From positions 39,781 to 103,780 of the forward strand of contig CAYJVR010000006.1 in NCBI GenBank assembly GCA_964373715.1: DNA of 64,000 nt, given 5' to 3'. The notes under the pieces are model-generated. The model had not been told where the DNA came from. It did no database searches and saw nothing but the letters and a program-made list of their open reading frames with translations. This DNA is from an uncultured Planctomycetia bacterium (GTDB taxonomy: Bacteria > Omnitrophota > Gorgyraeia > 1-14-0-20-64-10). Both the position numbers and the translations under genes were made by a program. Shown here piece by piece: positions 1 through 64,000 of this stretch. Positions within the stretch are counted from its first letter, which is position 1. Each line of letters begins with the position of its first letter.

Positions 1-331
1 GTTCCAGCAGGGAAACCCTCTCGGTGCTCATCCCTTCGGGAAGCGTCAGGATCAGCTTGTACCCCTTCACCGCCGCGATCATCGCTAGACCGATTCCGGT
101 ATTGCCGCTAGTGGATTCAATGATCGTCCCTCCCGGCTGGAGCAGGCCCCTTTTTTCCGCATCCTCGACCATCGCCAGCGCAATCCGGTCTTTCACCGAC
201 CCTCCCGGGTTCATCGCCTCGAGTTTGCCCAGCACGCGCGCCATTTTCAGGGTGACCACTTTATTCAGCTGAACAAGCGGCGTTTCCCCGATAAGCTCAA
301 GGATTGACTTCGCCAACGCTTTCTTTGCCAT
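1..331 (-). CDS. cysK: Cysteine synthase (CysK/CysM family, O-acetylserine sulfhydrylase). The 5' part is present (ATG at 331..329 after a GAGAGGA Shine-Dalgarno) and the 3' end runs off the window.
   Basis: Reverse-complement translation gives [86 protein letters not shown]. The PLP lysine region (SVKDR) and the glycine-rich loop (TSGNTG) are typical of CysK/CysM. This ORF is not in the supplied track because it is incomplete. Confidence 0.8.
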
Positions 332-343
332 GAGATCCTCTCG

Positions 344-1618
344 TCACAAACCTTTTAAAGCCGCTCTGTGGGCGCTCAATGTGGATTCCAATTCCTTGTC
401 GCCGTGAGCCGCGGATACAAACCAGGCCTCAAATGCCGATGGAGGGAGATAGATCCCTTTCCGGAGCATCCTCTGGAAATACCCGGAATACCGGCGGGAG
501 TCGGCCGCCCGCGCGTCACCGGCGTTGCGCACCGGCTTCTCGGAAAAGAAAAGGGTCAGCAGAGAACCGACCTGCTGCGCCACCGCCGGGATCTGCCGGC
601 GCCAGCAGTCGTACACCAGCCCTTCCCTCAACCTCCGGCCTTTCTCCTCAAGCTTTTCGTAAGTTTTCGGCTGTTTGAGGATTTCCAGCGCGGCCAGGCC
701 GGCGGCCATCGCCACCGGGTGGCCGGATAAAGTGCCTGCCTGGTAAACCGGCCCCAGCGGGGCGACATGACGCATCAGTTTCTTCGATCCGCCGTAAGCT
801 CCGACCGGGAACCCCCCGCCGATCACCTTCCCTAATAGGGTCAGATCCGGCTCAACCTGGTATAGGGCCTGGGCCCCTCCCCACGCCACCCGGAACCCGG
901 TGATCACCTCGTCGAAAATGAGCAACGCCTTCGCCCTGCGGGTGATCTTCCTCAAGAAAGCCAGGAACCCCTCCTCGGGAGGAATCACCCCCACGTTCGC
1001 CATGACCGGCTCCGCCAGCAGACAGGCGAGATCCGCCCTGTGTTTATGCACAGCCCGTTCCGCCGCCTCCGGATCGTTGAACGGAACGGTGATCGTATGT
1101 TCCGTGACACTTGCCGGCACACCCGGCGACGAGGGGATGCCCAACGTAACCATGCCGGAACCAGCCTTTGTTAAAAGAGCGTCGGAATGGCCGTGGTAAG
1201 CCCCCTCAAACTTTATCACCTTGTTCCTGCCGGTCGCCCCCCGGGCCAAACGAATAGCGCTCATTGCCGCCTCTGTCCCAGAAGAGACAAACCGGACCTG
1301 CTGCATTGAGGGGACTGCCCTCGATATCTCTTTGGCCAGCGCCGTCTCGCGCGGAGTCGGCGTCCCGAAGGTCGTCCCTCTCCCAAGGGCTTTTCTGGCC
1401 GCCTTCAAGATGTGGGGATGCCGGTGGCCGAGGATCTGCGCCCCCCAGGAACAGACGTAATCGAGATAGCGCTTTCCCTCGACATCCCAGAGGTACGGCC
1501 CGCGCCCATGATCCACGAAAAATGGTCTGCCCCCCACCGCCCGGAAAGAGCGGACTGGGGAATTCACCCCACCGACCAAGTATTTCTGCGCTTCGCACCA
1601 ACAGGCCGCGTTCGTCAC
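344..1618 (-). CDS. hemL: Glutamate-1-semialdehyde 2,1-aminomutase
   Basis: The 424 aa ORF carries GGVNSPVR, the PLP lysine region and a class-III aminotransferase fold, with full-length similarity to HemL. Confidence 0.9.
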   Translation of the reverse strand: MTNAACWCEAQKYLVGGVNSPVRSFRAVGGRPFFVDHGRGPYLWDVEGKRYLDYVCSWGAQILGHRHPHILKAARKALGRGTTFGTPTPRETALAKEISRAVPSMQQVRFVSSGTEAAMSAIRLARGATGRNKVIKFEGAYHGHSDALLTKAGSGMVTLGIPSSPGVPASVTEHTITVPFNDPEAAERAVHKHRADLACLLAEPVMANVGVIPPEEGFLAFLRKITRRAKALLIFDEVITGFRVAWGGAQALYQVEPDLTLLGKVIGGGFPVGAYGGSKKLMRHVAPLGPVYQAGTLSGHPVAMAAGLAALEILKQPKTYEKLEEKGRRLREGLVYDCWRRQIPAVAQQVGSLLTLFFSEKPVRNAGDARAADSRRYSGYFQRMLRKGIYLPPSAFEAWFVSAAHGDKELESTLSAHRAALKGL

Positions 1619-1662
1619 CGGTTTTCCCGTGCCCCGCGTCTCTCGCCCCCCGCCTCAAACAT

Positions 1663-3456
1663 TTACGACGCGCACTCCCCTTTTCCAACTTCCAGCTTGA
1701 ACTCGCCGATCGATCCGAGATCCTCATACATCTCGCGGGCCTGCTCGAAAGGCGGCAGAGACCGAAACGGGTCCAGCTCCTGCCTCAACCGGGCGGCGCC
1801 GGCTCGGTTGACCCATTCCCGAAATCTCTCATTCGGCTGGCGCTCGTCTCGGTAAAGGGTGAGCAACCTCTTGGCCGCTTCCGGCACCCGCTTGGCCGGC
1901 ACCATCCCAAGCCGTTGGCCAAACTCGGCAACCCCTTCCGCCGTCCGCCCGCCGACCATCACGATGTAGTGCGGCACAGCATGGCCGTTCAGCTCGCTCG
2001 AGGAACCATGGAACCCGAGGTCCGCGATATGGTGCTGACCGCAGGAATTTTGACAACCACTGATCTTGATTGTCAGGTTTTTCAGCGCTTCATCCTCAAG
2101 GAATGCCTTGCCTCCATTGGTGAATAGAGCGCCCATCTCTGCCGCCAGACCTCGCGAATGGGTGATCGCAATCTGGCAGGTGTCGGCGCCCGGACAACGG
2201 GTGATGTCAGCCAAATAGCCGGCATCGGTGTAGGCGATCCCGAGCTGGACCAACCCCTGATAGACCGCCGGCACTGCCTCCTGCGGCACCCAGGGAAGCA
2301 GCAAGTTCTGCGCAATCACGGTGCGGACCTGTCCGCCGCTGTATTTTCTGGCAAGCGCCGCGACGCCGCGCATCTCTTTGACCCCGATGTCTCCCAAGAG
2401 ACAGCGGATCTGCACCGCGACATAGCCAGCCTGTTTCTGCTTGAACAAATTCGTTTTGCACCACCGTTCGTAGTTCGCATCCTTAACCGGCATTACCAGC
2501 AGCGTGCCCGCCGGCGGTTTCGGCGGCGGGTCCTGTTCGTAGACCGGAATCTCCCACTGCGTCTGTCCGGGGCTAGTCATCAGCGTGACCTTTATCTCTT
2601 CTGTGTACTGCTTCTTGAACTCCTCAAAACCCCATTTCTTGATGAGAAACTTGATCCGGGCGGTGGCCCTGTTTTTCCTTTCGCCGTACCGGTCGAAGAG
2701 CCGGATCACCGTTTCAATCGAAGGGATCAGCCTGTTTTCCGGTATAAACTCTTCCAGCAGATGCGGCGCGAACGGCACCGCCCCGAGGCCTCCTCCCACG
2801 TAGACGTCGAACCCGCGTATCTTTTTGCCGCCGACCTCCCTAACCTTGGCCACCACACCATAATCGTGTATCGGAACGCGGGCGTGGTCCGTCGGGCAGC
2901 CCTCGAACGCGATCTTGAACTTGCGCGGCAGGTTCTGGCAGACCGGGTGCCGCAGGAAATAGCGGCTCACCGCGTCGGCGTAAGGGACAACGTCGAACGC
3001 CTCCTCGGCGGAGATGCCTGCAAACGGGCAGGCCGAGACGTTGCGGACCGTGTTGCCGCAGGCCTCGCGCGTCGTGAGCCCCGCCTTCGAAATCCGCTTC
3101 AGGACCTCGGGCACCGTCGGGCGCTTCACCTTGTGCATCTGGATCGCCTGGCGGGTCGTGACGTGCGCCACCTTCGGCGTCGCGTACTGCTCGACCACGT
3201 CGGCGACCGCTTCGAGCTGCTCCGCGGTGAGGCAGCCGAACCGGACCTTGATCCGGATCATATGCTCGTCCATCGTTCCGCGGATCCCGTAAACGCCGTT
3301 TTCGAGACGAAATTTCTTAAAATCATCCGGATCCAGCTTCTGCTGTTCGAGCCGTATGATCTCCTGCTCGAAGCGGGATATCTCCGCCGCCTGCGCTGCC
3401 GGGGCGATCAGTTCGTCAATCTTGGGATGCTTCTCATTCGTAGCCATTTCACTCAA
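1663..3456 (-). CDS. sir: Ferredoxin-dependent sulfite/nitrite reductase hemoprotein (siroheme and 4Fe-4S). The neighbours sat, cysH and cysK favour an assimilatory sulfite reductase.
   Basis: The 597 aa ORF has the nitrite/sulfite reductase ferredoxin-like half-domains, the CxxxxxC..CxxxC cluster (TRCPGADTCQ ... SGCQNSCGQH) and a siroheme-binding region. Confidence 0.8.
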   Translation of the reverse strand: MSEMATNEKHPKIDELIAPAAQAAEISRFEQEIIRLEQQKLDPDDFKKFRLENGVYGIRGTMDEHMIRIKVRFGCLTAEQLEAVADVVEQYATPKVAHVTTRQAIQMHKVKRPTVPEVLKRISKAGLTTREACGNTVRNVSACPFAGISAEEAFDVVPYADAVSRYFLRHPVCQNLPRKFKIAFEGCPTDHARVPIHDYGVVAKVREVGGKKIRGFDVYVGGGLGAVPFAPHLLEEFIPENRLIPSIETVIRLFDRYGERKNRATARIKFLIKKWGFEEFKKQYTEEIKVTLMTSPGQTQWEIPVYEQDPPPKPPAGTLLVMPVKDANYERWCKTNLFKQKQAGYVAVQIRCLLGDIGVKEMRGVAALARKYSGGQVRTVIAQNLLLPWVPQEAVPAVYQGLVQLGIAYTDAGYLADITRCPGADTCQIAITHSRGLAAEMGALFTNGGKAFLEDEALKNLTIKISGCQNSCGQHHIADLGFHGSSSELNGHAVPHYIVMVGGRTAEGVAEFGQRLGMVPAKRVPEAAKRLLTLYRDERQPNERFREWVNRAGAARLRQELDPFRSLPPFEQAREMYEDLGSIGEFKLEVGKGECAS

Positions 3457-4448
3457 CTCCTTCTTTTCGAAAGCCAGCCGGCCAATTCCTTCGCGTAATA
3501 AGTGATGATGAGATCCGCTCCAGCGCGCCGCATACCCATCGCCAGTTCCATGGCAACCCTCTCTTCATCAATCCACCCTTTGAGGGCTGCCGCCTTGATG
3601 AGCGAATATTCGCCGCTCACCTGATAAACGGCGGTCGGCCATGAAAATTTCTCTTTTACCGCTTTCACGATATCGAGGTAGGCACTCGCCGGCTTGACCA
3701 TGATGATGTCCGCCCCTTCTTCGATATCCAGCGCCGTTTCCCTGAGAGCTTCATCGGCGTTCGGTGGGTCCATCTGGTAGCCGCGACGATCCCCTGTTTT
3801 CGGGGACGATTCCACCGCCTCCCGGAACGGGCCGTAAAGGCCCGAGGCATATTTCACGGAGTAGCTCATGACCGCCGTGTGCGGTAGCCCCTCCTGGTTC
3901 AACGCCCTCCGGATCGCGGCCACCTGACCATCCATCATCGCCGAGGGGGCGACGATGTCGGCCCCGGCCCTGGCGTGAGACACGGCTGTCTGCGCCAGCA
4001 CGGGAAGAGTGGCATCGTTGTCCACCTCCGCGCCGCGCAGAATACCGCAATGCCCATGGCTCGTGTATTCGCACAAACAGACGTCGGTGATCACAACCAT
4101 GTCCGGCGCCGATTTCTTGACCGCCCTGACCGCCTGCTGGATCACCCCGGCGGGGGCGTAAGCGCCGGTCCCCTCGGGGTCTTTCCTGAGCGGCAGCCCG
4201 AAAAGAAGAACCGCGCCGATCCCAAGCTGCCGGAGACTCTTCGCTTCTGCCGCCGCCTCCGCGACAGACAACCGGTACTGGCCCGGCATCGCCTTGATCT
4301 CTTGCCTGCGCTTGGCGGTGGCGGAGACGAAAATCGGCGCGACCAGCCGCGATGGGGAAAGTGTCGTCTCGGCGATCAGCCTTCTCAGCGCGGCGGTCCG
4401 TCTCAAGCGTCTCGGGCGGTAATTCGGAAAAGAGAGTGTCTTGCCCAT
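3453..4448 (-). CDS. hemB: Porphobilinogen synthase (delta-aminolevulinate dehydratase)
   Basis: The 331 aa ORF has the N-terminal RRLR motif, the active-site lysines and a Cys-rich metal site (DVCLCEYTSHGHCG). Confidence 0.9.
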   Translation of the reverse strand: MGKTLSFPNYRPRRLRRTAALRRLIAETTLSPSRLVAPIFVSATAKRRQEIKAMPGQYRLSVAEAAAEAKSLRQLGIGAVLLFGLPLRKDPEGTGAYAPAGVIQQAVRAVKKSAPDMVVITDVCLCEYTSHGHCGILRGAEVDNDATLPVLAQTAVSHARAGADIVAPSAMMDGQVAAIRRALNQEGLPHTAVMSYSVKYASGLYGPFREAVESSPKTGDRRGYQMDPPNADEALRETALDIEEGADIIMVKPASAYLDIVKAVKEKFSWPTAVYQVSGEYSLIKAAALKGWIDEERVAMELAMGMRRAGADLIITYYAKELAGWLSKRRS

Positions 4449-6043
4449 CAGTTTGCCAGCGCCTTTTCGACCGCTTCAACCAGCCCGTCGAGTGTCCAGC
4501 TTTTGCGCGGCATCCAGTATCTCTTGATGCCGTTCTCCTTCAGCGCTTCCGCGGTGGAGGGGCCTATCGCCACCGCTTTTGCCCCGTTCAACGCTTTTTT
4601 CACAGGCACCTTTGCCCGCCGCAGCGCTCGGAAAAAACCGGTCACCGTCGAGGCAGAAGTGAATGTTATCGCATCCACATGAGAAATCGCTTTTTTGATC
4701 CGGGACGACCTAATCGCTGGCATCACCGTTTCATAGAGAGTCACCTCCTCCACCAGCGCTCCCCTGCGGCGCAGGCTTTCCGCGAAATCGTCCCCACTCC
4801 CCAATTGAGAGCGGGGAATCAGCATCCTTTTCCCGGAAACCGGCAGGCGGCCCATCTCCGCGGCAATCCCCTTCTTTGAAAAATCGGCCGGCACCAGATC
4901 CGCACTGCCTCCGGCCGCTTTCACCGCCTGCGCGGTCCGGGGACCGATCGCGCAGACCTTCGCCTTCAGGCTGGAGAAATCCTTTCCGGCGTGCCCAAGC
5001 ACCCGCTCCAAAGCCTCGACCCCATGGTGGCTCGTAAAGAGGATCCAATCAAATCCCGGGAGTTTCCGAAGAAGCTCTTTCTCCCGGCCGCCAGAAAGGG
5101 AGACCCGCCTGATCTCAATCGTCGGCAGATGGGCGCATGAGGCTCCAAGCTCCTGAAGCCGGTTGGTGAGCTCTTTGCTATCCATAGACGGCCTAGTTAC
5201 CAGTATTTTTCTTCCTTTTAGGGATTCTCCAGCCACTTTTAACCTATTTTTGTTCAATTTATAGGCTAATTGAACCACTTCACCCACTATAGCAACTACC
5301 GGAGGGCCAAAATCAGGTCTCCGGGCCAAATCGGCATCTACCCGTGACAATGAGGTGAATAGAACCTCCTGTTCCGGAGTGGTGGCCCAACGGATCAACG
5401 CCACCGGAGTGAAGCCGGACCGGCCCGCTTTTAAAAGAGCTTTGGCAATCGCCGGCAAGGCGGCGCGCCCCATCAAGATCACCAGCGTATCCATCCCCTT
5501 CGCCAGGAGTTCCCACCGGACCTTCTTCTCTTTACCGGCCGCCTGATGGCCGGTCACAATCGCCACGCTCGAACTGAAACGACGGTCGGTCAGCGGAATT
5601 CCGGCCGCGGCGGCCGCCGCCCAAACGGAACTGACCCCCGGCACAATCTCAAACGGAATGCCGGCCCGGGCAAGATCTTCCAATTCCTCCGAGATCCGGC
5701 TGAAAACGGTCGGGTCTCCCCCTTTCAACCGCACGACCATGCCGAGCCTCTTCGCCTCCCGGCGCAGAATCCGGTTGATGCTCGGCTGGCCGTGGCCTCC
5801 TTCATCCGCCTCTTTGCCGACGTAAATTTTCCGGCATCGGGGTCCGGTCAGCTTCAGAAGAGACGGCTCCACCAGCCGGTCATAAACAACACAGTCGGCC
5901 TTCTTCAAAAGCCCGGCCCCCTTGCGCGTTATCAATGCCGGATCCCCCGGACCCGCCCCGACAAAATAAACGGTTCCGGGGCGAGGGACGGGGGGCACGG
6001 GGCGGGAAATTTTTTCTTTCCCATTCATTTTCTGGCGCTCCAT
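4448..6043 (-). CDS. cobA: Fusion of uroporphyrinogen-III C-methyltransferase (CobA/SUMT, N-terminal half) and uroporphyrinogen-III synthase (HemD, C-terminal half). The start is probably at an internal Met (MERQKMNGKEK).
   Basis: The GAGPGD SAM-binding motif and tetrapyrrole methylase fold occupy aa 40-280, and HemD-like repeats occupy aa 290-540. Confidence 0.85.
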   Translation of the reverse strand: MERQKMNGKEKISRPVPPVPRPGTVYFVGAGPGDPALITRKGAGLLKKADCVVYDRLVEPSLLKLTGPRCRKIYVGKEADEGGHGQPSINRILRREAKRLGMVVRLKGGDPTVFSRISEELEDLARAGIPFEIVPGVSSVWAAAAAAGIPLTDRRFSSSVAIVTGHQAAGKEKKVRWELLAKGMDTLVILMGRAALPAIAKALLKAGRSGFTPVALIRWATTPEQEVLFTSLSRVDADLARRPDFGPPVVAIVGEVVQLAYKLNKNRLKVAGESLKGRKILVTRPSMDSKELTNRLQELGASCAHLPTIEIRRVSLSGGREKELLRKLPGFDWILFTSHHGVEALERVLGHAGKDFSSLKAKVCAIGPRTAQAVKAAGGSADLVPADFSKKGIAAEMGRLPVSGKRMLIPRSQLGSGDDFAESLRRRGALVEEVTLYETVMPAIRSSRIKKAISHVDAITFTSASTVTGFFRALRRAKVPVKKALNGAKAVAIGPSTAEALKENGIKRYWMPRKSWTLDGLVEAVEKALAN

Positions 6044-6984
6044 TCCCCTGTCTCCTGTCTCTTGCCCCATACCCCATACAAAAGCCGGTCGGATCCGGCA
6101 GCCCGGAAATGGCTGGCCAATTCTTTTCCTAAACGTTCCGCCGATTGCTTTGAACCCGACAACTCGTTACGGATTGCTTTCTGCCCATCAGGCGAGAGGA
6201 CCGTCCCGAAGATCGTGAGGTTCTCGCCCTCCACTACCGCCAAAGCACCCAGAGGAATATCGCAGCTGCCGCCCAGCGCTCTCAGGAACGCCCGCTCCGC
6301 CTTTACCTCCCAATGGGAATCGGGATGGTCGAGCGCCGCCGCGAGCAACACCATCTCCTTATCCTCCTGCCGGACTTCGATCCCCAGCGCCCCTTGGCCC
6401 GGGCAGGGCACAACCTGCGAGGGGTGAAGGTATTCGGTGATCCTTTCCTTTAGCCCGAGCCGGATCAGGCCGCAGGCCGCCAGCACCAGAGCTCCGAATT
6501 CCTGAGCTTCCAGCTTCTTCAGCCGGGTATCCACGTTGCCCCGCACTGGGACAAATTCGAGGTCCCGCCGCAAACGCTTCAACTGCGCCTGGCGCCGCAC
6601 CGAACCGGCGGCGATTTTCGTGCCGGCCGGAAGAGACTGAAGGGTCTGCCCGGCTGCCATCACCAAAGCGTCCCTCGGGTCCTCCCGTTCCAAAATCGCA
6701 CCGAACGTCAACCCGGCCGGAAAGTCCGCCTCGAGATCCTTGACCGAGTGGACCGCCAGATCGATCTCTTTCTTCAGAAGGGCCTCCTCAATCTCTTTCA
6801 CAAAAAGCCCTTTTAGAGCGACCTCACCCTGTTTATAGGAAGCCGGGTCGTCTCCGGTCGTCTTGATCACCGTCAGCCCGCAGAACAAACCGGCATGCGC
6901 TTTCTCCAACGCGCTTTTGACGCTGTTGGCCTGCGCAAGCGCCAGCTTCGATCCCCTAGTCCCTATTTTGAGAATCTTCGCCAT
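6025..6984 (-). CDS. hemC: Hydroxymethylbilane synthase (porphobilinogen deaminase). The start ATG at 6984 overlaps the stop of the upstream JAMM gene.
   Basis: The ORF begins KILKIGTRGSKLALAQA and has the dipyrromethane cofactor cysteine region, with full-length HemC similarity. Confidence 0.9.
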   Translation of the reverse strand: MAKILKIGTRGSKLALAQANSVKSALEKAHAGLFCGLTVIKTTGDDPASYKQGEVALKGLFVKEIEEALLKKEIDLAVHSVKDLEADFPAGLTFGAILEREDPRDALVMAAGQTLQSLPAGTKIAAGSVRRQAQLKRLRRDLEFVPVRGNVDTRLKKLEAQEFGALVLAACGLIRLGLKERITEYLHPSQVVPCPGQGALGIEVRQEDKEMVLLAAALDHPDSHWEVKAERAFLRALGGSCDIPLGALAVVEGENLTIFGTVLSPDGQKAIRNELSGSKQSAERLGKELASHFRAAGSDRLLYGVWGKRQETGEWSARK

Positions 6985-7412
6985 CAGATCTCCTGCCACT
7001 GAATTTCTTGGACGCCAAAATCCTGGACCTTAAAAGCCCGTACGCCGGGCGTCGGGTCCTTCAGCGTCACCAGCACGTAATACCCGTCGAAAAAATCCTG
7101 TATGGCGGTCGCCCGGTCAATGTCCCGCCGGGAGGGATAAGCCTGGGTCGCCACGTGCGAATGGTAAATCGCCACGTGTTCCAGCCCCTCCGCCCGCATC
7201 TGTTTCTGGACAGCCGCCTGCTCCGTCCCGTCCAGCTCGTAGCTGGTGGGAGAGGCATGTACATTTGTCATCGGAAGAGTTTTCACGGCTGTCCCTTCCC
7301 TGCCGGTCAAATAGCCGCAGGCCTCGTTCGGGTAATCGCGCCGACAATGCTCGACCATCTTCTCGAGTGCGGCCGCCGTGATCTTAAATGTCCCCGATTT
7401 CTCCTGCCCCAT
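6984..7412 (-). CDS. JAMM/MPN+ (Mov34) metalloprotease family protein (Mec+/CysO-cysteine peptidase-like)
   Basis: The JAMM motif HSHVATQAYPSRRD (HxHx7Sx2D) is preceded by a conserved Glu (EACGYL). The ORF is about 140 aa and translationally coupled to hemC. Confidence 0.75.
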   Translation of the reverse strand: MGQEKSGTFKITAAALEKMVEHCRRDYPNEACGYLTGREGTAVKTLPMTNVHASPTSYELDGTEQAAVQKQMRAEGLEHVAIYHSHVATQAYPSRRDIDRATAIQDFFDGYYVLVTLKDPTPGVRAFKVQDFGVQEIQWQEI

Positions 7413-7426
7413 GCCCCTCGCCCCTC

Positions 7427-8197
7427 TTAAGCGGTCCCCCATCGGGTCCGGACGGTATCCTCCATCCGCCGGAAGATCAGCCCATCCACCGCCATTCCGA
7501 TAGCAGCGATGATAACCATTAGCGCCAGGAGTTCGTGTATCTGCTGTTTCTTCGCCACCTCGCTCAAGAGCCTACCCATCCCGTGGATCGACGATATCAG
7601 GAGCTCCCCTGCCATCAGCGCTCTCCATCCGAAAGCCCATGCCAGCCGGAGGCCGTCCACAATCCGGGGGATCGCCGCGGGCACAATGACGTGCCAAAAC
7701 ATGGAAGTGCCTCTGGCCCCCATTGTCCGGGCAGCCCGGAGAATCAGGGGCGGAACATCCTTAATCCCGTTGCTCGTGTGGACCATCACGATGCCGGTGG
7801 CGCCAAGCACGATCGAAAAAATCACAGCCGCTTCGGTAAACCCAAAAAGCAGGATGGAAAGAGGCACCCAGGCCGCGCCGGGCATCGAATGGAGTGCCAC
7901 GGCAAGCGTCCCAAGCAGGTCGTCTATCACCCGAAACCGCCCTAGCAGCAAACCCGTGCCTATCCCGAGAGTGAAAACGAAAGAGTAGCCAATCGCCATC
8001 CGGCGCAAAGACCCGGCTAGCGCGAAAAGAAAACTCTCGTTATTGAGGTCTTTCCAAACCAGTTTTAAGATTTCGAGGGCCGAGGGGATCCAGGGAGAAA
8101 CTCTAGATAGAGTTTCCCACAGCGCGATCGCCAGCACCCACAGCGTTATCCTTCTCAACCAGGTAATCCATGTCTTCATCTTTAACAACCTTAGCAA
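7427..8197 (-). CDS. ABC transporter permease, NitT/TauT (nitrate/sulfonate/taurine) family
   Basis: It has six predicted TM helices and the EAA-like loop region typical of SsuC/TauC permeases. It overlaps the upstream ATPase gene by about 95 nt, so the start may lie at an internal Met. Confidence 0.8.
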   Translation of the reverse strand: MLRLLKMKTWITWLRRITLWVLAIALWETLSRVSPWIPSALEILKLVWKDLNNESFLFALAGSLRRMAIGYSFVFTLGIGTGLLLGRFRVIDDLLGTLAVALHSMPGAAWVPLSILLFGFTEAAVIFSIVLGATGIVMVHTSNGIKDVPPLILRAARTMGARGTSMFWHVIVPAAIPRIVDGLRLAWAFGWRALMAGELLISSIHGMGRLLSEVAKKQQIHELLALMVIIAAIGMAVDGLIFRRMEDTVRTRWGTA

Positions 8198-8939
8198 TTT
8201 CCTCCTGAAGACTCAGGAGGATTCTCTGTTGAATGACAATCAAATGCGGATCGCTTTCTCTACGCGGTTTGGGCAGATGGATTGCGTATCCTTTTTTGAT
8301 CCGGCCCGGCCGCGCGGAAATCTCCAGCACTTTATCGCCCAGCGCGGTTGCCTCCCGTACGTTATGGGTAACAAAAAAGATCGTCTTTTTCGTTTCTTTC
8401 CAGATTTCAACCAACTCGAGCTGAAGCAGCCGCCTCGTTTGGGCGTCCAGCGCAGCAAACGGCTCATCCATGAGAAGAACCTTGGGGTCCATTGCCAGGG
8501 CCCTGGCGATGGCCACCCGCTGCTTCATGCCTCCGGAAAGTTGGTGCGGGTACGCGTTTGCAAACCGAGTCAGATGGACCATCCGCAGGTATTCGGTCGC
8601 TCTCGCTGTGCGTTCCTCTTGAGGAACCTTCAGCATCTTGAGTCCGAACTCGACGTTCTTCTGGACAGTCAGCCAAGGGAACAGGGCCGCCTCCTGGAAA
8701 ACAACAACCCTCTCTTGGCCCGGGCCGGTGACCTGAACCCCATCGGCAAGCACCCGGCCGGAAGACGGTTTCTCCAAACCGGCAATCAGATAGATGAGGG
8801 TAGACTTCCCGCAGCCGGAAGGGCCTACAAGGCAGACAAACTCACCATCCTCGATGGAGAAGTTGATTCCCTCAAGAACAGGCAGCGAGGACCCGTTATG
8901 GGTGTATTTTTTTGTGACGTTCTCAAGAACTACCGACAT
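8103..8939 (-). CDS. ABC transporter ATP-binding protein (NitT/TauT family)
   Basis: It has Walker A (GPSGCGKST), the signature LSGGMKQR and Walker B (LLMDEP). Confidence 0.85.
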   Translation of the reverse strand: MSVVLENVTKKYTHNGSSLPVLEGINFSIEDGEFVCLVGPSGCGKSTLIYLIAGLEKPSSGRVLADGVQVTGPGQERVVVFQEAALFPWLTVQKNVEFGLKMLKVPQEERTARATEYLRMVHLTRFANAYPHQLSGGMKQRVAIARALAMDPKVLLMDEPFAALDAQTRRLLQLELVEIWKETKKTIFFVTHNVREATALGDKVLEISARPGRIKKGYAIHLPKPRRESDPHLIVIQQRILLSLQEEIAKVVKDEDMDYLVEKDNAVGAGDRAVGNSI

Positions 8940-10086
8940 ACGCTTCCCTCAAGACATCGGCCACTTCAGGCCGCGTAAACTCGGGAGGAGGAGCCTTCCC
9001 TTCCGCCAACATCTGGCGCACCGCCGTCCCGCTCAACGAAACCCGTTCCGCAGCCGGGTGGGGGCATGTTTTGGCCGTTGCCATCCCCTGACACACCCGG
9101 CAGAAAAACGCGTTGTCGAAGCACAGAGGCGTCACCGCGAGTTCCGTCCGAGAGAAATTGTCGAAAATCCTTTGGGCATCCGACGCCCCGTAAAATTTCC
9201 CCACGCTCGCGTGGTCCCGGCCCACGATGAAGTGGCTGCACCCGTAGTTCTGCCGGATGATCGCGTGGAACACCGCTTCTCTCGGGCCTGCGTAGCGCAT
9301 CGCCGCCGGGTTAACAACCAGGGTCACCCGGTCGGGCGGCAGATACCCCTCGATCAGCGACAGGTAGCATTTCATCCTCAAGGGGGCCGGCAGATCCTCC
9401 TCCTTCGCCTGGCCCACCAGAGAATGGATCATCAGCCCGTCCACGATCTCCAACGCGCATCTCAGCAGATACTCATGCGCCCGGTGAATCGGGTTGTTGG
9501 TTTGGAAGCCGACCACGCTCTTCCAGCCGCGCCGCATGCACTCGGCGCGGGTCTGCGCCGGCGTCAGCCGGTACGTCAAAAAATCATTCCACTGCGGGAC
9601 ATTCAGCACGGACACCTTTCCGCCCAGGTTGTACATCCCTTTCGTCATAAGCCGGGCCACGCCCGGATGCGACGGGTCGGTTGTCCTGAAGACAAGCTTC
9701 GATTCCACCATTTTGTTGAACGGGTAGAGTTCCGTTTCATGCAGGATCGCCAGCACCTTTCCGTCTGGGGACTTCAGCGCGATGTCGAGCCCCTCGCGCC
9801 AGATGTCCGCCTGCTTGTCGGTCACCGACAGGGTGATCGGCAGCGGCCACACGGTCCCGTCCACCAGGCGCATCCGGTCAACGACCGAATCGTAGTCCGC
9901 CTCGCGCAGGAAACCTTCCAGCGGTGATAGAGCCCCTATCGCGAAGAGCTCGATATCGGACATCTCCCATTCGTCGAGCACTATCGTCGGCAGGCGAGCG
10001 GCACGCGCGAGCAGATTCGCCCGTCGCTCGCCGGTCACGAACCGTTCGACGAGATTGCCTCCGTGCGGAGCAATCAAATCGGCCAT
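8923..10086 (-). CDS. sat: Sulfate adenylyltransferase (ATP sulfurylase)
   Basis: Conserved QTNNPIHRAHE and GRDHASVG motifs. The start is probably MADLIAPHGG rather than the ORF-track start at 10152. Confidence 0.9.
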   Translation of the reverse strand: MADLIAPHGGNLVERFVTGERRANLLARAARLPTIVLDEWEMSDIELFAIGALSPLEGFLREADYDSVVDRMRLVDGTVWPLPITLSVTDKQADIWREGLDIALKSPDGKVLAILHETELYPFNKMVESKLVFRTTDPSHPGVARLMTKGMYNLGGKVSVLNVPQWNDFLTYRLTPAQTRAECMRRGWKSVVGFQTNNPIHRAHEYLLRCALEIVDGLMIHSLVGQAKEEDLPAPLRMKCYLSLIEGYLPPDRVTLVVNPAAMRYAGPREAVFHAIIRQNYGCSHFIVGRDHASVGKFYGASDAQRIFDNFSRTELAVTPLCFDNAFFCRVCQGMATAKTCPHPAAERVSLSGTAVRQMLAEGKAPPPEFTRPEVADVLREAYVGSS

Positions 10087-10087
10087 A

Positions 10088-10543
10088 TTATTGGTTCGAT
10101 TCCGTTTCCAGTACCTTGGCCAACGCGGCCGCGGTCTTCTTTCCGACAACACCGTCCGGACTCAAGCCATTCGCCTTCTGGAAAACCTTGACCGACTCCC
10201 TCGTCCGCGCGCCGATCTTCCCGTCCACCGGGCCGTTGTAGTAGCCGGCGGTTTTCAGCGCAGTTTGGATCTTCTTCGGAGAAAGGGTCTTTGCGGACGC
10301 CGCAGAGCTAGTCTCCGCGCGCGCCGACTGCCGGGACTGCTGCTGAATTTCAATCGTCTCCTGCTTCTGGGAAATCTCTTCCACTCTCTGGTTGAGAGAG
10401 CCGACCTGGGATTCCAAAGAGGCCACCTGGTTCTTCAGAAGGTCCGTCTCCTTCGCCTTCGTGCCGCGCATTGTAGCGGAACAACCGGACGAAAAGAACG
10501 CTGCAGCACCGACTATCATCATCACCGCGATTGCTTGTTTCAT
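10088..10543 (-). CDS. Lipoprotein with a coiled-coil region and a C-terminal peptidoglycan-binding domain (PG_binding_1-like)
   Basis: Signal peptide with a lipobox (FSSGC). The central region is Q/E-rich and heptad-like. The C-terminal region AGYYNGPVDGKIGARTRESVKVFQKANGLSPDGVVGKKT matches the PG-binding repeat. Confidence 0.6.
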   Translation of the reverse strand: MKQAIAVMMIVGAAAFFSSGCSATMRGTKAKETDLLKNQVASLESQVGSLNQRVEEISQKQETIEIQQQSRQSARAETSSAASAKTLSPKKIQTALKTAGYYNGPVDGKIGARTRESVKVFQKANGLSPDGVVGKKTAAALAKVLETESNQ

Positions 10544-10574
10544 CTCTTTTTGTCTCTCCTTCTGATCCGTATAG

Positions 10575-11303
10575 TTAGGCCTTCTTTGGCCCGGGTTTTA
10601 CATGCAAACCGCACTCCTTATGCTCCGGCATCTCCCACCACCAGCGTCCCGCCCGAACATCCTCCCCGGGCTTAACAGCGCGCGTGCAGGGAGCACACCC
10701 GATGGACGGGAAACCCTGGTCGTGAAGCTTATTGTACGGCACTTTGTTCCCTTTGACGTACTCCCATAATTGCGCGTGGGTCCAATCCGCTATGGGGTTG
10801 ATTTTCGCCATGTTGTTGTGCGCGGTGTCCGTCTCTATTTTCGGCAAGTCCGTTCGGGTCACCGCCTGCTCGCGCCGCAGGCCGGTGATCCACGCGTCCA
10901 ACTCGGAAAGGGCCCTCGACAACGGCTCCACCTTCCGGATGCCGCAGCACTCTTTCCGGTTTTCCACCGACTGCCGGAACGAGTAAAAACCTTTCTCCCG
11001 TTCCAGTTTCTCGACCGCCGCTTTGTCGGGGAAATAACTCGTGATCGTGACCCCGTATTTTCCCCGGATTTGGTCTATCAGTTGGTACGTCTCTTCGGGG
11101 AGACGGCCGGTATCCAGAGTAAAAACAACAACTTTTTTCTTCGAGTCAATTTTAGAAAGCAGGTCAATGACCGCCACATCCTCCACCCCGAAACTCGAGG
11201 CGAACCCGATCCGTGGAAAAGACTCCACCGCCCAGCGTAAAATCGCTTCGGCCTTTTCCTTCTCCAGTTTTTTTGCCGCTTCCGCAATCTGCGCTTCGGT
11301 CAT
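10575..11303 (-). CDS. cysH: Adenylylsulfate/phosphoadenylylsulfate reductase (thioredoxin-dependent, Fe-S type CysH)
   Basis: PAPS reductase fold with CCGIRKVEP and the C-terminal ECGLH catalytic cysteine. The extra CC..C..C cysteines suggest an APS-reductase type. Confidence 0.85.
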   Translation of the reverse strand: MTEAQIAEAAKKLEKEKAEAILRWAVESFPRIGFASSFGVEDVAVIDLLSKIDSKKKVVVFTLDTGRLPEETYQLIDQIRGKYGVTITSYFPDKAAVEKLEREKGFYSFRQSVENRKECCGIRKVEPLSRALSELDAWITGLRREQAVTRTDLPKIETDTAHNNMAKINPIADWTHAQLWEYVKGNKVPYNKLHDQGFPSIGCAPCTRAVKPGEDVRAGRWWWEMPEHKECGLHVKPGPKKA

Positions 11304-11434
11304 TATCTTGTCAGGCCCACATTTATTTAGAATTATATCTGAATATTGTATTAAATCTTGATCTTATAAGTCAAGAATTATTTAGATTATAAGACTGATA
11401 TTGTAATTCATTGTGAATAAATAGGTACTGAGTC

Positions 11435-12790
11435 TTATTCTCTTTTTTGAAGACGGGAGAGTCGTTCCTTAATCTGCTTCTCGAACCCCTGTTCTGTCGG
11501 TTCATAGAAACGGATTTTCCGATCCATGTAGGACTGCTGAACATAATGCTCAGGAAAATTGTGGGCATATTTATATCCCTCTCCGTGTCCCAGCTTCTCG
11601 GCCCCCGGGTAATGGCTGTCTTTCAAATGCGTGGGAACCTCCTGTGTGGTCCCTTTTTGGATCGCTTCTGTCGCTTTCTCAATCCCCATATAAGCGGCAT
11701 TCGATTTCGGGGCGCAGGCTACGTAAACAGTCGCTTGCGCCAGCGGGATTCTGCATTCCGGCATCCCGATGAATTCGACCGCCTGAGCGGCGGCCATTGA
11801 GACCACCAGAGCTTGGGGATCGGCATTGCCGACATCTTCGGCGGCGCAAATCACGAGGCGCCGCGCGACGAATCGCGGGTCTTCGCCGGCGTAGAGCATC
11901 TTCGCCAGCCAATAGAGGGCCGCGTCCGGGTCGGTGCCGCGCATGCTTTTGATGTATGCGGAGATGGTATCGTAGTGGGAATCTTCGTCCTTGTCGTAGA
12001 CCACCGCTTTTTTCTGGACCGATTCCTCGATCGCGGCCCGGTTGAGCCGGACAACCCCTTCTTCATCCGGCAGGGTGGTCAGCGCCGCCAGGTCGAGTCC
12101 GTTGAGCGCGCGCCGGGCATCTCCGTCGGAGACGGCGCTCAAAAAGTCGAGCGCCTCCGGGTCCGCCTGGATTTTCATCTGTCCCAAACCGCGTTCCTTG
12201 TCGGCAATGGCCCTTTCGAGGATCGTCCGGACATTTTCTTTCAACAACGGCTTGAACTCCGCCACCAGCGACCTAGACAGCAACGGTGCCACGACAGAAA
12301 AAAACGGGTTGTGCGTGGTCGCGCCAATCAGCAGGATCGTGCCGTCCTCTACTTCAGGCATCAGCACATCCTGCTGAGCTTTGTTGAAACGGTGGATTTC
12401 GTCCACAAAAAGGAGGGTCTTCTTTCTCTGGGTGGCACGGCGCAGCTTTGCCGCCTCGATCACCCTGCGCAAATCCTCTACGCCGGCGACTACCGCATTG
12501 AGCCGCTCGACATACGCTTGAGTTTTCGCCGCGACGAGATAGCCGAAGCAGGTCTTCCCGCAGCCGGGCGGACCGTAAAGGATGAGGCTTGTCAGCCTGT
12601 CGGCCTCGATCGCGCGCGTGAGCAGTTTCCCGGAACCGACCAGGCTTCCCTGCCCGACAAACTCGGCAAGGTCTTTGGGGCGCATCCGGGCCGCCAATGG
12701 GGATTGGGCGGGATCTTCCGGGTTTTCGGAACGGAAAAAATCAAACGAAGAGGTGCTAATCCGTTTTGAGGGTTTACGCGCCTGCGCCAT
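11435..12790 (-). CDS. rarA: Replication-associated recombination protein A (AAA+ ATPase, MgsA/WRNIP family)
   Basis: Walker A (GPPGCGKT), Walker B (LFVDEIHRFNK) and the MgsA C-terminal helical domain. Confidence 0.85.
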   Translation of the reverse strand: MAQARKPSKRISTSSFDFFRSENPEDPAQSPLAARMRPKDLAEFVGQGSLVGSGKLLTRAIEADRLTSLILYGPPGCGKTCFGYLVAAKTQAYVERLNAVVAGVEDLRRVIEAAKLRRATQRKKTLLFVDEIHRFNKAQQDVLMPEVEDGTILLIGATTHNPFFSVVAPLLSRSLVAEFKPLLKENVRTILERAIADKERGLGQMKIQADPEALDFLSAVSDGDARRALNGLDLAALTTLPDEEGVVRLNRAAIEESVQKKAVVYDKDEDSHYDTISAYIKSMRGTDPDAALYWLAKMLYAGEDPRFVARRLVICAAEDVGNADPQALVVSMAAAQAVEFIGMPECRIPLAQATVYVACAPKSNAAYMGIEKATEAIQKGTTQEVPTHLKDSHYPGAEKLGHGEGYKYAHNFPEHYVQQSYMDRKIRFYEPTEQGFEKQIKERLSRLQKRE

Positions 12791-13090
12791 GTTTAAGATG
12801 TTCGCCTGTTGGCCGGTTAGCGAGTTGAGTGACCGAAAAAAATCCCCGCGGGTGCCGTGTGCCGAGCTAATTCATGAACCGGTCTTCCGACACGGTGGGA
12901 ACTCTCTCGACGGCCTCTCGCTTCCCGCCGTTCCATTCCGGACCCGACAGGCCTGCCGTCCACCGCCGAAGCACAGCTCCCTCTAGATTCGAATGTTGGT
13001 TCAGAATCTATTCGACAATCACGAACACTGCAGGGACAGCTTCTTTATACATCCGGCAAAACAGTAAATCAAGAAATATTCCGCAGCAGG

Positions 13091-15733
13091 TTAACGCGCG
13101 GATGAAGAGACGGAGTGCGACCCTTTCTTCTGCGGCGTGAAGGTCAGCTTGCCGTCGGCGGCGTCGACGACGACAGCCTGGCCGTCGGACAGCTCGCCTG
13201 TCAGCAGTTTCCTGCCAAGCGCCGTCTCCACCTCTTTCTGGATCAGCCGCTTCAGCGGCCGGGCCCCGTAGAGCGGGTCGTAGCCGGCTTCGGCCAGATG
13301 CCTTTTCGCCTTTTCGGTCAGAGAGAGAACGATCTTCCTGTCAGCCAACCGGGCCTGGAGCCTCTGAACCAGGAGGTCCACGACCTTGACCAGGTTCTCC
13401 TCGGAGAGGGCGTGGAAGACGATCATCTCGTCCACCCTATTCAGGAACTCCGGCCGGAAATGTTTCCGGACTTCCTCAAGCACCGCCTCTTTCATCCGTT
13501 CGTAGGTCGACCCGCCGAACGCTCCGCGGTACTCCAGGATCCGTTGGCTACCGAGGTTAGAGGTCATCAGGATCAGCGTGTTCTTGAAGTCGACCGTCCT
13601 GCCCTGCCCGTCGGTGAGCCGGCCGTCGTCGAGGATCTGCAGCAGCACGTTGAAGACGTCCGGGTGGGCCTTCTCGATCTCGTCAAACAGGATCACGCAG
13701 TACGGCCGGCGGCGGACCGCCTCGGTCAGCTGACCCCCCTCTTCAAACCCGACATAGCCGGGCGGCGCGCCGATCAACCGGGCAACCGTGTGCTTTTCCT
13801 GATACTCCGACATGTCCACCCGGACCAGCGCCCGCTCGTCGTCGAACAGGAACTCCGCCAGCGCCTTCGCCAGCTCCGTCTTGCCGACGCCTGTGGGCCC
13901 CAAAAAGATGCCGGAGCCGATTGGGCGGAACGGGTCCTTCAAGCCCGAGCGGGCCCGCAGGATTGCCTCGGAAACGGCGGTTACCGCCTCCTCCTGGCCG
14001 ATCACCCGTTTGTGGAGCTCCTCCTCAAGGTTCAGCAGTTTCGCCCCTTCCCCCTCGAGCAGTTTCGCCACAGGGATACCGGTCCAGCGGTTCACGACCC
14101 GCGCGATGTCCTCCTCTTCGACCTCCTCCTTTAGAAGCCGGGACCCCTCCTTATTATTAGCGGGGACCCGCTTTTCCTCTTCGGCCAGCTTCTTCTGCAG
14201 TTCGTGGAGTTTCCCGTATTTCAGCTCGGCCGCCTTTTCCAGGTCATAGGCCCGCTCCGCCTGCTCGATCGCAAGCCTCGTCTTCTCGATCTGCTCCCGG
14301 ATCGCGCGCACCTTCTCGACCCCGCCCTTCTCGGCCTCCCATCGGGCCTTCAGCGCGTCGGCCTGCGTCTTCAGGGTCCGCAGTTCCTTCTCCAGACTCT
14401 CGAGCCGGTCTTTCGATGCCTCATCCTTCTCTTTCTTCAGCGCCTGCCGTTCGATCTCCAGCTGCATGACCCGGCGCAGGATCTCATCCAGCGCCGTCGG
14501 CATCGAATCAATCTCGGTCTTCAGCGCGGCCGCCGCCTCGTCCATCAGGTCAATCGCCTTGTCCGGCAGGAACCGGTCCGAGATGTACCGATTCGAGAGA
14601 GTCGCCGCCGCCACCAGCGCAGCGTCTTTGATCCGGACCCCATGGTGCAATTCATATTTTTCCTTGAGACCGCGCAGGATAGAGACCGTGTCCTCGATGC
14701 TGGGCTGGTCCACCAACACTGGCTGGAACCTTCGTTCGAGAGCCGAATCTTTTTCGATGTGTTTCCTGTACTCATCAAGCGTCGTTGCGCCGATGCAGTG
14801 GAGTTCCCCGCGCGCGAGCATCGGCTTTAACAGGTTGCCGGCGTCCATCGCCCCATCGGCCTTCCCCGCGCCGACGATTGTGTGCAGCTCGTCAATAAAG
14901 AGGATGATCTGCCCCTCGGCCGACTGCACTTCTTTCAAAACCGCTTTCAGCCGCTCCTCGAACTCCCCGCGAAATTTCGCACCGGCAATCAGCGCCCCCA
15001 TGTCGAGCGTCACGACCCGCTTGTTTTTCAACCCTTCCGGCACATCGCCGCGGACGATCCGCTGGGCGAGCCCTTCGGCGATGGCAGTTTTCCCGACGCC
15101 GGGGTCGCCGATCAGAACCGGGTTGTTCTTGGTGCGCCGCGATAAAACCTGAATGACCCGGCGGATCTCCATGTCTCGGCCGATCACCGGATCCAATTTG
15201 CCGTCGGCGGCCATCCGGGTCAGATCCCGCCCATATTTTTCGAGCGCCTGATAAGTCCCCTCCGGATTCTGTGACGTCACCTTCTGGTTGCCTCTTACCT
15301 TTTTGACCGCCGCGCCGAGCGCGTCGCGGGTCACGCCAGATGCTTTCAAAAACTGGCCGCTGGCGCCACTGTCTCCGACGATCGCCAGAAGGATGTGCTC
15401 GACGGAAACGTACTCGTCCTTCATCTTCTTGGCTTCCTCTTCAGCCTGCGCGAGGAGGCGCCCGAGCCGGGCCGTCGCGACCAACTCGGTCGCCTCCGCG
15501 CCGGGGCCGGACACTTTTGGAAACCGGTTTAATTGCCGTTCAAGATCCGATAGAACAGATGCCGGGTTCGTGCCGGCCGCCTGCAAGAGCGCCGGGGCGA
15601 TCCCCTGCTCGTCTTCCAGCAGGGCGGCAAATAGGTGCTCGACGTCGACCTGTTGGTGATGGGCAGAAAGAGTCCTCTGTTGCGCTGAAGAAAGAGCCTC
15701 TTGCGCTTTTTCAGTAAACCGGTCAATCTTCAT
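13091..15733 (-). CDS. clpB: ATP-dependent chaperone ClpB. The start is probably at MKIDRF, preceded by an AAGGAG Shine-Dalgarno.
   Basis: Two AAA+ modules (GDPGVGKT and GPTGVGKT), Clp N domains and a long coiled-coil middle domain, about 880 aa. Confidence 0.95.
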
Positions 15734-15785
15734 ACGAATTCTCCTTTTATCACTCTTATTGCTAGAGTGCCAATCAAACATCTAA

Positions 15786-15812
15786 TTAGCACTCATATAT
15801 ATAGAGTGCTAA
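15786..15812. promoter_or_regulatory. CIRCE operator (HrcA binding site): TTAGCACTC-N9-GAGTGCTAA, perfect inverted repeat
   Basis: Read directly in the sequence: ttagcactc atatatata gagtgctaa. It lies about 50 nt upstream of the clpB start, immediately downstream of the candidate sigma70 promoter listed next. Confidence 0.8.
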
Positions 15813-15822
15813 TTCACTATTA

Positions 15823-15850
15823 AATATACTACAATTCACTGAAATGTCAA
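15823..15850 (-). promoter_or_regulatory. Candidate sigma70-type promoter for clpB (TTGACA-N16-TATATT on the minus strand)
   Basis: Hexamers read on the reverse strand. The CIRCE element sits right after the -10, a classic arrangement. Confidence 0.45.
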
Positions 15851-15860
15851 GTCTTATAGC

Positions 15861-17351
15861 TTATCTTTTCCGGTAGGCTCGGGCAACACCGCTCCTGCGA
15901 GCCGCTTCAGCAACTGCCTCAGCAACGGAGTCAACAACCCGCTTATCAAAGATGCTGGGGACAATATACTCCTCGCTGAGCTGGTCCCGTCTGATCAAAT
16001 GGGCGATCGCGTGGGCGGCGGCCAGTTTCATAGGCTCATTGATCGCACTGGCCCGGACCGCCAGTGCCCCCTTAAAAACACCGGGGAAGGCGAGCGCGTT
16101 GTTGATCTGGTTTGGAAGGTCGGACCGGCCGGTGGCGAAGATCCTGCATGCTTTCATCGCTTTTCCTGGATCAATTTCCGGGTCCGGGTTGGCCATCGCG
16201 AAGACGATCCGGTTTTTCTTCATGATCCGAAGATCTTTTGGTTCAAGAATATTGCCTCGCGAAACGCCGATAAAGACGTCCGCCTCCGCAAGAGCCTTCT
16301 TGAGCGAAAAGCCGGACCCTCCGGAACGGATGTGGGCCCGCAGGTTTTTCTTCACAAGCGACAGGGAAGAAGCCTTCGTGTCGAAGACCACCCCGTCTTT
16401 ATCGCAGCCGGCTAAATGTTTTACCCCGGCCTCCAGCAGAATCTGGCAGGAAGCCATCCCTGCAGCGCCCAGGCCGTTGACAACGACCCGTATCTTCCCG
16501 ATCTCTTTTCCGACGATCCTCAGCGCGTTCTTCAGCGCGGCCAGCACGACGATCGCGGTCCCGTGCTGGTCATCGTGCATCACCGGGATGTCCAACTCCT
16601 CCTTCAGCCGCCGCTCTATCTCGAAACAGCGGGGGGCGCTGATATCCTCCAGGTTGATGCCGCCGAAAACCGGCGCAATGTTCCGCACCGTCTCGACGAT
16701 CTCGTCCGTATCCTGGGTTGCCAGGCAAATCGGCCAGGCATCAATGCCGGCGAATTCTTTGAAGATCGCCGCTTTACCCTCCATCACCGGCAGGGCAGCC
16801 AAGGCCCCAAGATTCCCAAGGCCTAAAACGGCGGAACCATCGCTGACGACGGCCACGCTGTTGCGTTTCACCGTTAAGATGTGGACTTTCGAGGGGTCCT
16901 CGGCAATCGCCTTAGCGACCCGGGCGACGCCGGGGGTGTAGATGGTGGCAAGGCGGTTCCGTGTCGTAATCGGGTACTTGCTGCGGACGTAAAGCTTGCC
17001 GCCCAGGTGGGCGAGAAAAACATTGTCGGAAACGGAGATCACGCGAACCGCTTTCAAGCGTTTCAGCGCGGCAATGAGCTTCTCTCCGTGCTGCTCGTTC
17101 GCCACATCGAAGGTCACGTCGCGGACCATCTTAGCCTTCGTGACCTCGACGATATCCACGGCGCCGAGATTTGCTTGCTGCCGAGCGACCATCGTCACGA
17201 CAGAAGCAAATACACCGGGCTTGTTCTTCAATTCCAGCCGGGCGGTGATCCGATAGTTGGAATAAGGCCCGAGATCAGGCACGGAGCACCGCGTCGAAAT
17301 TTGCTTTGAGGTTCTGCACGATCTTCTGGTACGCGGCGGCCACCTCTTCAT
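15861..17351 (-). CDS. NAD(P)-dependent malic enzyme with an N-terminal ACT domain. The start is uncertain (the track start overlaps the pheT 3' end by 77 nt), so the real start is probably internal or non-ATG.
   Basis: Malic enzyme motifs GLGNLGALAALPVMEGKAAIFKEF and VNGLGAAGMA, plus the divalent-metal site. Confidence 0.85.
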   Translation of the reverse strand: MKRWPPRTRRSCRTSKQISTRCSVPDLGPYSNYRITARLELKNKPGVFASVVTMVARQQANLGAVDIVEVTKAKMVRDVTFDVANEQHGEKLIAALKRLKAVRVISVSDNVFLAHLGGKLYVRSKYPITTRNRLATIYTPGVARVAKAIAEDPSKVHILTVKRNSVAVVSDGSAVLGLGNLGALAALPVMEGKAAIFKEFAGIDAWPICLATQDTDEIVETVRNIAPVFGGINLEDISAPRCFEIERRLKEELDIPVMHDDQHGTAIVVLAALKNALRIVGKEIGKIRVVVNGLGAAGMASCQILLEAGVKHLAGCDKDGVVFDTKASSLSLVKKNLRAHIRSGGSGFSLKKALAEADVFIGVSRGNILEPKDLRIMKKNRIVFAMANPDPEIDPGKAMKACRIFATGRSDLPNQINNALAFPGVFKGALAVRASAINEPMKLAAAHAIAHLIRRDQLSEEYIVPSIFDKRVVDSVAEAVAEAARRSGVARAYRKR

Positions 17352-19356
17352 CGGTCAGAGTCCTATCTCCATCGGAGAAGGCCAGCCGAAACGCGAGGCT
17401 CATTTTCCCTGAGGGAACCTGTTTCCCCTTGTATCGATCGAAGAGGGCGAAGGCATGCAGCAGCGGCTTGCCGGACCGCTCGATAGCGGAGTGAATCTCC
17501 TTGTAAGAAGAATTTTCAGAGACCACGACCGCCAAATCTCGGCTCACGGCTGGGACTTTCGGGAGCGGCGTGACTTTCAGCGAAACCGGCGGGGCTTCGA
17601 GAATCGGTTCTATCTCCAATTCCGCGTAAGCCACCGGAACGCCGACCGGCACATCGAAGGCGGCAAGTATTTTCGGGTCCACGAGGGCGGCGGCGCCAAG
17701 CTGTCTGCCGTTCAGCGTGTAGATATTTGCCTGCTTCCCGAAATAAACGGCATCCGCCAAGTCAATCGATGGCGCCAGTTGGAGCCGATCGAAAAGGAAG
17801 CTGAGTATCCCTTTCAGATCGAAAATCCCCAGGGATTTAGCCGGCACTCCCCACGCCGGGGCAGTGGTCCCCGCCACAAGCAGGCTCAGCAAATACGGGT
17901 CCTTCGGCAACGGGGGAGAGGTCCTTGTGTCGGCCCTGAAAACCCGGCCGATCTCAAAAAACTTGAGTGATTCCGCCGACTTGTGTTTGATGTTCCAGCT
18001 GACGGTCTTGAGTGCGCCAATAAGCAGCGTGTTGCGCAGGACAGCTTGGTCCATGCTCAGCGGTTCGGCCAGCTGGAGAAACCCGCCGCTTAAACTGTTG
18101 GCTTTCGCGTGGTCCTCCGAGTGAACCAGGCTGTAGGTCATTATTTCTTGCGCGCCGGCCTCCGCCAAAAGCCGGTGCAACAGCGCTCGCCTGGCAATCG
18201 ATAGATCTTCGGGTTGTTTCCACTTCGAGGTGATGTTTTGCCTCAACGCCGGGGGCAGGGTAGCCAAACAGCGGTCGTATCCAAACAAGCGTGCCAGCTC
18301 CTCGTAAAGATCCTCGGAAATCCTCAGGTCGCTGCGCCAAGAAGGGGGTTCCACTTTCCATCTGCGAGAGGTCCCTTTGACCTGGCATCCCAGCCTTTGG
18401 AGGAGTTTTTTCTGCTGGGCCGGATAGATCCTCATCCCCAAAACCTCCTGCGCGTAGCGCGGGCGGAGCATGATCTTTCTCGCGTGGAGACGCAAATTCC
18501 CGACGTCTGTGATTCCGCGGTGGATCTTGCCCCCGGCGTACAGGCAAATCATCCGGGCGGCACGGATCGCCGCAGTTTGCACCATGACAAGATCCACGCC
18601 CCGCTCGAACCGGTAGGAGGAATCGGAGGTGAGCCTCGCGGCCTTGACCGCTTTACGGATCCGTTTTGGGTCAAACCAGGCCGACTCCAGGAAAATCTTC
18701 TTGGTGGAGGAGGTAATCTCCGATTCTTTGCCTCCCATGATGCCAGCCAGTGCAACCGGTTTTTGGGCGTCGGCGATAACAAGCGATTCCGGGGTTAATT
18801 CGCGCAAAACACCGTCAAGGGTTGTGACCGTTTCTTTCGCACGGGCACGTCGGACGCGTATCGTTTGGCCGTCAACCTTGTCCAGGTCGAACGCATGCAA
18901 CGGCTGGCCGAGTTCTATCATGCAGAGGTTCGTGATATCTACAACGTTGTTCACGGATCGTACGCCTAGAGAGGCCAGCCTGCCAACGATGTCCGGCGGG
19001 CTTTCTCCGACACGCGCATTTTCTATGATGATCCCCACGTAGCGGCGGCATCCTTCGCCGTCCTCAATCGTAACGGGCAGAGGATCTCCGTGGCTGATAA
19101 AAGGCCGCGTCTGCTTCTTGAGCCACCGCGGAGGCCTGAACTCGCGGCCGAGTGCAGCGGCGAGTTCGCGGGCCAGCCCGAGATGGCTTAAGAGATCCGG
19201 CCTGTTCGGAGTAATCTCGGACTCCAAAATCCAATTTCCCTCGACCTGCTCGAGAGAGGTAATCTCGCAACCGGTCAGGGTAAGCCTTTCGGCCAAAGCT
19301 TGCGGGGGCAGGGATATCTCGATGAATTCTTTCAGCCAAGAAAGGGAATATTTCAT
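17275..19356 (-). CDS. pheT: Phenylalanine--tRNA ligase beta subunit
   Basis: The start is at MKYSLSWLKEF (the track ORF extends further upstream in-frame). B3/B4, tRNA-binding and FDX-ACB domains are recognisable. Confidence 0.9.
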   Translation of the reverse strand: MKYSLSWLKEFIEISLPPQALAERLTLTGCEITSLEQVEGNWILESEITPNRPDLLSHLGLARELAAALGREFRPPRWLKKQTRPFISHGDPLPVTIEDGEGCRRYVGIIIENARVGESPPDIVGRLASLGVRSVNNVVDITNLCMIELGQPLHAFDLDKVDGQTIRVRRARAKETVTTLDGVLRELTPESLVIADAQKPVALAGIMGGKESEITSSTKKIFLESAWFDPKRIRKAVKAARLTSDSSYRFERGVDLVMVQTAAIRAARMICLYAGGKIHRGITDVGNLRLHARKIMLRPRYAQEVLGMRIYPAQQKKLLQRLGCQVKGTSRRWKVEPPSWRSDLRISEDLYEELARLFGYDRCLATLPPALRQNITSKWKQPEDLSIARRALLHRLLAEAGAQEIMTYSLVHSEDHAKANSLSGGFLQLAEPLSMDQAVLRNTLLIGALKTVSWNIKHKSAESLKFFEIGRVFRADTRTSPPLPKDPYLLSLLVAGTTAPAWGVPAKSLGIFDLKGILSFLFDRLQLAPSIDLADAVYFGKQANIYTLNGRQLGAAALVDPKILAAFDVPVGVPVAYAELEIEPILEAPPVSLKVTPLPKVPAVSRDLAVVVSENSSYKEIHSAIERSGKPLLHAFALFDRYKGKQVPSGKMSLAFRLAFSDGDRTLTDEEVAAAYQKIVQNLKANFDAVLRA

Positions 19357-19357
19357 T

Positions 19358-20431
19358 TCATGGGAACTGTTTAAGAAAACGCATGTCGTTTTCGAAGAAG
19401 AACCGGATATCCTCGATGCCGTACTTGAGCATCGCAATCCGTTCAACCCCAACGCCGAATGCGAAACCGGTCGTGGCAGTGGGGTATCCCACCGTCTTAA
19501 AAACGTTTGGGTGAACCATGCCGCATCCGAGTATCTCCAGCCACCCTTTATGGCCGCATACCCGGCAACCTTTCGAATCGCAGAAGATACACGCCAAATC
19601 TGCCTCGGCGCTCGGTTCGGTGAACGGAAAATAGTGCGGCCGGAACCGCAGGCGGGCCGCCTCACCGAACATGCCGCGCGCCCAGACCGACAGAACCCCT
19701 TTCAGATCGCCGAAAGTGACCCCAGGGCCGACCGCCAATCCCTCCACCTGATGGAATTGAAAACAATGGGACGGGTCCACCGCGTCCCGGCGAAAAACCC
19801 TTCCGGGAACGGCGATCCGGAACGGCGGTTTGTGCCCCTTCATGAAGCGGATTTGTACCGGGCTCGTGTGGGTTCTTAAAAGCAAGGGTGTACCATCCTC
19901 GCTTTTCAGCTGGGGATCTTTCGCTACATAGAAAGTGTCAAACCCGTCGCGGGAGGGATGTCCAGGCGGGATATTAAGCGCGTCGAAATTGTTGTGCTCG
20001 GTTTCAAGTTCAGGACCATCTACCGGAGAGAACCCGAGCGTCCGGAAAATATCCAGGATTTGGGTAATCGTCTGGGTAATCGGATGAATCCGCCCGGTCT
20101 CGGTGAGATATCCGGGCAGGGTGGAGTCCAAGGCATCCGACGAGAGGGCGGGGGATCCGCTCGCCGCTTTGCGCCTCTCTTCGAGCTTCTCCTCGATCCG
20201 GCACCTGGCGTTGTTGAGCGCCTGCCCGAATCGGGCTTTATCCTGCGGGCCGAGCTCGGTCCCTTTCAGAAGATTGAACTGGAGGGCCAAGCTCCCTTTA
20301 CGGCCGAGAGCTTTGACTCGGACCTCCTCGACAGCAGCCAGCGTATTCGCCCGCTCGGCAATTTCAAAAACCTGCCGAACGAGTTCTCCAAGCTCCCGCT
20401 CGCGCGCTTCGATATTCACCGGCGAAGCCAT
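19358..20431 (-). CDS. pheS: Phenylalanine--tRNA ligase alpha subunit
   Basis: Class II aaRS motifs (FRPHYFPFTEPS and GFAFGVGVERIAM). Confidence 0.9.
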   Translation of the reverse strand: MASPVNIEARERELGELVRQVFEIAERANTLAAVEEVRVKALGRKGSLALQFNLLKGTELGPQDKARFGQALNNARCRIEEKLEERRKAASGSPALSSDALDSTLPGYLTETGRIHPITQTITQILDIFRTLGFSPVDGPELETEHNNFDALNIPPGHPSRDGFDTFYVAKDPQLKSEDGTPLLLRTHTSPVQIRFMKGHKPPFRIAVPGRVFRRDAVDPSHCFQFHQVEGLAVGPGVTFGDLKGVLSVWARGMFGEAARLRFRPHYFPFTEPSAEADLACIFCDSKGCRVCGHKGWLEILGCGMVHPNVFKTVGYPTATTGFAFGVGVERIAMLKYGIEDIRFFFENDMRFLKQFP

Positions 20432-20438
20432 CCTATTT

Positions 20439-20792
20439 TTAGGCAGCTTTCTTCGCTACCTGCACCAATTCCTTGAACGCCTGGTTATCGGTGGCGGCCA
20501 TATCCGCCATGAGTTTTCTGTCAATCTGAACGTTGGCCGTTTTCAACCCGGCAATGAACCGGCTGTACTTAATTCCCTCGGCGCTGCAGGCGGCGTTAAT
20601 CCGGATGATCCAGAGTCCGCGGATGTCCCGTTTGCGGTTTTTCCGGTCCCTCGTGGCAAAAACCATCGCCCGGTTAACGGTTTCTTTAGCGCGTCGGTAA
20701 ATCTTGGAACGCTTCCCCCAAGCACCTTTGGCCTTTTTGATCATCCTCTTGTGCCGGCGCTTGCTGGATACGGAATGCTTCACTCGTGACAT
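20439..20792 (-). CDS. rplT: 50S ribosomal protein L20
   Basis: Full-length identity pattern to bL20 (KRRHKRMIKKAKG...FELVQVAKK). Confidence 0.95.
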   Translation of the reverse strand: MSRVKHSVSSKRRHKRMIKKAKGAWGKRSKIYRRAKETVNRAMVFATRDRKNRKRDIRGLWIIRINAACSAEGIKYSRFIAGLKTANVQIDRKLMADMAATDNQAFKELVQVAKKAA

Positions 20793-20828
20793 TTGATGAC
20801 TCCTTCCTTTCTGTTTCTCGCAAAAACT

Positions 20829-21026
20829 TTACGCGTACGGCAGCAGTTGCCGGAGCATTTTTTCTTCCGCTGGGGTTGAGTACCCCGCTTTCCTCAGCTG
20901 TCGTTTTCTTTTTGACGTTCTTCCCGTCAAAAGATGCCTTTTGTTCCCATGCGGCCTTTTGAATTTACCGCTGGCCGTTTTGCGAAACCGCTTCACAATG
21001 GATTTGCGTGTTTTCATCTTGGGCAT
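20829..21026 (-). CDS. rpmI: 50S ribosomal protein L35
   Basis: [21 protein letters not shown]... is typical of bL35. Confidence 0.9.
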
Positions 21027-21057
21027 AACTGGCTCCTCACACCTTCTCTTTTCGTTT

Positions 21058-21564
21058 TCACTTGGGCGCGACAGTCATGAAGACGAATCTTCCTTCCTGA
21101 GCCGGCGACCGCTCGACCTGTCCCACTTCGGACAAATCGATCTTCAGCCTCTCCATCAAACGATGACCGAATTCCTGATGCGCCATTTCGCGCCCGCGAA
21201 AAACCACCGTCACTTTGACCTTATCGCCGCGTTTTAAAAATTTGGTAAGCGACCGCAATTTCGTTTGGTAATCGTGCTCGTCAATCTGAGGGCGGAAGCG
21301 CAGCTCTTTCAAGTGTGTGCGCTGGTGGTGGCGATTCTCCCGTTCCTGTTTCGCCAGCTCATAGCGGTACTTGGAATAATCCAGTATCCGGCAAACCGGC
21401 GGAGCCGCCTGCGGAGCTACTTCCACCAAATCCAGCCCGGCTTCCTGAGCTTGTTTTAAAGCCGCGTCAATCGGCACAACCCCTTCCTGCTTCCCGTCCG
21501 CTGTAACTAAGCGGACCTCGCGCGCACGAATGCGCTCGTTTATCCTCAGTTCACCCTTTTCGAT
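21058..21564 (-). CDS. infC: Translation initiation factor IF-3, with an apparent non-canonical AUC start codon
   Basis: The track ORF starts at an internal GTG (21477). The conserved IF3 N-terminus [14 protein letters not shown] continues in-frame upstream to ATC at 21564..21562, which sits 6 nt after GGAGGT. No ATG, GTG or TTG lies between the upstream in-frame TGA and that ATC. Confidence 0.85.
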
Positions 21565-21594
21565 TCGGTCACCTCCTCGTTTTTTCGATTCGCG

Positions 21595-23313
21595 TCACTG
21601 TTTTTTCTGGATTTCCGAAATAATCCGACCGATGAACCCTTCCGTAGGAAGGGCCCCCAGATCGCCGCCGAGCTTTGAACGGACGGACACCTTGCCGGCC
21701 TCGGCCTCCCTCTGGCCAACCACCAGCATATACGGGATTTTCGCCAGCTCGGCATCCCGGATTTTCGACTGGAATCTTTCATTCCTGTCGTTTACCTCGG
21801 CCCGAATCCCTTCTTTCGAAAGACGCAGCGCCACATCGCGCGCATAAGGTTCCTGAGCTGAAGTGATCGGTATCAAAACCGCCTGCACCGGCGCCAGCCA
21901 AACAGGGAAGGCGCCCCCGTAATGTTCGATCAAGGTCCCCATAAACCTCTCGAGCGACCCAAAGATTGCCCTGTGGATCATCACGGGCCTCGTCTCCTGC
22001 CCATTCTCTTCGATATACTTCAGGTCGAACCGTTCGGGCAGAACGAAATCGAGCTGGACGGTCGCGCACTGCCAGTAGCGGCCGAGCACGTCTTTTACAT
22101 GGATATCGATTTTCGGGCCGTAAAAAGCGCCGGAGCCGGGGCTCAGCTCGTAGGCTATCTTCAGCTTGCTCAGCACGTTCTTAAGGATCTCCTCGGCCTT
22201 CACCCACTTTTCGTCGTCGCCCATGTATTCAGGCGGACGGGTCGAGAGCTCCACCTTGTACTCGTTGAATCCAAAGTCCTTCATCGCGGTCTGGATGAAG
22301 TCCAACACTCCTTCCAGTTCCGATTCCATCTGGGGCAGACGGCAAAATATGTGGGAGTCGTCCTGCGTGAAACCGCGGACCCTCAGCAACCCGTGCAGCA
22401 CGCCCGACTTCTCGTTCCGGTAGACAGTGCCAAGCTCGAAGAAGCGGATCGGCAGTTCCCGGTAGCTGCGCAACCCCGTCTGGTAAATCAAAATGTGCCC
22501 GGGGCAGTTCATCGGCTTGATGCCCCACTCCTGCTCCTCCATCTTGAAAATGTACATGTTCGGCTTGTAATGCTGGTAATGCCCGGAGCGGATCCAGATG
22601 TCGCTGCGGAGCACGTGCGGAGTCAGCACCGGCTGGTACCCGCGCAGCGCGTGCTGGTTCCTCGAATACTCTTCAATGATTCCCCTGAGCAGTGCGCCCT
22701 TCGGCTGGTAGAAAACGAGCCCCGCGCCGGCTTCTTCGAGAATCGTGAACAGCTTCAGGCTGACCCCGAGTTTCCGGTGATCCCTCTTCTTGGCCTCTTC
22801 GCGGACCCTGAGAAATTCATCCAATTCCTTCTGTTGAAAAAAAGCGGTCCCATAAATCCGGGTCAGCTGCGGATTCTTCTCGTCGCCGCGCCAATAAGCC
22901 CCGGCTAGGGAAAGGAGCTTGACCGCCTTGACCTGGCCGGTCGACGCCATATGGGGTCCTTCGCACAAATCAACGAACTCTCCATCGGTATAGATCGACA
23001 CCCTCGGGTCCGGAATATCCCGGATGATTTCGACCTTAAACGGCTCATCGCGCTTATTGAAAAAGTCCGCCGCCTCTTCTTTTGTCATCCAAGACTGCTG
23101 AAACGGCGCGTCGGCCTTGATGATCCCGCGCATCTCTTCTTCAATCCGGGGAAGATCGTCGTCGGTGATCGGTTCCGCGAGATCCAGATCGTAATAGAAA
23201 CCTTCCTCAATCGGCGGGCCGATAGCCAGCTTCGTTTGAGGATAGAGGCGCTTCACCGCCTGCGCCAGGATATGGGCGGCACTGTGCCTGAGCCTGTGCA
23301 GATCGTCGTTCAT
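21595..23313 (-). CDS. thrS: Threonine--tRNA ligase that apparently lacks the N-terminal TGS domain. The start is at MNDDLHRLRHSAAH, ATG at 23313 after GGGAGGA.
   Basis: The N2 editing domain (HSAAHILAQAV), class II catalytic core and anticodon-binding domain are all present. The in-frame upstream extension in the track ORF has no TGS-like sequence. Confidence 0.85.
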   Translation of the reverse strand: MNDDLHRLRHSAAHILAQAVKRLYPQTKLAIGPPIEEGFYYDLDLAEPITDDDLPRIEEEMRGIIKADAPFQQSWMTKEEAADFFNKRDEPFKVEIIRDIPDPRVSIYTDGEFVDLCEGPHMASTGQVKAVKLLSLAGAYWRGDEKNPQLTRIYGTAFFQQKELDEFLRVREEAKKRDHRKLGVSLKLFTILEEAGAGLVFYQPKGALLRGIIEEYSRNQHALRGYQPVLTPHVLRSDIWIRSGHYQHYKPNMYIFKMEEQEWGIKPMNCPGHILIYQTGLRSYRELPIRFFELGTVYRNEKSGVLHGLLRVRGFTQDDSHIFCRLPQMESELEGVLDFIQTAMKDFGFNEYKVELSTRPPEYMGDDEKWVKAEEILKNVLSKLKIAYELSPGSGAFYGPKIDIHVKDVLGRYWQCATVQLDFVLPERFDLKYIEENGQETRPVMIHRAIFGSLERFMGTLIEHYGGAFPVWLAPVQAVLIPITSAQEPYARDVALRLSKEGIRAEVNDRNERFQSKIRDAELAKIPYMLVVGQREAEAGKVSVRSKLGGDLGALPTEGFIGRIISEIQKKQ

Positions 23314-23357
23314 TGTCCTCCCAACCGAGTTATCCAAAACCGGCTTAATCTTCTGTC

Positions 23358-23654
23358 TCACGGATACTTCTGTTTCAGCTCCATCTCTGCAATCTGTCCC
23401 TGCAGCTTGGAAATGATGGGGCTGGCTATGTACTGCGTACACACCATGGCGAGAAGCACGATCATGTAGAGCGCCCACATAAGAAAGAAGTTTCCCATTA
23501 CTCCCATGTGACCAGACCAAGAATGGAGACTTCCCGATAAAAGTGGAATGGAAAGACCGAGACCAATACCCCACGCGGAGACCTTCCGCGGGAACTTCAG
23601 CCGGTTCAAGTACCAACGCTCAAAACAATTGAATCCTTTTTCAATAGACTCCAT
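23358..23654 (-). CDS. Small hypothetical membrane protein (two predicted TM helices), start MESIEKGF after a GGAGG Shine-Dalgarno
   Basis: ORF with a Shine-Dalgarno and hydrophobic segments. No recognisable family. Confidence 0.4.
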   Translation of the reverse strand: MESIEKGFNCFERWYLNRLKFPRKVSAWGIGLGLSIPLLSGSLHSWSGHMGVMGNFFLMWALYMIVLLAMVCTQYIASPIISKLQGQIAEMELKQKYP

Positions 23655-23696
23655 TTTCAGCCTCCGCATTCTTCTCCAATGACAGATAAACAGCAT

Positions 23697-23714
23697 GATG
23701 GGCCCAAGAGGACT
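23697..23714. repeat. 18 nt exact duplicate (TGGGCCCAAGAGGACTCG) of the 3' end of the adjacent tRNA-Val gene (copy within the tRNA at 23854..23871)
   Basis: Both copies can be read in the sequence, about 140 bp apart in the same orientation. Confidence 0.5.
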
Positions 23715-23850
23715 CGGCGCCCTCCATCCACTCACTCCGTTCGGGACTCCGGGTCGGCCACTCGGCCCACCTGGACAACGCTCCTGTCCGTCGCGTTGAG
23801 CGGGCCTCTCTTCTCGTCCTCTTGACGCCAACCGCAGTACCAAAACAGGG

Positions 23851-23927
23851 TGGTGGGCCCAAGAGGACTCGAACCTCTGACCTCTTCGATGTCAACGAAG
23901 CGCTCTAACCAACTGAGCTATGAGCCC
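23851..23927 (-). tRNA. tRNA-Val (anticodon GAC), CCA encoded
   Basis: The reverse complement folds as a cloverleaf with a GGGCUCA acceptor stem, GUUCGAGUC T-arm and anticodon loop UUGACAU. Confidence 0.9.
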
Positions 23928-23942
23928 ATCACGCTGTTTATG

Positions 23943-24026
23943 TGCCGGGGGCGGGGGTCGAACCCGCATGCCCTTACGGGCGGGGGATTTTAAGTCCCCT
24001 ATGTATACCAATTCCATCACCCCGGC
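23943..24026 (-). tRNA. tRNA-Leu (anticodon TAA), long variable arm, CCA not encoded
   Basis: Acceptor GCCGGGG/CCCCGGC, anticodon loop CUUAAAA, a long extra arm and T-arm GGUUCGACCCC. Confidence 0.9.
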
Positions 24027-24110
24027 GAATTTGCAGATCGCGTATCGCCAATCGCAATTCTCGCGCGGATCACGCGATCAGCAACTAGCGCTTAGCGACA
24101 AGCCAAGTAA

Positions 24111-24182
24111 AGGTGCGGGTCGGAATCGAACCGACGAATAACGGTTTTGCAGACCGTTGCCTTACCGCTTGGCTACCGCACC
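24111..24182 (-). tRNA. tRNA-Cys (anticodon GCA), discriminator U
   Basis: Acceptor GGUGCGG/CCGCACC, anticodon loop CUGCAAA and T-arm GGUUCGAUUCC. Confidence 0.9.
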
Positions 24183-24194
24183 AAGGAATTGGGC

Positions 24195-24899
24195 TTACTT
24201 CTTCCCGTTCTTCAAGCGGACGGCCAAGATCTCTTCCGCCGCTTTCAGGATCCGCTGCGCCAACTGCGTCTTCGCGATGGCCGCAAAGGCCTGGACCTTG
24301 CCTGAGCGCTGTAAAATGGCCCCCTCCACTGGCAGATCGCCAAACGGTCCGCGGCCCTTGTCCTTGGGGCGCAGCTGCGTCGCCACAATAGCGTCCAAAT
24401 TTTTCGCCTTCAGCTTGTGCCTGGCGTTCGTCAGTAGATTCTGTGTCTCGAGCGCGAATCCGATGACCGCCTGTCGCTCTTTCCGAATCCTGGACACATT
24501 CATTAAAATGTCCGGATTCTCGACGAGCTCAAGCTGCATCAGCCGCAGCGAACCGCCCACTCCGGACCTCTTGATTTTCTGCGATGCCGTGGAAACCGGT
24601 CGGAAATCGGCCACCGCAGCCGACATGATTAAAGCATCCGCTTTCGGGAAATTATCCACCACCGCTTGTTCCATTTCGACGGCTGTTTCCACATCCACCC
24701 TCTTGACCCCCTTCGGGGTAGGCAAGCCGGTGGGCCCGGTAATCAGCGTTACCTCATGTCCTTTTGCCCGGGCAATTCCGGCCAATTGGTAGCCCAGCGT
24801 TCCTGTCGAGTTGTTCGAAATATACCTGACCGGATCAATCGGTTCCCGCGTCGGCCCGGCGGTGATCAGCAGCTTGTATTTCCGCCCCGGGCGGCTCAC
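24195..24899 (-). CDS. coaB: Phosphopantothenate--cysteine ligase (CoaB domain), encoded as a separate gene. Its GTG start overlaps the coaC stop (GTGA).
   Basis: Dfp C-terminal-domain homologue (ITAGPTREPIDPVRYISNNSTG...). It is in a different frame from the upstream CoaC ORF. Confidence 0.85.
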   Translation of the reverse strand: MSRPGRKYKLLITAGPTREPIDPVRYISNNSTGTLGYQLAGIARAKGHEVTLITGPTGLPTPKGVKRVDVETAVEMEQAVVDNFPKADALIMSAAVADFRPVSTASQKIKRSGVGGSLRLMQLELVENPDILMNVSRIRKERQAVIGFALETQNLLTNARHKLKAKNLDAIVATQLRPKDKGRGPFGDLPVEGAILQRSGKVQAFAAIAKTQLAQRILKAAEEILAVRLKNGKK

Positions 24900-25447
24900 C
24901 GTTTACCCTTTCCATGCAACCGCCGCCGGACGGCCGCCACAATCTCCGCTGGTTCGGCGATGTGGCCCATACCGACCTGGCGGCAGGCCAGCTCACCGCG
25001 GACCGGTCCGATGAATTCAACGCCGAGTTTCTTAAGCCTGCCGATGTTCTGCTGCGTGACCGGATGCTCGTACATCGCCTTGTTCATCGCGGGCGCCAGG
25101 AGCACAGGAGCCTTCGTGGCAAAAAGGATGCAGGTTAACAAGTCGTCGCAGATCCCGTTGGCCAGTTTCCCGATAGTGTTCAGTGTTGCCGGGCACACCA
25201 GCGCGAGATCCGCTTCCGTCGAAAGAGAGGTGTGCAGAAGGTCCCATTCTTCGGGCAATTCAAAAACATCGGAGTACACTTTATTCCCTGACAGGGTCTG
25301 GAACGTCAGCGGACTCACGAACCGGGTCGCCTCTTTCGTCATAACGACGTGCACGCTTGTATCGGCATCCTTCCGGAGCGCGCTGACAACATCGCACGCC
25401 TTGTAGCAGGCGATTGACCCTGTGATTCCCACAATGACCTTTTTCAT
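24896..25447 (-). CDS. coaC: Phosphopantothenoylcysteine decarboxylase (flavoprotein, CoaC)
   Basis: Flavoprotein fold with GITGSIACYKA and the PAMN...M motif. Confidence 0.85.
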   Translation of the reverse strand: MKKVIVGITGSIACYKACDVVSALRKDADTSVHVVMTKEATRFVSPLTFQTLSGNKVYSDVFELPEEWDLLHTSLSTEADLALVCPATLNTIGKLANGICDDLLTCILFATKAPVLLAPAMNKAMYEHPVTQQNIGRLKKLGVEFIGPVRGELACRQVGMGHIAEPAEIVAAVRRRLHGKGKR

Positions 25448-25477
25448 ATGCGTATGTTTTTGCGCCTCGTGAAAGGG

Positions 25478-25726
25478 TTACCCTTTGTCCTTTTCTTTCT
25501 CTTTGCCCGGTTTTCTCAGTTTGTAAGAAACCCTGCCTTCGGCAATTTCCTTGAGAGCCGTGATGGACGGTTTTGTTTTTGAATCCACCTCGGTCAGTTT
25601 TGGGCTGCCTTCACTCAATTCTAGCGCCCGCCTGGCGGCAAGAACCACCAGCTTATACTTGGAAGGACCCACCTTCTCCAGAAGCCTCTCCAGCTGTATG
25701 GACGTTCTCAGACTAGCCAGCATATT
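25478..25726 (-). CDS. rpoZ: DNA-directed RNA polymerase subunit omega
   Basis: KYKLVVLAARRALEL matches the omega core. The position next to gmk is the conserved gmk-rpoZ pair. Confidence 0.75.
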   Translation of the reverse strand, partial: NMLASLRTSIQLERLLEKVGPSKYKLVVLAARRALELSEGSPKLTEVDSKTKPSITALKEIAEGRVSYKLRKPGKEKEKDKG

Positions 25727-26325
25727 CATGTCCCTCCGCGATCTTTCACCCGACAATGTTCCGCTTTCAAAATTGCCCTGACCGCCTCAACGGCGTCAGG
25801 AAGGCTGTCATTCACTACCGCGTAATCGTAATACTTCATCTCCGCCAATTCGCGCCGGGCGAGCCGCAGCCTGGCCTTTATTTGCTGCGGCGTCTCGGTG
25901 CCGCGCCCTTTGAGCCTCTCTTTTAATACGGAGAACGACGGCGGAAGAAGAAAAATCGTCGAAACAGGAAAGTTGCTCCTGCGGATCTGCCTGGCCCCCT
26001 GGATATCCACACCGAGAAAAACATCTTTGCCGGCCTTCAAAGCCTTCTCGATCGGGGCGCGAGGCGTGCCGTACCTTTGATTAAGAATTTGCGCGTGCTC
26101 GAAAAATTCCCCGCGGCGAATCCCTTTTTCAAACCGTTCCCGGCTGAAAAACCAGTAATCCCTCCCATGCCGTTCGCCGAGCCGCGGGGAACGCGTGGTC
26201 GCGGAAACGGAGAGCTTGGCTTCCGGCTCCACTTTCGAGAGAGTTCTCAAGATTGTGGTTTTTCCGCTTCCCGAGGGGGCCGATATGACGAATAGCCTTC
26301 CGCATCTTTTTTTCTTCACGGCCAA
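25726..26325 (-). CDS. gmk: Guanylate kinase
   Basis: P-loop SAPSGSGKTT and the GMP-binding motifs. Confidence 0.9.
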   Translation of the reverse strand: MAVKKKRCGRLFVISAPSGSGKTTILRTLSKVEPEAKLSVSATTRSPRLGERHGRDYWFFSRERFEKGIRRGEFFEHAQILNQRYGTPRAPIEKALKAGKDVFLGVDIQGARQIRRSNFPVSTIFLLPPSFSVLKERLKGRGTETPQQIKARLRLARRELAEMKYYDYAVVNDSLPDAVEAVRAILKAEHCRVKDRGGT

Positions 26326-26326
26326 C

Positions 26327-27202
26327 CTACTCGACGTTCGCCGCTTGTTCGCGGAGCTTTTCTATCAATCCTTTCATCTCAACAACCCACCGGATAACGG
26401 CCGCATCTCGGATTTTTACGCCGAGGGTATTCACCTCCCGCTGAAGTTCCTGGGCGAGGAAATCCATCGTCCTGCCCTGAGATTCGGCCTGGCCGCCTAT
26501 GGCTCTGCGCAGAGCCACCAGGTGGGACTGTATCCTGGTCAACTCTTCGCTCACATCGGTCTCCCGAACAAGCGCGGCCGCTTCCTTGGCGACAGCTACC
26601 GGATCGGCCGCCGCGGCCGCCGCTTGTATCCGGGCCTGCAACCGTTGTGTCAGGTTTTTCTGCGCTTCAGGCACGCGCCGGACAATACGCCGGTTCAGGT
26701 TTTCCAGGGAAACAACGAGCTTCCTGAACACCTTCTCGAGCCGTCCCCCCTCTTTCTGCCGCATGGCCGTCAATTGAGCTATGGCCTGCCCAACCGTCTG
26801 CTCGACCATTTTGCGCGACCGTTCAGGAAACTCGGCCGATGAAGGGGCGCCCACAACACGGGGAAGGCTCAGTACCGTCTCGAGCGTCACTTCCCCCGAA
26901 AGATGAAGCTGTTTCTTGAGCTGGCGCAGGCTGGCGGCATATTGCCGGGCCACATCCACCTGAAATGCAGCAGCCGGCGTCTGGTGCTTGGATTTGATTC
27001 CGACAAATACCCGCACTCTGCCCCGCCGGATTGTCCGGCCGACCAGCGCGCGGATTGCTTGCTCAAAACTCAGAAAACCCTCGGGGAGCCGGCAATCCAC
27101 CTCGAGAAACCGGTGATTGAGTGTCTGGATCTCCACGACGGTCCGCGCAGAGGAGCTTAAGTTCCCCTCCGCTCGGCCGAACCCGGTCATGCTGGTCAGC
27201 AT
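26327..27202 (-). CDS. yicC: YicC-family protein (stress-induced endoribonuclease YicC-like)
   Basis: N-terminal MTGFGRAEG, a YicC N domain and the DUF1732 C-terminus. The yicC-gmk-rpoZ arrangement is conserved. Confidence 0.8.
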   Translation of the reverse strand: MLTSMTGFGRAEGNLSSSARTVVEIQTLNHRFLEVDCRLPEGFLSFEQAIRALVGRTIRRGRVRVFVGIKSKHQTPAAAFQVDVARQYAASLRQLKKQLHLSGEVTLETVLSLPRVVGAPSSAEFPERSRKMVEQTVGQAIAQLTAMRQKEGGRLEKVFRKLVVSLENLNRRIVRRVPEAQKNLTQRLQARIQAAAAAADPVAVAKEAAALVRETDVSEELTRIQSHLVALRRAIGGQAESQGRTMDFLAQELQREVNTLGVKIRDAAVIRWVVEMKGLIEKLREQAANVE

Positions 27203-27208
27203 ACCGGT

Positions 27209-27712
27209 TCAGGCCCAAGCGCGCGTTTGCACTTGATTCAATGTGGCCGGTTTGGTTGGATACAGGTCAACGATAATTTCGTCAGGGTTGAACCACAGCT
27301 TGATTTCCCGCTCAGCCTCGGGTTCCGACGAGGAGGCGTGAACAACATTCTCGAAGAGGCCGGTGGAACGGATCCGCCCGTAAGCTCCTCTGATCGAAGT
27401 CGGGCTGGCCTGCTCGGGGTTGGTCGCTCCGGTCAATTCCCGTACTTTATCTATCGCATCCTCACCCCAATAAACGAGTGCCATTGCTTTATGCCGGTTA
27501 TGAAGTTCCCCCTGGAGATACCGGACCAGTTCTTCATAGAACGGCTTATCTTTTAAGTGGCAGTAGTGTTCTTCCGCCAATTTTTTTGAAACCCTGCACA
27601 CCTTGGAGGCCACGATCTCGAGCTTCGTTTCCGATAAACGGGTTAAGATATTTCCGGTTAAAGAACGGACCAACCCGTCCGGTTTAATGAGTATAAGCGT
27701 CTGCTGAATCAT
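27209..27712 (-). CDS. ndk: Nucleoside diphosphate kinase (with a roughly 25 aa C-terminal extension)
   Basis: LILIKPDG, the catalytic His region and the NDK fold. Confidence 0.9.
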   Translation of the reverse strand: MIQQTLILIKPDGLVRSLTGNILTRLSETKLEIVASKVCRVSKKLAEEHYCHLKDKPFYEELVRYLQGELHNRHKAMALVYWGEDAIDKVRELTGATNPEQASPTSIRGAYGRIRSTGLFENVVHASSSEPEAEREIKLWFNPDEIIVDLYPTKPATLNQVQTRAWA

Positions 27713-27777
27713 ATAACTCTAACATTATAAGGAAGAAATGACGCGCGTCAACGGCGCAGTAATCCGGCAAAAGCTCT

Positions 27778-28668
27778 TTAAGAACCGCCGGCAAGCCTAT
27801 TGATCAGTTTATCAAGATCTTTTAAAGAGTAATACGCAATCCGGACCCATCCCCGCGACCCTTTGTGGGCTATTTGGACATTTGTCGCCAAAGCCCTTTG
27901 AAGCTTCTGCTCCACCGCAACCAGATGAGGGTCTCTAGTGCTCTTTTTGGGGCGAGCCACAGTTCCCTCGCCGGAAAGAAGGGCCTTGATCAACCCCTCC
28001 ACGCGCCGAACGGAAAGCCCCTGCGCAATCACTTGCTGCGCAACCGTGGCCTGGGCCTTAGCCGATTCCAGTGCAAGCAACGCCCTGGCATGACCCAACG
28101 TTAACCGCCCTTTAGAAACCTCTTCGCGGACCTCAGGGGCCAGCTTGAGAAGCCTCAGCGTGTTGGCGACCGTAGCTCTGTCTTTTCCCATCGCCAGGGC
28201 AATCTCTTCCTGTGTGAGACTGAATTCCTGCAGCAGCCGCTGGTAGGCCGCTGCTTCTTCCATCGGATTGAGTTCTTCCCGCTGAATATTCTCAATCAAA
28301 GAAAGCTCCAGCGCCTTCCTGTCCGAAACTTCCCGGATGAGAACAGGTGCGCTAGTTTCCCCAAGCAGCTGGAGAGCTCTATAGCGTCTTTCTCCAGCTA
28401 TAAGATCATAAAATGGTCCATTAAAACCACTTTTCTCCGATTTTCTAACTAAAAGTGGGTAAATCAAACCACTTTCGCGTATAGAATCGGCTAATTCCTG
28501 AATTTTTCTGTCATCAATTCTCTGTCGAGGCTGAAACCGATTGGGTTGAATGGCTTGAAGCGGTATCCGAACCGACTCCGATTTTTCTTTCTGCGGCTGG
28601 CTCTGGGGAATCGCTCCTTCCGGAATCAGCGCCCGAATCCCTTTGCCTAACCCACGCGTTTCCGGCAT
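27778..28668 (-). CDS. parB: Chromosome partitioning protein ParB (start probably MPETRGLGKG)
   Basis: ParB N-terminal RGLGKGIRALI box, an HTH and a C-terminal dimerisation region. Confidence 0.85.
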   Translation of the reverse strand: MPETRGLGKGIRALIPEGAIPQSQPQKEKSESVRIPLQAIQPNRFQPRQRIDDRKIQELADSIRESGLIYPLLVRKSEKSGFNGPFYDLIAGERRYRALQLLGETSAPVLIREVSDRKALELSLIENIQREELNPMEEAAAYQRLLQEFSLTQEEIALAMGKDRATVANTLRLLKLAPEVREEVSKGRLTLGHARALLALESAKAQATVAQQVIAQGLSVRRVEGLIKALLSGEGTVARPKKSTRDPHLVAVEQKLQRALATNVQIAHKGSRGWVRIAYYSLKDLDKLINRLAGGS

Positions 28669-29431
28669 CTGTTTTCTCCTTTTTAACCTGTTCCGCCAAA
28701 GATTGGTACGCCTTGGCTCCCGACGAATTGGGGTCATACAAAGCAATCGGCAAACCGTGGCTCGGCGCCTCGCTTAAGCGGACCGAACGGGGAATAATGA
28801 TGTCGTACACTTTTGTTCCAAAAGAGCGGCGAACCTCCTGAATCACATCGCTGGTCAATTTTGTCCGGAAATCGGCCATCGTCAAAAGAATTCCCTCTAC
28901 CTCAAGCCCCGCATTTAATGATTGCTGGACAAGCTTTATCGTCTCCAAAAGTTGGCTCAACCCCTCAAGCGCATAATATTCGCATTGAAGCGGAATGAGA
29001 ACGCTGTCGGCCGCAGTCAGGGCATTGACCGTCAACAACCCAAGAGAGGGGGGGCAATCCACAATGATCTGGTCGTAAGAGTCCCGGGCTTCCTGAAGCG
29101 CCTCTCTCAGGCGAGTTTCCCTGTTGTCCAAAGCTACCAGCTCTACCTCAGCTCCACTGAGAGCCGGTTGTGCGGGAACCAGCTGAAGATTCTGGATCTG
29201 GGTCTGAACGACTACGGAACCTATAGGCTCTTTTTCCACCAAAGCTTGATAAATGGAGCGGGGCAGGTTTCTTTTGTCAATACCGAGACCGCCCGTGGCG
29301 TTGCCCTGCGGATCCAAATCAACCAGAAGAATGCGCGATCCTCCTAGGGCGAGTGCCGCGCTGAGATTGACGGCGGTCGTCGTCTTGCCGACCCCCCCTT
29401 TTTGATTGCAAATAGCAATAACTTTAGGCAT
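28514..29431 (-). CDS. parA: Chromosome partitioning ATPase ParA/Soj, with an unusual low-complexity C-terminal extension of about 50 aa that overlaps the parB start in another frame
   Basis: Deviant Walker A KGGVGKTT. It is full-length ParA up to about aa 255 and then extends to 305 aa. Confidence 0.9.
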   Translation of the reverse strand: MPKVIAICNQKGGVGKTTTAVNLSAALALGGSRILLVDLDPQGNATGGLGIDKRNLPRSIYQALVEKEPIGSVVVQTQIQNLQLVPAQPALSGAEVELVALDNRETRLREALQEARDSYDQIIVDCPPSLGLLTVNALTAADSVLIPLQCEYYALEGLSQLLETIKLVQQSLNAGLEVEGILLTMADFRTKLTSDVIQEVRRSFGTKVYDIIIPRSVRLSEAPSHGLPIALYDPNSSGAKAYQSLAEQVKKEKTDAGNAWVRQRDSGADSGRSDSPEPAAERKIGVGSDTASSHSTQSVSASTEN

Positions 29432-29474
29432 GTTTCACGTGGAACATTTCCGAAAGCTTGCCCGAAATCCCCTG

Positions 29475-31013
29475 TTATTTATGTGCTTGCCGAAAAACGG
29501 CGTATTGCGTCAGCGTCAAGCAGGTATTTATGACCCAATATAACACAAGGCCCGATGGAAGGGAATAGAAGAGAAAACCAAACATGACTGGCATGAATTT
29601 AAATACCTGCTGCTGAACAGCCTGTTCCTCGGTTGCCGGTTTTTGGAAGGAGGATGTGAATTTCTGCTGAAAGAACATCGCCGCTGACATAATAAGAGGT
29701 AATAGATTAATGCTCTCCCCGAACAAAGGCACCGGTCCACGGAAACGGATGATGGCGTCTGGAGCCGCCAGATCCCGGATCATCAAAAAACCGGCTCCCT
29801 TCAGCTGTGGGGAGCGCATGAGAACTTGGTAAAGGGAGAGAAATATGGGCATCTGAAGCAGCATCGGCAAACATCCGCTCAGCGGATTAACCCTGTGTTT
29901 CTTATAAAGCTCCATCATCAGCTGGTTCATCTTCTGCGGATTACCTTTGTGCTCCTTTTGGATTTTCGCCACCTGCGGTTGAATCTCAGACATCGACCGC
30001 ATCATCCGGATCCCTGACCAAGTAAGCGGAAAAAAGACAACCCAGATGAGTATGCTCACAAATAGAATCGCCAGCCCATAGCTGTGGAGCCACCCCTCAC
30101 TCCAGACTAAAATCCCAAGAAGAAGCTTTGCAATACCAGAAAAAGCTCCCAGAGAGAAGGCCTCTTCGAGCCCCGCCGCTCTGAGATAAGAGACATCCAT
30201 CGGTCCAGAATAAAATCGGAAGCTCCACTCCGAAGAAGCTCCTGGAGCAAGTGTGACGACCGGCAACTCCAGCCACCCTAAAGCAGTTCCTCCCGGAGAT
30301 TGTTCCACGTGGAACAATCCGCCCGGAGAAACCGGCTGGACGATGGTGGTATACGACTTCCCTTGGCCGGTAATCCATTTGGGAGAACCAGGCAAAACAA
30401 TCGATTGTCCGGGCTTTGCCCGTATCTTGTGAACCTTACCTTCTACCGAAACGAACCCGTGTTCATACTGTCTGTCGTCCGGTTTAGAAGAATAGATCGG
30501 GTGGTAGGCAAGGAGCCTCAGCTGGCATTCCTGTGGTGCCTCTGAACTGTTGGTCAGCCGAATAACACAATCACTGAAGAACCTATCCACATTTCTGGAG
30601 GGGGCTATAGTTCGAGTCACCTCAAGCTCGCGGAGACCGGTTGAGGTGCTTACTGCCGCAGCCCCTTCCTGCGCAGTTGTCATAGCAACCTCTTGAGCCA
30701 AAGGCTTGATTATCCCCACAGAAAAAAGCCCTGGATCGGCATTAACCAGTAGCCTGTTCCCTTCCACCACTAAAGAGCGTATGCCTCCTCGGGCAGATCC
30801 TATACCGATCTGCGCTTCTCCTATTCGGATCTCCTGTAATGGTTCAGTTGGGGCGCTTAGTTTGGCGGCCAACGGCCGAGAGGCGGTTCTTTCTTCTGCC
30901 CGGACCACTTGCTCCTGTCGAGGAGGCGGAGCCGGCGGGAAAAGAGCCGTCCAAACTAAAAGAATCCCCAAGGTGAGGCCAAGGGAGAGCAATAATCTTT
31001 GTTGTTGTTTCAT
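29475..31013 (-). CDS. yidC: Membrane protein insertase YidC
   Basis: N-terminal TM, a large periplasmic domain and the conserved 60 kDa IMP core (PMLLQMPIFLSLYQVL). Confidence 0.9.
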   Translation of the reverse strand: MKQQQRLLLSLGLTLGILLVWTALFPPAPPPRQEQVVRAEERTASRPLAAKLSAPTEPLQEIRIGEAQIGIGSARGGIRSLVVEGNRLLVNADPGLFSVGIIKPLAQEVAMTTAQEGAAAVSTSTGLRELEVTRTIAPSRNVDRFFSDCVIRLTNSSEAPQECQLRLLAYHPIYSSKPDDRQYEHGFVSVEGKVHKIRAKPGQSIVLPGSPKWITGQGKSYTTIVQPVSPGGLFHVEQSPGGTALGWLELPVVTLAPGASSEWSFRFYSGPMDVSYLRAAGLEEAFSLGAFSGIAKLLLGILVWSEGWLHSYGLAILFVSILIWVVFFPLTWSGIRMMRSMSEIQPQVAKIQKEHKGNPQKMNQLMMELYKKHRVNPLSGCLPMLLQMPIFLSLYQVLMRSPQLKGAGFLMIRDLAAPDAIIRFRGPVPLFGESINLLPLIMSAAMFFQQKFTSSFQKPATEEQAVQQQVFKFMPVMFGFLFYSLPSGLVLYWVINTCLTLTQYAVFRQAHK

Positions 31014-31195
31014 AATAAGTTACAGCTTTCTTTTTGTACAGGATCCCATCCTCCAGGATGGCCCGGATGGCATCGAAGCAGTCGTCGGAGAATCAAAATT
31101 GTCCCGGAGAAAACACCCCTCTCTCGGAGAGCTTCAATAGCATAATTCGAACAGGTGGGATAAAACCGGCAAATGGGCGCCATAAATCCCCCCAA
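31010..31195 (-). CDS. yidD: Membrane protein insertion efficiency factor YidD
   Basis: CRFYPTCSNYAIEAL is the YidD signature. Confidence 0.85.
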   Translation of the reverse strand: MGGFMAPICRFYPTCSNYAIEALRERGVFSGTILILRRLLRCHPGHPGGWDPVQKESCNLL

Positions 31196-31239
31196 GGAAA
31201 CCGCTTGGTAGATCCGTATGGTTTCAACCAGGATTTCTA

Positions 31240-31587
31240 TTATAACTTTATTATTTTCAATAATTTAAGTATTTCCTCTTCGGTCCATTTGTAAGTCAGC
31301 TTTGCCGGAATTCGCACCACTATAACCAATAAATCCATCCCAGCCGGAAATAGCTCTTTTGTTCTCCGAAACACTTCCCGAACAAGCCGTTTCACTTTAT
31401 GACGAACAACCGAGGTTGTTGTAACACCTCGCCGGACAGTGCAGGAAAATCTCCTTTTTCCCATCCAGTTAGGTGAAATAATCAGGTTAAACCAATCGCC
31501 GCGGACAGTTTTGCCCTCTTTGAAGAGGTGTTGAAAGGCGACTTTTCCGGAGAGCCGTTCTGTTCGGCGGAACTTCGCTTCTGGCAT
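31240..31587 (-). CDS. rnpA: Ribonuclease P protein component
   Basis: Basic 115 aa protein with the RNR-like motif (KRLVREVFR), in the conserved rpmH-rnpA-yidD-yidC order. Confidence 0.85.
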   Translation of the reverse strand: MPEAKFRRTERLSGKVAFQHLFKEGKTVRGDWFNLIISPNWMGKRRFSCTVRRGVTTTSVVRHKVKRLVREVFRRTKELFPAGMDLLVIVVRIPAKLTYKWTEEEILKLLKIIKL

Positions 31588-31610
31588 CTTTCCGGCGGGT
31601 TCAGATCGGG

Positions 31611-31748
31611 TTAAGGTATAAGTGTATGGCGGCCTTTACGCCGTCGCCTGCGGAGCGTGTTCCGGCCCCCTTTTGTCGCCATACGGCTGCGGAATCCGTG
31701 CACACGTTTTCGCTTTATATTAGATTTATTCTTCAGGTGTTTCTTCAT
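31611..31748 (-). CDS. rpmH: 50S ribosomal protein L34 (not in the supplied ORF track)
   Basis: Reverse-complement translation gives [45 protein letters not shown], matching the bL34 consensus (...RxHGFRxRMxTxxGRxxLxRRRxKGR...). Confidence 0.9.
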
Positions 31749-31822
31749 GCGGCACCTCGCTGACTACAGGTTGAATGGATGACTTCGCCGAAACGGGTTA
31801 TTGTAGCAACCGCCTCAAACTC

Positions 31823-31852
31823 TTGTCAAACCTCATTCTCTCGTGCTATGAT
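31823..31852 (+). promoter_or_regulatory. Candidate sigma70 promoter for dnaA (TTGTCA-N18-TATGAT)
   Basis: Hexamers read in the rpmH-dnaA intergenic region, about 45 nt upstream of the dnaA ATG. Confidence 0.4.
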
Positions 31853-31894
31853 TCCAGCTTGTTCACATCAACCTAAGGAAAACCGTTTCTTCCC

Positions 31895-33274
31895 ATGGAG
31901 TCCCTGGATCTCAAGTTGTGGGATCGAGCACTTTCCCGCATTCAAAACGAATTACCGAGCCAAGCCTACGAAACTTGGTTTCAGCCGACGAGGGCCGTCT
32001 CGTCCACTTCGGACTCACTGGTTATCGAGGTCCCTAGCCCTTTTTTCCGGGACTGGCTGGCAAGCCATTATTCGGAGCTCATAGGCCGGATGCTTAGGGA
32101 TCTAGCAGAATCCAAAGTACGCGTTGAGTACATGGTGTCCCTTCAACAGCGCCAAGCTCCGGAGGAAGAACGGCTGCCTGCCATCTCGCCCCGCTTGCCG
32201 GCAGCCGCAACATACAGCAGCCCAGACAAAGCTGGGGTATCTCCTTCAGATATGGTTTTAAACCCTCGCTACACCTTTGAGGAATTCGTCGTTGGGCCGT
32301 CCAATCGATTCGCCCATGCAGCAGCTCTCGGAATCAGCGAATCTCCGGCGAGGGTATATAACCCTCTTTTTATTTATGGCGGCGTAGGTTTAGGGAAAAC
32401 GCATTTGATGCAGGCGATAGGGCATCGCCTGCGTGAGCGTTTTCACCAAGGGACGTGTATTTATATCTCGAGCGAACGGTTCACTAACCAGCTTATCACT
32501 GCCATTCAGAACAGATCCATGGGGGCATTCCGGGAACGGTTCCGGTCCGTTGATGTTTTAATGGTGGATGATATTCAATTTATCAGCGGAAAGGAGTCCA
32601 CCCAGGAGGCTTTCTTTCACACGTTCAACGCTCTTTATGACGCACACAAACAGATTGTTCTCTCCAGCGATCGCCTTCCGAAGGAATTGCGCGGCCTGGA
32701 GGAACGGTTGGTATCCCGTTTTGAGTGGGGATTGGTGACGGACATCCAACCTCCCGATTTAGAAACAAGGGTTGCCATACTCCGCAAAAAAGCGGAAGCT
32801 CAGGGACATCCAGTTCCGGATGAGGTGACTCTTTTTATCGCCGAGAAAATCTCTTCCAACATCCGTGAGCTGGAGGGGGCCTTGAATAGGGTCATTGCCC
32901 ACTCTGTTTTGATAAGCCGCGACATCTCTCTTACTATGGCGCAAGAGGTGCTGCGCGGTATGGTGGCTGAAACAGCGCGAAGAGTCACGCTAGACCGGAT
33001 ACAGAGGGTGGTGGCCTCCCATTTCAATTTAACCGTTACTGATCTTCGCGGAAAGCGCCGAACGAAAGAGATTTCTTTTGCCCGGCAAATAGCTATGAGC
33101 CTTGCCCGTGAGCTGACGGAGGCCTCTCTACCCTCTATTGGAGAAGCTTTTGGGGGGAGGGATCATGCCACCGTAATTTATGCTTGCTCCAAAATCGCAA
33201 ATGAAAGAAAATCAGGTGGTAAGATACGGCAGGTTTTAGATAGTCTCTTGTTAGAACTAAAGAAAGATTTGTGA
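31895..33274 (+). CDS. dnaA: Chromosomal replication initiator protein DnaA
   Basis: Domain I, the AAA+ domain (GGVGLGKTHL) and the DnaA signature HTH domain IV. Confidence 0.95.
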   Translation: MESLDLKLWDRALSRIQNELPSQAYETWFQPTRAVSSTSDSLVIEVPSPFFRDWLASHYSELIGRMLRDLAESKVRVEYMVSLQQRQAPEEERLPAISPRLPAAATYSSPDKAGVSPSDMVLNPRYTFEEFVVGPSNRFAHAAALGISESPARVYNPLFIYGGVGLGKTHLMQAIGHRLRERFHQGTCIYISSERFTNQLITAIQNRSMGAFRERFRSVDVLMVDDIQFISGKESTQEAFFHTFNALYDAHKQIVLSSDRLPKELRGLEERLVSRFEWGLVTDIQPPDLETRVAILRKKAEAQGHPVPDEVTLFIAEKISSNIRELEGALNRVIAHSVLISRDISLTMAQEVLRGMVAETARRVTLDRIQRVVASHFNLTVTDLRGKRRTKEISFARQIAMSLARELTEASLPSIGEAFGGRDHATVIYACSKIANERKSGGKIRQVLDSLLLELKKDL

Positions 33275-33463
33275 GTAATTTGTTAATAACTCTGTTTGAG
33301 TGGGTGTTTTGTTGAATCTGTTGGTGTTTTTGGTTGGTTATCAATAGGGGGTTATTGAATCTAAGTTGTTTATTTTTGGTGTGTTGTGTTGTTATTAACA
33401 GTTTTAACAGGTCTTATTATTGTTGTTACTAACTTAATAAACATAATGTAATAATAAGAGACA
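33275..33463. other. AT-rich dnaA-dnaN intergenic region (roughly 28% GC against a roughly 62% background), a candidate oriC/DNA-unwinding element with degenerate DnaA-box-like 9-mers
   Basis: The composition drop is visible directly. TTATCAATA and two copies of TTATTAACA (one on each strand) resemble TTATCCACA. TTGAATCT occurs twice. Its position between dnaA and dnaN is canonical for oriC. Confidence 0.5.
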
Positions 33464-34561
33464 ATGAAAACCATACTCTCGAGAGATGTTCTTCTAAAAG
33501 GCATCCAAAATATTTATCCGGTTATACCTAATAAAAGCACACTCCCCATTCTGTCGCATATTCTCCTGGAGGCAAAAAAAGACTCTCTATTTTTGGTTGG
33601 TACGGACTTGGAGATTGGAATTTCCTGTTCTATACTCGCAGAAGTGCAAGAAGAGGGGGCTATCGCTGTTCCGGCGAAAAGACTTTTTGAGTTAGTCAAA
33701 GAACTGCCAAACACATCCCTACATATTCATGCGAAGAAAAACCAGCAAATCACACTTGAATCAGAAAAAGGCCTATTTAAAATATCGGGGCTTCCAAAAG
33801 AGGAGTTTCCTCGCCTTCCACGCGTCGAGAATCAAGACGCCCTGGTGATTGACCAGAGGGTTTTAGAGGCCATGTTTTCACAAACAGCATTTGCCGCTTC
33901 ACACGATGAATCCAGATATATTCTCACAGGTATTCTTTTTGTTTCAAAGGGCGGGTGGTTGCGACTTGTTGCGACGGACGGCCGGCGCTTAGCGTCTGTT
34001 GCGCGCGAAGCGCGCACCCCAACAAAAACAGATCACCAGGTTGTGGTACCAGCCAAGGCAATACAGGAACTCCACCGTCTTTTAGGCGACGGGCCGTCAG
34101 TGAAGATCTCCATCAAAGAAAACCAGATAGCTTTTGATTTAGGAAACATACAGCTTATTTCTAGGTTGATTGAGGGGAAATTCCCGAATTACGAACAGGT
34201 TATCCCGGCAGAGTCCCCCCAAAAACTGGCCGTATCGAGAGAAAATCTGCTTTTGGTCACAAAACGGATCGGCCTTTGGACCACGATTGACTCACCCTCC
34301 ATACGTTTTGACCTGCGGCCCACCAACATTGTTGTTTCAAAGCAAACTCCGGAAGTTGGCGAAGCCCATGAAGAGATCCCGGCGACGTACAATGGGTCTG
34401 AATTTTCAATAGGGTTCAATCCCGCTTATTTGGTGGATGTTCTAAAAACGCTGCCGGACGAAAGTGTGGAAATGGAACTGCCAGGCCCGGATCGCCCCGG
34501 CGTCATTCGGACAAAGGACCATTACTTGTATATTGTTTTGCCGATGCAGTTAAATTCATAA
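33464..34561 (+). CDS. dnaN: DNA polymerase III beta sliding clamp
   Basis: Three-domain clamp, 365 aa, with full-length similarity. Confidence 0.95.
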   Translation: MKTILSRDVLLKGIQNIYPVIPNKSTLPILSHILLEAKKDSLFLVGTDLEIGISCSILAEVQEEGAIAVPAKRLFELVKELPNTSLHIHAKKNQQITLESEKGLFKISGLPKEEFPRLPRVENQDALVIDQRVLEAMFSQTAFAASHDESRYILTGILFVSKGGWLRLVATDGRRLASVAREARTPTKTDHQVVVPAKAIQELHRLLGDGPSVKISIKENQIAFDLGNIQLISRLIEGKFPNYEQVIPAESPQKLAVSRENLLLVTKRIGLWTTIDSPSIRFDLRPTNIVVSKQTPEVGEAHEEIPATYNGSEFSIGFNPAYLVDVLKTLPDESVEMELPGPDRPGVIRTKDHYLYIVLPMQLNS

Positions 34562-34582
34562 CGGTGGTGATGAGGATACGTG

Positions 34583-37382
<2,800 letters not shown>

Positions 37383-37397
37383 GGGGAGCTGACACCC

Positions 37398-39905
<2,508 letters not shown>

Positions 39906-39950
39906 TGTCGAAGGTCGCATTTCCATTGGGCTGTTTGAAATAGTCCACTC

Positions 39951-40025
39951 GTCCCCATCGTCTAGCCTGGCCTAGGACGCGGCCCTTTCAAGGCTGCAAC
40001 ACGGGTTCGAATCCCGTTGGGGACG
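39951..40025 (+). tRNA. tRNA-Glu (anticodon TTC), CCA not encoded
   Basis: GUCCCCA acceptor, anticodon loop CUUUCAA and T-arm GGUUCGAAUCCCG. Confidence 0.9.
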
Positions 40026-40032
40026 CTTATTT

Positions 40033-40719
40033 ATGGCCTCTTTCTCCCGCATGGACTGGATAAGCCAAATCTTCAGGGAACCGACCAACACCCTCTCGCA
40101 CGCGATTGCCGCTTTGTTGTCGATCGCCGGGCTTGTGCTTTTGGTGCGCCGTGCCGCTGCTGCAAGAAAAACATGGCACGTAGTATCGTTCGCCATCTAT
40201 GGCACCAGCCTAGTTGCGCTGTACGCGATGAGCGCGCTCCACCACGCATTAAACATCTCTCCGGAAGCGCTCAACATCTTTCTTCGGCTTGACCATGCCA
40301 TGATCTATTTTTTGATCGTAGGCACGTATACACCGATTTGTCTAACCGTGTTGCGCGGCGGATGGGGATGGAGCTTGTTCGGCGTGAATTGGGGATTAGC
40401 AGCCGTATTTATTTCCTCAAACGTCCTCCTTCCGGGTCCGCCGCGAGCTCTCGTCATTGTTGGTTTTGTCTTTTTCTTGGTCATGGGGTGGCTTATTACC
40501 CTTGCCTGGCGCCCCTTAATGCGCGCGCTTCCTCAAGCTGGAATTGTGTGGCTTTTGTTGGGGGGAGTTCTTTATTCGGCGGGCGCCGGTGTTTTGAATA
40601 TGAAAGGGCTGCGCATTGCCCCCGGGTTTGGTGCTCACGAGCTATGGCATTTTTTCGTTATGGCGGGAAGCGCCTGTCATTTTTGGTTCATGTTAAAGTA
40701 CATTATGCGGGTAGACTGA
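40033..40719 (+). CDS. Hemolysin III family (PAQR/HlyIII) seven-TM membrane protein
   Basis: Seven TM helices and conserved His residues (HHALN ... HELWH) typical of the HlyIII family. Confidence 0.8.
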   Translation: MASFSRMDWISQIFREPTNTLSHAIAALLSIAGLVLLVRRAAAARKTWHVVSFAIYGTSLVALYAMSALHHALNISPEALNIFLRLDHAMIYFLIVGTYTPICLTVLRGGWGWSLFGVNWGLAAVFISSNVLLPGPPRALVIVGFVFFLVMGWLITLAWRPLMRALPQAGIVWLLLGGVLYSAGAGVLNMKGLRIAPGFGAHELWHFFVMAGSACHFWFMLKYIMRVD

Positions 40720-40815
40720 TTGATTAAAGAAAAGATGTCGCTAGCACCAGGTTCCGATGGGATTCGAACAAGGGAGAAAGGGTCAGCCACGGCAAACAAA
40801 CGTCTTGCACCCTTT

Positions 40816-41262
40816 CTATGAGCGAACGTCTAAATCCTCCGGCCCATCGCGATACCCTGAACCCACCGGCGCCAGCATCTTTTCGCAAATAATGCATTGA
40901 CCCAGATTGGAATACATCACTTTACAGTGAGCGCAGCGGTAATTGTTCTTGGCCACATAAGCGATGTATCCGGCCTGCGCAATCGCGCGGATAAATTGTT
41001 CGGGGTCGGTTTTAGCCGGATCGAAAAAGATCACAGCCACTTTGTCCGGAGTGCTGGCCTCTACGGATTGCACTCCAGCAATGGAACTCACCGCCCCCTT
41101 TATCGTCATCTCACAGTTGGCGCATCTCATGCCAGCAATATCCAGAGTAACCGATTCGACGGGGGTTTTAGCTGAAGCCGAAACAGGCCCCAGAGCCAAT
41201 GCCGCGACTACGACGATTATTGCCATCAAAGGTTTCAATAGAGATGTCCCTCCCATAGTCAT
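40816..41262 (-). CDS. Secreted heavy-metal-associated (HMA) domain protein with an extra Cys-rich C-terminal tail (periplasmic metallochaperone-like)
   Basis: Signal peptide, a GMRCANCEMTIKGAV (MxCxxC) ferredoxin-like HMA fold, and additional CAHC...CIIC cysteines. Confidence 0.7.
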   Translation of the reverse strand: MTMGGTSLLKPLMAIIVVVAALALGPVSASAKTPVESVTLDIAGMRCANCEMTIKGAVSSIAGVQSVEASTPDKVAVIFFDPAKTDPEQFIRAIAQAGYIAYVAKNNYRCAHCKVMYSNLGQCIICEKMLAPVGSGYRDGPEDLDVRS

Positions 41263-41373
41263 ACCAGACCCAGAGCCCTAGTTTACCAGTAAGGCGTTGC
41301 CTGCGATAGGCATGGGGAGCTGTTGTTGAGGGCCGGAAAGAATAGCAAGCCGTAGTTCAGCGAAAGGCGACTG

Positions 41374-44300
41374 TTACGCGGCGGCGCCAAGAGCCTGAAG
41401 ATCATCGGAGAACTCTTCCAAACCGGAAGAGACAACTTCCGAAGGAACTCCAAGGACCTTAAGAATTTCTTGGACCAACAGGGTGAAGGACCAGCCCGTC
41501 GGATCGTGAGCGATAAAGCCCAGTTGAGCGCGACCGGCCATGCTTCCAAAAAGCGTAGCCTCTTCCGATTCCCCGTAGAAGTGCACCGCATCGCCCCGTT
41601 CAGCCACGCGCGTGATGGTGTCAGCAGGATCTCCGCGGTCAATGACAATCCGGTTATTCCAGACGGCGGCCAAAACCTGAAGCCCAGGGAATTTTTGTGC
41701 GAGACTCTGGCCGATAACAATGACCCATGTGGAGTCTGGCAGGCTGACAGACCGGAAACCGTCGGCTTGCTCCTGTGCCCTGCTGAAGAGGGCGACGGGT
41801 TCCTCCAGACCGGCCGATTTTTTGGCAACCAGGAAGAACCAGTTTCTGGGTAATGTTTGAAGACCCAGTTCAGCCATGGCCTCCGTCACGGCGTCGGACA
41901 AAATCTTCTGCCGGTCCGCAAGCGGGATATCGAACGGGAGCAGCTGATCCGCCACCACGGGTACTTGCACGAAATCCCTCAGGGCGGCGGTTGTAAGAGG
42001 GACGGTTCGCGTCTCTTCTTCCACAATGGCGAAACCTGCCTGCTCGATGAGGTCTCGGTATTCGCGCTGTGAGAGGGTGCGTAGGCGTTTTCGGCTAACC
42101 GGCGGAGCATCCGGAAAGGATTTTTCTAGAGAGACTTTGGCTTTGTCGGCGATTGCGAGATAAACCCGCATAGACTCGGGGGGGACTGATTCTTTCGTGA
42201 AAGTGGTGTTGAAACCGAAAAGCTGACCGGGAGCCAACTTGGCGGAAACCTCTTTGGCAAGCAAAGAGGAATCTCCCATCAGATGGATGGAATTGAACAG
42301 CACCACCGCATTCGGGTTTTCCGGCACAAGCTCTCTAAACTTTAGGGCATCACCCGCGCGGAATTCGACAATTCCGCGGAAAGAATCCGAAATTCGTCCT
42401 TGGGCTTGAATCGCCATACTTTCCGACAGATCAACGCCGATCACTTTCCCAGTCGATCCCAGAGCTCTCGCGACAAGAAAACTTCCACTGCCAGTTCCGC
42501 TGCCGAGGTCCACCACCGTTTGGCCATTGCCGAGCCCGTTCCTCGTCAAGAGATCGACCAAATGCTGGTTTGCCTGTCCGTATTCCGGATGAGCGGCAAA
42601 ACGGGCATAAGATGGCCCCGATTCCGGCTGGTCCCATACGGAACCTTGAGCGGGAAGACCTTCCTCCAGGCCGGCTCTGCCCTCGAAGACCTTACGGACA
42701 AGATCGAGCCTTTTGCGATCGCGGGCGATCGCGTAGATCTTCACGTTGCCCGGGCCGGTGATGACCGGCTGAAGGACCAACCCCGCCCGGCTCGCGGCTT
42801 TTTGAAACCGTTTCGGGTCAAGGTTCGGGGAGGCGAAGGCCCATTCTCCAAGGATCGAATTGTCCCAGGGCAAAAGGAACGCGATCCCGTCCGGGGCGAG
42901 AACCGTTTCCACCGATTGGATGAACCGATCCGCCATATCGAGATTAGCCGTGTTGGAAAAGACCACGTCGAACAGTTCCCCCTGAACGGGGGTAAAAAGA
43001 TCCCCTTCCAACAGAGTGACACGGTCCGACAGACCCAGCCGCGCAACCGCTTCGCGCCCTTTCACGAGGTAGGCACCCTGAATATCGGTTCCTACACCAC
43101 GGCCCGCTCCGGCAATATCCACCGCCGCCGAGACGACGTAACCGTAACCAGTTCCGATTTCCAACACCCGCTTCTGTTTGATGAAAGGGGCTGCCATATC
43201 AACGGCTGTGAGCATCAAATCAACGGTGGTTTCTGTGGAAAGAGGCGGGTTCTCGGAAAAATACCGGTCCCAGAAAACCTGCATCCGTTCCGGCAGAGGG
43301 ATACCGTTGACCGGCCATAGGACAGGATCGTTCAAGGAGGGTGGGAATAAACGGTTGTTGAGCGATCTGCCGAACGATTGTCCGAAAAGAACCCCGAGAA
43401 ACCCTTCGCCGGTGACGTGCGGTTTCGGGTTTCCTTTGAATGCGTGCCACGCAAGGCGCTCGCCGGTGGGCCGGGACGGGTGCCGGTACAGACCGGAGTC
43501 TTCAATGATCAGAATTTTGTTTTCCCACACCGCGGGGTCGTAGGGCTCCATATAGTTCTTTTGTGTTTCATAGGAGGAGAGGGGAGCGGTGATGTTGGCG
43601 TAATAGATCACCTCTGCGGAGGCCGCGAAAACCAGATAGCCGTTGACCGCCGCGGCCTGCGCAATCGCTTCAACCGCTTTACGCCTCCAGCCGTCCATCT
43701 GATGCCGGTGCTTGCTATTGATCTCGTGATAGCCGTCGGAGGGCTGAACTTCCTCGATCAGGAGGGCCAATTGGTCTTCCTCAGTTTTGTACCTGCTCAG
43801 CGCGATTTGCCCGAATGATCCGGCGTTCGGGTAGGCGGCTGATGGAGGCTGCTTGTTCAAAACGGCCAGCCACGGAAAACGGGCAAAGGTCTCTGGAGTC
43901 GGTCCGACTTGAAAAGTGTGAAAGGCCAAAAGATCCGAGCTTGCCGCCACCTCTTCGTATTTTTTGACGTGCTGAAGAGTCGCTTCCACCTGGCCCTCGA
44001 GAGAGCCGGTTCCAACCTGGAGACGGGTGTTGTTCAGCCAACCGGCGAGTTTTTTGGAAAGAGCGTTGTCGAACGGGACCGGTTTCAGCGTGAGAGGGAA
44101 AGGTTCTTCGAGACCGCCGCCGGAGGCCGGCCGGCGGACAGCCGGAGAGATGCTGAGGACTTCCATGGGGATGAATTTGCCCTTTCCGATCTCCACGGTG
44201 ACCAAGCCGTTTTCCGACAGATTGGCAACCTCTGCGAGAGCTTCTCTTATTTCCTGCGTAGTTAGGTCATCGCCCGATAATCCGTGCCTCGATACGGGAT

Positions 44301-47300
44301 CCGTTCCGTTGAAAAACTGGAGCCGTGGCGTTTCTCCGGCATGTTTCTTCTCTTGGATATAAAGCAGGATTTTCACCAGCGCATTGTCGAAAGACAGCTC
44401 CTCCATACCACCCTGAAACGCGCCGTGGATCGCCTCCCAGATCCAACCCCGCTCCTGGTCCGCGATCTGCAGTTTTTCTTCCGCCGAGCGCCTCATGAAT
44501 TCATCGAACAGGGATTCCTTCGTCGAAAAACCGGCCTGCTTCAAGGCCAGCACGAATTCCCAGCGGGCCAGTCCGACATCCGGAAGCGGAGGGACGGTGT
44601 TGTCTTCCAGCTGTTGAGTTCTGCGGATCCGCTGGATCATCAGGTTGATGCCTGTTGTTGCCGACAGCGCGGAGACGTATTTCCGCCATCTCTGCTCGAC
44701 TTCCTCCGTGCCGGCGGGACGGAGTTCGATGGCGGAGGATCCGGTCCGGACCACCTCGAAGAGGATATCCGGGGCGCCGTAGTTCCTCACAACCTCAACA
44801 ATGTCGGAGGCAACTTGACCAGCAGTCAGACCCATAGCCAATGAATAATCCACGCTGTTAACGAGAGCTCCCTTGGGGAAGTTAACTCGGATCGAGGTGG
44901 TTCCTTTAGCTTTCCAGGCAGGAATCTGTAGAGCCAACCATTCCTCGAGTTCCCCGATGCGTCCCTGATGAAGAACCTCCTCCGTTCCGGCGGAGAGATT
45001 CTTTACCCGAAACAGCCGGTCCGGCGCCCGAACGAAGCCGGAAGCTGATTGGTCCAGCAGTTGATGAAAACGTTCGGGAGTGGTAAGCATTATCTGGATC
45101 TGCTCCCCCTGCAGAGCGGCGGGCACCGCCTTCGGATCTTCTCCGAACCGTTTTCTCAGCGCTTCGACAAGAAGGTGGAGGTCATAGGTGCCTTGTAAAA
45201 GTCCGCGCACCAGTTCCCGGCCGGCCGGCGTGATCGAAATAGAGATTGGATCCGGCGTGTTGTAGACATAGGCGTATGGATTGAATTGATCGACCGGGAA
45301 GGAATAGCTGTCTGCCGGTTCCGGACCGACCCAAGGCCGCGCGTCGAACGCAGTGACCAGCCCCTCTCCCGAGACGAACAGGAGCAGCAGATCCCCCGCT
45401 TCGGAAGGGTTGAGCGAACCGGCCCGTTCGGTGAGCGGCGCAGGCAGTGCACGGTTCCCCAAGACATTTACGGGAAAGGTTGTTTCTTCTAAGCCGGTGG
45501 AGGGAGGGGCTTCTTGAGGATCGAGCCGACGGAAAGTGATCGCGATGTCTTGACTCCGCAAAACAATGTTGCTTGAAGCGATCTTGGAGCTCCACATCTC
45601 ATAGATTCCGACAGCATCAGTAGGGGCGACCGCCTCCAGCAGAGATAACTTCCATTGCTGCTTGGCGATTGCCCCCTCCAGTTTCTCTGCGTACGGCTGA
45701 ATGATTGCCTGAGCCGTATCGATCAGCCAGCGGTATTCCTTTTCGGGTATCAACTTGGAGATAGGGACAAAACCTCTAGGTGCCAGGGCGTCTCCCCGTT
45801 CTGCCAGGGCGTCCGATAAGCCCTGGATTTGGCCATCCTCGGACAGGACGAGTTTAAAAAGCAAACCGTTCCGCAACACCCTCTGAGGAAGTCCATGCTG
45901 CCGATAATAGTCGAGCCCATGAATCACGTCATAATAGACATGAAGATGGATCCACCAAGCTTCTCCAGCGCCCCTGACCAGCGCCCAGTGGGGATTAAGA
46001 ATGGTTCCGGTTGTCGACCGCCGGAATCCCGTGTCAAAATCGACAAGACTTCCAAAACCCCACCATTCGTTTAGACCATCCAAGAGCTGTTTTTGAACAA
46101 CAGTTCTGATTTGATCGACATAACGGCCGGAATTTAAAGCTTCCTCCTGTCCGGCGGATCCAGGGTTCTCGATCGGGGGTGACAGCACGGCGGTTTGGCG
46201 TGTTTCGTCAATAACCAGCTGCAGCCAGCCCCCCTGCTGCAGCGACATGGCTTGCGACCAAATTTTCTGCTCGGGGAAATGAGGACCTTTCAGTCGGGAG
46301 GGTTTTCCTTTCGGTTGCATGAACACAACCTCCGTCACTTTCGGAGAAGTGCCACTGGTTGCCTGAAGGATTGCCTGAACCGCCTCGTTGATGTAAATAT
46401 TTTCTGGAAGCGTTTTTTGGGAAGCAGTTGCCAGAAGTTGATTCAGCATCCGGATTGAAAGTTTATGGGCCGATTTTCGCGCCTCCCGGAAAGCAGGTGC
46501 CAGCTCCTTGCCCTGCCGCATGACCGGGTAAAAGGTAATTGTCCGATCTGGATGGATGAGGAAGAAGCTCCGGCTTTCCAAAGGAAGAGGCCACCAGGCG
46601 CCTTGCTCGTCAGAGCGGGCCAGAATCCGGTACTTTTCAATTCGGATTTCTATGGTTTTCAAAGCTGCTTCTGGATTATCCGGGTCGGCATACCCGATTC
46701 GGGCAGGTTCCCCCCGCTCTGAAAGAATCGTCAGCAGTTTCCGAGCTTCGGCAATCCTCAACCAGAAAGGAGGCTGTGTTTCTGCAGACAGAGGAACCCG
46801 CATACGCTCTTCTTTCCCGGCGGTAGGGCCGGGTTCTGGTGTGAGGCCGGAGATGCTTTGTGTTTGTTGCTTGGAGGCGTTGAACCACTGGAGTTTGGGT
46901 TCCAGCGTGCGCGGTCCTATGCTGAAACCGACGTAGCCTTTCGCCATCAGCGCGGCGGCATTTTCCGTTTTGACTCCGCCGGCGCTCCCGAACACGCGGA
47001 TGTGGGACAACGCCGCGTCCCCCGCCATCCGTTCAAGAAGAGCCGCCGTTTCCCCTGCGGTTATCCCGGGTCCTACGGCAGGCTCCACCTCGATTCCCTG
47101 TGCTCCGGTTAGTTGTGCGGTTTCCACATCGGCCCAATCCCGAACCTTTGCAATGACGAGAATTTGGTTATTAACGCCGGTCTTTGCGGTTTCCAGAACC
47201 ACCTCCCCAATAACAGAAACCGGCGCGCTGATGATCAGGTTGCGTCCTTGGGCGGAGGAAACCACCGAAGGGACTTGCGAGGCCTGATAAATGGCAACGC

Positions 47301-49422
47301 CGACCACGGCATTTTGGTTCTTGGTTCGCAGCTGGCTGAGGGCCTGAAGGCTGAGCGCATCATCAATCCCCCGGATGTCAATCTTAGGAATAAGACCGCT
47401 TTCCAGCACCTGTTGAGCGAACTGAGAGATAAAGTCCGGACTGGCGTTTGCCGGGTAGTCTGCCTGATCCCTCCAATTGATAAAGCCGAATCCGCGATAA
47501 TTTTTGAGTTCTTCTGCCAGAGATTTCGCCGTTCGGGCCGAGGTTTCCTCCAGGCCGGCGGTCGTCTCATCCTTGGCGGCAGGCGGCGGCTGAGGCGGTG
47601 TCCAGCGGTAGGTTTTCAGGAAGTGATATTTTTCCATCGTCTCGGCGGCGGTAACCTTCGGGTCCCAGCTTCCGCCGAATTGTTTTTCGGCTTTCTTGAG
47701 AAGGTTGTTCACAACGCCGCTTTCAAATGCGGTGCTGTAAGTCGGAAAGTGGTCGGCATTTCGGCCGACGGAAACTGTCAAAACCCCGACCGCCACTTGC
47801 AGGCGGACGATCACCTCATCCATCGGGGAGCCTAGCGAGAAGACCGCGGCCGACGCGTCCGGGTGGGGCAGTTCATGGAAGAGGTTCCGCGTGTCCTTCG
47901 CAAACCGGTCTCGGATATGGTCGGCAAGCCAGGTTTTGACCTGTTCGGCCGAGGATTCCTCCAGCCCGGCGGAAACGCCGGACCTTTTTCCCCAGGATGA
48001 AATGAAATCAGGCCGGTGTTTCAGGAATCCGTCGATGGTTCGACGAACTATCTGTTCTACAACCTCAGCAGGGGCGTCCGGTGGAACCTCCCGAACGAAG
48101 GATTCGAATCGGCAGCAAAAGGTGGGGAAGAATGCTTGCAGCACCGCATCTCTTGATCCGGCCGGCTCCGCCGCGTAAGCGAGAAGGAACCGATACACCA
48201 GTTGAGCCCAAAGCTCTTCCGACAAGTGAAGTTGTTCCGGCGAGGCACCATGAAGCTTCTCGAGTTCTTGAAAGAGCGCTTCCCCCACAATCTTTTTGAT
48301 CGCCGCTCGGTCTCCAGCAAAATACTGCCGGAACATTCGGTCGTAAGTCATTGCCAGCTCATCCGGCTTCCGGAGGGTGCTGATGTTCGGAGCGGGGATT
48401 CCTTCGCCGTCCTGCGGAATCTTCAAACGAACCCAAGAATCGCTGTTTGCTAAAACTGATTCAAACAACACCCGAAAGATTTGGATGTCGTTCTTGCGAA
48501 GACCCTCGTCCTGATCCATGCGGTCTGAGGTGTGCAGCAATTGGCCCAGGGGGGGCTCGTAAAACCGCACCTTGTTGAGCAGCAAATTCTGGGTCAAAAC
48601 CAGGTCTATGCCATACCCGGAGTAAACCTCGTGTCTCTCCAAGTTTTGCAGATAGGTGCTTAAGCCGTGGATCACGTCCGCCGTCATGGCCCGTACCCCG
48701 CTGAGCGGGTGCCGAGGCGCCTGGCCGTAAATGGCGGAGAGCAATGGGTGGATAAGATGATTGGTCACTTCCGCGTCGTGAGCTAACCGCTCAACGTTCG
48801 GAATCGCGCAACTGTTAGAACCGGCGGAAAGGACGGGGTCCAGAGTGATTTTCATCCATTCGGGGGTTATATTTGTGATGTCCGCATCAAAGTAAGCCAT
48901 GTGGGCGTTCTTATCAGAGGAGACATCGATAAAGGCTCGTACGCTCCACCCTTTTCCCCGCAAGCCGGTCGGCTTCTGAAAACTACTGTAAGCTGTTTTT
49001 GGCGAGCCGTTTGGGAGAACAGCGCTGATTTCGACGGGGGAATCGGCCTCCCCTATGGCAAGAACAAGGAATCGGGTTTTGGGGTAGAACCGTGTAAGCC
49101 CTTGCTCAATTTGCTCCAAAAGGTTCCCCACCGTTTGAGTCAATTCGCGGGAAAACGGTATGCCGATTACCACGTCTGCCGGATAGGTGCGGAGGGCCTC
49201 CCGCGTTTTTTCCAGAAAATCCTGATATTGGTGCTCCGCCGTTCGGGCTGGGGGTTCCTCCAGACCGGTGGAGAGTTTAAGAAGAGTCGTGGCCAGCTCG
49301 CCGGCGATAGCCCCCTCCGGCGCGGCTTCAGGCCGAAGAGCGCATGCCGACGGAGGCAAGGCAAGGCTGACCGATAGAAGAGCGGATAGAATTCTTCCGT
49401 ATAAAGGAAAGGGATTTTTCAT
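41374..49422 (-). CDS. Giant multi-module protein (2682 aa from MKNPFPL, or 2706 aa from the track start). After an N-terminal signal/anchor it carries a GT-A glycosyltransferase-like module, a TIM-barrel-like module, several unknown modules and two class-I SAM-dependent methyltransferase modules. Ten AG[L/T]EE motifs punctuate it.
   Basis: A single uninterrupted 8.1 kb ORF. MTase motif I occurs twice (VLEIGTGYGYV, and VVDLGSGTGSGSFLV with GVDLSESM). The GT-A-like region shows DVVIGIPFSRE ... YFDADITN. The TIM-barrel-like region shows HIRVFGSAGGVKTENAAALMAKGYVGFSIG. GLEE/GTEE motifs sit at aa 77, 510, 647, 1334, 1502, 1595, 1794, 2275, 2562 and 2691. Confidence 0.85.
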   Translation of the reverse strand: MKNPFPLYGRILSALLSVSLALPPSACALRPEAAPEGAIAGELATTLLKLSTGLEEPPARTAEHQYQDFLEKTREALRTYPADVVIGIPFSRELTQTVGNLLEQIEQGLTRFYPKTRFLVLAIGEADSPVEISAVLPNGSPKTAYSSFQKPTGLRGKGWSVRAFIDVSSDKNAHMAYFDADITNITPEWMKITLDPVLSAGSNSCAIPNVERLAHDAEVTNHLIHPLLSAIYGQAPRHPLSGVRAMTADVIHGLSTYLQNLERHEVYSGYGIDLVLTQNLLLNKVRFYEPPLGQLLHTSDRMDQDEGLRKNDIQIFRVLFESVLANSDSWVRLKIPQDGEGIPAPNISTLRKPDELAMTYDRMFRQYFAGDRAAIKKIVGEALFQELEKLHGASPEQLHLSEELWAQLVYRFLLAYAAEPAGSRDAVLQAFFPTFCCRFESFVREVPPDAPAEVVEQIVRRTIDGFLKHRPDFISSWGKRSGVSAGLEESSAEQVKTWLADHIRDRFAKDTRNLFHELPHPDASAAVFSLGSPMDEVIVRLQVAVGVLTVSVGRNADHFPTYSTAFESGVVNNLLKKAEKQFGGSWDPKVTAAETMEKYHFLKTYRWTPPQPPPAAKDETTAGLEETSARTAKSLAEELKNYRGFGFINWRDQADYPANASPDFISQFAQQVLESGLIPKIDIRGIDDALSLQALSQLRTKNQNAVVGVAIYQASQVPSVVSSAQGRNLIISAPVSVIGEVVLETAKTGVNNQILVIAKVRDWADVETAQLTGAQGIEVEPAVGPGITAGETAALLERMAGDAALSHIRVFGSAGGVKTENAAALMAKGYVGFSIGPRTLEPKLQWFNASKQQTQSISGLTPEPGPTAGKEERMRVPLSAETQPPFWLRIAEARKLLTILSERGEPARIGYADPDNPEAALKTIEIRIEKYRILARSDEQGAWWPLPLESRSFFLIHPDRTITFYPVMRQGKELAPAFREARKSAHKLSIRMLNQLLATASQKTLPENIYINEAVQAILQATSGTSPKVTEVVFMQPKGKPSRLKGPHFPEQKIWSQAMSLQQGGWLQLVIDETRQTAVLSPPIENPGSAGQEEALNSGRYVDQIRTVVQKQLLDGLNEWWGFGSLVDFDTGFRRSTTGTILNPHWALVRGAGEAWWIHLHVYYDVIHGLDYYRQHGLPQRVLRNGLLFKLVLSEDGQIQGLSDALAERGDALAPRGFVPISKLIPEKEYRWLIDTAQAIIQPYAEKLEGAIAKQQWKLSLLEAVAPTDAVGIYEMWSSKIASSNIVLRSQDIAITFRRLDPQEAPPSTGLEETTFPVNVLGNRALPAPLTERAGSLNPSEAGDLLLLFVSGEGLVTAFDARPWVGPEPADSYSFPVDQFNPYAYVYNTPDPISISITPAGRELVRGLLQGTYDLHLLVEALRKRFGEDPKAVPAALQGEQIQIMLTTPERFHQLLDQSASGFVRAPDRLFRVKNLSAGTEEVLHQGRIGELEEWLALQIPAWKAKGTTSIRVNFPKGALVNSVDYSLAMGLTAGQVASDIVEVVRNYGAPDILFEVVRTGSSAIELRPAGTEEVEQRWRKYVSALSATTGINLMIQRIRRTQQLEDNTVPPLPDVGLARWEFVLALKQAGFSTKESLFDEFMRRSAEEKLQIADQERGWIWEAIHGAFQGGMEELSFDNALVKILLYIQEKKHAGETPRLQFFNGTDPVSRHGLSGDDLTTQEIREALAEVANLSENGLVTVEIGKGKFIPMEVLSISPAVRRPASGGGLEEPFPLTLKPVPFDNALSKKLAGWLNNTRLQVGTGSLEGQVEATLQHVKKYEEVAASSDLLAFHTFQVGPTPETFARFPWLAVLNKQPPSAAYPNAGSFGQIALSRYKTEEDQLALLIEEVQPSDGYHEINSKHRHQMDGWRRKAVEAIAQAAAVNGYLVFAASAEVIYYANITAPLSSYETQKNYMEPYDPAVWENKILIIEDSGLYRHPSRPTGERLAWHAFKGNPKPHVTGEGFLGVLFGQSFGRSLNNRLFPPSLNDPVLWPVNGIPLPERMQVFWDRYFSENPPLSTETTVDLMLTAVDMAAPFIKQKRVLEIGTGYGYVVSAAVDIAGAGRGVGTDIQGAYLVKGREAVARLGLSDRVTLLEGDLFTPVQGELFDVVFSNTANLDMADRFIQSVETVLAPDGIAFLLPWDNSILGEWAFASPNLDPKRFQKAASRAGLVLQPVITGPGNVKIYAIARDRKRLDLVRKVFEGRAGLEEGLPAQGSVWDQPESGPSYARFAAHPEYGQANQHLVDLLTRNGLGNGQTVVDLGSGTGSGSFLVARALGSTGKVIGVDLSESMAIQAQGRISDSFRGIVEFRAGDALKFRELVPENPNAVVLFNSIHLMGDSSLLAKEVSAKLAPGQLFGFNTTFTKESVPPESMRVYLAIADKAKVSLEKSFPDAPPVSRKRLRTLSQREYRDLIEQAGFAIVEEETRTVPLTTAALRDFVQVPVVADQLLPFDIPLADRQKILSDAVTEAMAELGLQTLPRNWFFLVAKKSAGLEEPVALFSRAQEQADGFRSVSLPDSTWVIVIGQSLAQKFPGLQVLAAVWNNRIVIDRGDPADTITRVAERGDAVHFYGESEEATLFGSMAGRAQLGFIAHDPTGWSFTLLVQEILKVLGVPSEVVSSGLEEFSDDLQALGAAA

Positions 49423-49522
49423 AGCCTTAATAGAATATAGATCAAGTATATAGTCAAAGGAAGGAAAAATGCAGAAATAACAAAGATTAATCATCCATTA
49501 ACACAAGTAACGGGAGAGAACA

Positions 49523-49539
49523 GGCTATTCTTAATAGCC
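49523..49539. promoter_or_regulatory. Perfect palindrome GGCTATT-ctt-AATAGCC in the divergent promoter region between the two giant genes (candidate operator)
   Basis: Read directly. It lies in an AT-rich 237 bp intergenic region between divergent starts. Confidence 0.4.
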
Positions 49540-49600
49540 CTATTATCGAAAAAACGAAGGAAACCGCACATGTTAGAAATCAACAAATTTAAATCTACTC

Positions 49601-49630
49601 TTGACAGACCTCTCTTTTGTCGTGTAGACT
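49601..49630 (+). promoter_or_regulatory. Candidate sigma70 promoter for the 49660 gene (TTGACA-N18-TAGACT)
   Basis: Hexamers read about 30 nt upstream of the ATG. Confidence 0.4.
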
Positions 49631-49659
49631 TCTAATATCCCCGAGAAAACCTCGAGATT

Positions 49660-52600
49660 ATGGCGGTGAAATTGAAAAGAAAAAAAGAGGTTTTCTTGAT
49701 TCCCCGTTTGTTGGCAGCGTTTCTGATTGCCTGCCAGGTCGTTTCAGGTACACCTACTTTCTCACGCGCTGAAGTACCGAATCCCTCTGCCGCGACTCTG
49801 CGAGCCACCATCGAAGGTTCCACCGAACCGAATCTCCGGCATCTTTTCGGGCTTCCGTCTGCCTCCGTCGCGCCGTCTGCTGGTTTGGAGGAATCGCTCG
49901 GGTTTACCCGAAAGATCTTTCTTTATTTGACGGCGGCCGGGTTGCTTTGGGCGGGGGCCAACGGTCTTACAAACATCCCTGTAGGGGCTATCGCCCAGGA
50001 TAAAAAGCCGGCCGTGGAATTCGTTCTTCCGAAAGAGGTGGGTAAACCGTGGGATTCCCTGTTTAAGACAGATCCCAAGAGCAAAGCGATCCCTTTCCGC
50101 GCTTCGGACACCTTTTTCCAGGTTGGGTTGGTCCGGGCGGATGATCCGACGCGGGGTTTTTACTGGGATTTTTGGGCGGTTGAGCCGGATGGGACATCCA
50201 TAGGCAGAGTTCAAACCGCCCAGGATGGTGGTTGGCGGATCGTGAATCCGGGGACGAACGACACGATCGGTGCCCTCCATTTTGGCCTCGCGAATAATTT
50301 TACGATTTATGACCGGTACGGCAAACCAGTTTCCCAAAACCTGAGCGTTCTTGCTCCCGGGGAGAAAGCCCCTCCAGCCAAAGACCCGATACCTATTTAT
50401 ATTGTCCTTGCGCGGGGCGGAGACGGCAGTCCCACCAAAGTTCAGCCCGATCCGATCGGATACATCCAGGTGAGAGAACGGCTTCTGCTTAACCAGGACA
50501 AAAAGCCTATCGCCTTGATCCGACCGGCGACCTTAATGACAAAAGGCTTCCAGGAAAACAGCCACCCTTTTTATCTCGACGGCGTTTCTCTGACGTATGA
50601 TCTTTATACAGCGGATCCGTCTCCCGGGCTCCAGAAAAAGCTGCAGGAGAGGCTTGACGCCATGAAACCGGATTCGTTGCCGGGGAAAATAATGAAAGCC
50701 CAACTGGCTGTCCGCTTGATACAGGTGGATCTTCTTCTTGGCGAGAAAGGGAGCGGAAAATTCGCCAAGGCGGGGATATTACCGGAAGAGGCGAAAAAAG
50801 CCGCCGATGCCCTGGCGGTGGAGCGCCTACCGGTCCTTAACGATTTAGGCAGGAAGGAGAGTAGACAGCTCATTTGGCAGGCAATCGAGAATGCCGATCC
50901 TCTATATCGTCTTTACTCCGAGGGGGTTCGGCTTGCCGGCTACCGGGACGACCGGGAGGTTTTGGAGCATATCTTGCTGACTCAAAAAGTCATTTGGGCA
51001 GGTTGGGGGGCCCCGCACGTGAAGGCAGACGCCGCCACACCGCTTCAAGACTGGATGCGGGATATCCTGGTGGACAGTTTGCGTTTTCAGGCGATACGCA
51101 CCCCGGAAGAGGCGATCCAGTTGACATCGGAGGTGCTGTTGGCTCCGGGCGCGGAATTGGTCCGTCAACGGAAACAGGATGTTTGGCTGAAGGATCCTTG
51201 GCTGAACAGAACAGATCGCGTTCTTATCCTGCGGGCCAAGAGACAGTTTGGGGCGTTTGACAAAGCGGTTCATCAGGCGGCCGCGCTTCACAGGGCCGGC
51301 TACCCGGTCAGCTTCTGGAGCCTGTTGGTGCATAAGCAGATGGATGATAACACTAAAACGATTGTGCAGGAGACCCTCGTGGTTGCGGGGGATAAAGAGG
51401 GCGGGAAAAAGATCACCATTTTGGGAGCCGACAGCGTGCTGGGTGATTTGGGCGGGAAAAAACTTGAGAAGGGGCTTTACCAATTTGAATCGATAGACTC
51501 GCTGAAGAACCTGCTCGAAGAGCGCGGGGAGTACCGCATGACGCTGGAAAACGCGGCGGCGGCGAAGACAACCATGCCGGCGTGGGCCAATGAGCTTCGG
51601 AAACCGATCGACTATAATCACAAGAGTTGGGATGCGGCAGGACAGCCTCACCGGGATCCCCTGCTCAACTGGATCTTTTTCGACCATAACGTGGATCCGT
51701 GGTTTTCGTTTACCAGGGAGAGTTTTGATAATTCTCGAGAGTTGGCCCGGGCGTTTGCCAAAGGGATGGAGAAGCATAAGATCGCTCTGTACATACGGCA
51801 GAAGAAAGACGGCGGAAAAACAGAGGATGTCGCCGTTGAAGATTTGGCCAAAAGAGAAAAGGCGCTGATTCTCACAAAGCACGAAGCGGTCCTGGGCAAG
51901 GCCTTCCAAACGCTGCCGGGTAAAATGTTCAGCGGGACGCGGAAATTCACGCTTCAGGAGGAAGCTCCGCTAAAAAAGGTTCTGCAGGCTGAAATCCGTG
52001 GCGACAAAGTGGTCCTTGTTGAAAGAGACTCTGTCGAAGGGGGCCGGGCGGACAGCCGGGAGGTCTCTTTATTTTTTGCCGGGTATGTTGAGGCGGTCCA
52101 CGAGATGATGCACCGGTGGGCGTTTGCCCGCGGGGATGCGTTAAGCGGAACATTTAAGATCGGAGAATGGACCGGCAACATGGTAGATCCATTTAATGAC
52201 ATCTCCTGGAAACAGGGTGAAGACAAACGATGGGTCCGGCGCAGCGACAAGATCAACTTGATTGATTTTGGCTGGGAGTACGGGGCGACCAACCAGGATG
52301 AGGATATCGCGGTCACAGGGCAAAGGTATGTCGTCCAGGCCCCTGAGGTTCGCCGGATAGCGAGAGGTGAGCTGAGAAACGGGAACCTGGTTCCGGCGGT
52401 TAAGTACCTCCACATGAAATACATCGCTTTCCTCGACACCGACGGCAAGAGTATGGAATACGATTTGGCCGGAGGGGAGATGCCGTTCGCGATGGATGAA
52501 TTTGAGAAAGGGGTGAAGGCCCTGAAGAGACCCCTGACCGATGAGCAGCAGAGGCTTTTGGATTTAGCCAGGAGGATACACCAGTTGTCACAACATATGA

Positions 52601-53142
52601 AAGAGAATAAGAAGATCAGCCAGGCCGCGCCGGGCAGCACGGACCTTCCGGCGGTTGTAGAGTTTCAGAGGGACTTGTCTGCGGCGGATCGGTTGGCCAT
52701 CTTTGCTGAGGCGGCGCGGGGCCCCGGTGTCGTCGTTGTTCAGGCGAGCACCCTTGCCCGCCGCGCCGGCTTGGAAGATTTTATGCTGGCGCTTCCGGCC
52801 GACTTAAAGAGCAGGATTATTCTTTTCGGCAAAGAGAGCGCTGCCGCTAAAAGGATTGCGGCCCGCGCTGGGATCACCCTTGTGGACAGCGATGAACTCA
52901 CCGATCTGGCAGTCGCGCTTTCGAGTTTGTGGCAGGCGGATCAGGTTGGCTTTATCGGCGATGCCGATAAAGCGCGTCTCTTGGCGGCGATGCTTCAGAG
53001 AATGAACATCAGCTTGTTTTCAATGGATCCGGACGTGGCCCTCGGGAAGATCCTGCTTTCCCTCGGGATTCCCGGCACCGTTCTTGACCAAGTGGATATT
53101 GGCGGGCTTGAAGAAGAGCTCGGCCGCCGGCGCTTCGCGTAA
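49660..53142 (+). CDS. Large (1160 aa) signal-peptide/lipobox protein with an HExxH (HEMMH) zinc-metallopeptidase-like motif. It carries the same AGLEE motif after its N-terminal hydrophobic segment (aa 73-78) and at its extreme C-terminus (aa 1148-1152), plus AGLED at aa 1036-1040.
   Basis: Uninterrupted ORF. LIAC lipobox. HEMMH lies at nt 52099..52113. No other family is recognised. Confidence 0.75.
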   Translation: MAVKLKRKKEVFLIPRLLAAFLIACQVVSGTPTFSRAEVPNPSAATLRATIEGSTEPNLRHLFGLPSASVAPSAGLEESLGFTRKIFLYLTAAGLLWAGANGLTNIPVGAIAQDKKPAVEFVLPKEVGKPWDSLFKTDPKSKAIPFRASDTFFQVGLVRADDPTRGFYWDFWAVEPDGTSIGRVQTAQDGGWRIVNPGTNDTIGALHFGLANNFTIYDRYGKPVSQNLSVLAPGEKAPPAKDPIPIYIVLARGGDGSPTKVQPDPIGYIQVRERLLLNQDKKPIALIRPATLMTKGFQENSHPFYLDGVSLTYDLYTADPSPGLQKKLQERLDAMKPDSLPGKIMKAQLAVRLIQVDLLLGEKGSGKFAKAGILPEEAKKAADALAVERLPVLNDLGRKESRQLIWQAIENADPLYRLYSEGVRLAGYRDDREVLEHILLTQKVIWAGWGAPHVKADAATPLQDWMRDILVDSLRFQAIRTPEEAIQLTSEVLLAPGAELVRQRKQDVWLKDPWLNRTDRVLILRAKRQFGAFDKAVHQAAALHRAGYPVSFWSLLVHKQMDDNTKTIVQETLVVAGDKEGGKKITILGADSVLGDLGGKKLEKGLYQFESIDSLKNLLEERGEYRMTLENAAAAKTTMPAWANELRKPIDYNHKSWDAAGQPHRDPLLNWIFFDHNVDPWFSFTRESFDNSRELARAFAKGMEKHKIALYIRQKKDGGKTEDVAVEDLAKREKALILTKHEAVLGKAFQTLPGKMFSGTRKFTLQEEAPLKKVLQAEIRGDKVVLVERDSVEGGRADSREVSLFFAGYVEAVHEMMHRWAFARGDALSGTFKIGEWTGNMVDPFNDISWKQGEDKRWVRRSDKINLIDFGWEYGATNQDEDIAVTGQRYVVQAPEVRRIARGELRNGNLVPAVKYLHMKYIAFLDTDGKSMEYDLAGGEMPFAMDEFEKGVKALKRPLTDEQQRLLDLARRIHQLSQHMKENKKISQAAPGSTDLPAVVEFQRDLSAADRLAIFAEAARGPGVVVVQASTLARRAGLEDFMLALPADLKSRIILFGKESAAAKRIAARAGITLVDSDELTDLAVALSSLWQADQVGFIGDADKARLLAAMLQRMNISLFSMDPDVALGKILLSLGIPGTVLDQVDIGGLEEELGRRRFA

Positions 53143-53159
53143 TTCCCCGCCTGTTCCGG

Positions 53160-53714
53160 CTAGGGGGAAAGGGCTTTTTGAATCAGAGTTTTTTCGGCAG
53201 GCGGCAGGCTTAATTCCAGGGCCGCAGCCCTTCCCTTCAGTCCCATCTTGCGCCAGCTTTTCCGGAGGATCTCGACCATCTTTTCCTCGGGTTCTTTCTT
53301 GGCGAGGTCTGCGAATTGGTGCTCCAGGAAGACAAGGCACAGGGCGTCTTCCACCACCTGCGCTTCAGGGTCCCGGATATTTTTCTTCAAGATGATGCGG
53401 GCTGTTTTCTCGATGGAAGAGTCCTCGTAGCCCGCCTCCCGCATGATCCGGCTCACGGTTTCGGCGTGCAGTTTTTTCAGTTCTTCGCGCCACTTGAGGT
53501 AGCCCTGCCTATCGATCGGGTATTTGTCGCGGGATATCTTCCAGCGCTGGATGTGCTGGCCGCGCGCGGCGATTAGCAGCTCTTCTGAAGGGGTCGGCTC
53601 AAGGCGCTTGACCCAGTCGGTGATCCACTGCGAATAGGGCAGCTCGTACCCTTTTGGGTCCTGGGCGTTGAGCTGGTCAATCTGGTCGATGACGGTTTGC
53701 AGGTGGTTTGCCAT
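53160..53714 (-). CDS. Conserved hypothetical protein (184 aa, helical)
   Basis: Clean ORF with no overlaps and plausible codon usage. I cannot place it in a family with confidence. Confidence 0.5.
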   Translation of the reverse strand: MANHLQTVIDQIDQLNAQDPKGYELPYSQWITDWVKRLEPTPSEELLIAARGQHIQRWKISRDKYPIDRQGYLKWREELKKLHAETVSRIMREAGYEDSSIEKTARIILKKNIRDPEAQVVEDALCLVFLEHQFADLAKKEPEEKMVEILRKSWRKMGLKGRAAALELSLPPAEKTLIQKALSP

Positions 53715-53759
53715 CGGATTCAGTATAATACAGCAAATCTGTTAGAAACACGCTCCGTC

Positions 53760-54359
53760 ATGAAAAATGCGCCGAGAGAAAAACATCGCTGTGCTTGGAT
53801 TACGGACCCCCTCATGCGGGAATACCACGACGAGGAATGGGGAGTTCCGCTTTTCGACGACCGGAAGCTGTTTGAGTTTATCCTGCTTGACGGCATGCAG
53901 GCCGGATTAAGCTGGCGGACCATCCTCCACAAACGGGAAAATTTCCGGAAAGCGTTTGATGAGTTCGATCCGGAAAAGATCGTCCGGTACACGCCGGCCA
54001 AGGTCCGGAAGCTTCTGGCCGATCCCGGCATTATCCGCAACCGGCTTAAAGTCCAGGCGGCCGTCACTAACGCGCAAGCGTTCCTGAGCGTTGTCGAAAA
54101 GGGAGGAGCGTTTCATCCTTACATTTGGGGTTTTGTCGGCGGCCGGCCCATTCAAAACAAATGGAAGACCCTATGGCAACTCCCCTGCCGCTCAAGACAG
54201 TCGGATTTAATGAGTAAATCATTGCGAGAGATTGGGTTCCGTTTCGTTGGTTCCACCATCTGCTACGCCTTTATGCAAGCGGCCGGGATGGTCAACGATC
54301 ACACGGTCGATTGTTTCCGGCACAGCGAGATTGCGAAACCGGCAGGGAGAATGACGTGA
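53760..54359 (+). CDS. tag: DNA-3-methyladenine glycosylase I
   Basis: Tag family with the zinc-site cysteines/histidine (HRCAWI ... HTVDCF) and the HhH motif. Confidence 0.85.
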   Translation: MKNAPREKHRCAWITDPLMREYHDEEWGVPLFDDRKLFEFILLDGMQAGLSWRTILHKRENFRKAFDEFDPEKIVRYTPAKVRKLLADPGIIRNRLKVQAAVTNAQAFLSVVEKGGAFHPYIWGFVGGRPIQNKWKTLWQLPCRSRQSDLMSKSLREIGFRFVGSTICYAFMQAAGMVNDHTVDCFRHSEIAKPAGRMT

Positions 54360-54432
54360 CGCAACGGAGCCCAGCTTCGCTCCGCGTAATCCCGCATTGA
54401 TCTGCCTCGATCCTCCTGGTAAGGTGGATTCC

Positions 54433-55113
54433 ATGAGTCCTGGGATTCTTTACCTCGTCGGTACCCCGATCGGGAACCTCTCCGATATGTCGGCGCGCGC
54501 TTTGGAGACGCTTAAAGGGGTCCAAGTGATCGCGGCCGAAGACACGCGTCGGACGAAACAGTTGTGCCGCCATTTTCAGATTGAAACACCGGTGATTGCC
54601 CTGCATGAGCACAATGAAAAGGTTAAAACGCCGGAGTTGGTCAAGCGCCTTATAGAAGGGGAGGCGATTGCGTTGGTGACCGATGCCGGGATGCCGGTCG
54701 TTTCCGATCCCGGAACGGTTCTGGTGCGGGAGGCTTGGGCGGCCGGCGTGCCGGTATCCGCCGTGCCGGGCCCTTCCGCCGCTGTGACGGCATTGGCCTT
54801 GTCCGGTTTCTGGGGAGAACGGTTTCGCTTCGAAGGATTTCTGCCCAAAAAAGAAAAGGCGATAGAGGACTGGCTGCGCCGGGTCGGCCAGGAGCCGGTT
54901 CCGGTTGTCTGTTATGAGTCGCCGTACCGGTTGGTGAAAACGCTTGAGGCGATCCGGCGGGTTCTTGGAGAGATTCCGGTTGTCGTCTGCCGGGAGTTGA
55001 CCAAACTTCACGAAGAAGTGACTCGCGGCTCGACAAGCGAGGTTCTCCAGCGGTATACTGAAAAGTCGCCGAAGGGAGAATGCACACTGGTTTTTTTGCC
55101 TCACCCCCAATGA
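54433..55113 (+). CDS. rsmI: 16S rRNA (cytidine1402-2'-O)-methyltransferase
   Basis: Tetrapyrrole-methylase-like fold with LYLVGTPIGNLSD and AAEDTR, typical of RsmI. Confidence 0.9.
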   Translation: MSPGILYLVGTPIGNLSDMSARALETLKGVQVIAAEDTRRTKQLCRHFQIETPVIALHEHNEKVKTPELVKRLIEGEAIALVTDAGMPVVSDPGTVLVREAWAAGVPVSAVPGPSAAVTALALSGFWGERFRFEGFLPKKEKAIEDWLRRVGQEPVPVVCYESPYRLVKTLEAIRRVLGEIPVVVCRELTKLHEEVTRGSTSEVLQRYTEKSPKGECTLVFLPHPQ

Positions 55114-55114
55114 A

Positions 55115-55948
55115 ATGAGCACGATGACGATTCATCCAACAGCAGTCATTGATCCGCAGGCCGAAATCGATTCCGACGTGGAGATCGGTCCGTACGCGGT
55201 AATCGAGGGACAGGTCCGGGTGGGCCGGGGCACGCGGATCTGGCCGCACGCATATCTCACCGGACGGCTTGAGATCGGGGAGAATTGCCAGATCCATGTC
55301 GGCGCGGTGGTGGGCCACCTTCACCAGGCTTTGAGGGAGCCGCAGATTGGCGGAACCCGGATTGGCGACAGGGTGATCATCCGAGAATATGCCACGATCC
55401 ACCGGGCCTCCCAGCCGGGTGCCTGGACGGTGATCGGTTCGGACACGCTTCTTATGGGATTCGCCCATGTTGCGCACGATTGCCAAGTCGGGCAAAAAGT
55501 GATCATCGCCAACGGGTCCCTCGTCGCCGGGCACGTCGCGATAGAGGACAAAGCGGTCCTCTCCGGCCACGTCACGGTCCACCAATTTGTGCGGATCGGC
55601 ACCCTCGCGATGGTCGGCGGGCTGGCCCGCGTGAACAAGGATGTCCCGCCGTATTTCCTCGTAAAAGGGGACTCGGAGGTCTGGTCTATCAACCGGGTGG
55701 GCCTGAAAAGGGCGGGTATTCCTCTGGAGACCCGGTCTAATATCCGGGAGGCCTACAGGTTCTTATACCGGGCGGGCCTCAACACCACACAGGCGCTCAA
55801 GGCGATCCAGTCGCTGGACCCTTTTCCGCAGGAGCTTCAGCACCTGGTGAAATTCATTCAGGAAAGCCAAAGGGGGATTTGCAGGCACCACTTGAGGATG
55901 CCGGAAGAGGCTAATCTCCTTGACGAAAACGATGAAGATGTGGTGTAA
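55115..55948 (+). CDS. lpxA: Acyl-ACP--UDP-N-acetylglucosamine O-acyltransferase
   Basis: Left-handed beta-helix hexapeptide repeats, the catalytic His region (GFAHVAHDCQVG) and the C-terminal helical domain. It stands alone, not in an lpxD-fabZ-lpxA-lpxB cluster. Confidence 0.85.
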   Translation: MSTMTIHPTAVIDPQAEIDSDVEIGPYAVIEGQVRVGRGTRIWPHAYLTGRLEIGENCQIHVGAVVGHLHQALREPQIGGTRIGDRVIIREYATIHRASQPGAWTVIGSDTLLMGFAHVAHDCQVGQKVIIANGSLVAGHVAIEDKAVLSGHVTVHQFVRIGTLAMVGGLARVNKDVPPYFLVKGDSEVWSINRVGLKRAGIPLETRSNIREAYRFLYRAGLNTTQALKAIQSLDPFPQELQHLVKFIQESQRGICRHHLRMPEEANLLDENDEDVV

Positions 55949-55976
55949 TCGATAGAGGATCAATGTCCTTTTAAAC

Positions 55977-56004
55977 CGGCCCAGAGAGACTGGAAAAGGG
56001 AGGC
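55977..56004 (+). promoter_or_regulatory. Candidate PyrR-binding RNA element in the pyrR leader (CCCAGAGAGACUGGAAAAGGGAGG, compare the consensus UCCAGAGAGGCUnAGAAGG)
   Basis: Read directly. It is followed by two T-tracts (56059..56066 and 56077..56083) before the pyrR Shine-Dalgarno, consistent with an attenuator. Confidence 0.55.
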
Positions 56005-56097
56005 ACGAATGTATGCACTTGGAAGGTTACAGAGTCGGGTCATCCGTTTTTTTATGGTGCGGGTGAGCCGATTTTTTATGCCCATCGGAGGTTTTTC

Positions 56098-56649
56098 ATG
56101 TCGGCTAGACGCGTGAAGGCCTGCGTTTTAGATGCCTCAGCCCTTCGGAAGGTGCTGATCCGGATGGCCCATGAAATCCTCGAAAAGCACCCATCCCCCG
56201 AAAAGATCGCCCTTATTGGCGTCCGCTCCCGAGGGGAGCTCCTCGCCCAGCGGTTGGCCAATCTTCTGAAAGAGATACGGGGTTCCCAGATCCAGGTCGG
56301 CGCTCTCGATGTCACCATGTACCGAGACGATCTGAACCACCGGGATTCCACGCCGCTTGTGCATTCCACGGAAATCCCCTTCGATATCAGTGGCCACAAA
56401 GTGATTATCGTGGACGACGTCCTTTACACCGGCCGCACCATCCGGGCGGCGATGGACGCGCTGGCCGATCTCGGAAGGCCTGATGCGATTGAGCTGGCGA
56501 TCCTGGTGGACCGGGGGCACAGGGAATTGCCGATCAAGGCCGATTATGTCGGGAAGAATATCCCGACAGCGCAGGAGGAGCTTGTTCAGGTTCATCTGGT
56601 CGAGTCCGACGGTATCGATGAGGTTTTGTTGAAGGGGATGGCCGCATGA
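56098..56649 (+). CDS. pyrR: Bifunctional pyrimidine operon regulator/uracil phosphoribosyltransferase
   Basis: PRTase motif VIIVDDVLYTGRT and PyrR-family length. Confidence 0.9.
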   Translation: MSARRVKACVLDASALRKVLIRMAHEILEKHPSPEKIALIGVRSRGELLAQRLANLLKEIRGSQIQVGALDVTMYRDDLNHRDSTPLVHSTEIPFDISGHKVIIVDDVLYTGRTIRAAMDALADLGRPDAIELAILVDRGHRELPIKADYVGKNIPTAQEELVQVHLVESDGIDEVLLKGMAA

Positions 56650-57665
56650 CCGGATGGACACGGAAAGACCTTCTGTCTTTAGAGGATTTAAGCCGCGAGG
56701 AGCTGCTGATCCTGCTGGACCAGGCAAAGGCTTTCCAGGAGGTCTCTCTGCGGCCGATCAAAAAAGTTCCCGCGCTGCGGGGCAAGACCGTAGTCCTCTG
56801 TTTTCTGGAACCCTCCACCCGGACCCGGGCTTCGTTTGAATTGGCCGCCAAGCGGCTTTCCGCCGACATCCTCTCGATACAACCCTCTTCATCCAGTCTC
56901 GTCAAAGGGGAAACGATCTTGGACACCGCCCGGAATATCGAGGCGATGCACGTGGATGTGGTGGTCTTGCGCTACCGCACCAGCGGCGTGCCGATGCGGG
57001 TGGCGCAGGCGATCAAGCCGAGCGTTATCAACGCGGGAGACGGCTCCCACGAGCATCCCACGCAGGGGTTGGTGGACCTCTTTACGATTCAGCAGAAGAA
57101 AGGACGGATTGACGGGCTCAATGTCCTGATCGTCGGGGATATCCTCCATTCGCGCGTGGCCCGCTCGGACCTGTGGGGGCTGACCAAGCTGGGGGCCAAC
57201 GTCACTCTCTGCGGGCCGCCTACGCTTGTTCCCCATGAGATGGAGGCTTTCGGAGCCAAGGTATCATATGACCTGAAGAAAGAGATCCCCAAGGCGGATG
57301 TCCTGATTGCCTTGCGTCTGCAGATGGAACGCCAGCAGGATAGATACATACCTTCTTCCCGGGAGTATACCCGGCTTTACGGGATTGACCGGGAAAAGCT
57401 TAAGCTTGGTAGCCCGGACCTGATCATTATGCATCCGGGGCCTGTCAACCGGGGAGTGGAGCTGTCGCCCGATGTGGCCGATGGCCCGCAGTCGGTAATT
57501 CTGGATCAAGTGACCAACGGGATCGCGGTGAGGATGGCGGTCCTCTATTTGGTGGCCAGCGTTCGGGGCAAAGAAGGGGCTGTAGGGAATGAACCGAGCC
57601 CTGGTCCTGAAGGGGACCGCTTTTTAGAACCGGATGCGCCGACGAAGGAGCTGATGAGCTCATGA
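56646..57665 (+). CDS. pyrB: Aspartate carbamoyltransferase catalytic subunit
   Basis: STRTR and HPxQ motifs, with a C-terminal tail of about 30 aa. Confidence 0.95.
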   Translation: MTGWTRKDLLSLEDLSREELLILLDQAKAFQEVSLRPIKKVPALRGKTVVLCFLEPSTRTRASFELAAKRLSADILSIQPSSSSLVKGETILDTARNIEAMHVDVVVLRYRTSGVPMRVAQAIKPSVINAGDGSHEHPTQGLVDLFTIQQKKGRIDGLNVLIVGDILHSRVARSDLWGLTKLGANVTLCGPPTLVPHEMEAFGAKVSYDLKKEIPKADVLIALRLQMERQQDRYIPSSREYTRLYGIDREKLKLGSPDLIIMHPGPVNRGVELSPDVADGPQSVILDQVTNGIAVRMAVLYLVASVRGKEGAVGNEPSPGPEGDRFLEPDAPTKELMSS

Positions 57666-58972
57666 CTCCACCGAGGATCCTCATCAAAAACGGCCGGTTG
57701 GTGGACCCATCGTGCGGGGTGGACGGGATCGCGGATCTGCTCATCGAGGCGGGCCGGATCAAAGAGTCCGGCAAGGGGATCAAGGCGGCAGGGGCTGTGG
57801 AGGTAGATGCGCGCGGCAAGGTGGTTGCCCCCGGGTTTATCGATCTGCATGTGCACCTGCGCTCACCAGGCCAGGAGCATAAAGAAACGATATTCACCGG
57901 CTCCCGGGCGGCGGCAAAAGGGGGATTTGCCACAGTCTGTTCGATGGCCAACACCGATCCGGTTGTCGATTCCAGCACAGTCGTCGAGTACGTGAAAGGC
58001 CAGAATGCTAAAGTAGGTTTGGTGAATATCCTCCCTTATGGGGCGGTCACAGTCGGCTTAAAGGGAGAGAACCTCACCGAAATGGGGGACCTGAAAGAGG
58101 CGGGCGTTGCCGGTTTCTCGGATGACGGGGCGTCAATCATGAACGCCGGGGTGATGCGGCGGGCGCTGGAGTATTCCCAGATGACGGGGTTGCCGATCAT
58201 CGCCCACTGCGAGGATAAGCATTTGACCGGCAACGGCGTTGTTCACCAGGGGAGAACATCCACCCGTTTAGGTTTGGCCGGCATTCCATCCGAATCGGAA
58301 ACGGTCATGATTGCCCGGGATATCCTGCTGGTCCAGGCGACCGGCGGCCGGCTTCACATCGCGCACGTCAGCACGGCCGGGGGCGTCGAGTTGGTCCGGG
58401 CGGCCAAGGCGAAAGGGATTCCGGTCACCGCCGAGGTGACACCGCACCACTTGGCGCTTACGGAAGAGGCCCTGGGGACCTACGATTCCCGGTTCAAGAT
58501 GAATCCACCGCTGAGGTCGGAGGCGGACGTGAAAGCGCTTCAGCAGGGTTTGAAGGACGGCACCCTGGATGCCGTTGCCACCGATCATGCGCCGCATGCG
58601 TTGGCCGAGAAGGAGGCGGAGCTGACGCAGGCCCCATTCGGCGTGATCGGGCTCGAGACGGCTTTCGGCGTTTTAATGACAAAACTTGTTCATCGGGGCA
58701 CGCTTTCGCTGACGGATTTAATCGCGGCTCTGACGATCCGACCCGCAAAGGTGCTCGGGATTGATCGGGGTACGCTTAAGATAGGGGCGGTTGCCGACGT
58801 CGTGATCCTGGATCCCGAGATCGCTTGGACCGTCGATAAGGAAACGTTTGCCTCTAAAAGCGCGAACTCCCCGTTCCTCGATTGGGGTTTGAAAGGGCGC
58901 GTGACGGACCTCTTTGTGGGCGGCAAATCGGTGTTGCATAACAGCCAGTTTGTTAACGGAGACCTCGGATGA
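57662..58972 (+). CDS. pyrC: Dihydroorotase (multimeric type)
   Basis: DLHVHLR and the TDHAPH metal ligands. Confidence 0.9.
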   Translation: MTPPRILIKNGRLVDPSCGVDGIADLLIEAGRIKESGKGIKAAGAVEVDARGKVVAPGFIDLHVHLRSPGQEHKETIFTGSRAAAKGGFATVCSMANTDPVVDSSTVVEYVKGQNAKVGLVNILPYGAVTVGLKGENLTEMGDLKEAGVAGFSDDGASIMNAGVMRRALEYSQMTGLPIIAHCEDKHLTGNGVVHQGRTSTRLGLAGIPSESETVMIARDILLVQATGGRLHIAHVSTAGGVELVRAAKAKGIPVTAEVTPHHLALTEEALGTYDSRFKMNPPLRSEADVKALQQGLKDGTLDAVATDHAPHALAEKEAELTQAPFGVIGLETAFGVLMTKLVHRGTLSLTDLIAALTIRPAKVLGIDRGTLKIGAVADVVILDPEIAWTVDKETFASKSANSPFLDWGLKGRVTDLFVGGKSVLHNSQFVNGDLG

Positions 58973-59646
58973 GATACTTACTCGCGGCGTTACTGTTTAT
59001 CTGTTCGAACCCGGTTTTTGCGCAAGCGGCTTCCCTCCCGAAAGAGGCGGAGGCTGTGACCGCGAAGCTGTCCGGCGTGAAAGGCTATCAGGCTGATTTC
59101 ACGATGGAGACGAAAGAGGAAGATGGCAAAGTGGTGAAACTTGCCGGAAAGATCTCTTTTGCGATGCCGAATCGGCGCCGGCTGGAGATCAAGCAGGATG
59201 ACACGGGGGGGTTGCCTCAGGTTATTATCGCCGATGGGAAAATGGAGTGGCATTATGACCCTAATTTGAAACAGGTGTTAAGGAGCCCCATTCCGGCGGA
59301 ATTGCCTGGGCCGCATAAGCCGTTCGGCGAGACGCAGCCGGGCACGGTTCGGTTTGTCGAGAAGACGGGCGAGGGGGAGGAGAGCGTCCTGCGTTTTGAG
59401 GCGGTTCCCGCGCCGGTTATCGCCGAGTCGTCTCCTGTTCCGATCAAGCTGATCCGGCTCGATATAGGCGAGCAGGACGGTTTTTTAAGGCAGCTGGTTC
59501 TCCTGAATGACAAGGGAGAAGAAGTCCTGGTCCAGCGGTATGGAAACGTCAAAATTAACGAGGAATCGCCCGAATCGGATTTTTCTTTTACTCCGCCCGA
59601 AGGGGTTCCCGTTAAGGATATCCCCGTGCAGCTGAATAGAGAATGA
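58969..59646 (+). CDS. Secreted LolA-like/outer-membrane lipoprotein-sorting fold protein (family assignment tentative)
   Basis: Signal peptide, about 200 aa, predicted beta-rich, with a LolA-like size and sequence flavour. Confidence 0.45.
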   Translation: MRYLLAALLFICSNPVFAQAASLPKEAEAVTAKLSGVKGYQADFTMETKEEDGKVVKLAGKISFAMPNRRRLEIKQDDTGGLPQVIIADGKMEWHYDPNLKQVLRSPIPAELPGPHKPFGETQPGTVRFVEKTGEGEESVLRFEAVPAPVIAESSPVPIKLIRLDIGEQDGFLRQLVLLNDKGEEVLVQRYGNVKINEESPESDFSFTPPEGVPVKDIPVQLNRE

Positions 59647-59693
59647 AGGCCGTCAGAGCTGTTACGAATCGGTTGATTACAGAGGAGGCAGCG

Positions 59694-60092
59694 ATGCGCA
59701 AAGGATGGGTGCGTGTGATGGCGTTGAGTGGCATCGGTTTTATCTGTTTGGCGACGCCGGCGATCAATGCGGCGGAGCAATGTTCTCCGGTTGAATGGGC
59801 GCAAAAAGCCGATAGGGTGGGCGGGAAATACGACAACAGTGTAATCGGGCATGGGGAGGCGGTTCATCTCGCGGAATGGTGGCAGAGGGCTGGGGATATC
59901 GCGTTTGTTAACCAGGAGCCGGAGGTGGCGTTCCTCTTTTATTACAAACTGGCGAAAACATTTCCGAAAACACCACACGGCCGGATAGCCGTCCATCGTG
60001 GCCGTTCAGCGCTGAGAAAAATCTGCCGCGTGAACAGTTACCCGCCCGAGGAGGATTTTCTGGGGGAGATTTACGACTTCCTGACTTGGTGA
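59694..60092 (+). CDS. Hypothetical secreted protein (start MRKGWVRV, signal peptide)
   Basis: ORF with an N-terminal signal peptide. No family recognised. Confidence 0.4.
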   Translation: MRKGWVRVMALSGIGFICLATPAINAAEQCSPVEWAQKADRVGGKYDNSVIGHGEAVHLAEWWQRAGDIAFVNQEPEVAFLFYYKLAKTFPKTPHGRIAVHRGRSALRKICRVNSYPPEEDFLGEIYDFLTW

Positions 60093-60129
60093 TTTCCGGG
60101 GCGTAAAAATTTTCGGAAGACAAGGAGCC

Positions 60130-60156
60130 GGGTAAGCGGACAGCTTACCCTGTTTT
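60130..60156 (+). terminator. Perfect hairpin GGGTAAGC-ggaca-GCTTACCC followed by TGTTTT, ending 5 nt before the carA ATG
   Basis: Read directly. Candidate intrinsic terminator or attenuator. Confidence 0.4.
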
Positions 60157-60160
60157 AACA

Positions 60161-61258
60161 ATGAAAGCATTTTTAGCTTTAGAAGACGGCACGGTATTCA
60201 AGGCGGAGGCGTTCGGAGCTCCCGGCGAAGCCTACGGAGAGGTGATATTCAACACCTCGATGACCGGCTACCAGGAAATCCTGACCGATCCCTCCTATAA
60301 GGGACAGATTGTTGTGATGACATACCCCTTGATAGGCAATTACGGGATCAACCGGGAGGATGAGGAGTCTGCCAAACCGCAAGTGGAAGGTTTTGTCATC
60401 CGGCGTTTAAGCCCGCTGGCATCAAACTGGAGACAGCAGGGGACATTAAGCGAATGGCTTAAAGAGCACGGGAAGATGGCGGTGCAGGGCGTGGATACTC
60501 GCGCATTGACTTGCCTGCTGCGCGATAAGGGCGCGCTGAAAGGGGTTATTTCCACGGTGGATCTTGACCCGAAACGGCTCATTGAGAAAGCCCGCTCTTC
60601 CCCGGGACTTGTCGGGAGGGATATCGTGAGAGAGGTCACCTGCGATGAAGTGAACGCCTGGCCACAGTCCCCCTCCGGCGGAGCAAAATTCCGCGTGGTG
60701 GCTGTGGATTGCGGGATGAAGGCCAACATCCCGAAGCTGCTGACCCAAACCGGCTGCCAGGTGACGATCGTGCCGGCGACGGCAACCGCCAAAGAGATTC
60801 TCGACATAAAGCCGGATGGCCTTTTCATTTCCAATGGGCCGGGTGATCCCGAGGGGCTGCCCTACCTGGTGTCGACGATCCAGCAGTGTCTCGGGAAACT
60901 CCCGATTTTCGGGATCTGCCTGGGGCACCAGGTGCTGGGATTGGCCTTGGGTGGAAAAACCTACAAGCTGAAATTTGGTCATCACGGAGCAAATCATCCG
61001 GTTTTGGACATTCGGACAGGAAAAGTGGAAATCACGTCGCAGAACCACGGTTTCTCGGTGGATCCGGCTTCAGTTCCGGGGGGCGCGGTGGAAATGACCC
61101 ACGTGAATCTCAACGACAAGACGTGCGAAGGCCTGCGGCACAAGGAACTGCCCGTATTCTCGGTCCAGTATCATCCGGAAGCCTCTCCGGGCCCGCATGA
61201 TGCCCAATATCTTTTCCAGCGGTTTGCCCGGATGATGGCGACAAGGAAACCGGCATGA
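60161..61258 (+). CDS. carA: Carbamoyl-phosphate synthase small (glutaminase) subunit
   Basis: CPSase small-chain N domain and a class-I GATase with the catalytic Cys (GICLGHQ). Confidence 0.95.
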   Translation: MKAFLALEDGTVFKAEAFGAPGEAYGEVIFNTSMTGYQEILTDPSYKGQIVVMTYPLIGNYGINREDEESAKPQVEGFVIRRLSPLASNWRQQGTLSEWLKEHGKMAVQGVDTRALTCLLRDKGALKGVISTVDLDPKRLIEKARSSPGLVGRDIVREVTCDEVNAWPQSPSGGAKFRVVAVDCGMKANIPKLLTQTGCQVTIVPATATAKEILDIKPDGLFISNGPGDPEGLPYLVSTIQQCLGKLPIFGICLGHQVLGLALGGKTYKLKFGHHGANHPVLDIRTGKVEITSQNHGFSVDPASVPGGAVEMTHVNLNDKTCEGLRHKELPVFSVQYHPEASPGPHDAQYLFQRFARMMATRKPA

Positions 61259-61839
61259 GGTTTTTTTGGGCTGCCGCGGCTGTTCTACTAGCGGTTTCTA
61301 CCGCTGTCGGTGCCCAGGGGTCGGGATTCCAGGTTCGGTTTGAGACTGGAGGAACAAGCCCGAAATTGAATTCAGCAACGCCGGTAACGGTTGTGATTGA
61401 AAAACAAGGGCCGCCGGGGTCCGCCGAGGAAGAGACGGTTATCTTAAGTGTCCGGGTGCCTGCGGGGATCAAACTGTCCGGCGAGAAATGGGTTCCCCTG
61501 AATTTACCGCCTGAGTTTGGGGAAGAGTCCGAAGAGCAGGTCTGGACGCTCTTCGATTGGGACGGGCCGGTCATCTGGAGCAAAGAAGGTGCCGGCGGAA
61601 ATGAGATTTCGGTTGCCCGGATTCCGGTTTTTTTCGAGGTAACGGAGGAAGGGTTTAATTGGATCATCACGGCGCGTGTCCGCCCGGCAGGAGGCGATCT
61701 TTCACAGGGGGCGACAGGCGCGATTCTGGCGACGGTGCATGGAGAAATGGCGGTTTTCCATTCGGCCCCATTTAAAAACCCGTTGCCGTACGAGAACAAT
61801 CCACCCGCGAAGAAGAATGCCCAAAAGAACGGATCTTAA
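61255..61839 (+). CDS. Hypothetical secreted protein inserted between carA and carB
   Basis: Signal peptide ([14 protein letters not shown]), 194 aa, no family recognised. Confidence 0.45.
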
Positions 61840-64000
61840 GAAGATTCTCATTATAGGCTCCGGCCCTATTGTGATAGGCCAGGCCTGCGAATTTGACTAT
61901 TCCGGCACACAAGCCTGCAAGGCCTTGAAGGAAGAGGGCTATTCGGTCGTGCTGGTCAATTCCAATCCCGCGACCATTATGACCGATCCTGAGTTTGCCG
62001 ATAGGACCTACATCGAGCCGATCACCGTCGAAGTGATAGAAAAAATCATCGAGCGGGAGCGGCCCGACGCCCTTCTGCCCACGCTGGGCGGCCAGACGGG
62101 GCTTAACGCGGCGATCCAGCTTGCCGAAGCCGGCATTCTTGAGCGGTTCGGCGTGGAGATGATAGGCGCCAATGCCCAAGCGATCCGGAAAGCGGAAAAC
62201 AGGGGGCTGTTCAAGCAGACGATGCTCGCTATCGGGTTAGATCTGCCCCAAAGCGGGGTTGCCCACACGATTACGGAGGCCCGGGCGGTTGCCGCGAGAA
62301 TTGGGTTCCCGGCCGTGATCCGGCCGGCCTTCACGCTTGGAGGAACCGGCGGCGGGATTGCTTACAACTGGGAAGAGTTTGACCGGATTGCCGAGTCGGG
62401 GCTTAGCTTAAGCATGGCGTCGGAGATCCTGGTTGAAGAATCGGTGATCGGCTGGAAAGAGTTTGAGTTGGAGGTCATGCGGGACAAGAAAGATAACGTG
62501 GTGATCGTTTGTTCGATCGAAAACCTGGACCCGATGGGGATACATACCGGCGATTCCATCACGGTGGCCCCGATCCAAACGCTGACAGACCGGGAATATC
62601 AGGCGATGCGAGACGACGCCATTGCCGTTATCCGGGCAATTGGCGTGGAGACGGGGGGATCCAACATCCAGTTTGCCGTTGACCCGAAAACCGGCCGCCG
62701 CGTCGTCATTGAAATGAACCCGAGGGTATCCCGTTCCTCCGCACTGGCCTCCAAGGTCACCGGATTTCCGATTGCCAAGATCGCGGCCAAGCTGGCCGTG
62801 GGATACACGTTAGACGAGCTGCCCAACGACATTACGCAGAAGACGCCGGCCTGCTTCGAGCCTACGCTGGACTACTGCGTGGTCAAAATCCCCCGGTGGG
62901 CGTTTGAAAAATTTCCGGCAGCTGATCCGACGCTGACCATCCAGATGAAATCGGTTGGAGAGGCCATGGCGATCGGGAGGACTTTCAAGGAGGCTTTTCA
63001 GAAAGGGATACGATCCCTTGAAATCGGGCGGTACGGCCTGGGGGCGGACGACAAGGATAAAATGCTGGTTTCAGATGATCTGCACAACGCGCTGCGGATC
63101 CCTAACGCGGAGAGGATGTTCGCCCTCCGGCAGGCGGTCCTCGCCGGGATGTCGAACGGCGAAATTCGTGAGATGACCAAGATTGACCCGTGGTTTATCC
63201 AAGAGATCCGGGAGATTGTTGAAACAGAGCAGAAATTAGCGGCCTGCAAGGATGCGTTCTCAGGGCCCTCCCTCACAGAGGAAGAGGTTGAGCTTCTCTT
63301 TAGGGCCAAGCAGGAGGGATTCAGCGACCGCCAGCTGGGCTTCCTTTTCGGAAAGCAAGAGCTGGAGGTCCGCTCCCTCAGGCTTTCGCACGGCATTAAG
63401 CCGGTTTTCTACCAGGTGGATACCTGCTCGGCCGAATTCGAGGCTTATACTCCGTACTATTACTCCACGTACGAACGTTCTCCGGTTGAGTTAGCTCAAC
63501 CCGCCAACCCGCCAACTAGCAAACCCGCTCAACAAAAGATTATGATTTTAGGCGGCGGCCCAAACAGGATCGGGCAGGGGATCGAGTTCGATTACTGCTG
63601 TGTGCATGCCGTTTTTGCTCTCAAAAGCGCCGGCTATAAAACGATCATGGTCAACTCCAACCCGGAGACCGTCTCGACCGATTATGATACCGCGGACCTT
63701 CTCTATTTTGAACCGTTGACGCTGGAGGATGTGCTCAACATCGTGGATGAGGAAAAGCCGAGCGGCGTTATCCTTCAGCTCGGCGGGCAGACGCCGCTCA
63801 ACCTGGCGCTGGCCTTGGCCGCCCAGAAAGTGCCGATCGTCGGGACATCCCCCGAGGAGATTGACCGGGCGGAAGACCGGAAGAAATTCAGCCAGCTGAT
63901 TGACAAACTGAAACTGCGCCAGCCCCCGAACGGGATCGCCTCCGGGATAGAGCAAGCCGTCGAAATCGCCAAGCGGCTGACCTTTCCGGTGCTTGTCCGG
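61817..64000 (+). CDS. carB: Carbamoyl-phosphate synthase large subunit. The 5' part is present, with ATG at 61817, and the 3' end runs off the window (not in the ORF track).
   Basis: Translation gives [57 protein letters not shown]... followed by the second ATP-grasp half ([24 protein letters not shown]...). Confidence 0.9.

Follow-up and report, generated by a model that had tools for sequence, protein, structure and literature searches.

The stretch of DNA analysed here (64,000 nucleotides; hereafter the window) carries on its minus strand the gene of a large multi-domain protein (the megaprotein) and, divergently transcribed from it, that of an HExxH-containing partner protein already named in a preliminary description of the sequence (Table 1). 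The megaprotein locus is chromosomal, proximal to oriC and syntenic with the P0027 locus. As described before, the minus-strand ORF is uninterrupted. Its longest in-frame reading starts from an ATG at 49494 and would give 2706 aa, but an extension to this codon is unlikely; the ATG at 49422 is the start in the NCBI record, places a signal peptide at the N-terminus, and is preceded just upstream by AAGG and an AT-rich promoter-like stretch. The amino acid positions in the preliminary description had been counted from 49494 and run 24 ahead of the gene coordinates given there; its nucleotide positions for the motif discussed below stand in all cases but one, 44980-44991, which should read 44977-44988 (3 nt off).

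The N-terminal signal peptide proposed earlier has the n-h-c layout of the Sec type, as read from the sequence, and Kyte-Doolittle analysis showed that it is the sole hydrophobic segment of the megaprotein, with no internal transmembrane helices. It carries a family signature, LP(S/P)PAxA-LR (hyphen, end of the signal peptide), which is also found in P0026, P0040, P0041, P0052, the L001 edge gene and the L007 downstream gene.

Table 1 Features of the megaprotein gene and its neighbour (window coordinates; aa positions of motifs refer to the core Gly)
Feature	Coordinates	Strand	Remarks
Megaprotein CDS	41374..49422	-	2682 aa + stop; stop codon within coordinates, at 41374
Sec-type signal peptide, aa 1-29	49336..49422	-	MKNPFPLYGRILSALLSVSLALPPSACA-LR
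Module aa 53-485	47968..49266	-	GT-A-like glycosyltransferase region (DAD motif) + helical region
Module aa 486-622	47557..47967	-	Fold without match; recurs in P0027 (63% identity), module order differs
Module aa 623-868	46819..47556	-	Earlier 'TIM-barrel-like' region
GNAT-fold domain (domain X), aa 1788-2000	43423..44061	-	Hallmark common to 34 relatives
SAM methyltransferase 1, aa 2066-2181	42880..43227	-	MTS/PrmA-like
SAM methyltransferase 2, aa 2286-2468	42019..42567	-	Separate gene in orthologous genome
C-terminal domain, aa 2538-2682	41377..41811	-	Homologous to C-terminal domain of HExxH neighbour
Motif 1 STGLEE, aa 53	49255..49266	-	
Motif 2 SAGLEE, aa 486	47956..47967	-	
Motif 3 TAGLEE, aa 623	47545..47556	-	Orthologue homology breakpoint
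Motif 4 TAGKEE, aa 869	46807..46818	-	Degenerate
Motif 5 SAGQEE, aa 1091	46141..46152	-	Degenerate
Motif 6 STGLEE, aa 1310	45484..45495	-	
Motif 7 SAGTEE, aa 1479	44977..44988	-	
Motif 8 PAGTEE, aa 1571	44701..44712	-	
Motif 9 GGMEE, aa 1672	44398..44409	-	GGLEE in orthologue; flanks unusually conserved
Motif 10 GGGLEE, aa 1770	44104..44115	-	Directly before GNAT-like domain; P0002 alignment begins exactly here
Motif 11 RAGLEE, aa 2251	42661..42672	-	Orthologue homology breakpoint
Motif 12 SAGLEE, aa 2538	41800..41811	-	C-terminal domain start; homology breakpoint
Motif 13 SSGLEE, aa 2667	41413..41424	-	12 residues from C-terminus
Left copy, ~35-nt imperfect direct repeat	49234..49269	-	AGLEE + xxARTA; flanks aa 53-623 block
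Right copy, ~35-nt imperfect direct repeat	47524..47559	-	Flanks aa 53-623 block
Partner protein	49660..53142	+	1160 aa, divergently transcribed; signal peptide
Partner SAGLEE, aa 75	49882..49893	+	N-terminal
Partner HEMMH, aa 814-818	52099..52113	+	HExxHRWA in 40%-identical orthologue
Partner YGATNQDEDIAV, aa 874-885	52279..52314	+	Candidate third-zinc-ligand segment; conserved as FAATNPHEDIAV
Partner RRAGLED	52768..52779	+	Degenerate; opens its C-terminal domain
Partner GGLEEE	53104..53115	+	Bounds C-terminal domain; not conserved in g897

Modules of the megaprotein

Pfam analysis of the megaprotein gave matches above the curated threshold to Methyltransf_31 (76.6 bits) and Methyltransf_25 (72.9 bits), with two matched stretches each, in agreement with the two class-I SAM methyltransferase modules described before. 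The second of these gives a strong Pfam match, while the first is borderline when taken alone (MTS, 22.7 bits against a cut-off of 23) and the orthologous domain passes with 37.8 bits. A profile search of every inter-motif segment, proposed in the preliminary description, gave nothing credible in Pfam at E values up to 10, and PDB sequence searches with the megaprotein returned methyltransferases only. Pfam and NCBIfam revealed no protease domain in the full megaprotein, and Pfam none in the single inter-motif segments.

The earlier assignment of a GT-A glycosyltransferase to the first module is moderately supported. The module matches the N-terminal 446 aa of P0006 (BLASTP, E = 8e-38), and is homologous to the N-terminal part of GT+GH130 proteins. 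FDAD is present in the module, and its best Foldseek matches are GT2, GT81 and GT78 enzymes (E from 2e-5 to 1e-2), albeit with low TM-scores and from a low-confidence AlphaFold model (aa 40-880; pLDDT 46.5 for the whole model, 60-83 over this module). For aa 623-868, previously read as TIM-barrel-like, Pfam and PDB sequence searches gave zero matches, and the AlphaFold model of aa 480-880, built from a patchwork alignment, has a pLDDT below 40.

Structure prediction gave a GNAT fold for domain X with a pLDDT of 90. The catalytic activity of this domain is uncertain, because the Pfam GNAT profile has no match in this region and its conserved loop reads QP(G/S)DGY(R) instead of the canonical acetyl-CoA-binding Q/RxxGxG/A. 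A joint HMM of the C-terminal domain recovers the megaprotein, P0026, P0042, the HExxH neighbour, g807 and g897 (E from 3e-48 to 4e-64); when HMM searches with this sub-lineage's C-terminal domain were iterated, no link emerged to the C-termini of proteins with other motif classes.

A short motif recurs at the module boundaries

The tenfold recurrence of a GLEE/GTEE core reported earlier was reproduced, and three degenerate copies (GKEE, GQEE and GMEE) were added to it, giving 13 copies of [S/T][A/G]-G-x-E-E in the megaprotein. The ten copies of G[LT]EE compare with 0.16 expected from composition and with a maximum of three in 5000 shuffles. Among 13 housekeeping proteins of the same window (7918 aa), used as the control set, 4-mer copy number reached a maximum of four, and scanning about 140 kb from six loci in all six frames confined [AGST]GLEE to the megaprotein-family set and one YidC. 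These enrichment statistics, together with the conservation across genomes and the tags of other lineages described below, including a simulation of tag placement before GNAT-fold domains, lead us to rule out that the motif is a product of chance, composition or low complexity, a view for which only the shortness of the motif speaks and whose probability we regard as negligible.

Alignment of the copies is sharp over A-G-L-E-E and the flanking residues are without constraint. The copies are located in linkers, 13-36 residues upstream of the first structured element of a module, as well as after the signal peptide and before the C-terminal domain. Internal translation starts behind the motif were rejected, as no conserved start codon follows it. 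Sorting signals of the sortase LPXTG and exosortase PEP-CTERM types were likewise excluded, since several internal copies of the motif exist and the C-terminus lacks a hydrophobic helix; type IV prepilin signals, double-glycine (C39) leaders, graspetide core motifs and CheR-type methylation sites were rejected too, because the flanks that they require are missing or the resemblance is only partial. A phage prohead-protease site ([SAG]-x-E) was set aside on account of the chromosomal, syntenic position of the locus next to oriC.

Homologues break and reshuffle at the motif

Word-indexed homologue searches with the full megaprotein and with its neighbour recovered only the query itself, P0002 and close orthologues, so that the relatives described here come from an exhaustive profile search. 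A scan of genome contigs recovered the P0002 contig alone, and a metagenome scan with a narrower alignment gave three loci.

In the syntenic orthologue of the megaprotein (79% identity), shared homology blocks break exactly at AGLEE. G-x-E-E is unchanged at 9/9 sites, with the x residue varying, and is kept at all three degenerate copies, while the upstream linkers show substitutions and indels (identity of 39/45 in the motif core against 124/180 in the flanks). Homology blocks shared between the megaprotein and P0026 start and end on the motif. The distant homologue P0002 contains six AGLEE, and its alignment with the megaprotein begins at GLEE in both proteins. Modules are reshuffled in P0027 and in g807, again following AGLEE, and the module behind SAGQEE (motif 5) turns up again behind AAGLEEE in g807 of L009. 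One module stands alone elsewhere, as the preliminary description had suggested looking for: in L007 the methyltransferase 2 module is a gene of its own that encodes a separate signal peptide, and SGLEE and FGKEE still bound the module. Single-module proteins, e.g. P0040, run from signal peptide through AGLEE, domain and GLEE to a tail, a layout that counts against a pure inter-domain linker role of the motif. The position equivalent to motif 13 is not conserved in g897 or g807. These comparisons, along with the analogous tags described below, strongly support the earlier view that the motif is placed at module boundaries and is conserved as protein.

Other Omnitrophota lineages carry different tags

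A profile of domain X led to 34 relatives, of which P0002 (contig), P0027, P0033, P0046 and P0050 are recorded as Candidatus Omnitrophota. These names, along with the synteny to the P0027 locus, point to the same phylum for the genome of the window. Besides domain X, the relatives contain NUDIX, HEAT, HATPase_c and SecA-like domains, glycogen synthase and phosphorylase. Different tags, namely RSELR, GFGA, KPGSSDME and KPEAPDMA, are over-represented in other lineages, with top 4-mers of RSEL (14 against 0.36 expected), GFGA (7 against 0.09) and PGSS/SDME (7 against 0.06). The tag of the respective lineage lies 0-40 aa upstream of the domain in 19/27 GNAT-domain copies, compared to 3.0 expected, and 0/200000 simulations reached 19. 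None of the RSELR copies falls within a recognised domain (glycogen synthase, phosphorylase, NUDIX, HTH), and paralogue breakpoints coincide with GFGA and KPEAPDMA too. The giant relative L005 (at least 6775 aa) has no strong tag.

These tags bear on the possibility that selection sees a nucleotide-level signal, either a recombination site or microhomology for cassette shuffling, or GGAGGA as an internal Shine-Dalgarno-like pause aiding co-translational folding. A direct repeat of about 35 nt that includes AGLEE brackets the aa 53-623 block, and the orthologue has one copy of the repeat without the block; the first Glu codon of the motif is GAG in 37/50 motifs against 56% overall, which creates the GGAGGA core; and block breakpoints meet tags in three motif classes. 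However, synonymous positions vary, as had been noted from the start: all four Gly codons and six Leu codons (CTG, TTG, CTT, TTA, CTC and CTA) are used, and the second Glu codon is GAA in 25 motifs and GAG in the other 25. The x residue changes with G, E and E fixed, the motif is absent from the other reading frames, and RSELR, GFGA and KPGSSDME cannot encode a Shine-Dalgarno-like sequence. We regard a nucleotide-level signal as improbable; microhomology may still aid shuffling as a by-product.

The fused enzymes might instead modify the motif, e.g. by methyl-esterification of Glu, or by acetylation or methylation of a nearby residue. EE pairs are targets of CheR-type methylation, and pairs of GNAT and PrmA/HemK-like methyltransferase domains recur in the megaprotein, P0002, P0026 and P0044. 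Against this stand the HExxH neighbour and g807, which carry the motif without any methyltransferase or GNAT domain, and the tags of other lineages, which have no Glu pair; the boundary placement of the tags would also be left unexplained. We judge a modification site to be very improbable.

The HExxH neighbour

The partner contains a conserved HExxHRWA and ATNxxED(I/L)AV, with a conserved Glu about 63 residues downstream of HExxH, and its segment YGATNQDEDIAV may resemble the TNxxE segment of anthrax lethal factor. It gave zero Pfam, NCBIfam or PDB matches, even when a three-sequence profile was used against PDB. Its relatives are confined to close genomes that share this locus and were not found in more distant AGLEE carriers. 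Because it is conserved only in close relatives, the neighbour is at best a weak candidate for a processing protease.

A putative polyprotein

Several independent functional units share a single ORF, and a conserved motif lies wherever two of them join, which is one of the features of a polyprotein. We propose, at about even chances, that the motif acts at the protein level to delimit the modules of a Sec-exported Omnitrophota multi-enzyme protein, most likely as the site of an endoprotease, which would make the protein a bacterial polyprotein. The gene would encode a Sec-exported modular precursor with a GT-A-like region, a GNAT fold, two SAM methyltransferases and several folds without match, in which [S/T][A/G]-G-x-E-E would delimit every module under selection at the protein level. 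Modules have been gained, lost, swapped or split into their own genes at the motif during evolution. A lineage-specific endopeptidase would recognise the tag and cut the exported precursor into single enzymes, and RSELR, GFGA, KPGSSDME and KPEAPDMA may play the same role at equivalent boundaries in other lineages. The excess of the motif, its boundary placement and conservation, the analogous tags, the module shuffling and the signal peptide sequence are results of the analysis; that the protein is exported, that it is cut at the tag and which protease would do so are inferred. A point against the proposal is that enzymes depending on SAM, acetyl-CoA and NDP-sugars would be without cofactors outside the cell, and their export would be sensible only if the products act in the cytoplasm of another cell.

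Further observations speak against the proposal. In one gene the motif lies only four residues past the predicted signal-peptidase site, so that an extra cut there looks redundant; orthologues of the neighbour do not conserve its C-terminal GLEE; and L005 has no strong tag. The main rival is an uncleaved short linear motif, either a per-module address tag that docks a common partner (scaffold, chaperone, or export or delivery machine) or a hinge in a tethered chain. The tag precedes the first module, just 4-25 residues past the signal-peptidase site, and occurs in single-module proteins, exactly the pattern expected of a per-module tag; moreover, Pfam, NCBIfam and PDB searches of the megaprotein and its neighbour found no protease, and the giant relatives have been proposed to be surface-associated assemblies (10.1101/2023.11.21.568195; PMC10066038). 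On the other hand, the strict 4-5 residues, the free flanks and the wholesale replacement of the tag imply a partner that co-evolves in each lineage, which is equally needed of a protease. We consider docking or a hinge unlikely, though well worth keeping beside the endoprotease site.

Comparison with known systems

The preliminary description recognised no described bacterial system in this architecture, which has to be corrected, since Candidatus Omnitrophota are already known for multi-enzyme megaproteins and the protein is one of these. For giant proteins of this phylum, post-translational cleavage has been hypothesised, with information on the cleavage points being absent (West-Roberts et al. 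2023 preprint, 10.1101/2023.11.21.568195; Seymour et al. 2023, PMC10066038); delimiter motifs are not mentioned in these published accounts, and literature searches for the AGLEE and RSELR strings gave nothing relevant. The megaprotein is related to the Archaeovorin-type giant proteins, though small, and does not count as a giant by the measure of those papers. Both come from the same phylum and share a like mix of domains (glycosyltransferase, methyltransferases and GNAT here; NUDIX, HEAT, HATPase_c and SecA-like domains in relatives of the megaprotein), mostly unannotated sequence and a suspected cleavage into several products. Archaeovorin-type proteins, however, exceed 30 kaa and have many transmembrane helices, compared to 2682 aa and one N-terminal hydrophobic segment, and a C39 or S8 peptidase domain was not found in the megaprotein.

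Similar to the polyproteins of picornaviruses, potyviruses and coronaviruses, unrelated enzymes are encoded on one ORF with a short lineage-specific junction consensus that differs between lineages under a constant architecture. Unlike these, the megaprotein is the product of a cellular, chromosomal, oriC-proximal and syntenic gene without a recognised embedded protease, and is a putative polyprotein only. In MARTX and large clostridial toxins, an internal domain with cysteine protease activity cleaves the inter-effector linkers and so frees an array of effectors. These toxins resemble the megaprotein as large secreted proteins with swappable modules, exchange between strains and a need for host-cytoplasm cofactors, although processing and secretion are putative here; they differ in having a type I secretion signal instead of a Sec signal peptide and a single Leu delimiter instead of a strict five-residue motif. 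RTX repeats and a C80 cysteine protease domain are absent from the megaprotein (Pfam and NCBIfam, E up to 0.1). In cyanobactin precursors of the PatE type, each core lies between recognition sequences, for example G(L/V)E(A/P)S. Repeated short sequences around cassettes that are shuffled between relatives are common to both, but the precursors comprise tens of residues and are processed by the subtilisin-like PatA/PatG, whereas the cassettes of the megaprotein are whole enzymes of 90-480 residues.

Significance for Omnitrophota

Candidatus Omnitrophota stand out by their giant or mega-sized ORFs for multi-enzyme proteins, which have raised the explicit question of whether each product works as a single chain or is divided into many proteins. 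The lineage-specific boundary tags provide a first candidate map of possible cut sites, a hypothesis open to proteomics, and a practical rule for dividing megaproteins into units for structure prediction and annotation. The tags are also where modules move as cassettes from one gene to another, and this would account for the evolution of such architectures. Should cleavage be confirmed, Omnitrophota would have cellular polyproteins of a scale for which viruses are otherwise the only known example. A broader reading, advanced tentatively and with more doubt than confidence, is that all Omnitrophota megaproteins, the giants of 10-100 kaa included, may be true polyproteins, with a co-evolving protease and junction motif in each lineage, exchange of cassettes, and cofactor-dependent products meant for a host or prey cell. 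Should this be the case, the motifs would form a readable map of the mature products, and methyltransferases, GNAT proteins, glycosyltransferases and even glycogen synthase and phosphorylase would be released for use at or inside the host or prey cell.

A recurrent, sharply defined motif in a probably exported protein

The minus-strand ORF ending at 41374 is uninterrupted in the window; its longest reading begins at 49494 (2706 aa), and the ATG at 49422, the start in the NCBI record, yields a protein of 2682 aa (the megaprotein) with a canonical n-h-c signal peptide at its N-terminus (MKNPFPLYGR-ILSALLSVSLAL-PPSACA↓LR) and with an AT-rich promoter-like stretch and AAGG directly 5′ of it. Residue numbers in the preliminary description are 24 higher because they were counted from 49494. 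Signal peptides of the AGLEE class have a common c-region, LP(S/P)PAxA↓LR(P/Q/R/S), seen here, in the loci L001 (1-230(-)) and L007 (13607-13700) and in the homologues P0040, P0041 and P0052; the predicted mature N-terminus is therefore Leu-Arg, and the c-region may be a signature of export or processing particular to this family.

The tenfold recurrence of G[LT]EE noticed earlier stands, with 10 copies against 0.16 expected from composition and a maximum of 3 across 5000 shuffles. Additional same-frame copies (TAGKEE at 869, SAGQEE at 1091 and GGMEE at 1672) bring the total of [S/T][A/G]-G-x-E-E to 13. All nucleotide ranges first assigned to the copies are correct except 44980-44991, which is 3 nt off and should read 44977-44988. 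A logo of 23 instances from four proteins gave a sharp A-G-L-E-E core and essentially unconstrained flanks, and no 4-mer exceeded four copies in 13 housekeeping proteins of the same window. Across ~140 kb (six loci, six frames), [AGST]GLEE is confined to the tagged protein set and one in-frame AAGLEE at the end of the periplasmic domain of YidC, for which roughly 0.04-0.1 would be expected by chance, so that it may be a coincidence. At each position of the motif the synonymous codons differ between copies, in line with the variation described earlier. In the window, L001, L007, L009 and L010, the first Glu is GAG in 37 of 50 instances (56% overall), which after a G-ending codon gives a Shine-Dalgarno-like GGAGGA in most copies, and the Ala at -1 almost never uses GCG (1/27, about 30% overall).

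Pfam and NCBIfam recognised two class I SAM methyltransferases in the megaprotein and nothing else, bearing out both modules first proposed, and a PDB sequence search agrees. The proposed GT-A glycosyltransferase-like region is moderately supported by 28% identity (E=8e-38) with the N-terminal portion of GH130-bearing proteins of ~1190 aa, by an FDAD motif and by top Foldseek matches to GT-A glycosyltransferases; the AlphaFold model behind these matches is poor (pLDDT 46.5 for the whole and 60-83 within the module). No Pfam or PDB match was found for the putative TIM-barrel-like region, where pLDDT is <40.

Features of the window and of the megaprotein
Feature	Window position	Residues	Remark
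Megaprotein	41374-49422(-)	2682 aa
Signal peptide	49336-49422(-)
GT-A-like module		82-479	moderately supported
TIM-barrel-like region		~640-846
GNAT-fold domain		1788-2000	common to relatives
Methyltransferase 1		2066-2181	MTS/PrmA/HemK-like, borderline
Methyltransferase 2		2286-2468	strong match
~35-nt direct repeat	49234-49269 and 47524-47559(-)		12-nt exact core
HExxH neighbour	49660-53142(+)	1160 aa	divergent; signal peptide, SAGLEE at aa 75, HEMMH
HMA protein	40816-41262(-)
yidC	29475-31013
AAGLEE in yidC	30162-30173(-)	about aa 281
GC-skew turn	31000-34000		near 32-33 kb

The motif at module boundaries

Several independent homologue comparisons indicate that the motif marks module boundaries, as the preliminary description had claimed: a distant homologue, orthologue block ends, a module split off as a gene and reordered modules all agree. 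The sole distant full-length homologue from a word search, P0002 (2071 aa, Candidatus Omnitrophota bacterium), carries six AGLEE, and its alignment with the megaprotein starts exactly at a GLEE of both. The syntenic orthologue P0026 in L007 (79% identity) has three collinear blocks in common with the megaprotein (1-80, 621-2256 and 2537-2682) whose ends fall on AGLEE (motifs at 53, 623, 2251 and 2538); it lacks the two modules of motifs 53-623, and other modules stand where the megaprotein has methyltransferase 2. That module is a separate downstream gene in L007, with its own signal peptide and flanking tags kept (…NPALA↓LRP…SGLEE, the module, KKSFGKEE), so the question raised earlier, whether some relatives encode modules separately, is answered by an example. 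This tagged gene (13607-15202, truncated by the contig end) begins at the stop codon of the megaprotein orthologue and holds another methyltransferase-like region besides the methyltransferase-2 module.

G-x-E-E is invariant at 9 of the 9 sites common to the orthologues (identity 39/45 in the motif core vs 124/180 in the flanks), while x and the upstream Pro/Ala/Gly-rich linkers vary or have indels. In the more distant syntenic genome (L009), modules occur in another order: P0027 holds megaprotein aa 490-637, within a larger motif-bounded module, and the GNAT-fold domain, the neighbouring gene g807 holds aa 1127-1296, and AGLEE directly precedes both the GNAT domain and the g807 module. Single-module proteins such as P0040 consist of signal peptide, AGLEE, GNAT domain, GLEE and tail. 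Outgroup proteins with GT and GH130 have neither signal peptide nor motif.

A ~35-nt imperfect direct repeat (core GCCCGAACGGCG), encoding AGLEE-xx-ARTA, brackets the 1.7-kb block of modules aa 53-623. In the orthologue only one copy is present and the block is missing, a pattern suggesting that recombination at the tag inserted or deleted it.

Unrelated tags in sister lineages

An exhaustive search of 1.84 billion representatives with a profile of the GNAT-fold module returned 34 proteins, many of 2-6.7 kaa; those bearing names are annotated Candidatus Omnitrophota. Their domains (methyltransferases, GNAT, NAGPA, HEAT, NUDIX, HATPase_c, HTH arrays, protein kinase, Trypsin_2, SecA-like, glycogen synthase and glycogen phosphorylase) match the Archaeovorin-type repertoire of Omnitrophota giant proteins. 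De novo 4-mer enrichment found one strongly over-represented short tag per large member, depending on lineage.

Lineage-dependent tags
Tag	Count vs expected	Proteins
GLEE/GQEE	GLEE 8 vs 0.11 (P0001), 6 vs 0.11 (P0002)	P0001, P0002, P0026, P0027, P0029, P0042, P0044
RSE[LV]R	RSEL 14 vs 0.36	P0033, P0036, P0046, P0048, P0056
GFGA	7 vs 0.09	P0047, P0051, P0053
KPGSSDME	PGSS 7 vs 0.06	P0057
KPEAPDMA	PDMA 3 vs 0.02 (P0050)	P0043, P0050

The own-lineage tag lies 0-40 residues upstream of the GNAT-domain start in 19 of 27 copies (3.0 expected; reached in 0 of 200000 simulations). RSELR brackets NUDIX, the GNAT domain, the HTH array, glycogen synthase and phosphorylase and has no copy inside recognised domains; GFGA and KPEAPDMA likewise coincide with homology-block breakpoints between paralogous megaproteins. 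The phenomenon is not universal, since L005, a 20.3-kb locus spanned by a single ORF of at least 6775 aa that includes the GNAT-fold domain, has no strongly over-represented short tag.

These data bear on a nucleotide-level role of the motif DNA. The mild GAG bias creating GGAGGA and the direct repeat speak for it; synonymous variation, changes of x and the inability of other lineages' tags to encode a Shine-Dalgarno-like sequence make it quite improbable.

Typical cytoplasmic proteins (glycogen synthase, glycogen phosphorylase, SecA-like ATPase, NUDIX hydrolase and HTH DNA-binding arrays) are embedded as tag-bounded modules in P0048 (4860 aa), P0031 (2913 aa) and P0056 (2267 aa). P0032 (L006 9437-12433, 988 aa) combines a GNAT-fold domain with a Trypsin_2 serine protease domain (His, Asp and GDSGSP present) that immediately follows LLGLEEK, a possible lead to the class of the putative processing enzyme. 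A terminal Ala ends 27 of 35 family proteins of all motif classes (P0001, P0004, P0026-P0057), often as -AA, -FA, -SA or -QA; an HMM did not link the C-terminal domains of different classes as homologues.

The locus and its HExxH neighbour

The megaprotein locus adjoins dnaA, dnaN, dciA, gyrB and gyrA, a position syntenic in three genomes. Cumulative GC skew turns with yidC, parA and parB on the opposite side; with these genes, the turn places the chromosomal replication origin in the window, the remainder of which is housekeeping. The gene immediately downstream of the megaprotein encodes a small exported HMA (heavy-metal-associated) protein that carries an additional Cys-rich tail (CxxC…CxxC) and is missing at the equivalent place in L007 and L009.

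The partner HExxH protein named earlier is present and belongs to the tagged set: its C-terminal domain, between RRAGLED and GGLEEE, is homologous to that of the megaprotein. Its L009 orthologue (40% identity) keeps HExxHRWA and (F/Y)(G/A)ATNxxED(I/L)AV, a spacing reminiscent of the segment that supplies a zinc ligand in zincins of the lethal-factor or MtfA-like type; Pfam, NCBIfam and PDB-sequence searches gave no support for this likeness, and no relatives were found beyond the three syntenic genomes. Its candidacy as the processing enzyme is weak. In L009 (1891-7301(-), GCA_023818545.1), two tagged proteins, g807 and g897, replace the single neighbour; the N-terminus of g897, annotated just before SAGLEE, is probably mis-called because the stop-to-stop frame reaches about 80 aa further upstream.

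Possible function of the tags

The motif, a sharply defined protein-level feature of five residues, occupies linkers that precede modules, follows the signal peptide and surrounds the C-terminal domain. It is kept while linkers drift and is replaced by unrelated tags in sister lineages, and the tags are where modules are inserted or deleted, change places or become genes of their own. The favoured reading, at about even odds, is that a lineage-specific endopeptidase would recognise the tag and cut the exported precursor into separate enzymes. The main rival, an uncleaved docking or address tag for each module, seems rather unlikely; its best argument is one gene with the motif just four residues past the predicted signal-peptidase site. 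A modification site is very improbable, as it leaves the boundary position unexplained. Every reading that relies on export carries the caveat that enzymes dependent on SAM, acetyl-CoA or NDP-sugars would find no cofactors once out of the producing cell, which suggests action inside another cell; this would fit the predatory or parasitic lifestyle proposed for the phylum.

In its proposed mode of action the megaprotein would be comparable to viral polyproteins and to effector arrays of the MARTX type, but is a member of neither because no RTX repeats, C80 domain or embedded protease were found by Pfam and NCBIfam. It fits best among the Omnitrophota Archaeovorin-type multi-enzyme proteins (West-Roberts et al. 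2023, 10.1101/2023.11.21.568195; Seymour et al. 2023, PMC10066038) as a small relative that does not share the size and transmembrane features of the giants. Post-translational cleavage has been proposed for Omnitrophota giant proteins, with cleavage-point information explicitly said to be absent, and the Omnitrophota and giant-protein papers examined make no mention of such delimiter motifs. The tags offer a testable map of candidate cleavage points.

Follow-up and report, generated by a model that had tools for sequence, protein, structure and literature searches.

MARTX toxins and viral polyproteins are long chains built of autonomous modules; recombination between strains alters the module repertoire, and a protease within or beside the chain cuts them at short consensus sites. 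Plastid lumen proteins carry bipartite targeting information, with a second signal exposed after the first cut. In the plastid polyproteins of euglenophytes and dinoflagellates (RBCS, LHC, EF-Ts) the units are freed by proteolysis after import (PMC6242988), and the protease acting on the cyanobactin precursor PatE, PatA, cuts after GLEAS (PMC4282754).

We analyzed two divergently transcribed genes in a window of 64,000 nucleotides from an uncultured Planctomycetia bacterium. Like the plastid polyproteins, their products belong to a family with one N-terminal targeting presequence followed by several complete mature proteins and a short conserved linker in between. The plastid polyproteins are, however, eukaryotic, consist of copies of the same protein and use a decapeptide linker unrelated to AGLEE, whereas here different enzymes are joined, in a bacterium without known inner compartment, and a dedicated C-terminal domain is present. 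The likeness to PatE lies in a leader followed by repeated cassettes, each behind a short sequence that in PatE serves protease recognition; the PatA site G-L-E-x-S resembles G-L-E-E-S, the commonest form of the motif in the family, a resemblance that is a lead and not a test. Cyanobactin cores differ in being peptides of 6–8 residues instead of whole enzymes, and PatA is a subtilisin-type serine protease, for which no similar gene was seen in the ~81 kb examined. Compared with MARTX toxins and viral polyproteins, Pfam detected no cysteine protease domain or RTX repeats in the members scanned, the cargo is metabolic and regulatory, and the genes are chromosomal, located among core housekeeping genes beside oriC.

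Architecture of the 1160-aa protein and its family

The 1160-aa ORF encodes the pre-pro-enzyme of an undescribed modular family, in which a Sec-like leader with an (A/T)LR element is followed by [AST]G[LAMV]EE, cargo modules and a C-terminal HAD-like domain (CTD) ending in -AA. Its short pro-segment ends in the pentapeptide, and its cargo is one unit of ~930 aa, with a Tat-type signal or anchor first (RK here, RR in the orthologues) and a gluzincin inside. The features of the gene and its neighbour are as follows.

41374..49422, − strand: megaprotein, 2682 aa from M25 (NCBI start, nt 49422), divergent to the 1160-aa gene; full ORF 41374..49494, 2706 aa
49601..49630, + strand: sigma-70-like promoter match (TTGACA-18-TAGACT) in the divergent spacer, a consensus match only
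49660..53142, + strand: whole ORF, 1160 aa plus stop, ATG start; Logan/ENA calls also give 1160 aa
49660..49749, + strand: leader, aa 1–30, basic n-region and hydrophobic h-region including the lipobox-like L22-I23-A24-C25 (sequence, family leader consensus)
49795..49803, + strand: T46-L47-R48, the family-wide (A/T)LR leader element (leader comparison)
49879..49893, + strand: A74-G-L-E-E78, first delimiter and end of the leader/pro segment (motif scan, motif conservation)
49903..49995, + strand: Tat-type signal or anchor, aa 82–112, with F-T-R-K-I-F-L-Y-L, an 18-residue G/A-rich h-region and A110-I-A112 before Q (orthologues with canonical RR)
50017..51696, + strand: fold-unassigned region, aa 120–679, conserved only in full-length homologues (P0008-P0013, P0015-19, P0021)
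51697..52674, + strand: ATLF-like gluzincin domain, aa 680–1005 (conservation, structure model, profile alignments)
52099..52113, + strand: H814-E-M-M-H818, predicted zinc-binding/catalytic motif (invariant, on a model helix)
52300..52305, + strand: E881-D882, with E881 the candidate third zinc ligand (invariant, model helix 200–213, aligned with 'ED' of 4l7a and 9urd)
52687..53139, + strand: CTD, HAD-like alpha/beta, aa 1010–1160, ending ...RRRFA (profile search, alignment, model)
52765..52779, + strand: A1036-G-L-E-D1040, conserved GLEE position 1 of the CTD, helix start (CTD alignment, model)
53101..53115, + strand: G1148-G-L-E-E1152, conserved GLEE position 4 in the CTD, opening its last helix (CTD alignment, model)

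NCBI places the start at TTG 49693, 12 codons downstream of the ATG and with AAGAGG 5 nt upstream, resulting in 1148 aa. The motifs listed in the earlier note were all recovered in the ORF (HEMMH aa 814–818, SAGLEE 73–78, AGLED 1036–1040, GGLEE 1148–1152), with 8 residues left after the last of them in the translated ORF. The lipobox it had proposed fits the pattern at L22-I23-A24-C25, but conservation of this Cys stops at the 88%-identical relative: the leaders of P0010 and P0022 are devoid of Cys, and in the L010 orthologue it stands in a non-lipobox context (G-Q-T-V-C). Pfam and PDB yielded no match for aa 120–679.

A HMMER search of 1.84 billion representatives returned 138 relatives, and the following counts are biased by the fact that every family member was found via similarity to the 1160-aa protein. 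At the level of representative clusters, 92 of 141 proteins contained the CTD, which in 91 of these ended at most 5 residues from the C-terminus; the motif was present in 88 of the 92. The leaders exhibited a strong consensus, small-x-small-[LMFIQ]-R, in 42 of 72 cases. Behind the single presequence, complete units are separated by one conserved short linker, and the modules are whole enzymes, as illustrated by SHMT at residues 707–1073 of P0078 within module 647–1136. Pfam matches in the cargo comprised PfkB, Glu/Leu dehydrogenase, PALP, methyltransferases, HTH, WD40 and ROK; housekeeping-type enzymes and bacterial HTH regulators dominate.

The megaprotein follows the same plan, with a leader of the same type (…PPSACALRPEAAPEG…STGLEE), 13 motifs of the form [AGST]G[LKQTM]EE, 8 of which are GLEE, a cargo including two SAM-methyltransferase modules, and a CTD homologous to that of the 1160-aa protein, ending …ALGAAA. 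The view that the two genes form one system is thus corroborated by a common leader grammar, a common delimiter and homologous C-terminal domains. Furthermore, the pairing of the HExxH gene with other genes that bear the motif is seen again in relatives, at 88% (L006) and 42% (L010) identity between the HExxH proteins.

Sequence comparison indicates that the modules are autonomous and can be fused in one genome and stand alone in another, the breakpoints coinciding with the motif. In L006, megaprotein residues 2273–2564 correspond to a gene of their own, equipped with a leader and SGLEE, and residues ~104–643 are absent, placing the breakpoints at AGLEE 645, 2273 and 2560. P0022 joins the leader type and CTD type of the 1160-aa protein to a relative of one of the megaprotein modules.

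The pentapeptide as a family-wide delimiter

The statement that no other protein carries the motif proved almost right: among 74 non-overlapping ORFs (26,079 aa) from 81.5 kb of the genome there were 13 and 2 occurrences in the two proteins and two elsewhere, 'AAGLEEA' in YidC and one 'TGAEE'. Across relatives, however, the motif is not private to the gene pair; it is the module delimiter of a large undescribed family. In 75 related proteins GLEE occurred 269 times against 4.5 expected from composition, and 14 permuted or near-miss control motifs (GELE, LGEE, GLED, GVEE and others) occurred 0–14 times each. GLED was found 4 times, so that the second Glu is almost never Asp. The conserved context consists of P-P-[AST]-A-G-x-E-E alone, and the constraint acts on the peptide, since synonymous positions vary.

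A distant relative of lethal-factor-like gluzincins

The domain at aa 680–1005 is a distant relative of the anthrax-lethal-factor/PPEP/MtfA/Mx1-like gluzincins (H814, E815, H818, E881). Structure prediction supported the zincin assignment that had been proposed from HEMMH, with a model pLDDT of 90.8 and HEMMH in helix 130–146. It also provided a third-ligand candidate in E881, which is invariant, lies 63 residues past H818 on helix 200–213 and would, judging from sequence and model, coordinate the metal. H814, E815, H818 and the E-D pair were invariant in 25 diverse homologues. As in M34 (anthrax lethal factor, Pro-Pro endopeptidases), M90 (MtfA) and Peptidase_Mx1, several of which are secreted, site-specific enzymes, HExxH resides on one helix and the downstream Glu on a second. 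In profile alignments HExxH and '...F..Y....ED.A' line up with 4l7a and 9urd, the structures of Bacteroides Peptidase_Mx1 ('substrate import-associated zinc metallohydrolase'), at 11–14% identity. Foldseek with the zincin domain gave no significant match among solved structures, no Pfam or NCBIfam model matched the 1160-aa protein above threshold, and M90 and Mx1 models matched only sub-threshold, in 6–8 of the 25 homologues. Unlike in the M34, M90 and Mx1 enzymes, the zincin here is preceded by an AGLEE leader, a Tat-type signal and ~570 aa of fold-unassigned region, and followed by the HAD-like domain.

The C-terminal domain

The CTD comprises ~150 aa, and its helices start with GLEE at up to four conserved positions, based on the alignment and a model with a pLDDT of 94.6. 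The C-terminal GGLEE, which had been taken to bracket the HExxH protein, and the AGLED are such helix starts inside the folded domain and not linkers, and no canonical motif was found between the HExxH unit and the CTD of the 1160-aa protein. The core is Rossmannoid of HAD type. The DxD nucleophile of HAD motif I is absent from the end of strand 1, where we observed V-V-V-V-Q-A-S here and V-I-E-A as family consensus, and the CTD alignment contains no conserved residue of catalytic character, only G100, L108 and A160 being near-invariant. With the DxD nucleophile missing, the CTD should not be classed among the HAD enzymes. It further differs from the HAD superfamily in its position, always at the extreme C-terminus, and in its conserved free -AA end. 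Lem4 and Ceg4, two Legionella effectors, rank among its top structural neighbours.

Export signals behind the motif

In the 1160-aa protein the delimiter is followed by F-T-R-K-I-F-L, with RK instead of RR in the twin-arginine motif, a weakly hydrophobic h-region (aa 86–103, IFLYLTAAGLLWAGANGL) and A110-I-A112 before Q, giving a Tat h-region with an AxA site. The orthologues contain SRRRFLGFG (L010), TRRTVL (P0010) and NRRTLLK (P0016), and the L010 orthologue has the order leader-TLR-SAGLEE-PGSFSRRRFLGFG. This signal is not N-terminal: a 78-residue leader precedes it and its first residue is aa 82, and in P0107, P0016 and P0021 its counterpart is found hundreds of residues into the chain; such a signal would become N-terminal only if the chain were cut at the motif. 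Canonical twin-arginine signals start 5–13 residues after internal motifs in P0107, P0016 (aa 393), P0015 (aa 217), P0021 (aa 1259) and P0095, those inside P0107 being TTRRTFLRR (aa 828), STRRDFLRA (1141) and RTRREFLRR (1507). Based on its Tat-type start, the HExxH unit is predicted to be exported.

The export route of the 1160-aa protein is uncertain, given RK in place of RR and the possible lipobox.

Discussion

Together, the inner Tat signals behind the motif and the module breakpoints at the motif make proteolytic processing at AGxEE the best reading. The pentapeptide would be an endoproteolytic processing site; a cut at A74-E78 would remove the leader and expose the Tat-type signal, whereupon the folded zinc enzyme may be exported and act as an extracytoplasmic endopeptidase, and the megaprotein would be a chain of whole enzymes freed at the same sites. 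We thus consider the 1160-aa protein to be probably a modular pre-pro-enzyme with a cut-site pentapeptide and an exported zinc enzyme that looks more like cargo than like the processing protease. Several points speak against this reading: processing is deduced from sequence throughout, a Sec-type leader ill fits cytoplasm-type cargo and inner Tat signals if it is still attached at export, the GLEE at up to four CTD helix starts fits a structural or docking motif equally well, and in three genomes, those of the window, L006 and L010, the LF-like gene adjoins further members of the family.

From the shared motif the earlier note had raised the possibility that the HExxH protein is the AGLEE-specific protease, cutting the megaprotein and itself. 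That proposal is weakened, and we judge it unlikely: the motif is a generic delimiter, common to both proteins because both follow the same family plan, and the HExxH unit, just one of many kinds of cargo, looks like an exported cargo rather than a cognate protease. Its fold class does include highly site-specific endopeptidases such as lethal factor and the Pro-Pro endopeptidases, and the adjacency in the three genomes involves motif-bearing multi-module genes. Zincin-like modules recur beside the CTD, with HEAAH in P0006, P0007 and P0061 and HEDxH in P0035 and P0124 (sub-threshold Pfam matches to DUF6782, M60 and DUF2268), a TPR and Peptidase_MA_2 gene lies just upstream of P0007, and the proportion of ~10 motif-bearing LF-like clusters to ~90 with a CTD would agree with a single protease in each genome. 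However, the expected co-occurrence does not emerge at the protein-cluster level: the motif is absent from 39 of 50 representative clusters with the zincin core, the zincin from 88 of 92 CTD proteins, and the LF-like core and CTD occur together in only 4 of 141. The closest homologues (37–42% identity) include P0009 and P0011-13, four clusters without motif or CTD that begin with ordinary signal peptides, as well as P0008 and P0010, which bear the motif. No family protein was found within 10 kb of P0009, and no LF-like gene around the polyproteins of L001, L002, L014 and L015 in the DNA examined; L003 has an LF-like gene and no motif-bearing neighbour or polyprotein in the 8.4 kb examined upstream. 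GTDB scans found nothing. Adjacency is limited to one lineage and may be plain synteny, since the three genomes share the whole housekeeping neighbourhood. The Tat-type signal moreover predicts a unit outside the cytoplasm, yet the inner modules must be cut free before Tat can export them, and the C-terminal 'bracket' lies within the CTD.

The strongest competitor to processing, to which we give a minor but real share, is an uncut motif, with AGxEE keeping enzyme chains as beads on a string or docking to a chaperone, receptor or scaffold. Cutting at all helix starts would destroy the confidently folded CTD, only ~5–6 residues are conserved, as is typical of a binding motif, no protease was found nearby within the window, and some modules hold two enzymes undelimited (Glu/Leu dehydrogenase and PALP in P0130). 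Against it, three consecutive inner modules of P0107 and inner modules of P0015, P0016 and P0021 start with a canonical Tat signal, which could hardly function unless the N-terminus were free; modules alternate between fused and stand-alone over short evolutionary distance; and the context ahead of the motif is rich in Pro and small residues, as at processing sites. Secreted MARTX-like effector chains, leaving by the Sec leader and cut after delivery to another cell with the LF-like unit as toxin-type effector, would suit the textbook Sec leaders, the lethal-factor-like fold, the Lem4 and Ceg4 neighbours of the CTD, the strain-level module shuffling, and the repeat domains found in or near the family (Ank next door in L010; WD40, TPR, FHA). 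The housekeeping-type cargo, the gene neighbourhood next to oriC, the lack of an autoprocessing cysteine protease or translocation repeats (Pfam, members scanned) and inner Tat signals that would be senseless after Sec export render it very unlikely. We give least credence to an RNA-level signal, in which a Shine-Dalgarno-like GGAGG causes a ribosome pause at module borders or marks an internal-initiation site or relic, with peptide conservation secondary. GGAGG is indeed enriched: of the 55 motif instances for which DNA was available, 34 contain it, where the codon usage of the same genes predicts 14.8 (P < 5e-6), and the variable third residue has mostly NNG codons. But 38% of the instances keep the peptide without GGAGG (CTT GAA GAA, TTA GAA GAA), GLED is rare even though GGAGGAY would do just as well, neither start codons nor Met are enriched downstream of the motif, and GGAGGA occurs in one reading frame only.

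The plan described here is common to ~90 undescribed bacterial protein clusters and is best read as one of long chains processed at the motif. More tentatively, and at somewhat less than an even chance, AGxEE may be the cut site of a cellular, non-viral bacterial polyprotein system, in which enzymes, regulators and Tat-exported hydrolases are made in one chain behind a single leader, release by site-specific proteolysis would unmask inner export signals, and modules would be swapped at the cut sites. The leader and the end domain with its free -AA tail would then be handles for the processing machinery, which might include the zincin modules beside the end domain.

Gene pair and genomic setting

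The reading frame of the HExxH protein (1160 open codons) lies divergent to that of the megaprotein, and our ORF and motif scan confirmed this arrangement, along with HEMMH and the motif positions, as an earlier sequence-only note had described it. The features concerned are as follows:

29475-40000, yidC, dnaA, dnaN, gyrB and gyrA
41374-49494, minus strand, megaprotein ORF (2682 aa from the NCBI start at nt 49422), with 13 copies of [AGST]G[LKQTM]EE
49660-53142, plus strand, HExxH protein ORF, with SAGLEE at aa 73-78, HEMMH at aa 814-818, AGLED at aa 1036-1040 and GGLEE at aa 1148-1152

The starts of both genes are ambiguous (49422-49494 and 49660-49693). That of the HExxH gene depends on the source, as the NCBI record of this contig (CAMTXI010000005.1 in GCA_947085675.1) begins at TTG 49693 to give 1148 aa and other sources use ATG 49660. 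The megaprotein ORF holds 24 additional N-terminal codons (49422-49494) not used by NCBI, and the NCBI start together with ATG 49660 leaves a divergent spacer of 237 bp. The surroundings are housekeeping genes, with dnaA-dnaN-gyrB-gyrA about 10 kb from the locus. The cumulative GC skew reaches its minimum at ~30-32 kb in the window, with a GC dip to 47-51%, and 29475-40000 is the chromosomal replication origin region. No dedicated protease gene was found next to the pair: the other window ORFs with Pfam matches were housekeeping genes, as were the genes called in both 10-kb extensions except three.

A pentapeptide delimits the units of a modular family

In 81.5 kb of genome (74 ORFs) the motif occurs 15 times in the two proteins and twice elsewhere, so that the earlier claim of its absence from other proteins stood apart from these two matches. 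They consist of one AAGLEEA in YidC (29475-31013, minus strand) and one TGAEE just outside the window, and are probably due to chance. Across 75 proteins GLEE was observed 269 times against 4.5 expected. Conservation around the motif is limited to P-P-[AST]-A-G-x-E-E, and its third residue tends to agree within one protein, as for AGAEE in P0006 and AGQEE in P0007 (P numbers denote cluster representatives of related proteins).

Complete members open with a Sec-type signal of textbook form. A conserved L-R comes next and, 3-40 residues further on, the first [AST]G[LAMV]EE, the pentapeptide that also separates their later units. These units are entire proteins or multi-domain blocks, with Pfam matches to SAM-methyltransferases, PfkB kinase, Glu/Leu dehydrogenase, PLP enzyme, SHMT, ROK, 2-hydroxyacid and mannitol dehydrogenases and Metallophos, as well as to XRE-type HTH, FHA and WD40. 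At 50% identity the family resolves into 92 clusters or more, with proteins of up to 4351 aa; no Pfam or NCBIfam model matched the leader, the C-terminal HAD-like domain (CTD) or the zincin above threshold in the members scanned. Both genes of the divergent pair encode members sharing leader, delimiter and homologous CTD, which bears out the proposal that they form one system.

Synonymous positions within the motif vary, indicating that the constraint acts on the peptide; on this ground we rejected an origin of the motif in DNA recombination or in duplication of a target site. A translated Shine-Dalgarno relic of fused cistrons and an internal start were likewise rejected, as the motif is followed by no Met or start codon and uses a single frame. 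In the motif codons of window 41374-53142 and of the loci L001, L002, L003 and L006 from relatives, GGAGG was present in 34 of 55 instances compared to 14.8 expected from the codon usage of the same genes, a bias that ribosomes pausing at the module boundaries might explain. Since 38% of the instances lack GGAGG and the last position does not accept Asp, any RNA-level role would be secondary at most.

Modules are rearranged at the motif

The HExxH protein of L006 (GCA_023248015.1) is 88% identical to that of the window, yet the megaprotein has been rebuilt (L006:3-8203 versus window 41374-49494). Residues ~104-643 are absent. The second methyltransferase (residues 2273-2564) is encoded downstream as a gene in its own right, complete with leader and SGLEE; all breakpoints (AGLEE 645, 2273 and 2560) coincide with the motif. 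In L010 (GCA_023818545.1), P0022 joins the leader and CTD types of the HExxH protein to a module related to megaprotein residues 1150-1319, and other modules recur across different proteins and positions.

L010:1363-13411 harbours three family genes within ~12 kb, in a housekeeping neighbourhood as in the window: a 1313-aa protein with megaprotein-like leader and NAGPA domain, P0022 and an HExxH orthologue, with an ankyrin-repeat gene among them. The full ORF of this orthologue (956 aa) comprises leader, TLR, SAGLEE and a canonical SRRRFLGFG. The 2431-aa putative polyprotein P0048 (L015:8311-20553, L016) is encoded between mcsA/mcsB (UVR, protein arginine kinase) and clpC, a protein-quality-control operon.

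The HExxH core is a distant zincin with a predicted lethal-factor-like fold

Scanning the HExxH protein against Pfam and NCBIfam yielded no match. HMMER, run in full over 1.84 billion cluster representatives, recovered 138 relatives, whose coverage splits the protein into three parts.

Parts of the HExxH protein by HMMER relatives
aa ~120-700: confined to full-length homologues
aa ~740-990 (HExxH core): also in many motif-free proteins of other organisms, often low-GC
aa ~1010-1160 (CTD): invariably at the extreme C-terminus, in proteins of 81-4351 aa with unrelated upstream content

For aa 100-700, PDB and Pfam gave no detectable relative. The lipobox noted earlier does match L22-I-A-C25; as a family feature it was rejected, as it is not conserved among the relatives.

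Structure prediction supports the zincin fold expected around HEMMH. Residues H814, E815, H818, W820, E881 and D882 are invariant across 25 diverse homologues, and the AlphaFold model of the core is confident (pLDDT 90.8).

Structures listed for the HExxH core, with their scores
1yqy, anthrax lethal factor, 8.4
6fpc, Pro-Pro endopeptidase PPEP-2, 8.2
3dl1, MtfA, 8.0
9g0j, PPEP-3, 8.0
4l7a, Peptidase_Mx1, 7.1

By profile alignment, HExxH and '..F..Y....ED.A' of the core match 4l7a and 9urd, a SusD-associated zinc metallohydrolase. Because Foldseek gave no significant match with the core and Pfam M90/Mx1 matches were sub-threshold only, we place the core in a distant new family of predicted lethal-factor-like (LF-like) gluzincin fold. 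An exported zinc endopeptidase of this family is a plausible description of the HExxH protein.

The C-terminal domain carries GLEE at helix starts

Profiles from alignments A1 and A2, applied to 141 proteins, detected the CTD in 92, in 91 of which the domain stops no more than 5 residues short of the C-terminus, and the HExxH core in 50; only four proteins contain both. The CTD consensus ends in ...LG.P..VLDQINA[AS]GLEE.LAR.RAA, with a terminal Ala conserved to >90%. GLEE occupies up to four helix starts within the domain, two of which correspond to AGLED 1036 and GGLEE 1148, indicating that the C-terminal 'bracket' seen in GGLEE by the earlier note belongs to a fold and is internal to the CTD. 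In the window protein no canonical delimiter separates zincin unit and CTD, and the megaprotein ends in a homologous, more divergent CTD. An active HAD enzyme was rejected, as the DxD motif is absent. The conserved free -AA at the CTD end recalls ssrA-type and tail-specific-protease signals. The putative polyproteins P0016 and P0021, which contain the LF-like unit, carry another shared C-terminal domain (...HALFV) in place of the HAD-like one, so end domains in the family are of at least two kinds.

Internal twin-arginine signals suggest possible cleavage at the motif

Canonical twin-arginine signals start 5-13 residues past the motif. All motif-bearing LF-like units whose N-terminus is intact begin with one, among them the inner units of P0015 (aa 217), P0016 (aa 393) and P0021 (aa 1259), and such signals also occur in unrelated modules, with three consecutive signals in P0107 (TTRRTFLRR, STRRDFLRA, RTRREFLRR) and LTRRDFLKG after the motif in P0095. 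The L010 orthologue has the order leader-ETLRGTVEG-...-SAGLEE-PGSFSRRRFLGFG, and the window protein shows a weaker signal, TRKIFLYL, then AIA|Q.

Where a signal peptide lies hundreds of residues into a chain, the simplest explanation is prior cutting of the chain at that point, and from these sequence patterns we infer that the motif may serve as a cut site. The chain would be cut at the motif, freeing the inner twin-arginine signals before Tat export. A Sec-type leader ahead of cytoplasm-type enzymes and inner Tat signals is a contradiction, except where the leader comes off before export or the chain crosses two membranes one after the other. Module autonomy agrees with a cut site; GLEE inside the folded CTD is as compatible with docking or a structural function as with cutting. 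For this motif-delimited, leader- and CTD-bearing family the best reading is bacterial polyproteins, at roughly even odds.

If the motif is cut, the HExxH protein could be the enzyme, as the earlier note proposed for an AGLEE-specific, autoprocessed protease; we regard it as unlikely to be the cognate protease. Its lethal-factor-like fold class includes very site-specific endopeptidases, but the motif is absent from 39 of the 50 LF-like clusters. Among the closest homologues (37-42% identity), P0008 and P0010 bear the motif, whereas P0009 and P0011-13 are plain secreted proteins devoid of motif and CTD. The HExxH gene adjoins other family genes in the window, L006 and L010; all three share DUF4202-Tag-TP_methylase-LpxA-PyrRBC-LolA, so this adjacency may be ordinary synteny. 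Such pairing was not seen at other loci: P0009 lies near DUF1501 and HEAT-repeat genes with no family gene within 10 kb, the LF-like gene of L003 is preceded by YebC, glycosyltransferase and epimerase genes in the 8.4 kb covered upstream, and the surrounding DNA examined for the polyproteins of L001, L002, L014 and L015/16 contained no LF-like gene. The HExxH enzyme is also predicted to be exported itself, and cleavage would have to come before Tat export.

In favour of the proposed role, other zincin-like modules also occur in the family, directly before the CTD in P0006 (aa 1411), P0007 (aa 2909), P0061 (aa 242), P0035 (aa 23) and P0124 (aa 289), and after inner Tat signals in P0107 (aa 977 and 1290). 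These HExxH modules (HEAAH, HEDxH, HEAHH) are non-homologous to the LF-like unit and mostly to each other, except for P0035 with P0124 and the two of P0107, and their metallopeptidase-family Pfam matches are below threshold. A TPR and Peptidase_MA_2 gene (L001:8829-9878), likewise counted in favour, immediately precedes the 3205-aa P0007, with a type IV pilus/secretin cluster farther upstream. For the processing step the HExxH protein is a candidate that can be tested, but not yet a supported one.

Discussion

The larger result is the modular family itself, beyond the HExxH gene. To our knowledge, enzymes made as cut precursor chains are restricted to viruses and a few algal plastid proteins and do not extend to bacterial chromosomes. 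The nearest parallels, none of them homologous, are the plastid polyproteins of euglenophytes and dinoflagellates, cyanobactin precursors, and MARTX toxins and viral polyproteins. The plastid polyproteins carry one presequence and units separated by conserved linkers, and are cut after import (PMC6242988); in cyanobactin precursors each cassette stands behind the PatA site GLEAS (PMC4282754). Literature searches on AGLEE, the GLEE motif and polyproteins of bacteria turned up no relevant paper, the motif is not described in the Omnitrophota giant-gene preprint, and we found no curated model or paper covering leader, CTD or zincin.

Word-index homologue searches returned near-identical copies only, and no match with the diverse alignment A2. 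The family is present in six NCBI MAG assemblies despite the absence of relatives among GTDB species representatives scanned with HExxH alignment A3 and CTD alignment A5; the metagenome scan gave two loci only and the viral scan no match.

Should the motif not be a processing site, the family would still be substantial and uncovered by models. If it is one, many ordinary enzymes of these bacteria would arise by the cutting of long precursor chains, proteolysis would unmask export signals, and a five-residue joint would let whole enzymes shuffle between genes. 'Giant' ORFs of unrelated enzymes would thereby be explained, and the gene and protein counts of such lineages would need revising.
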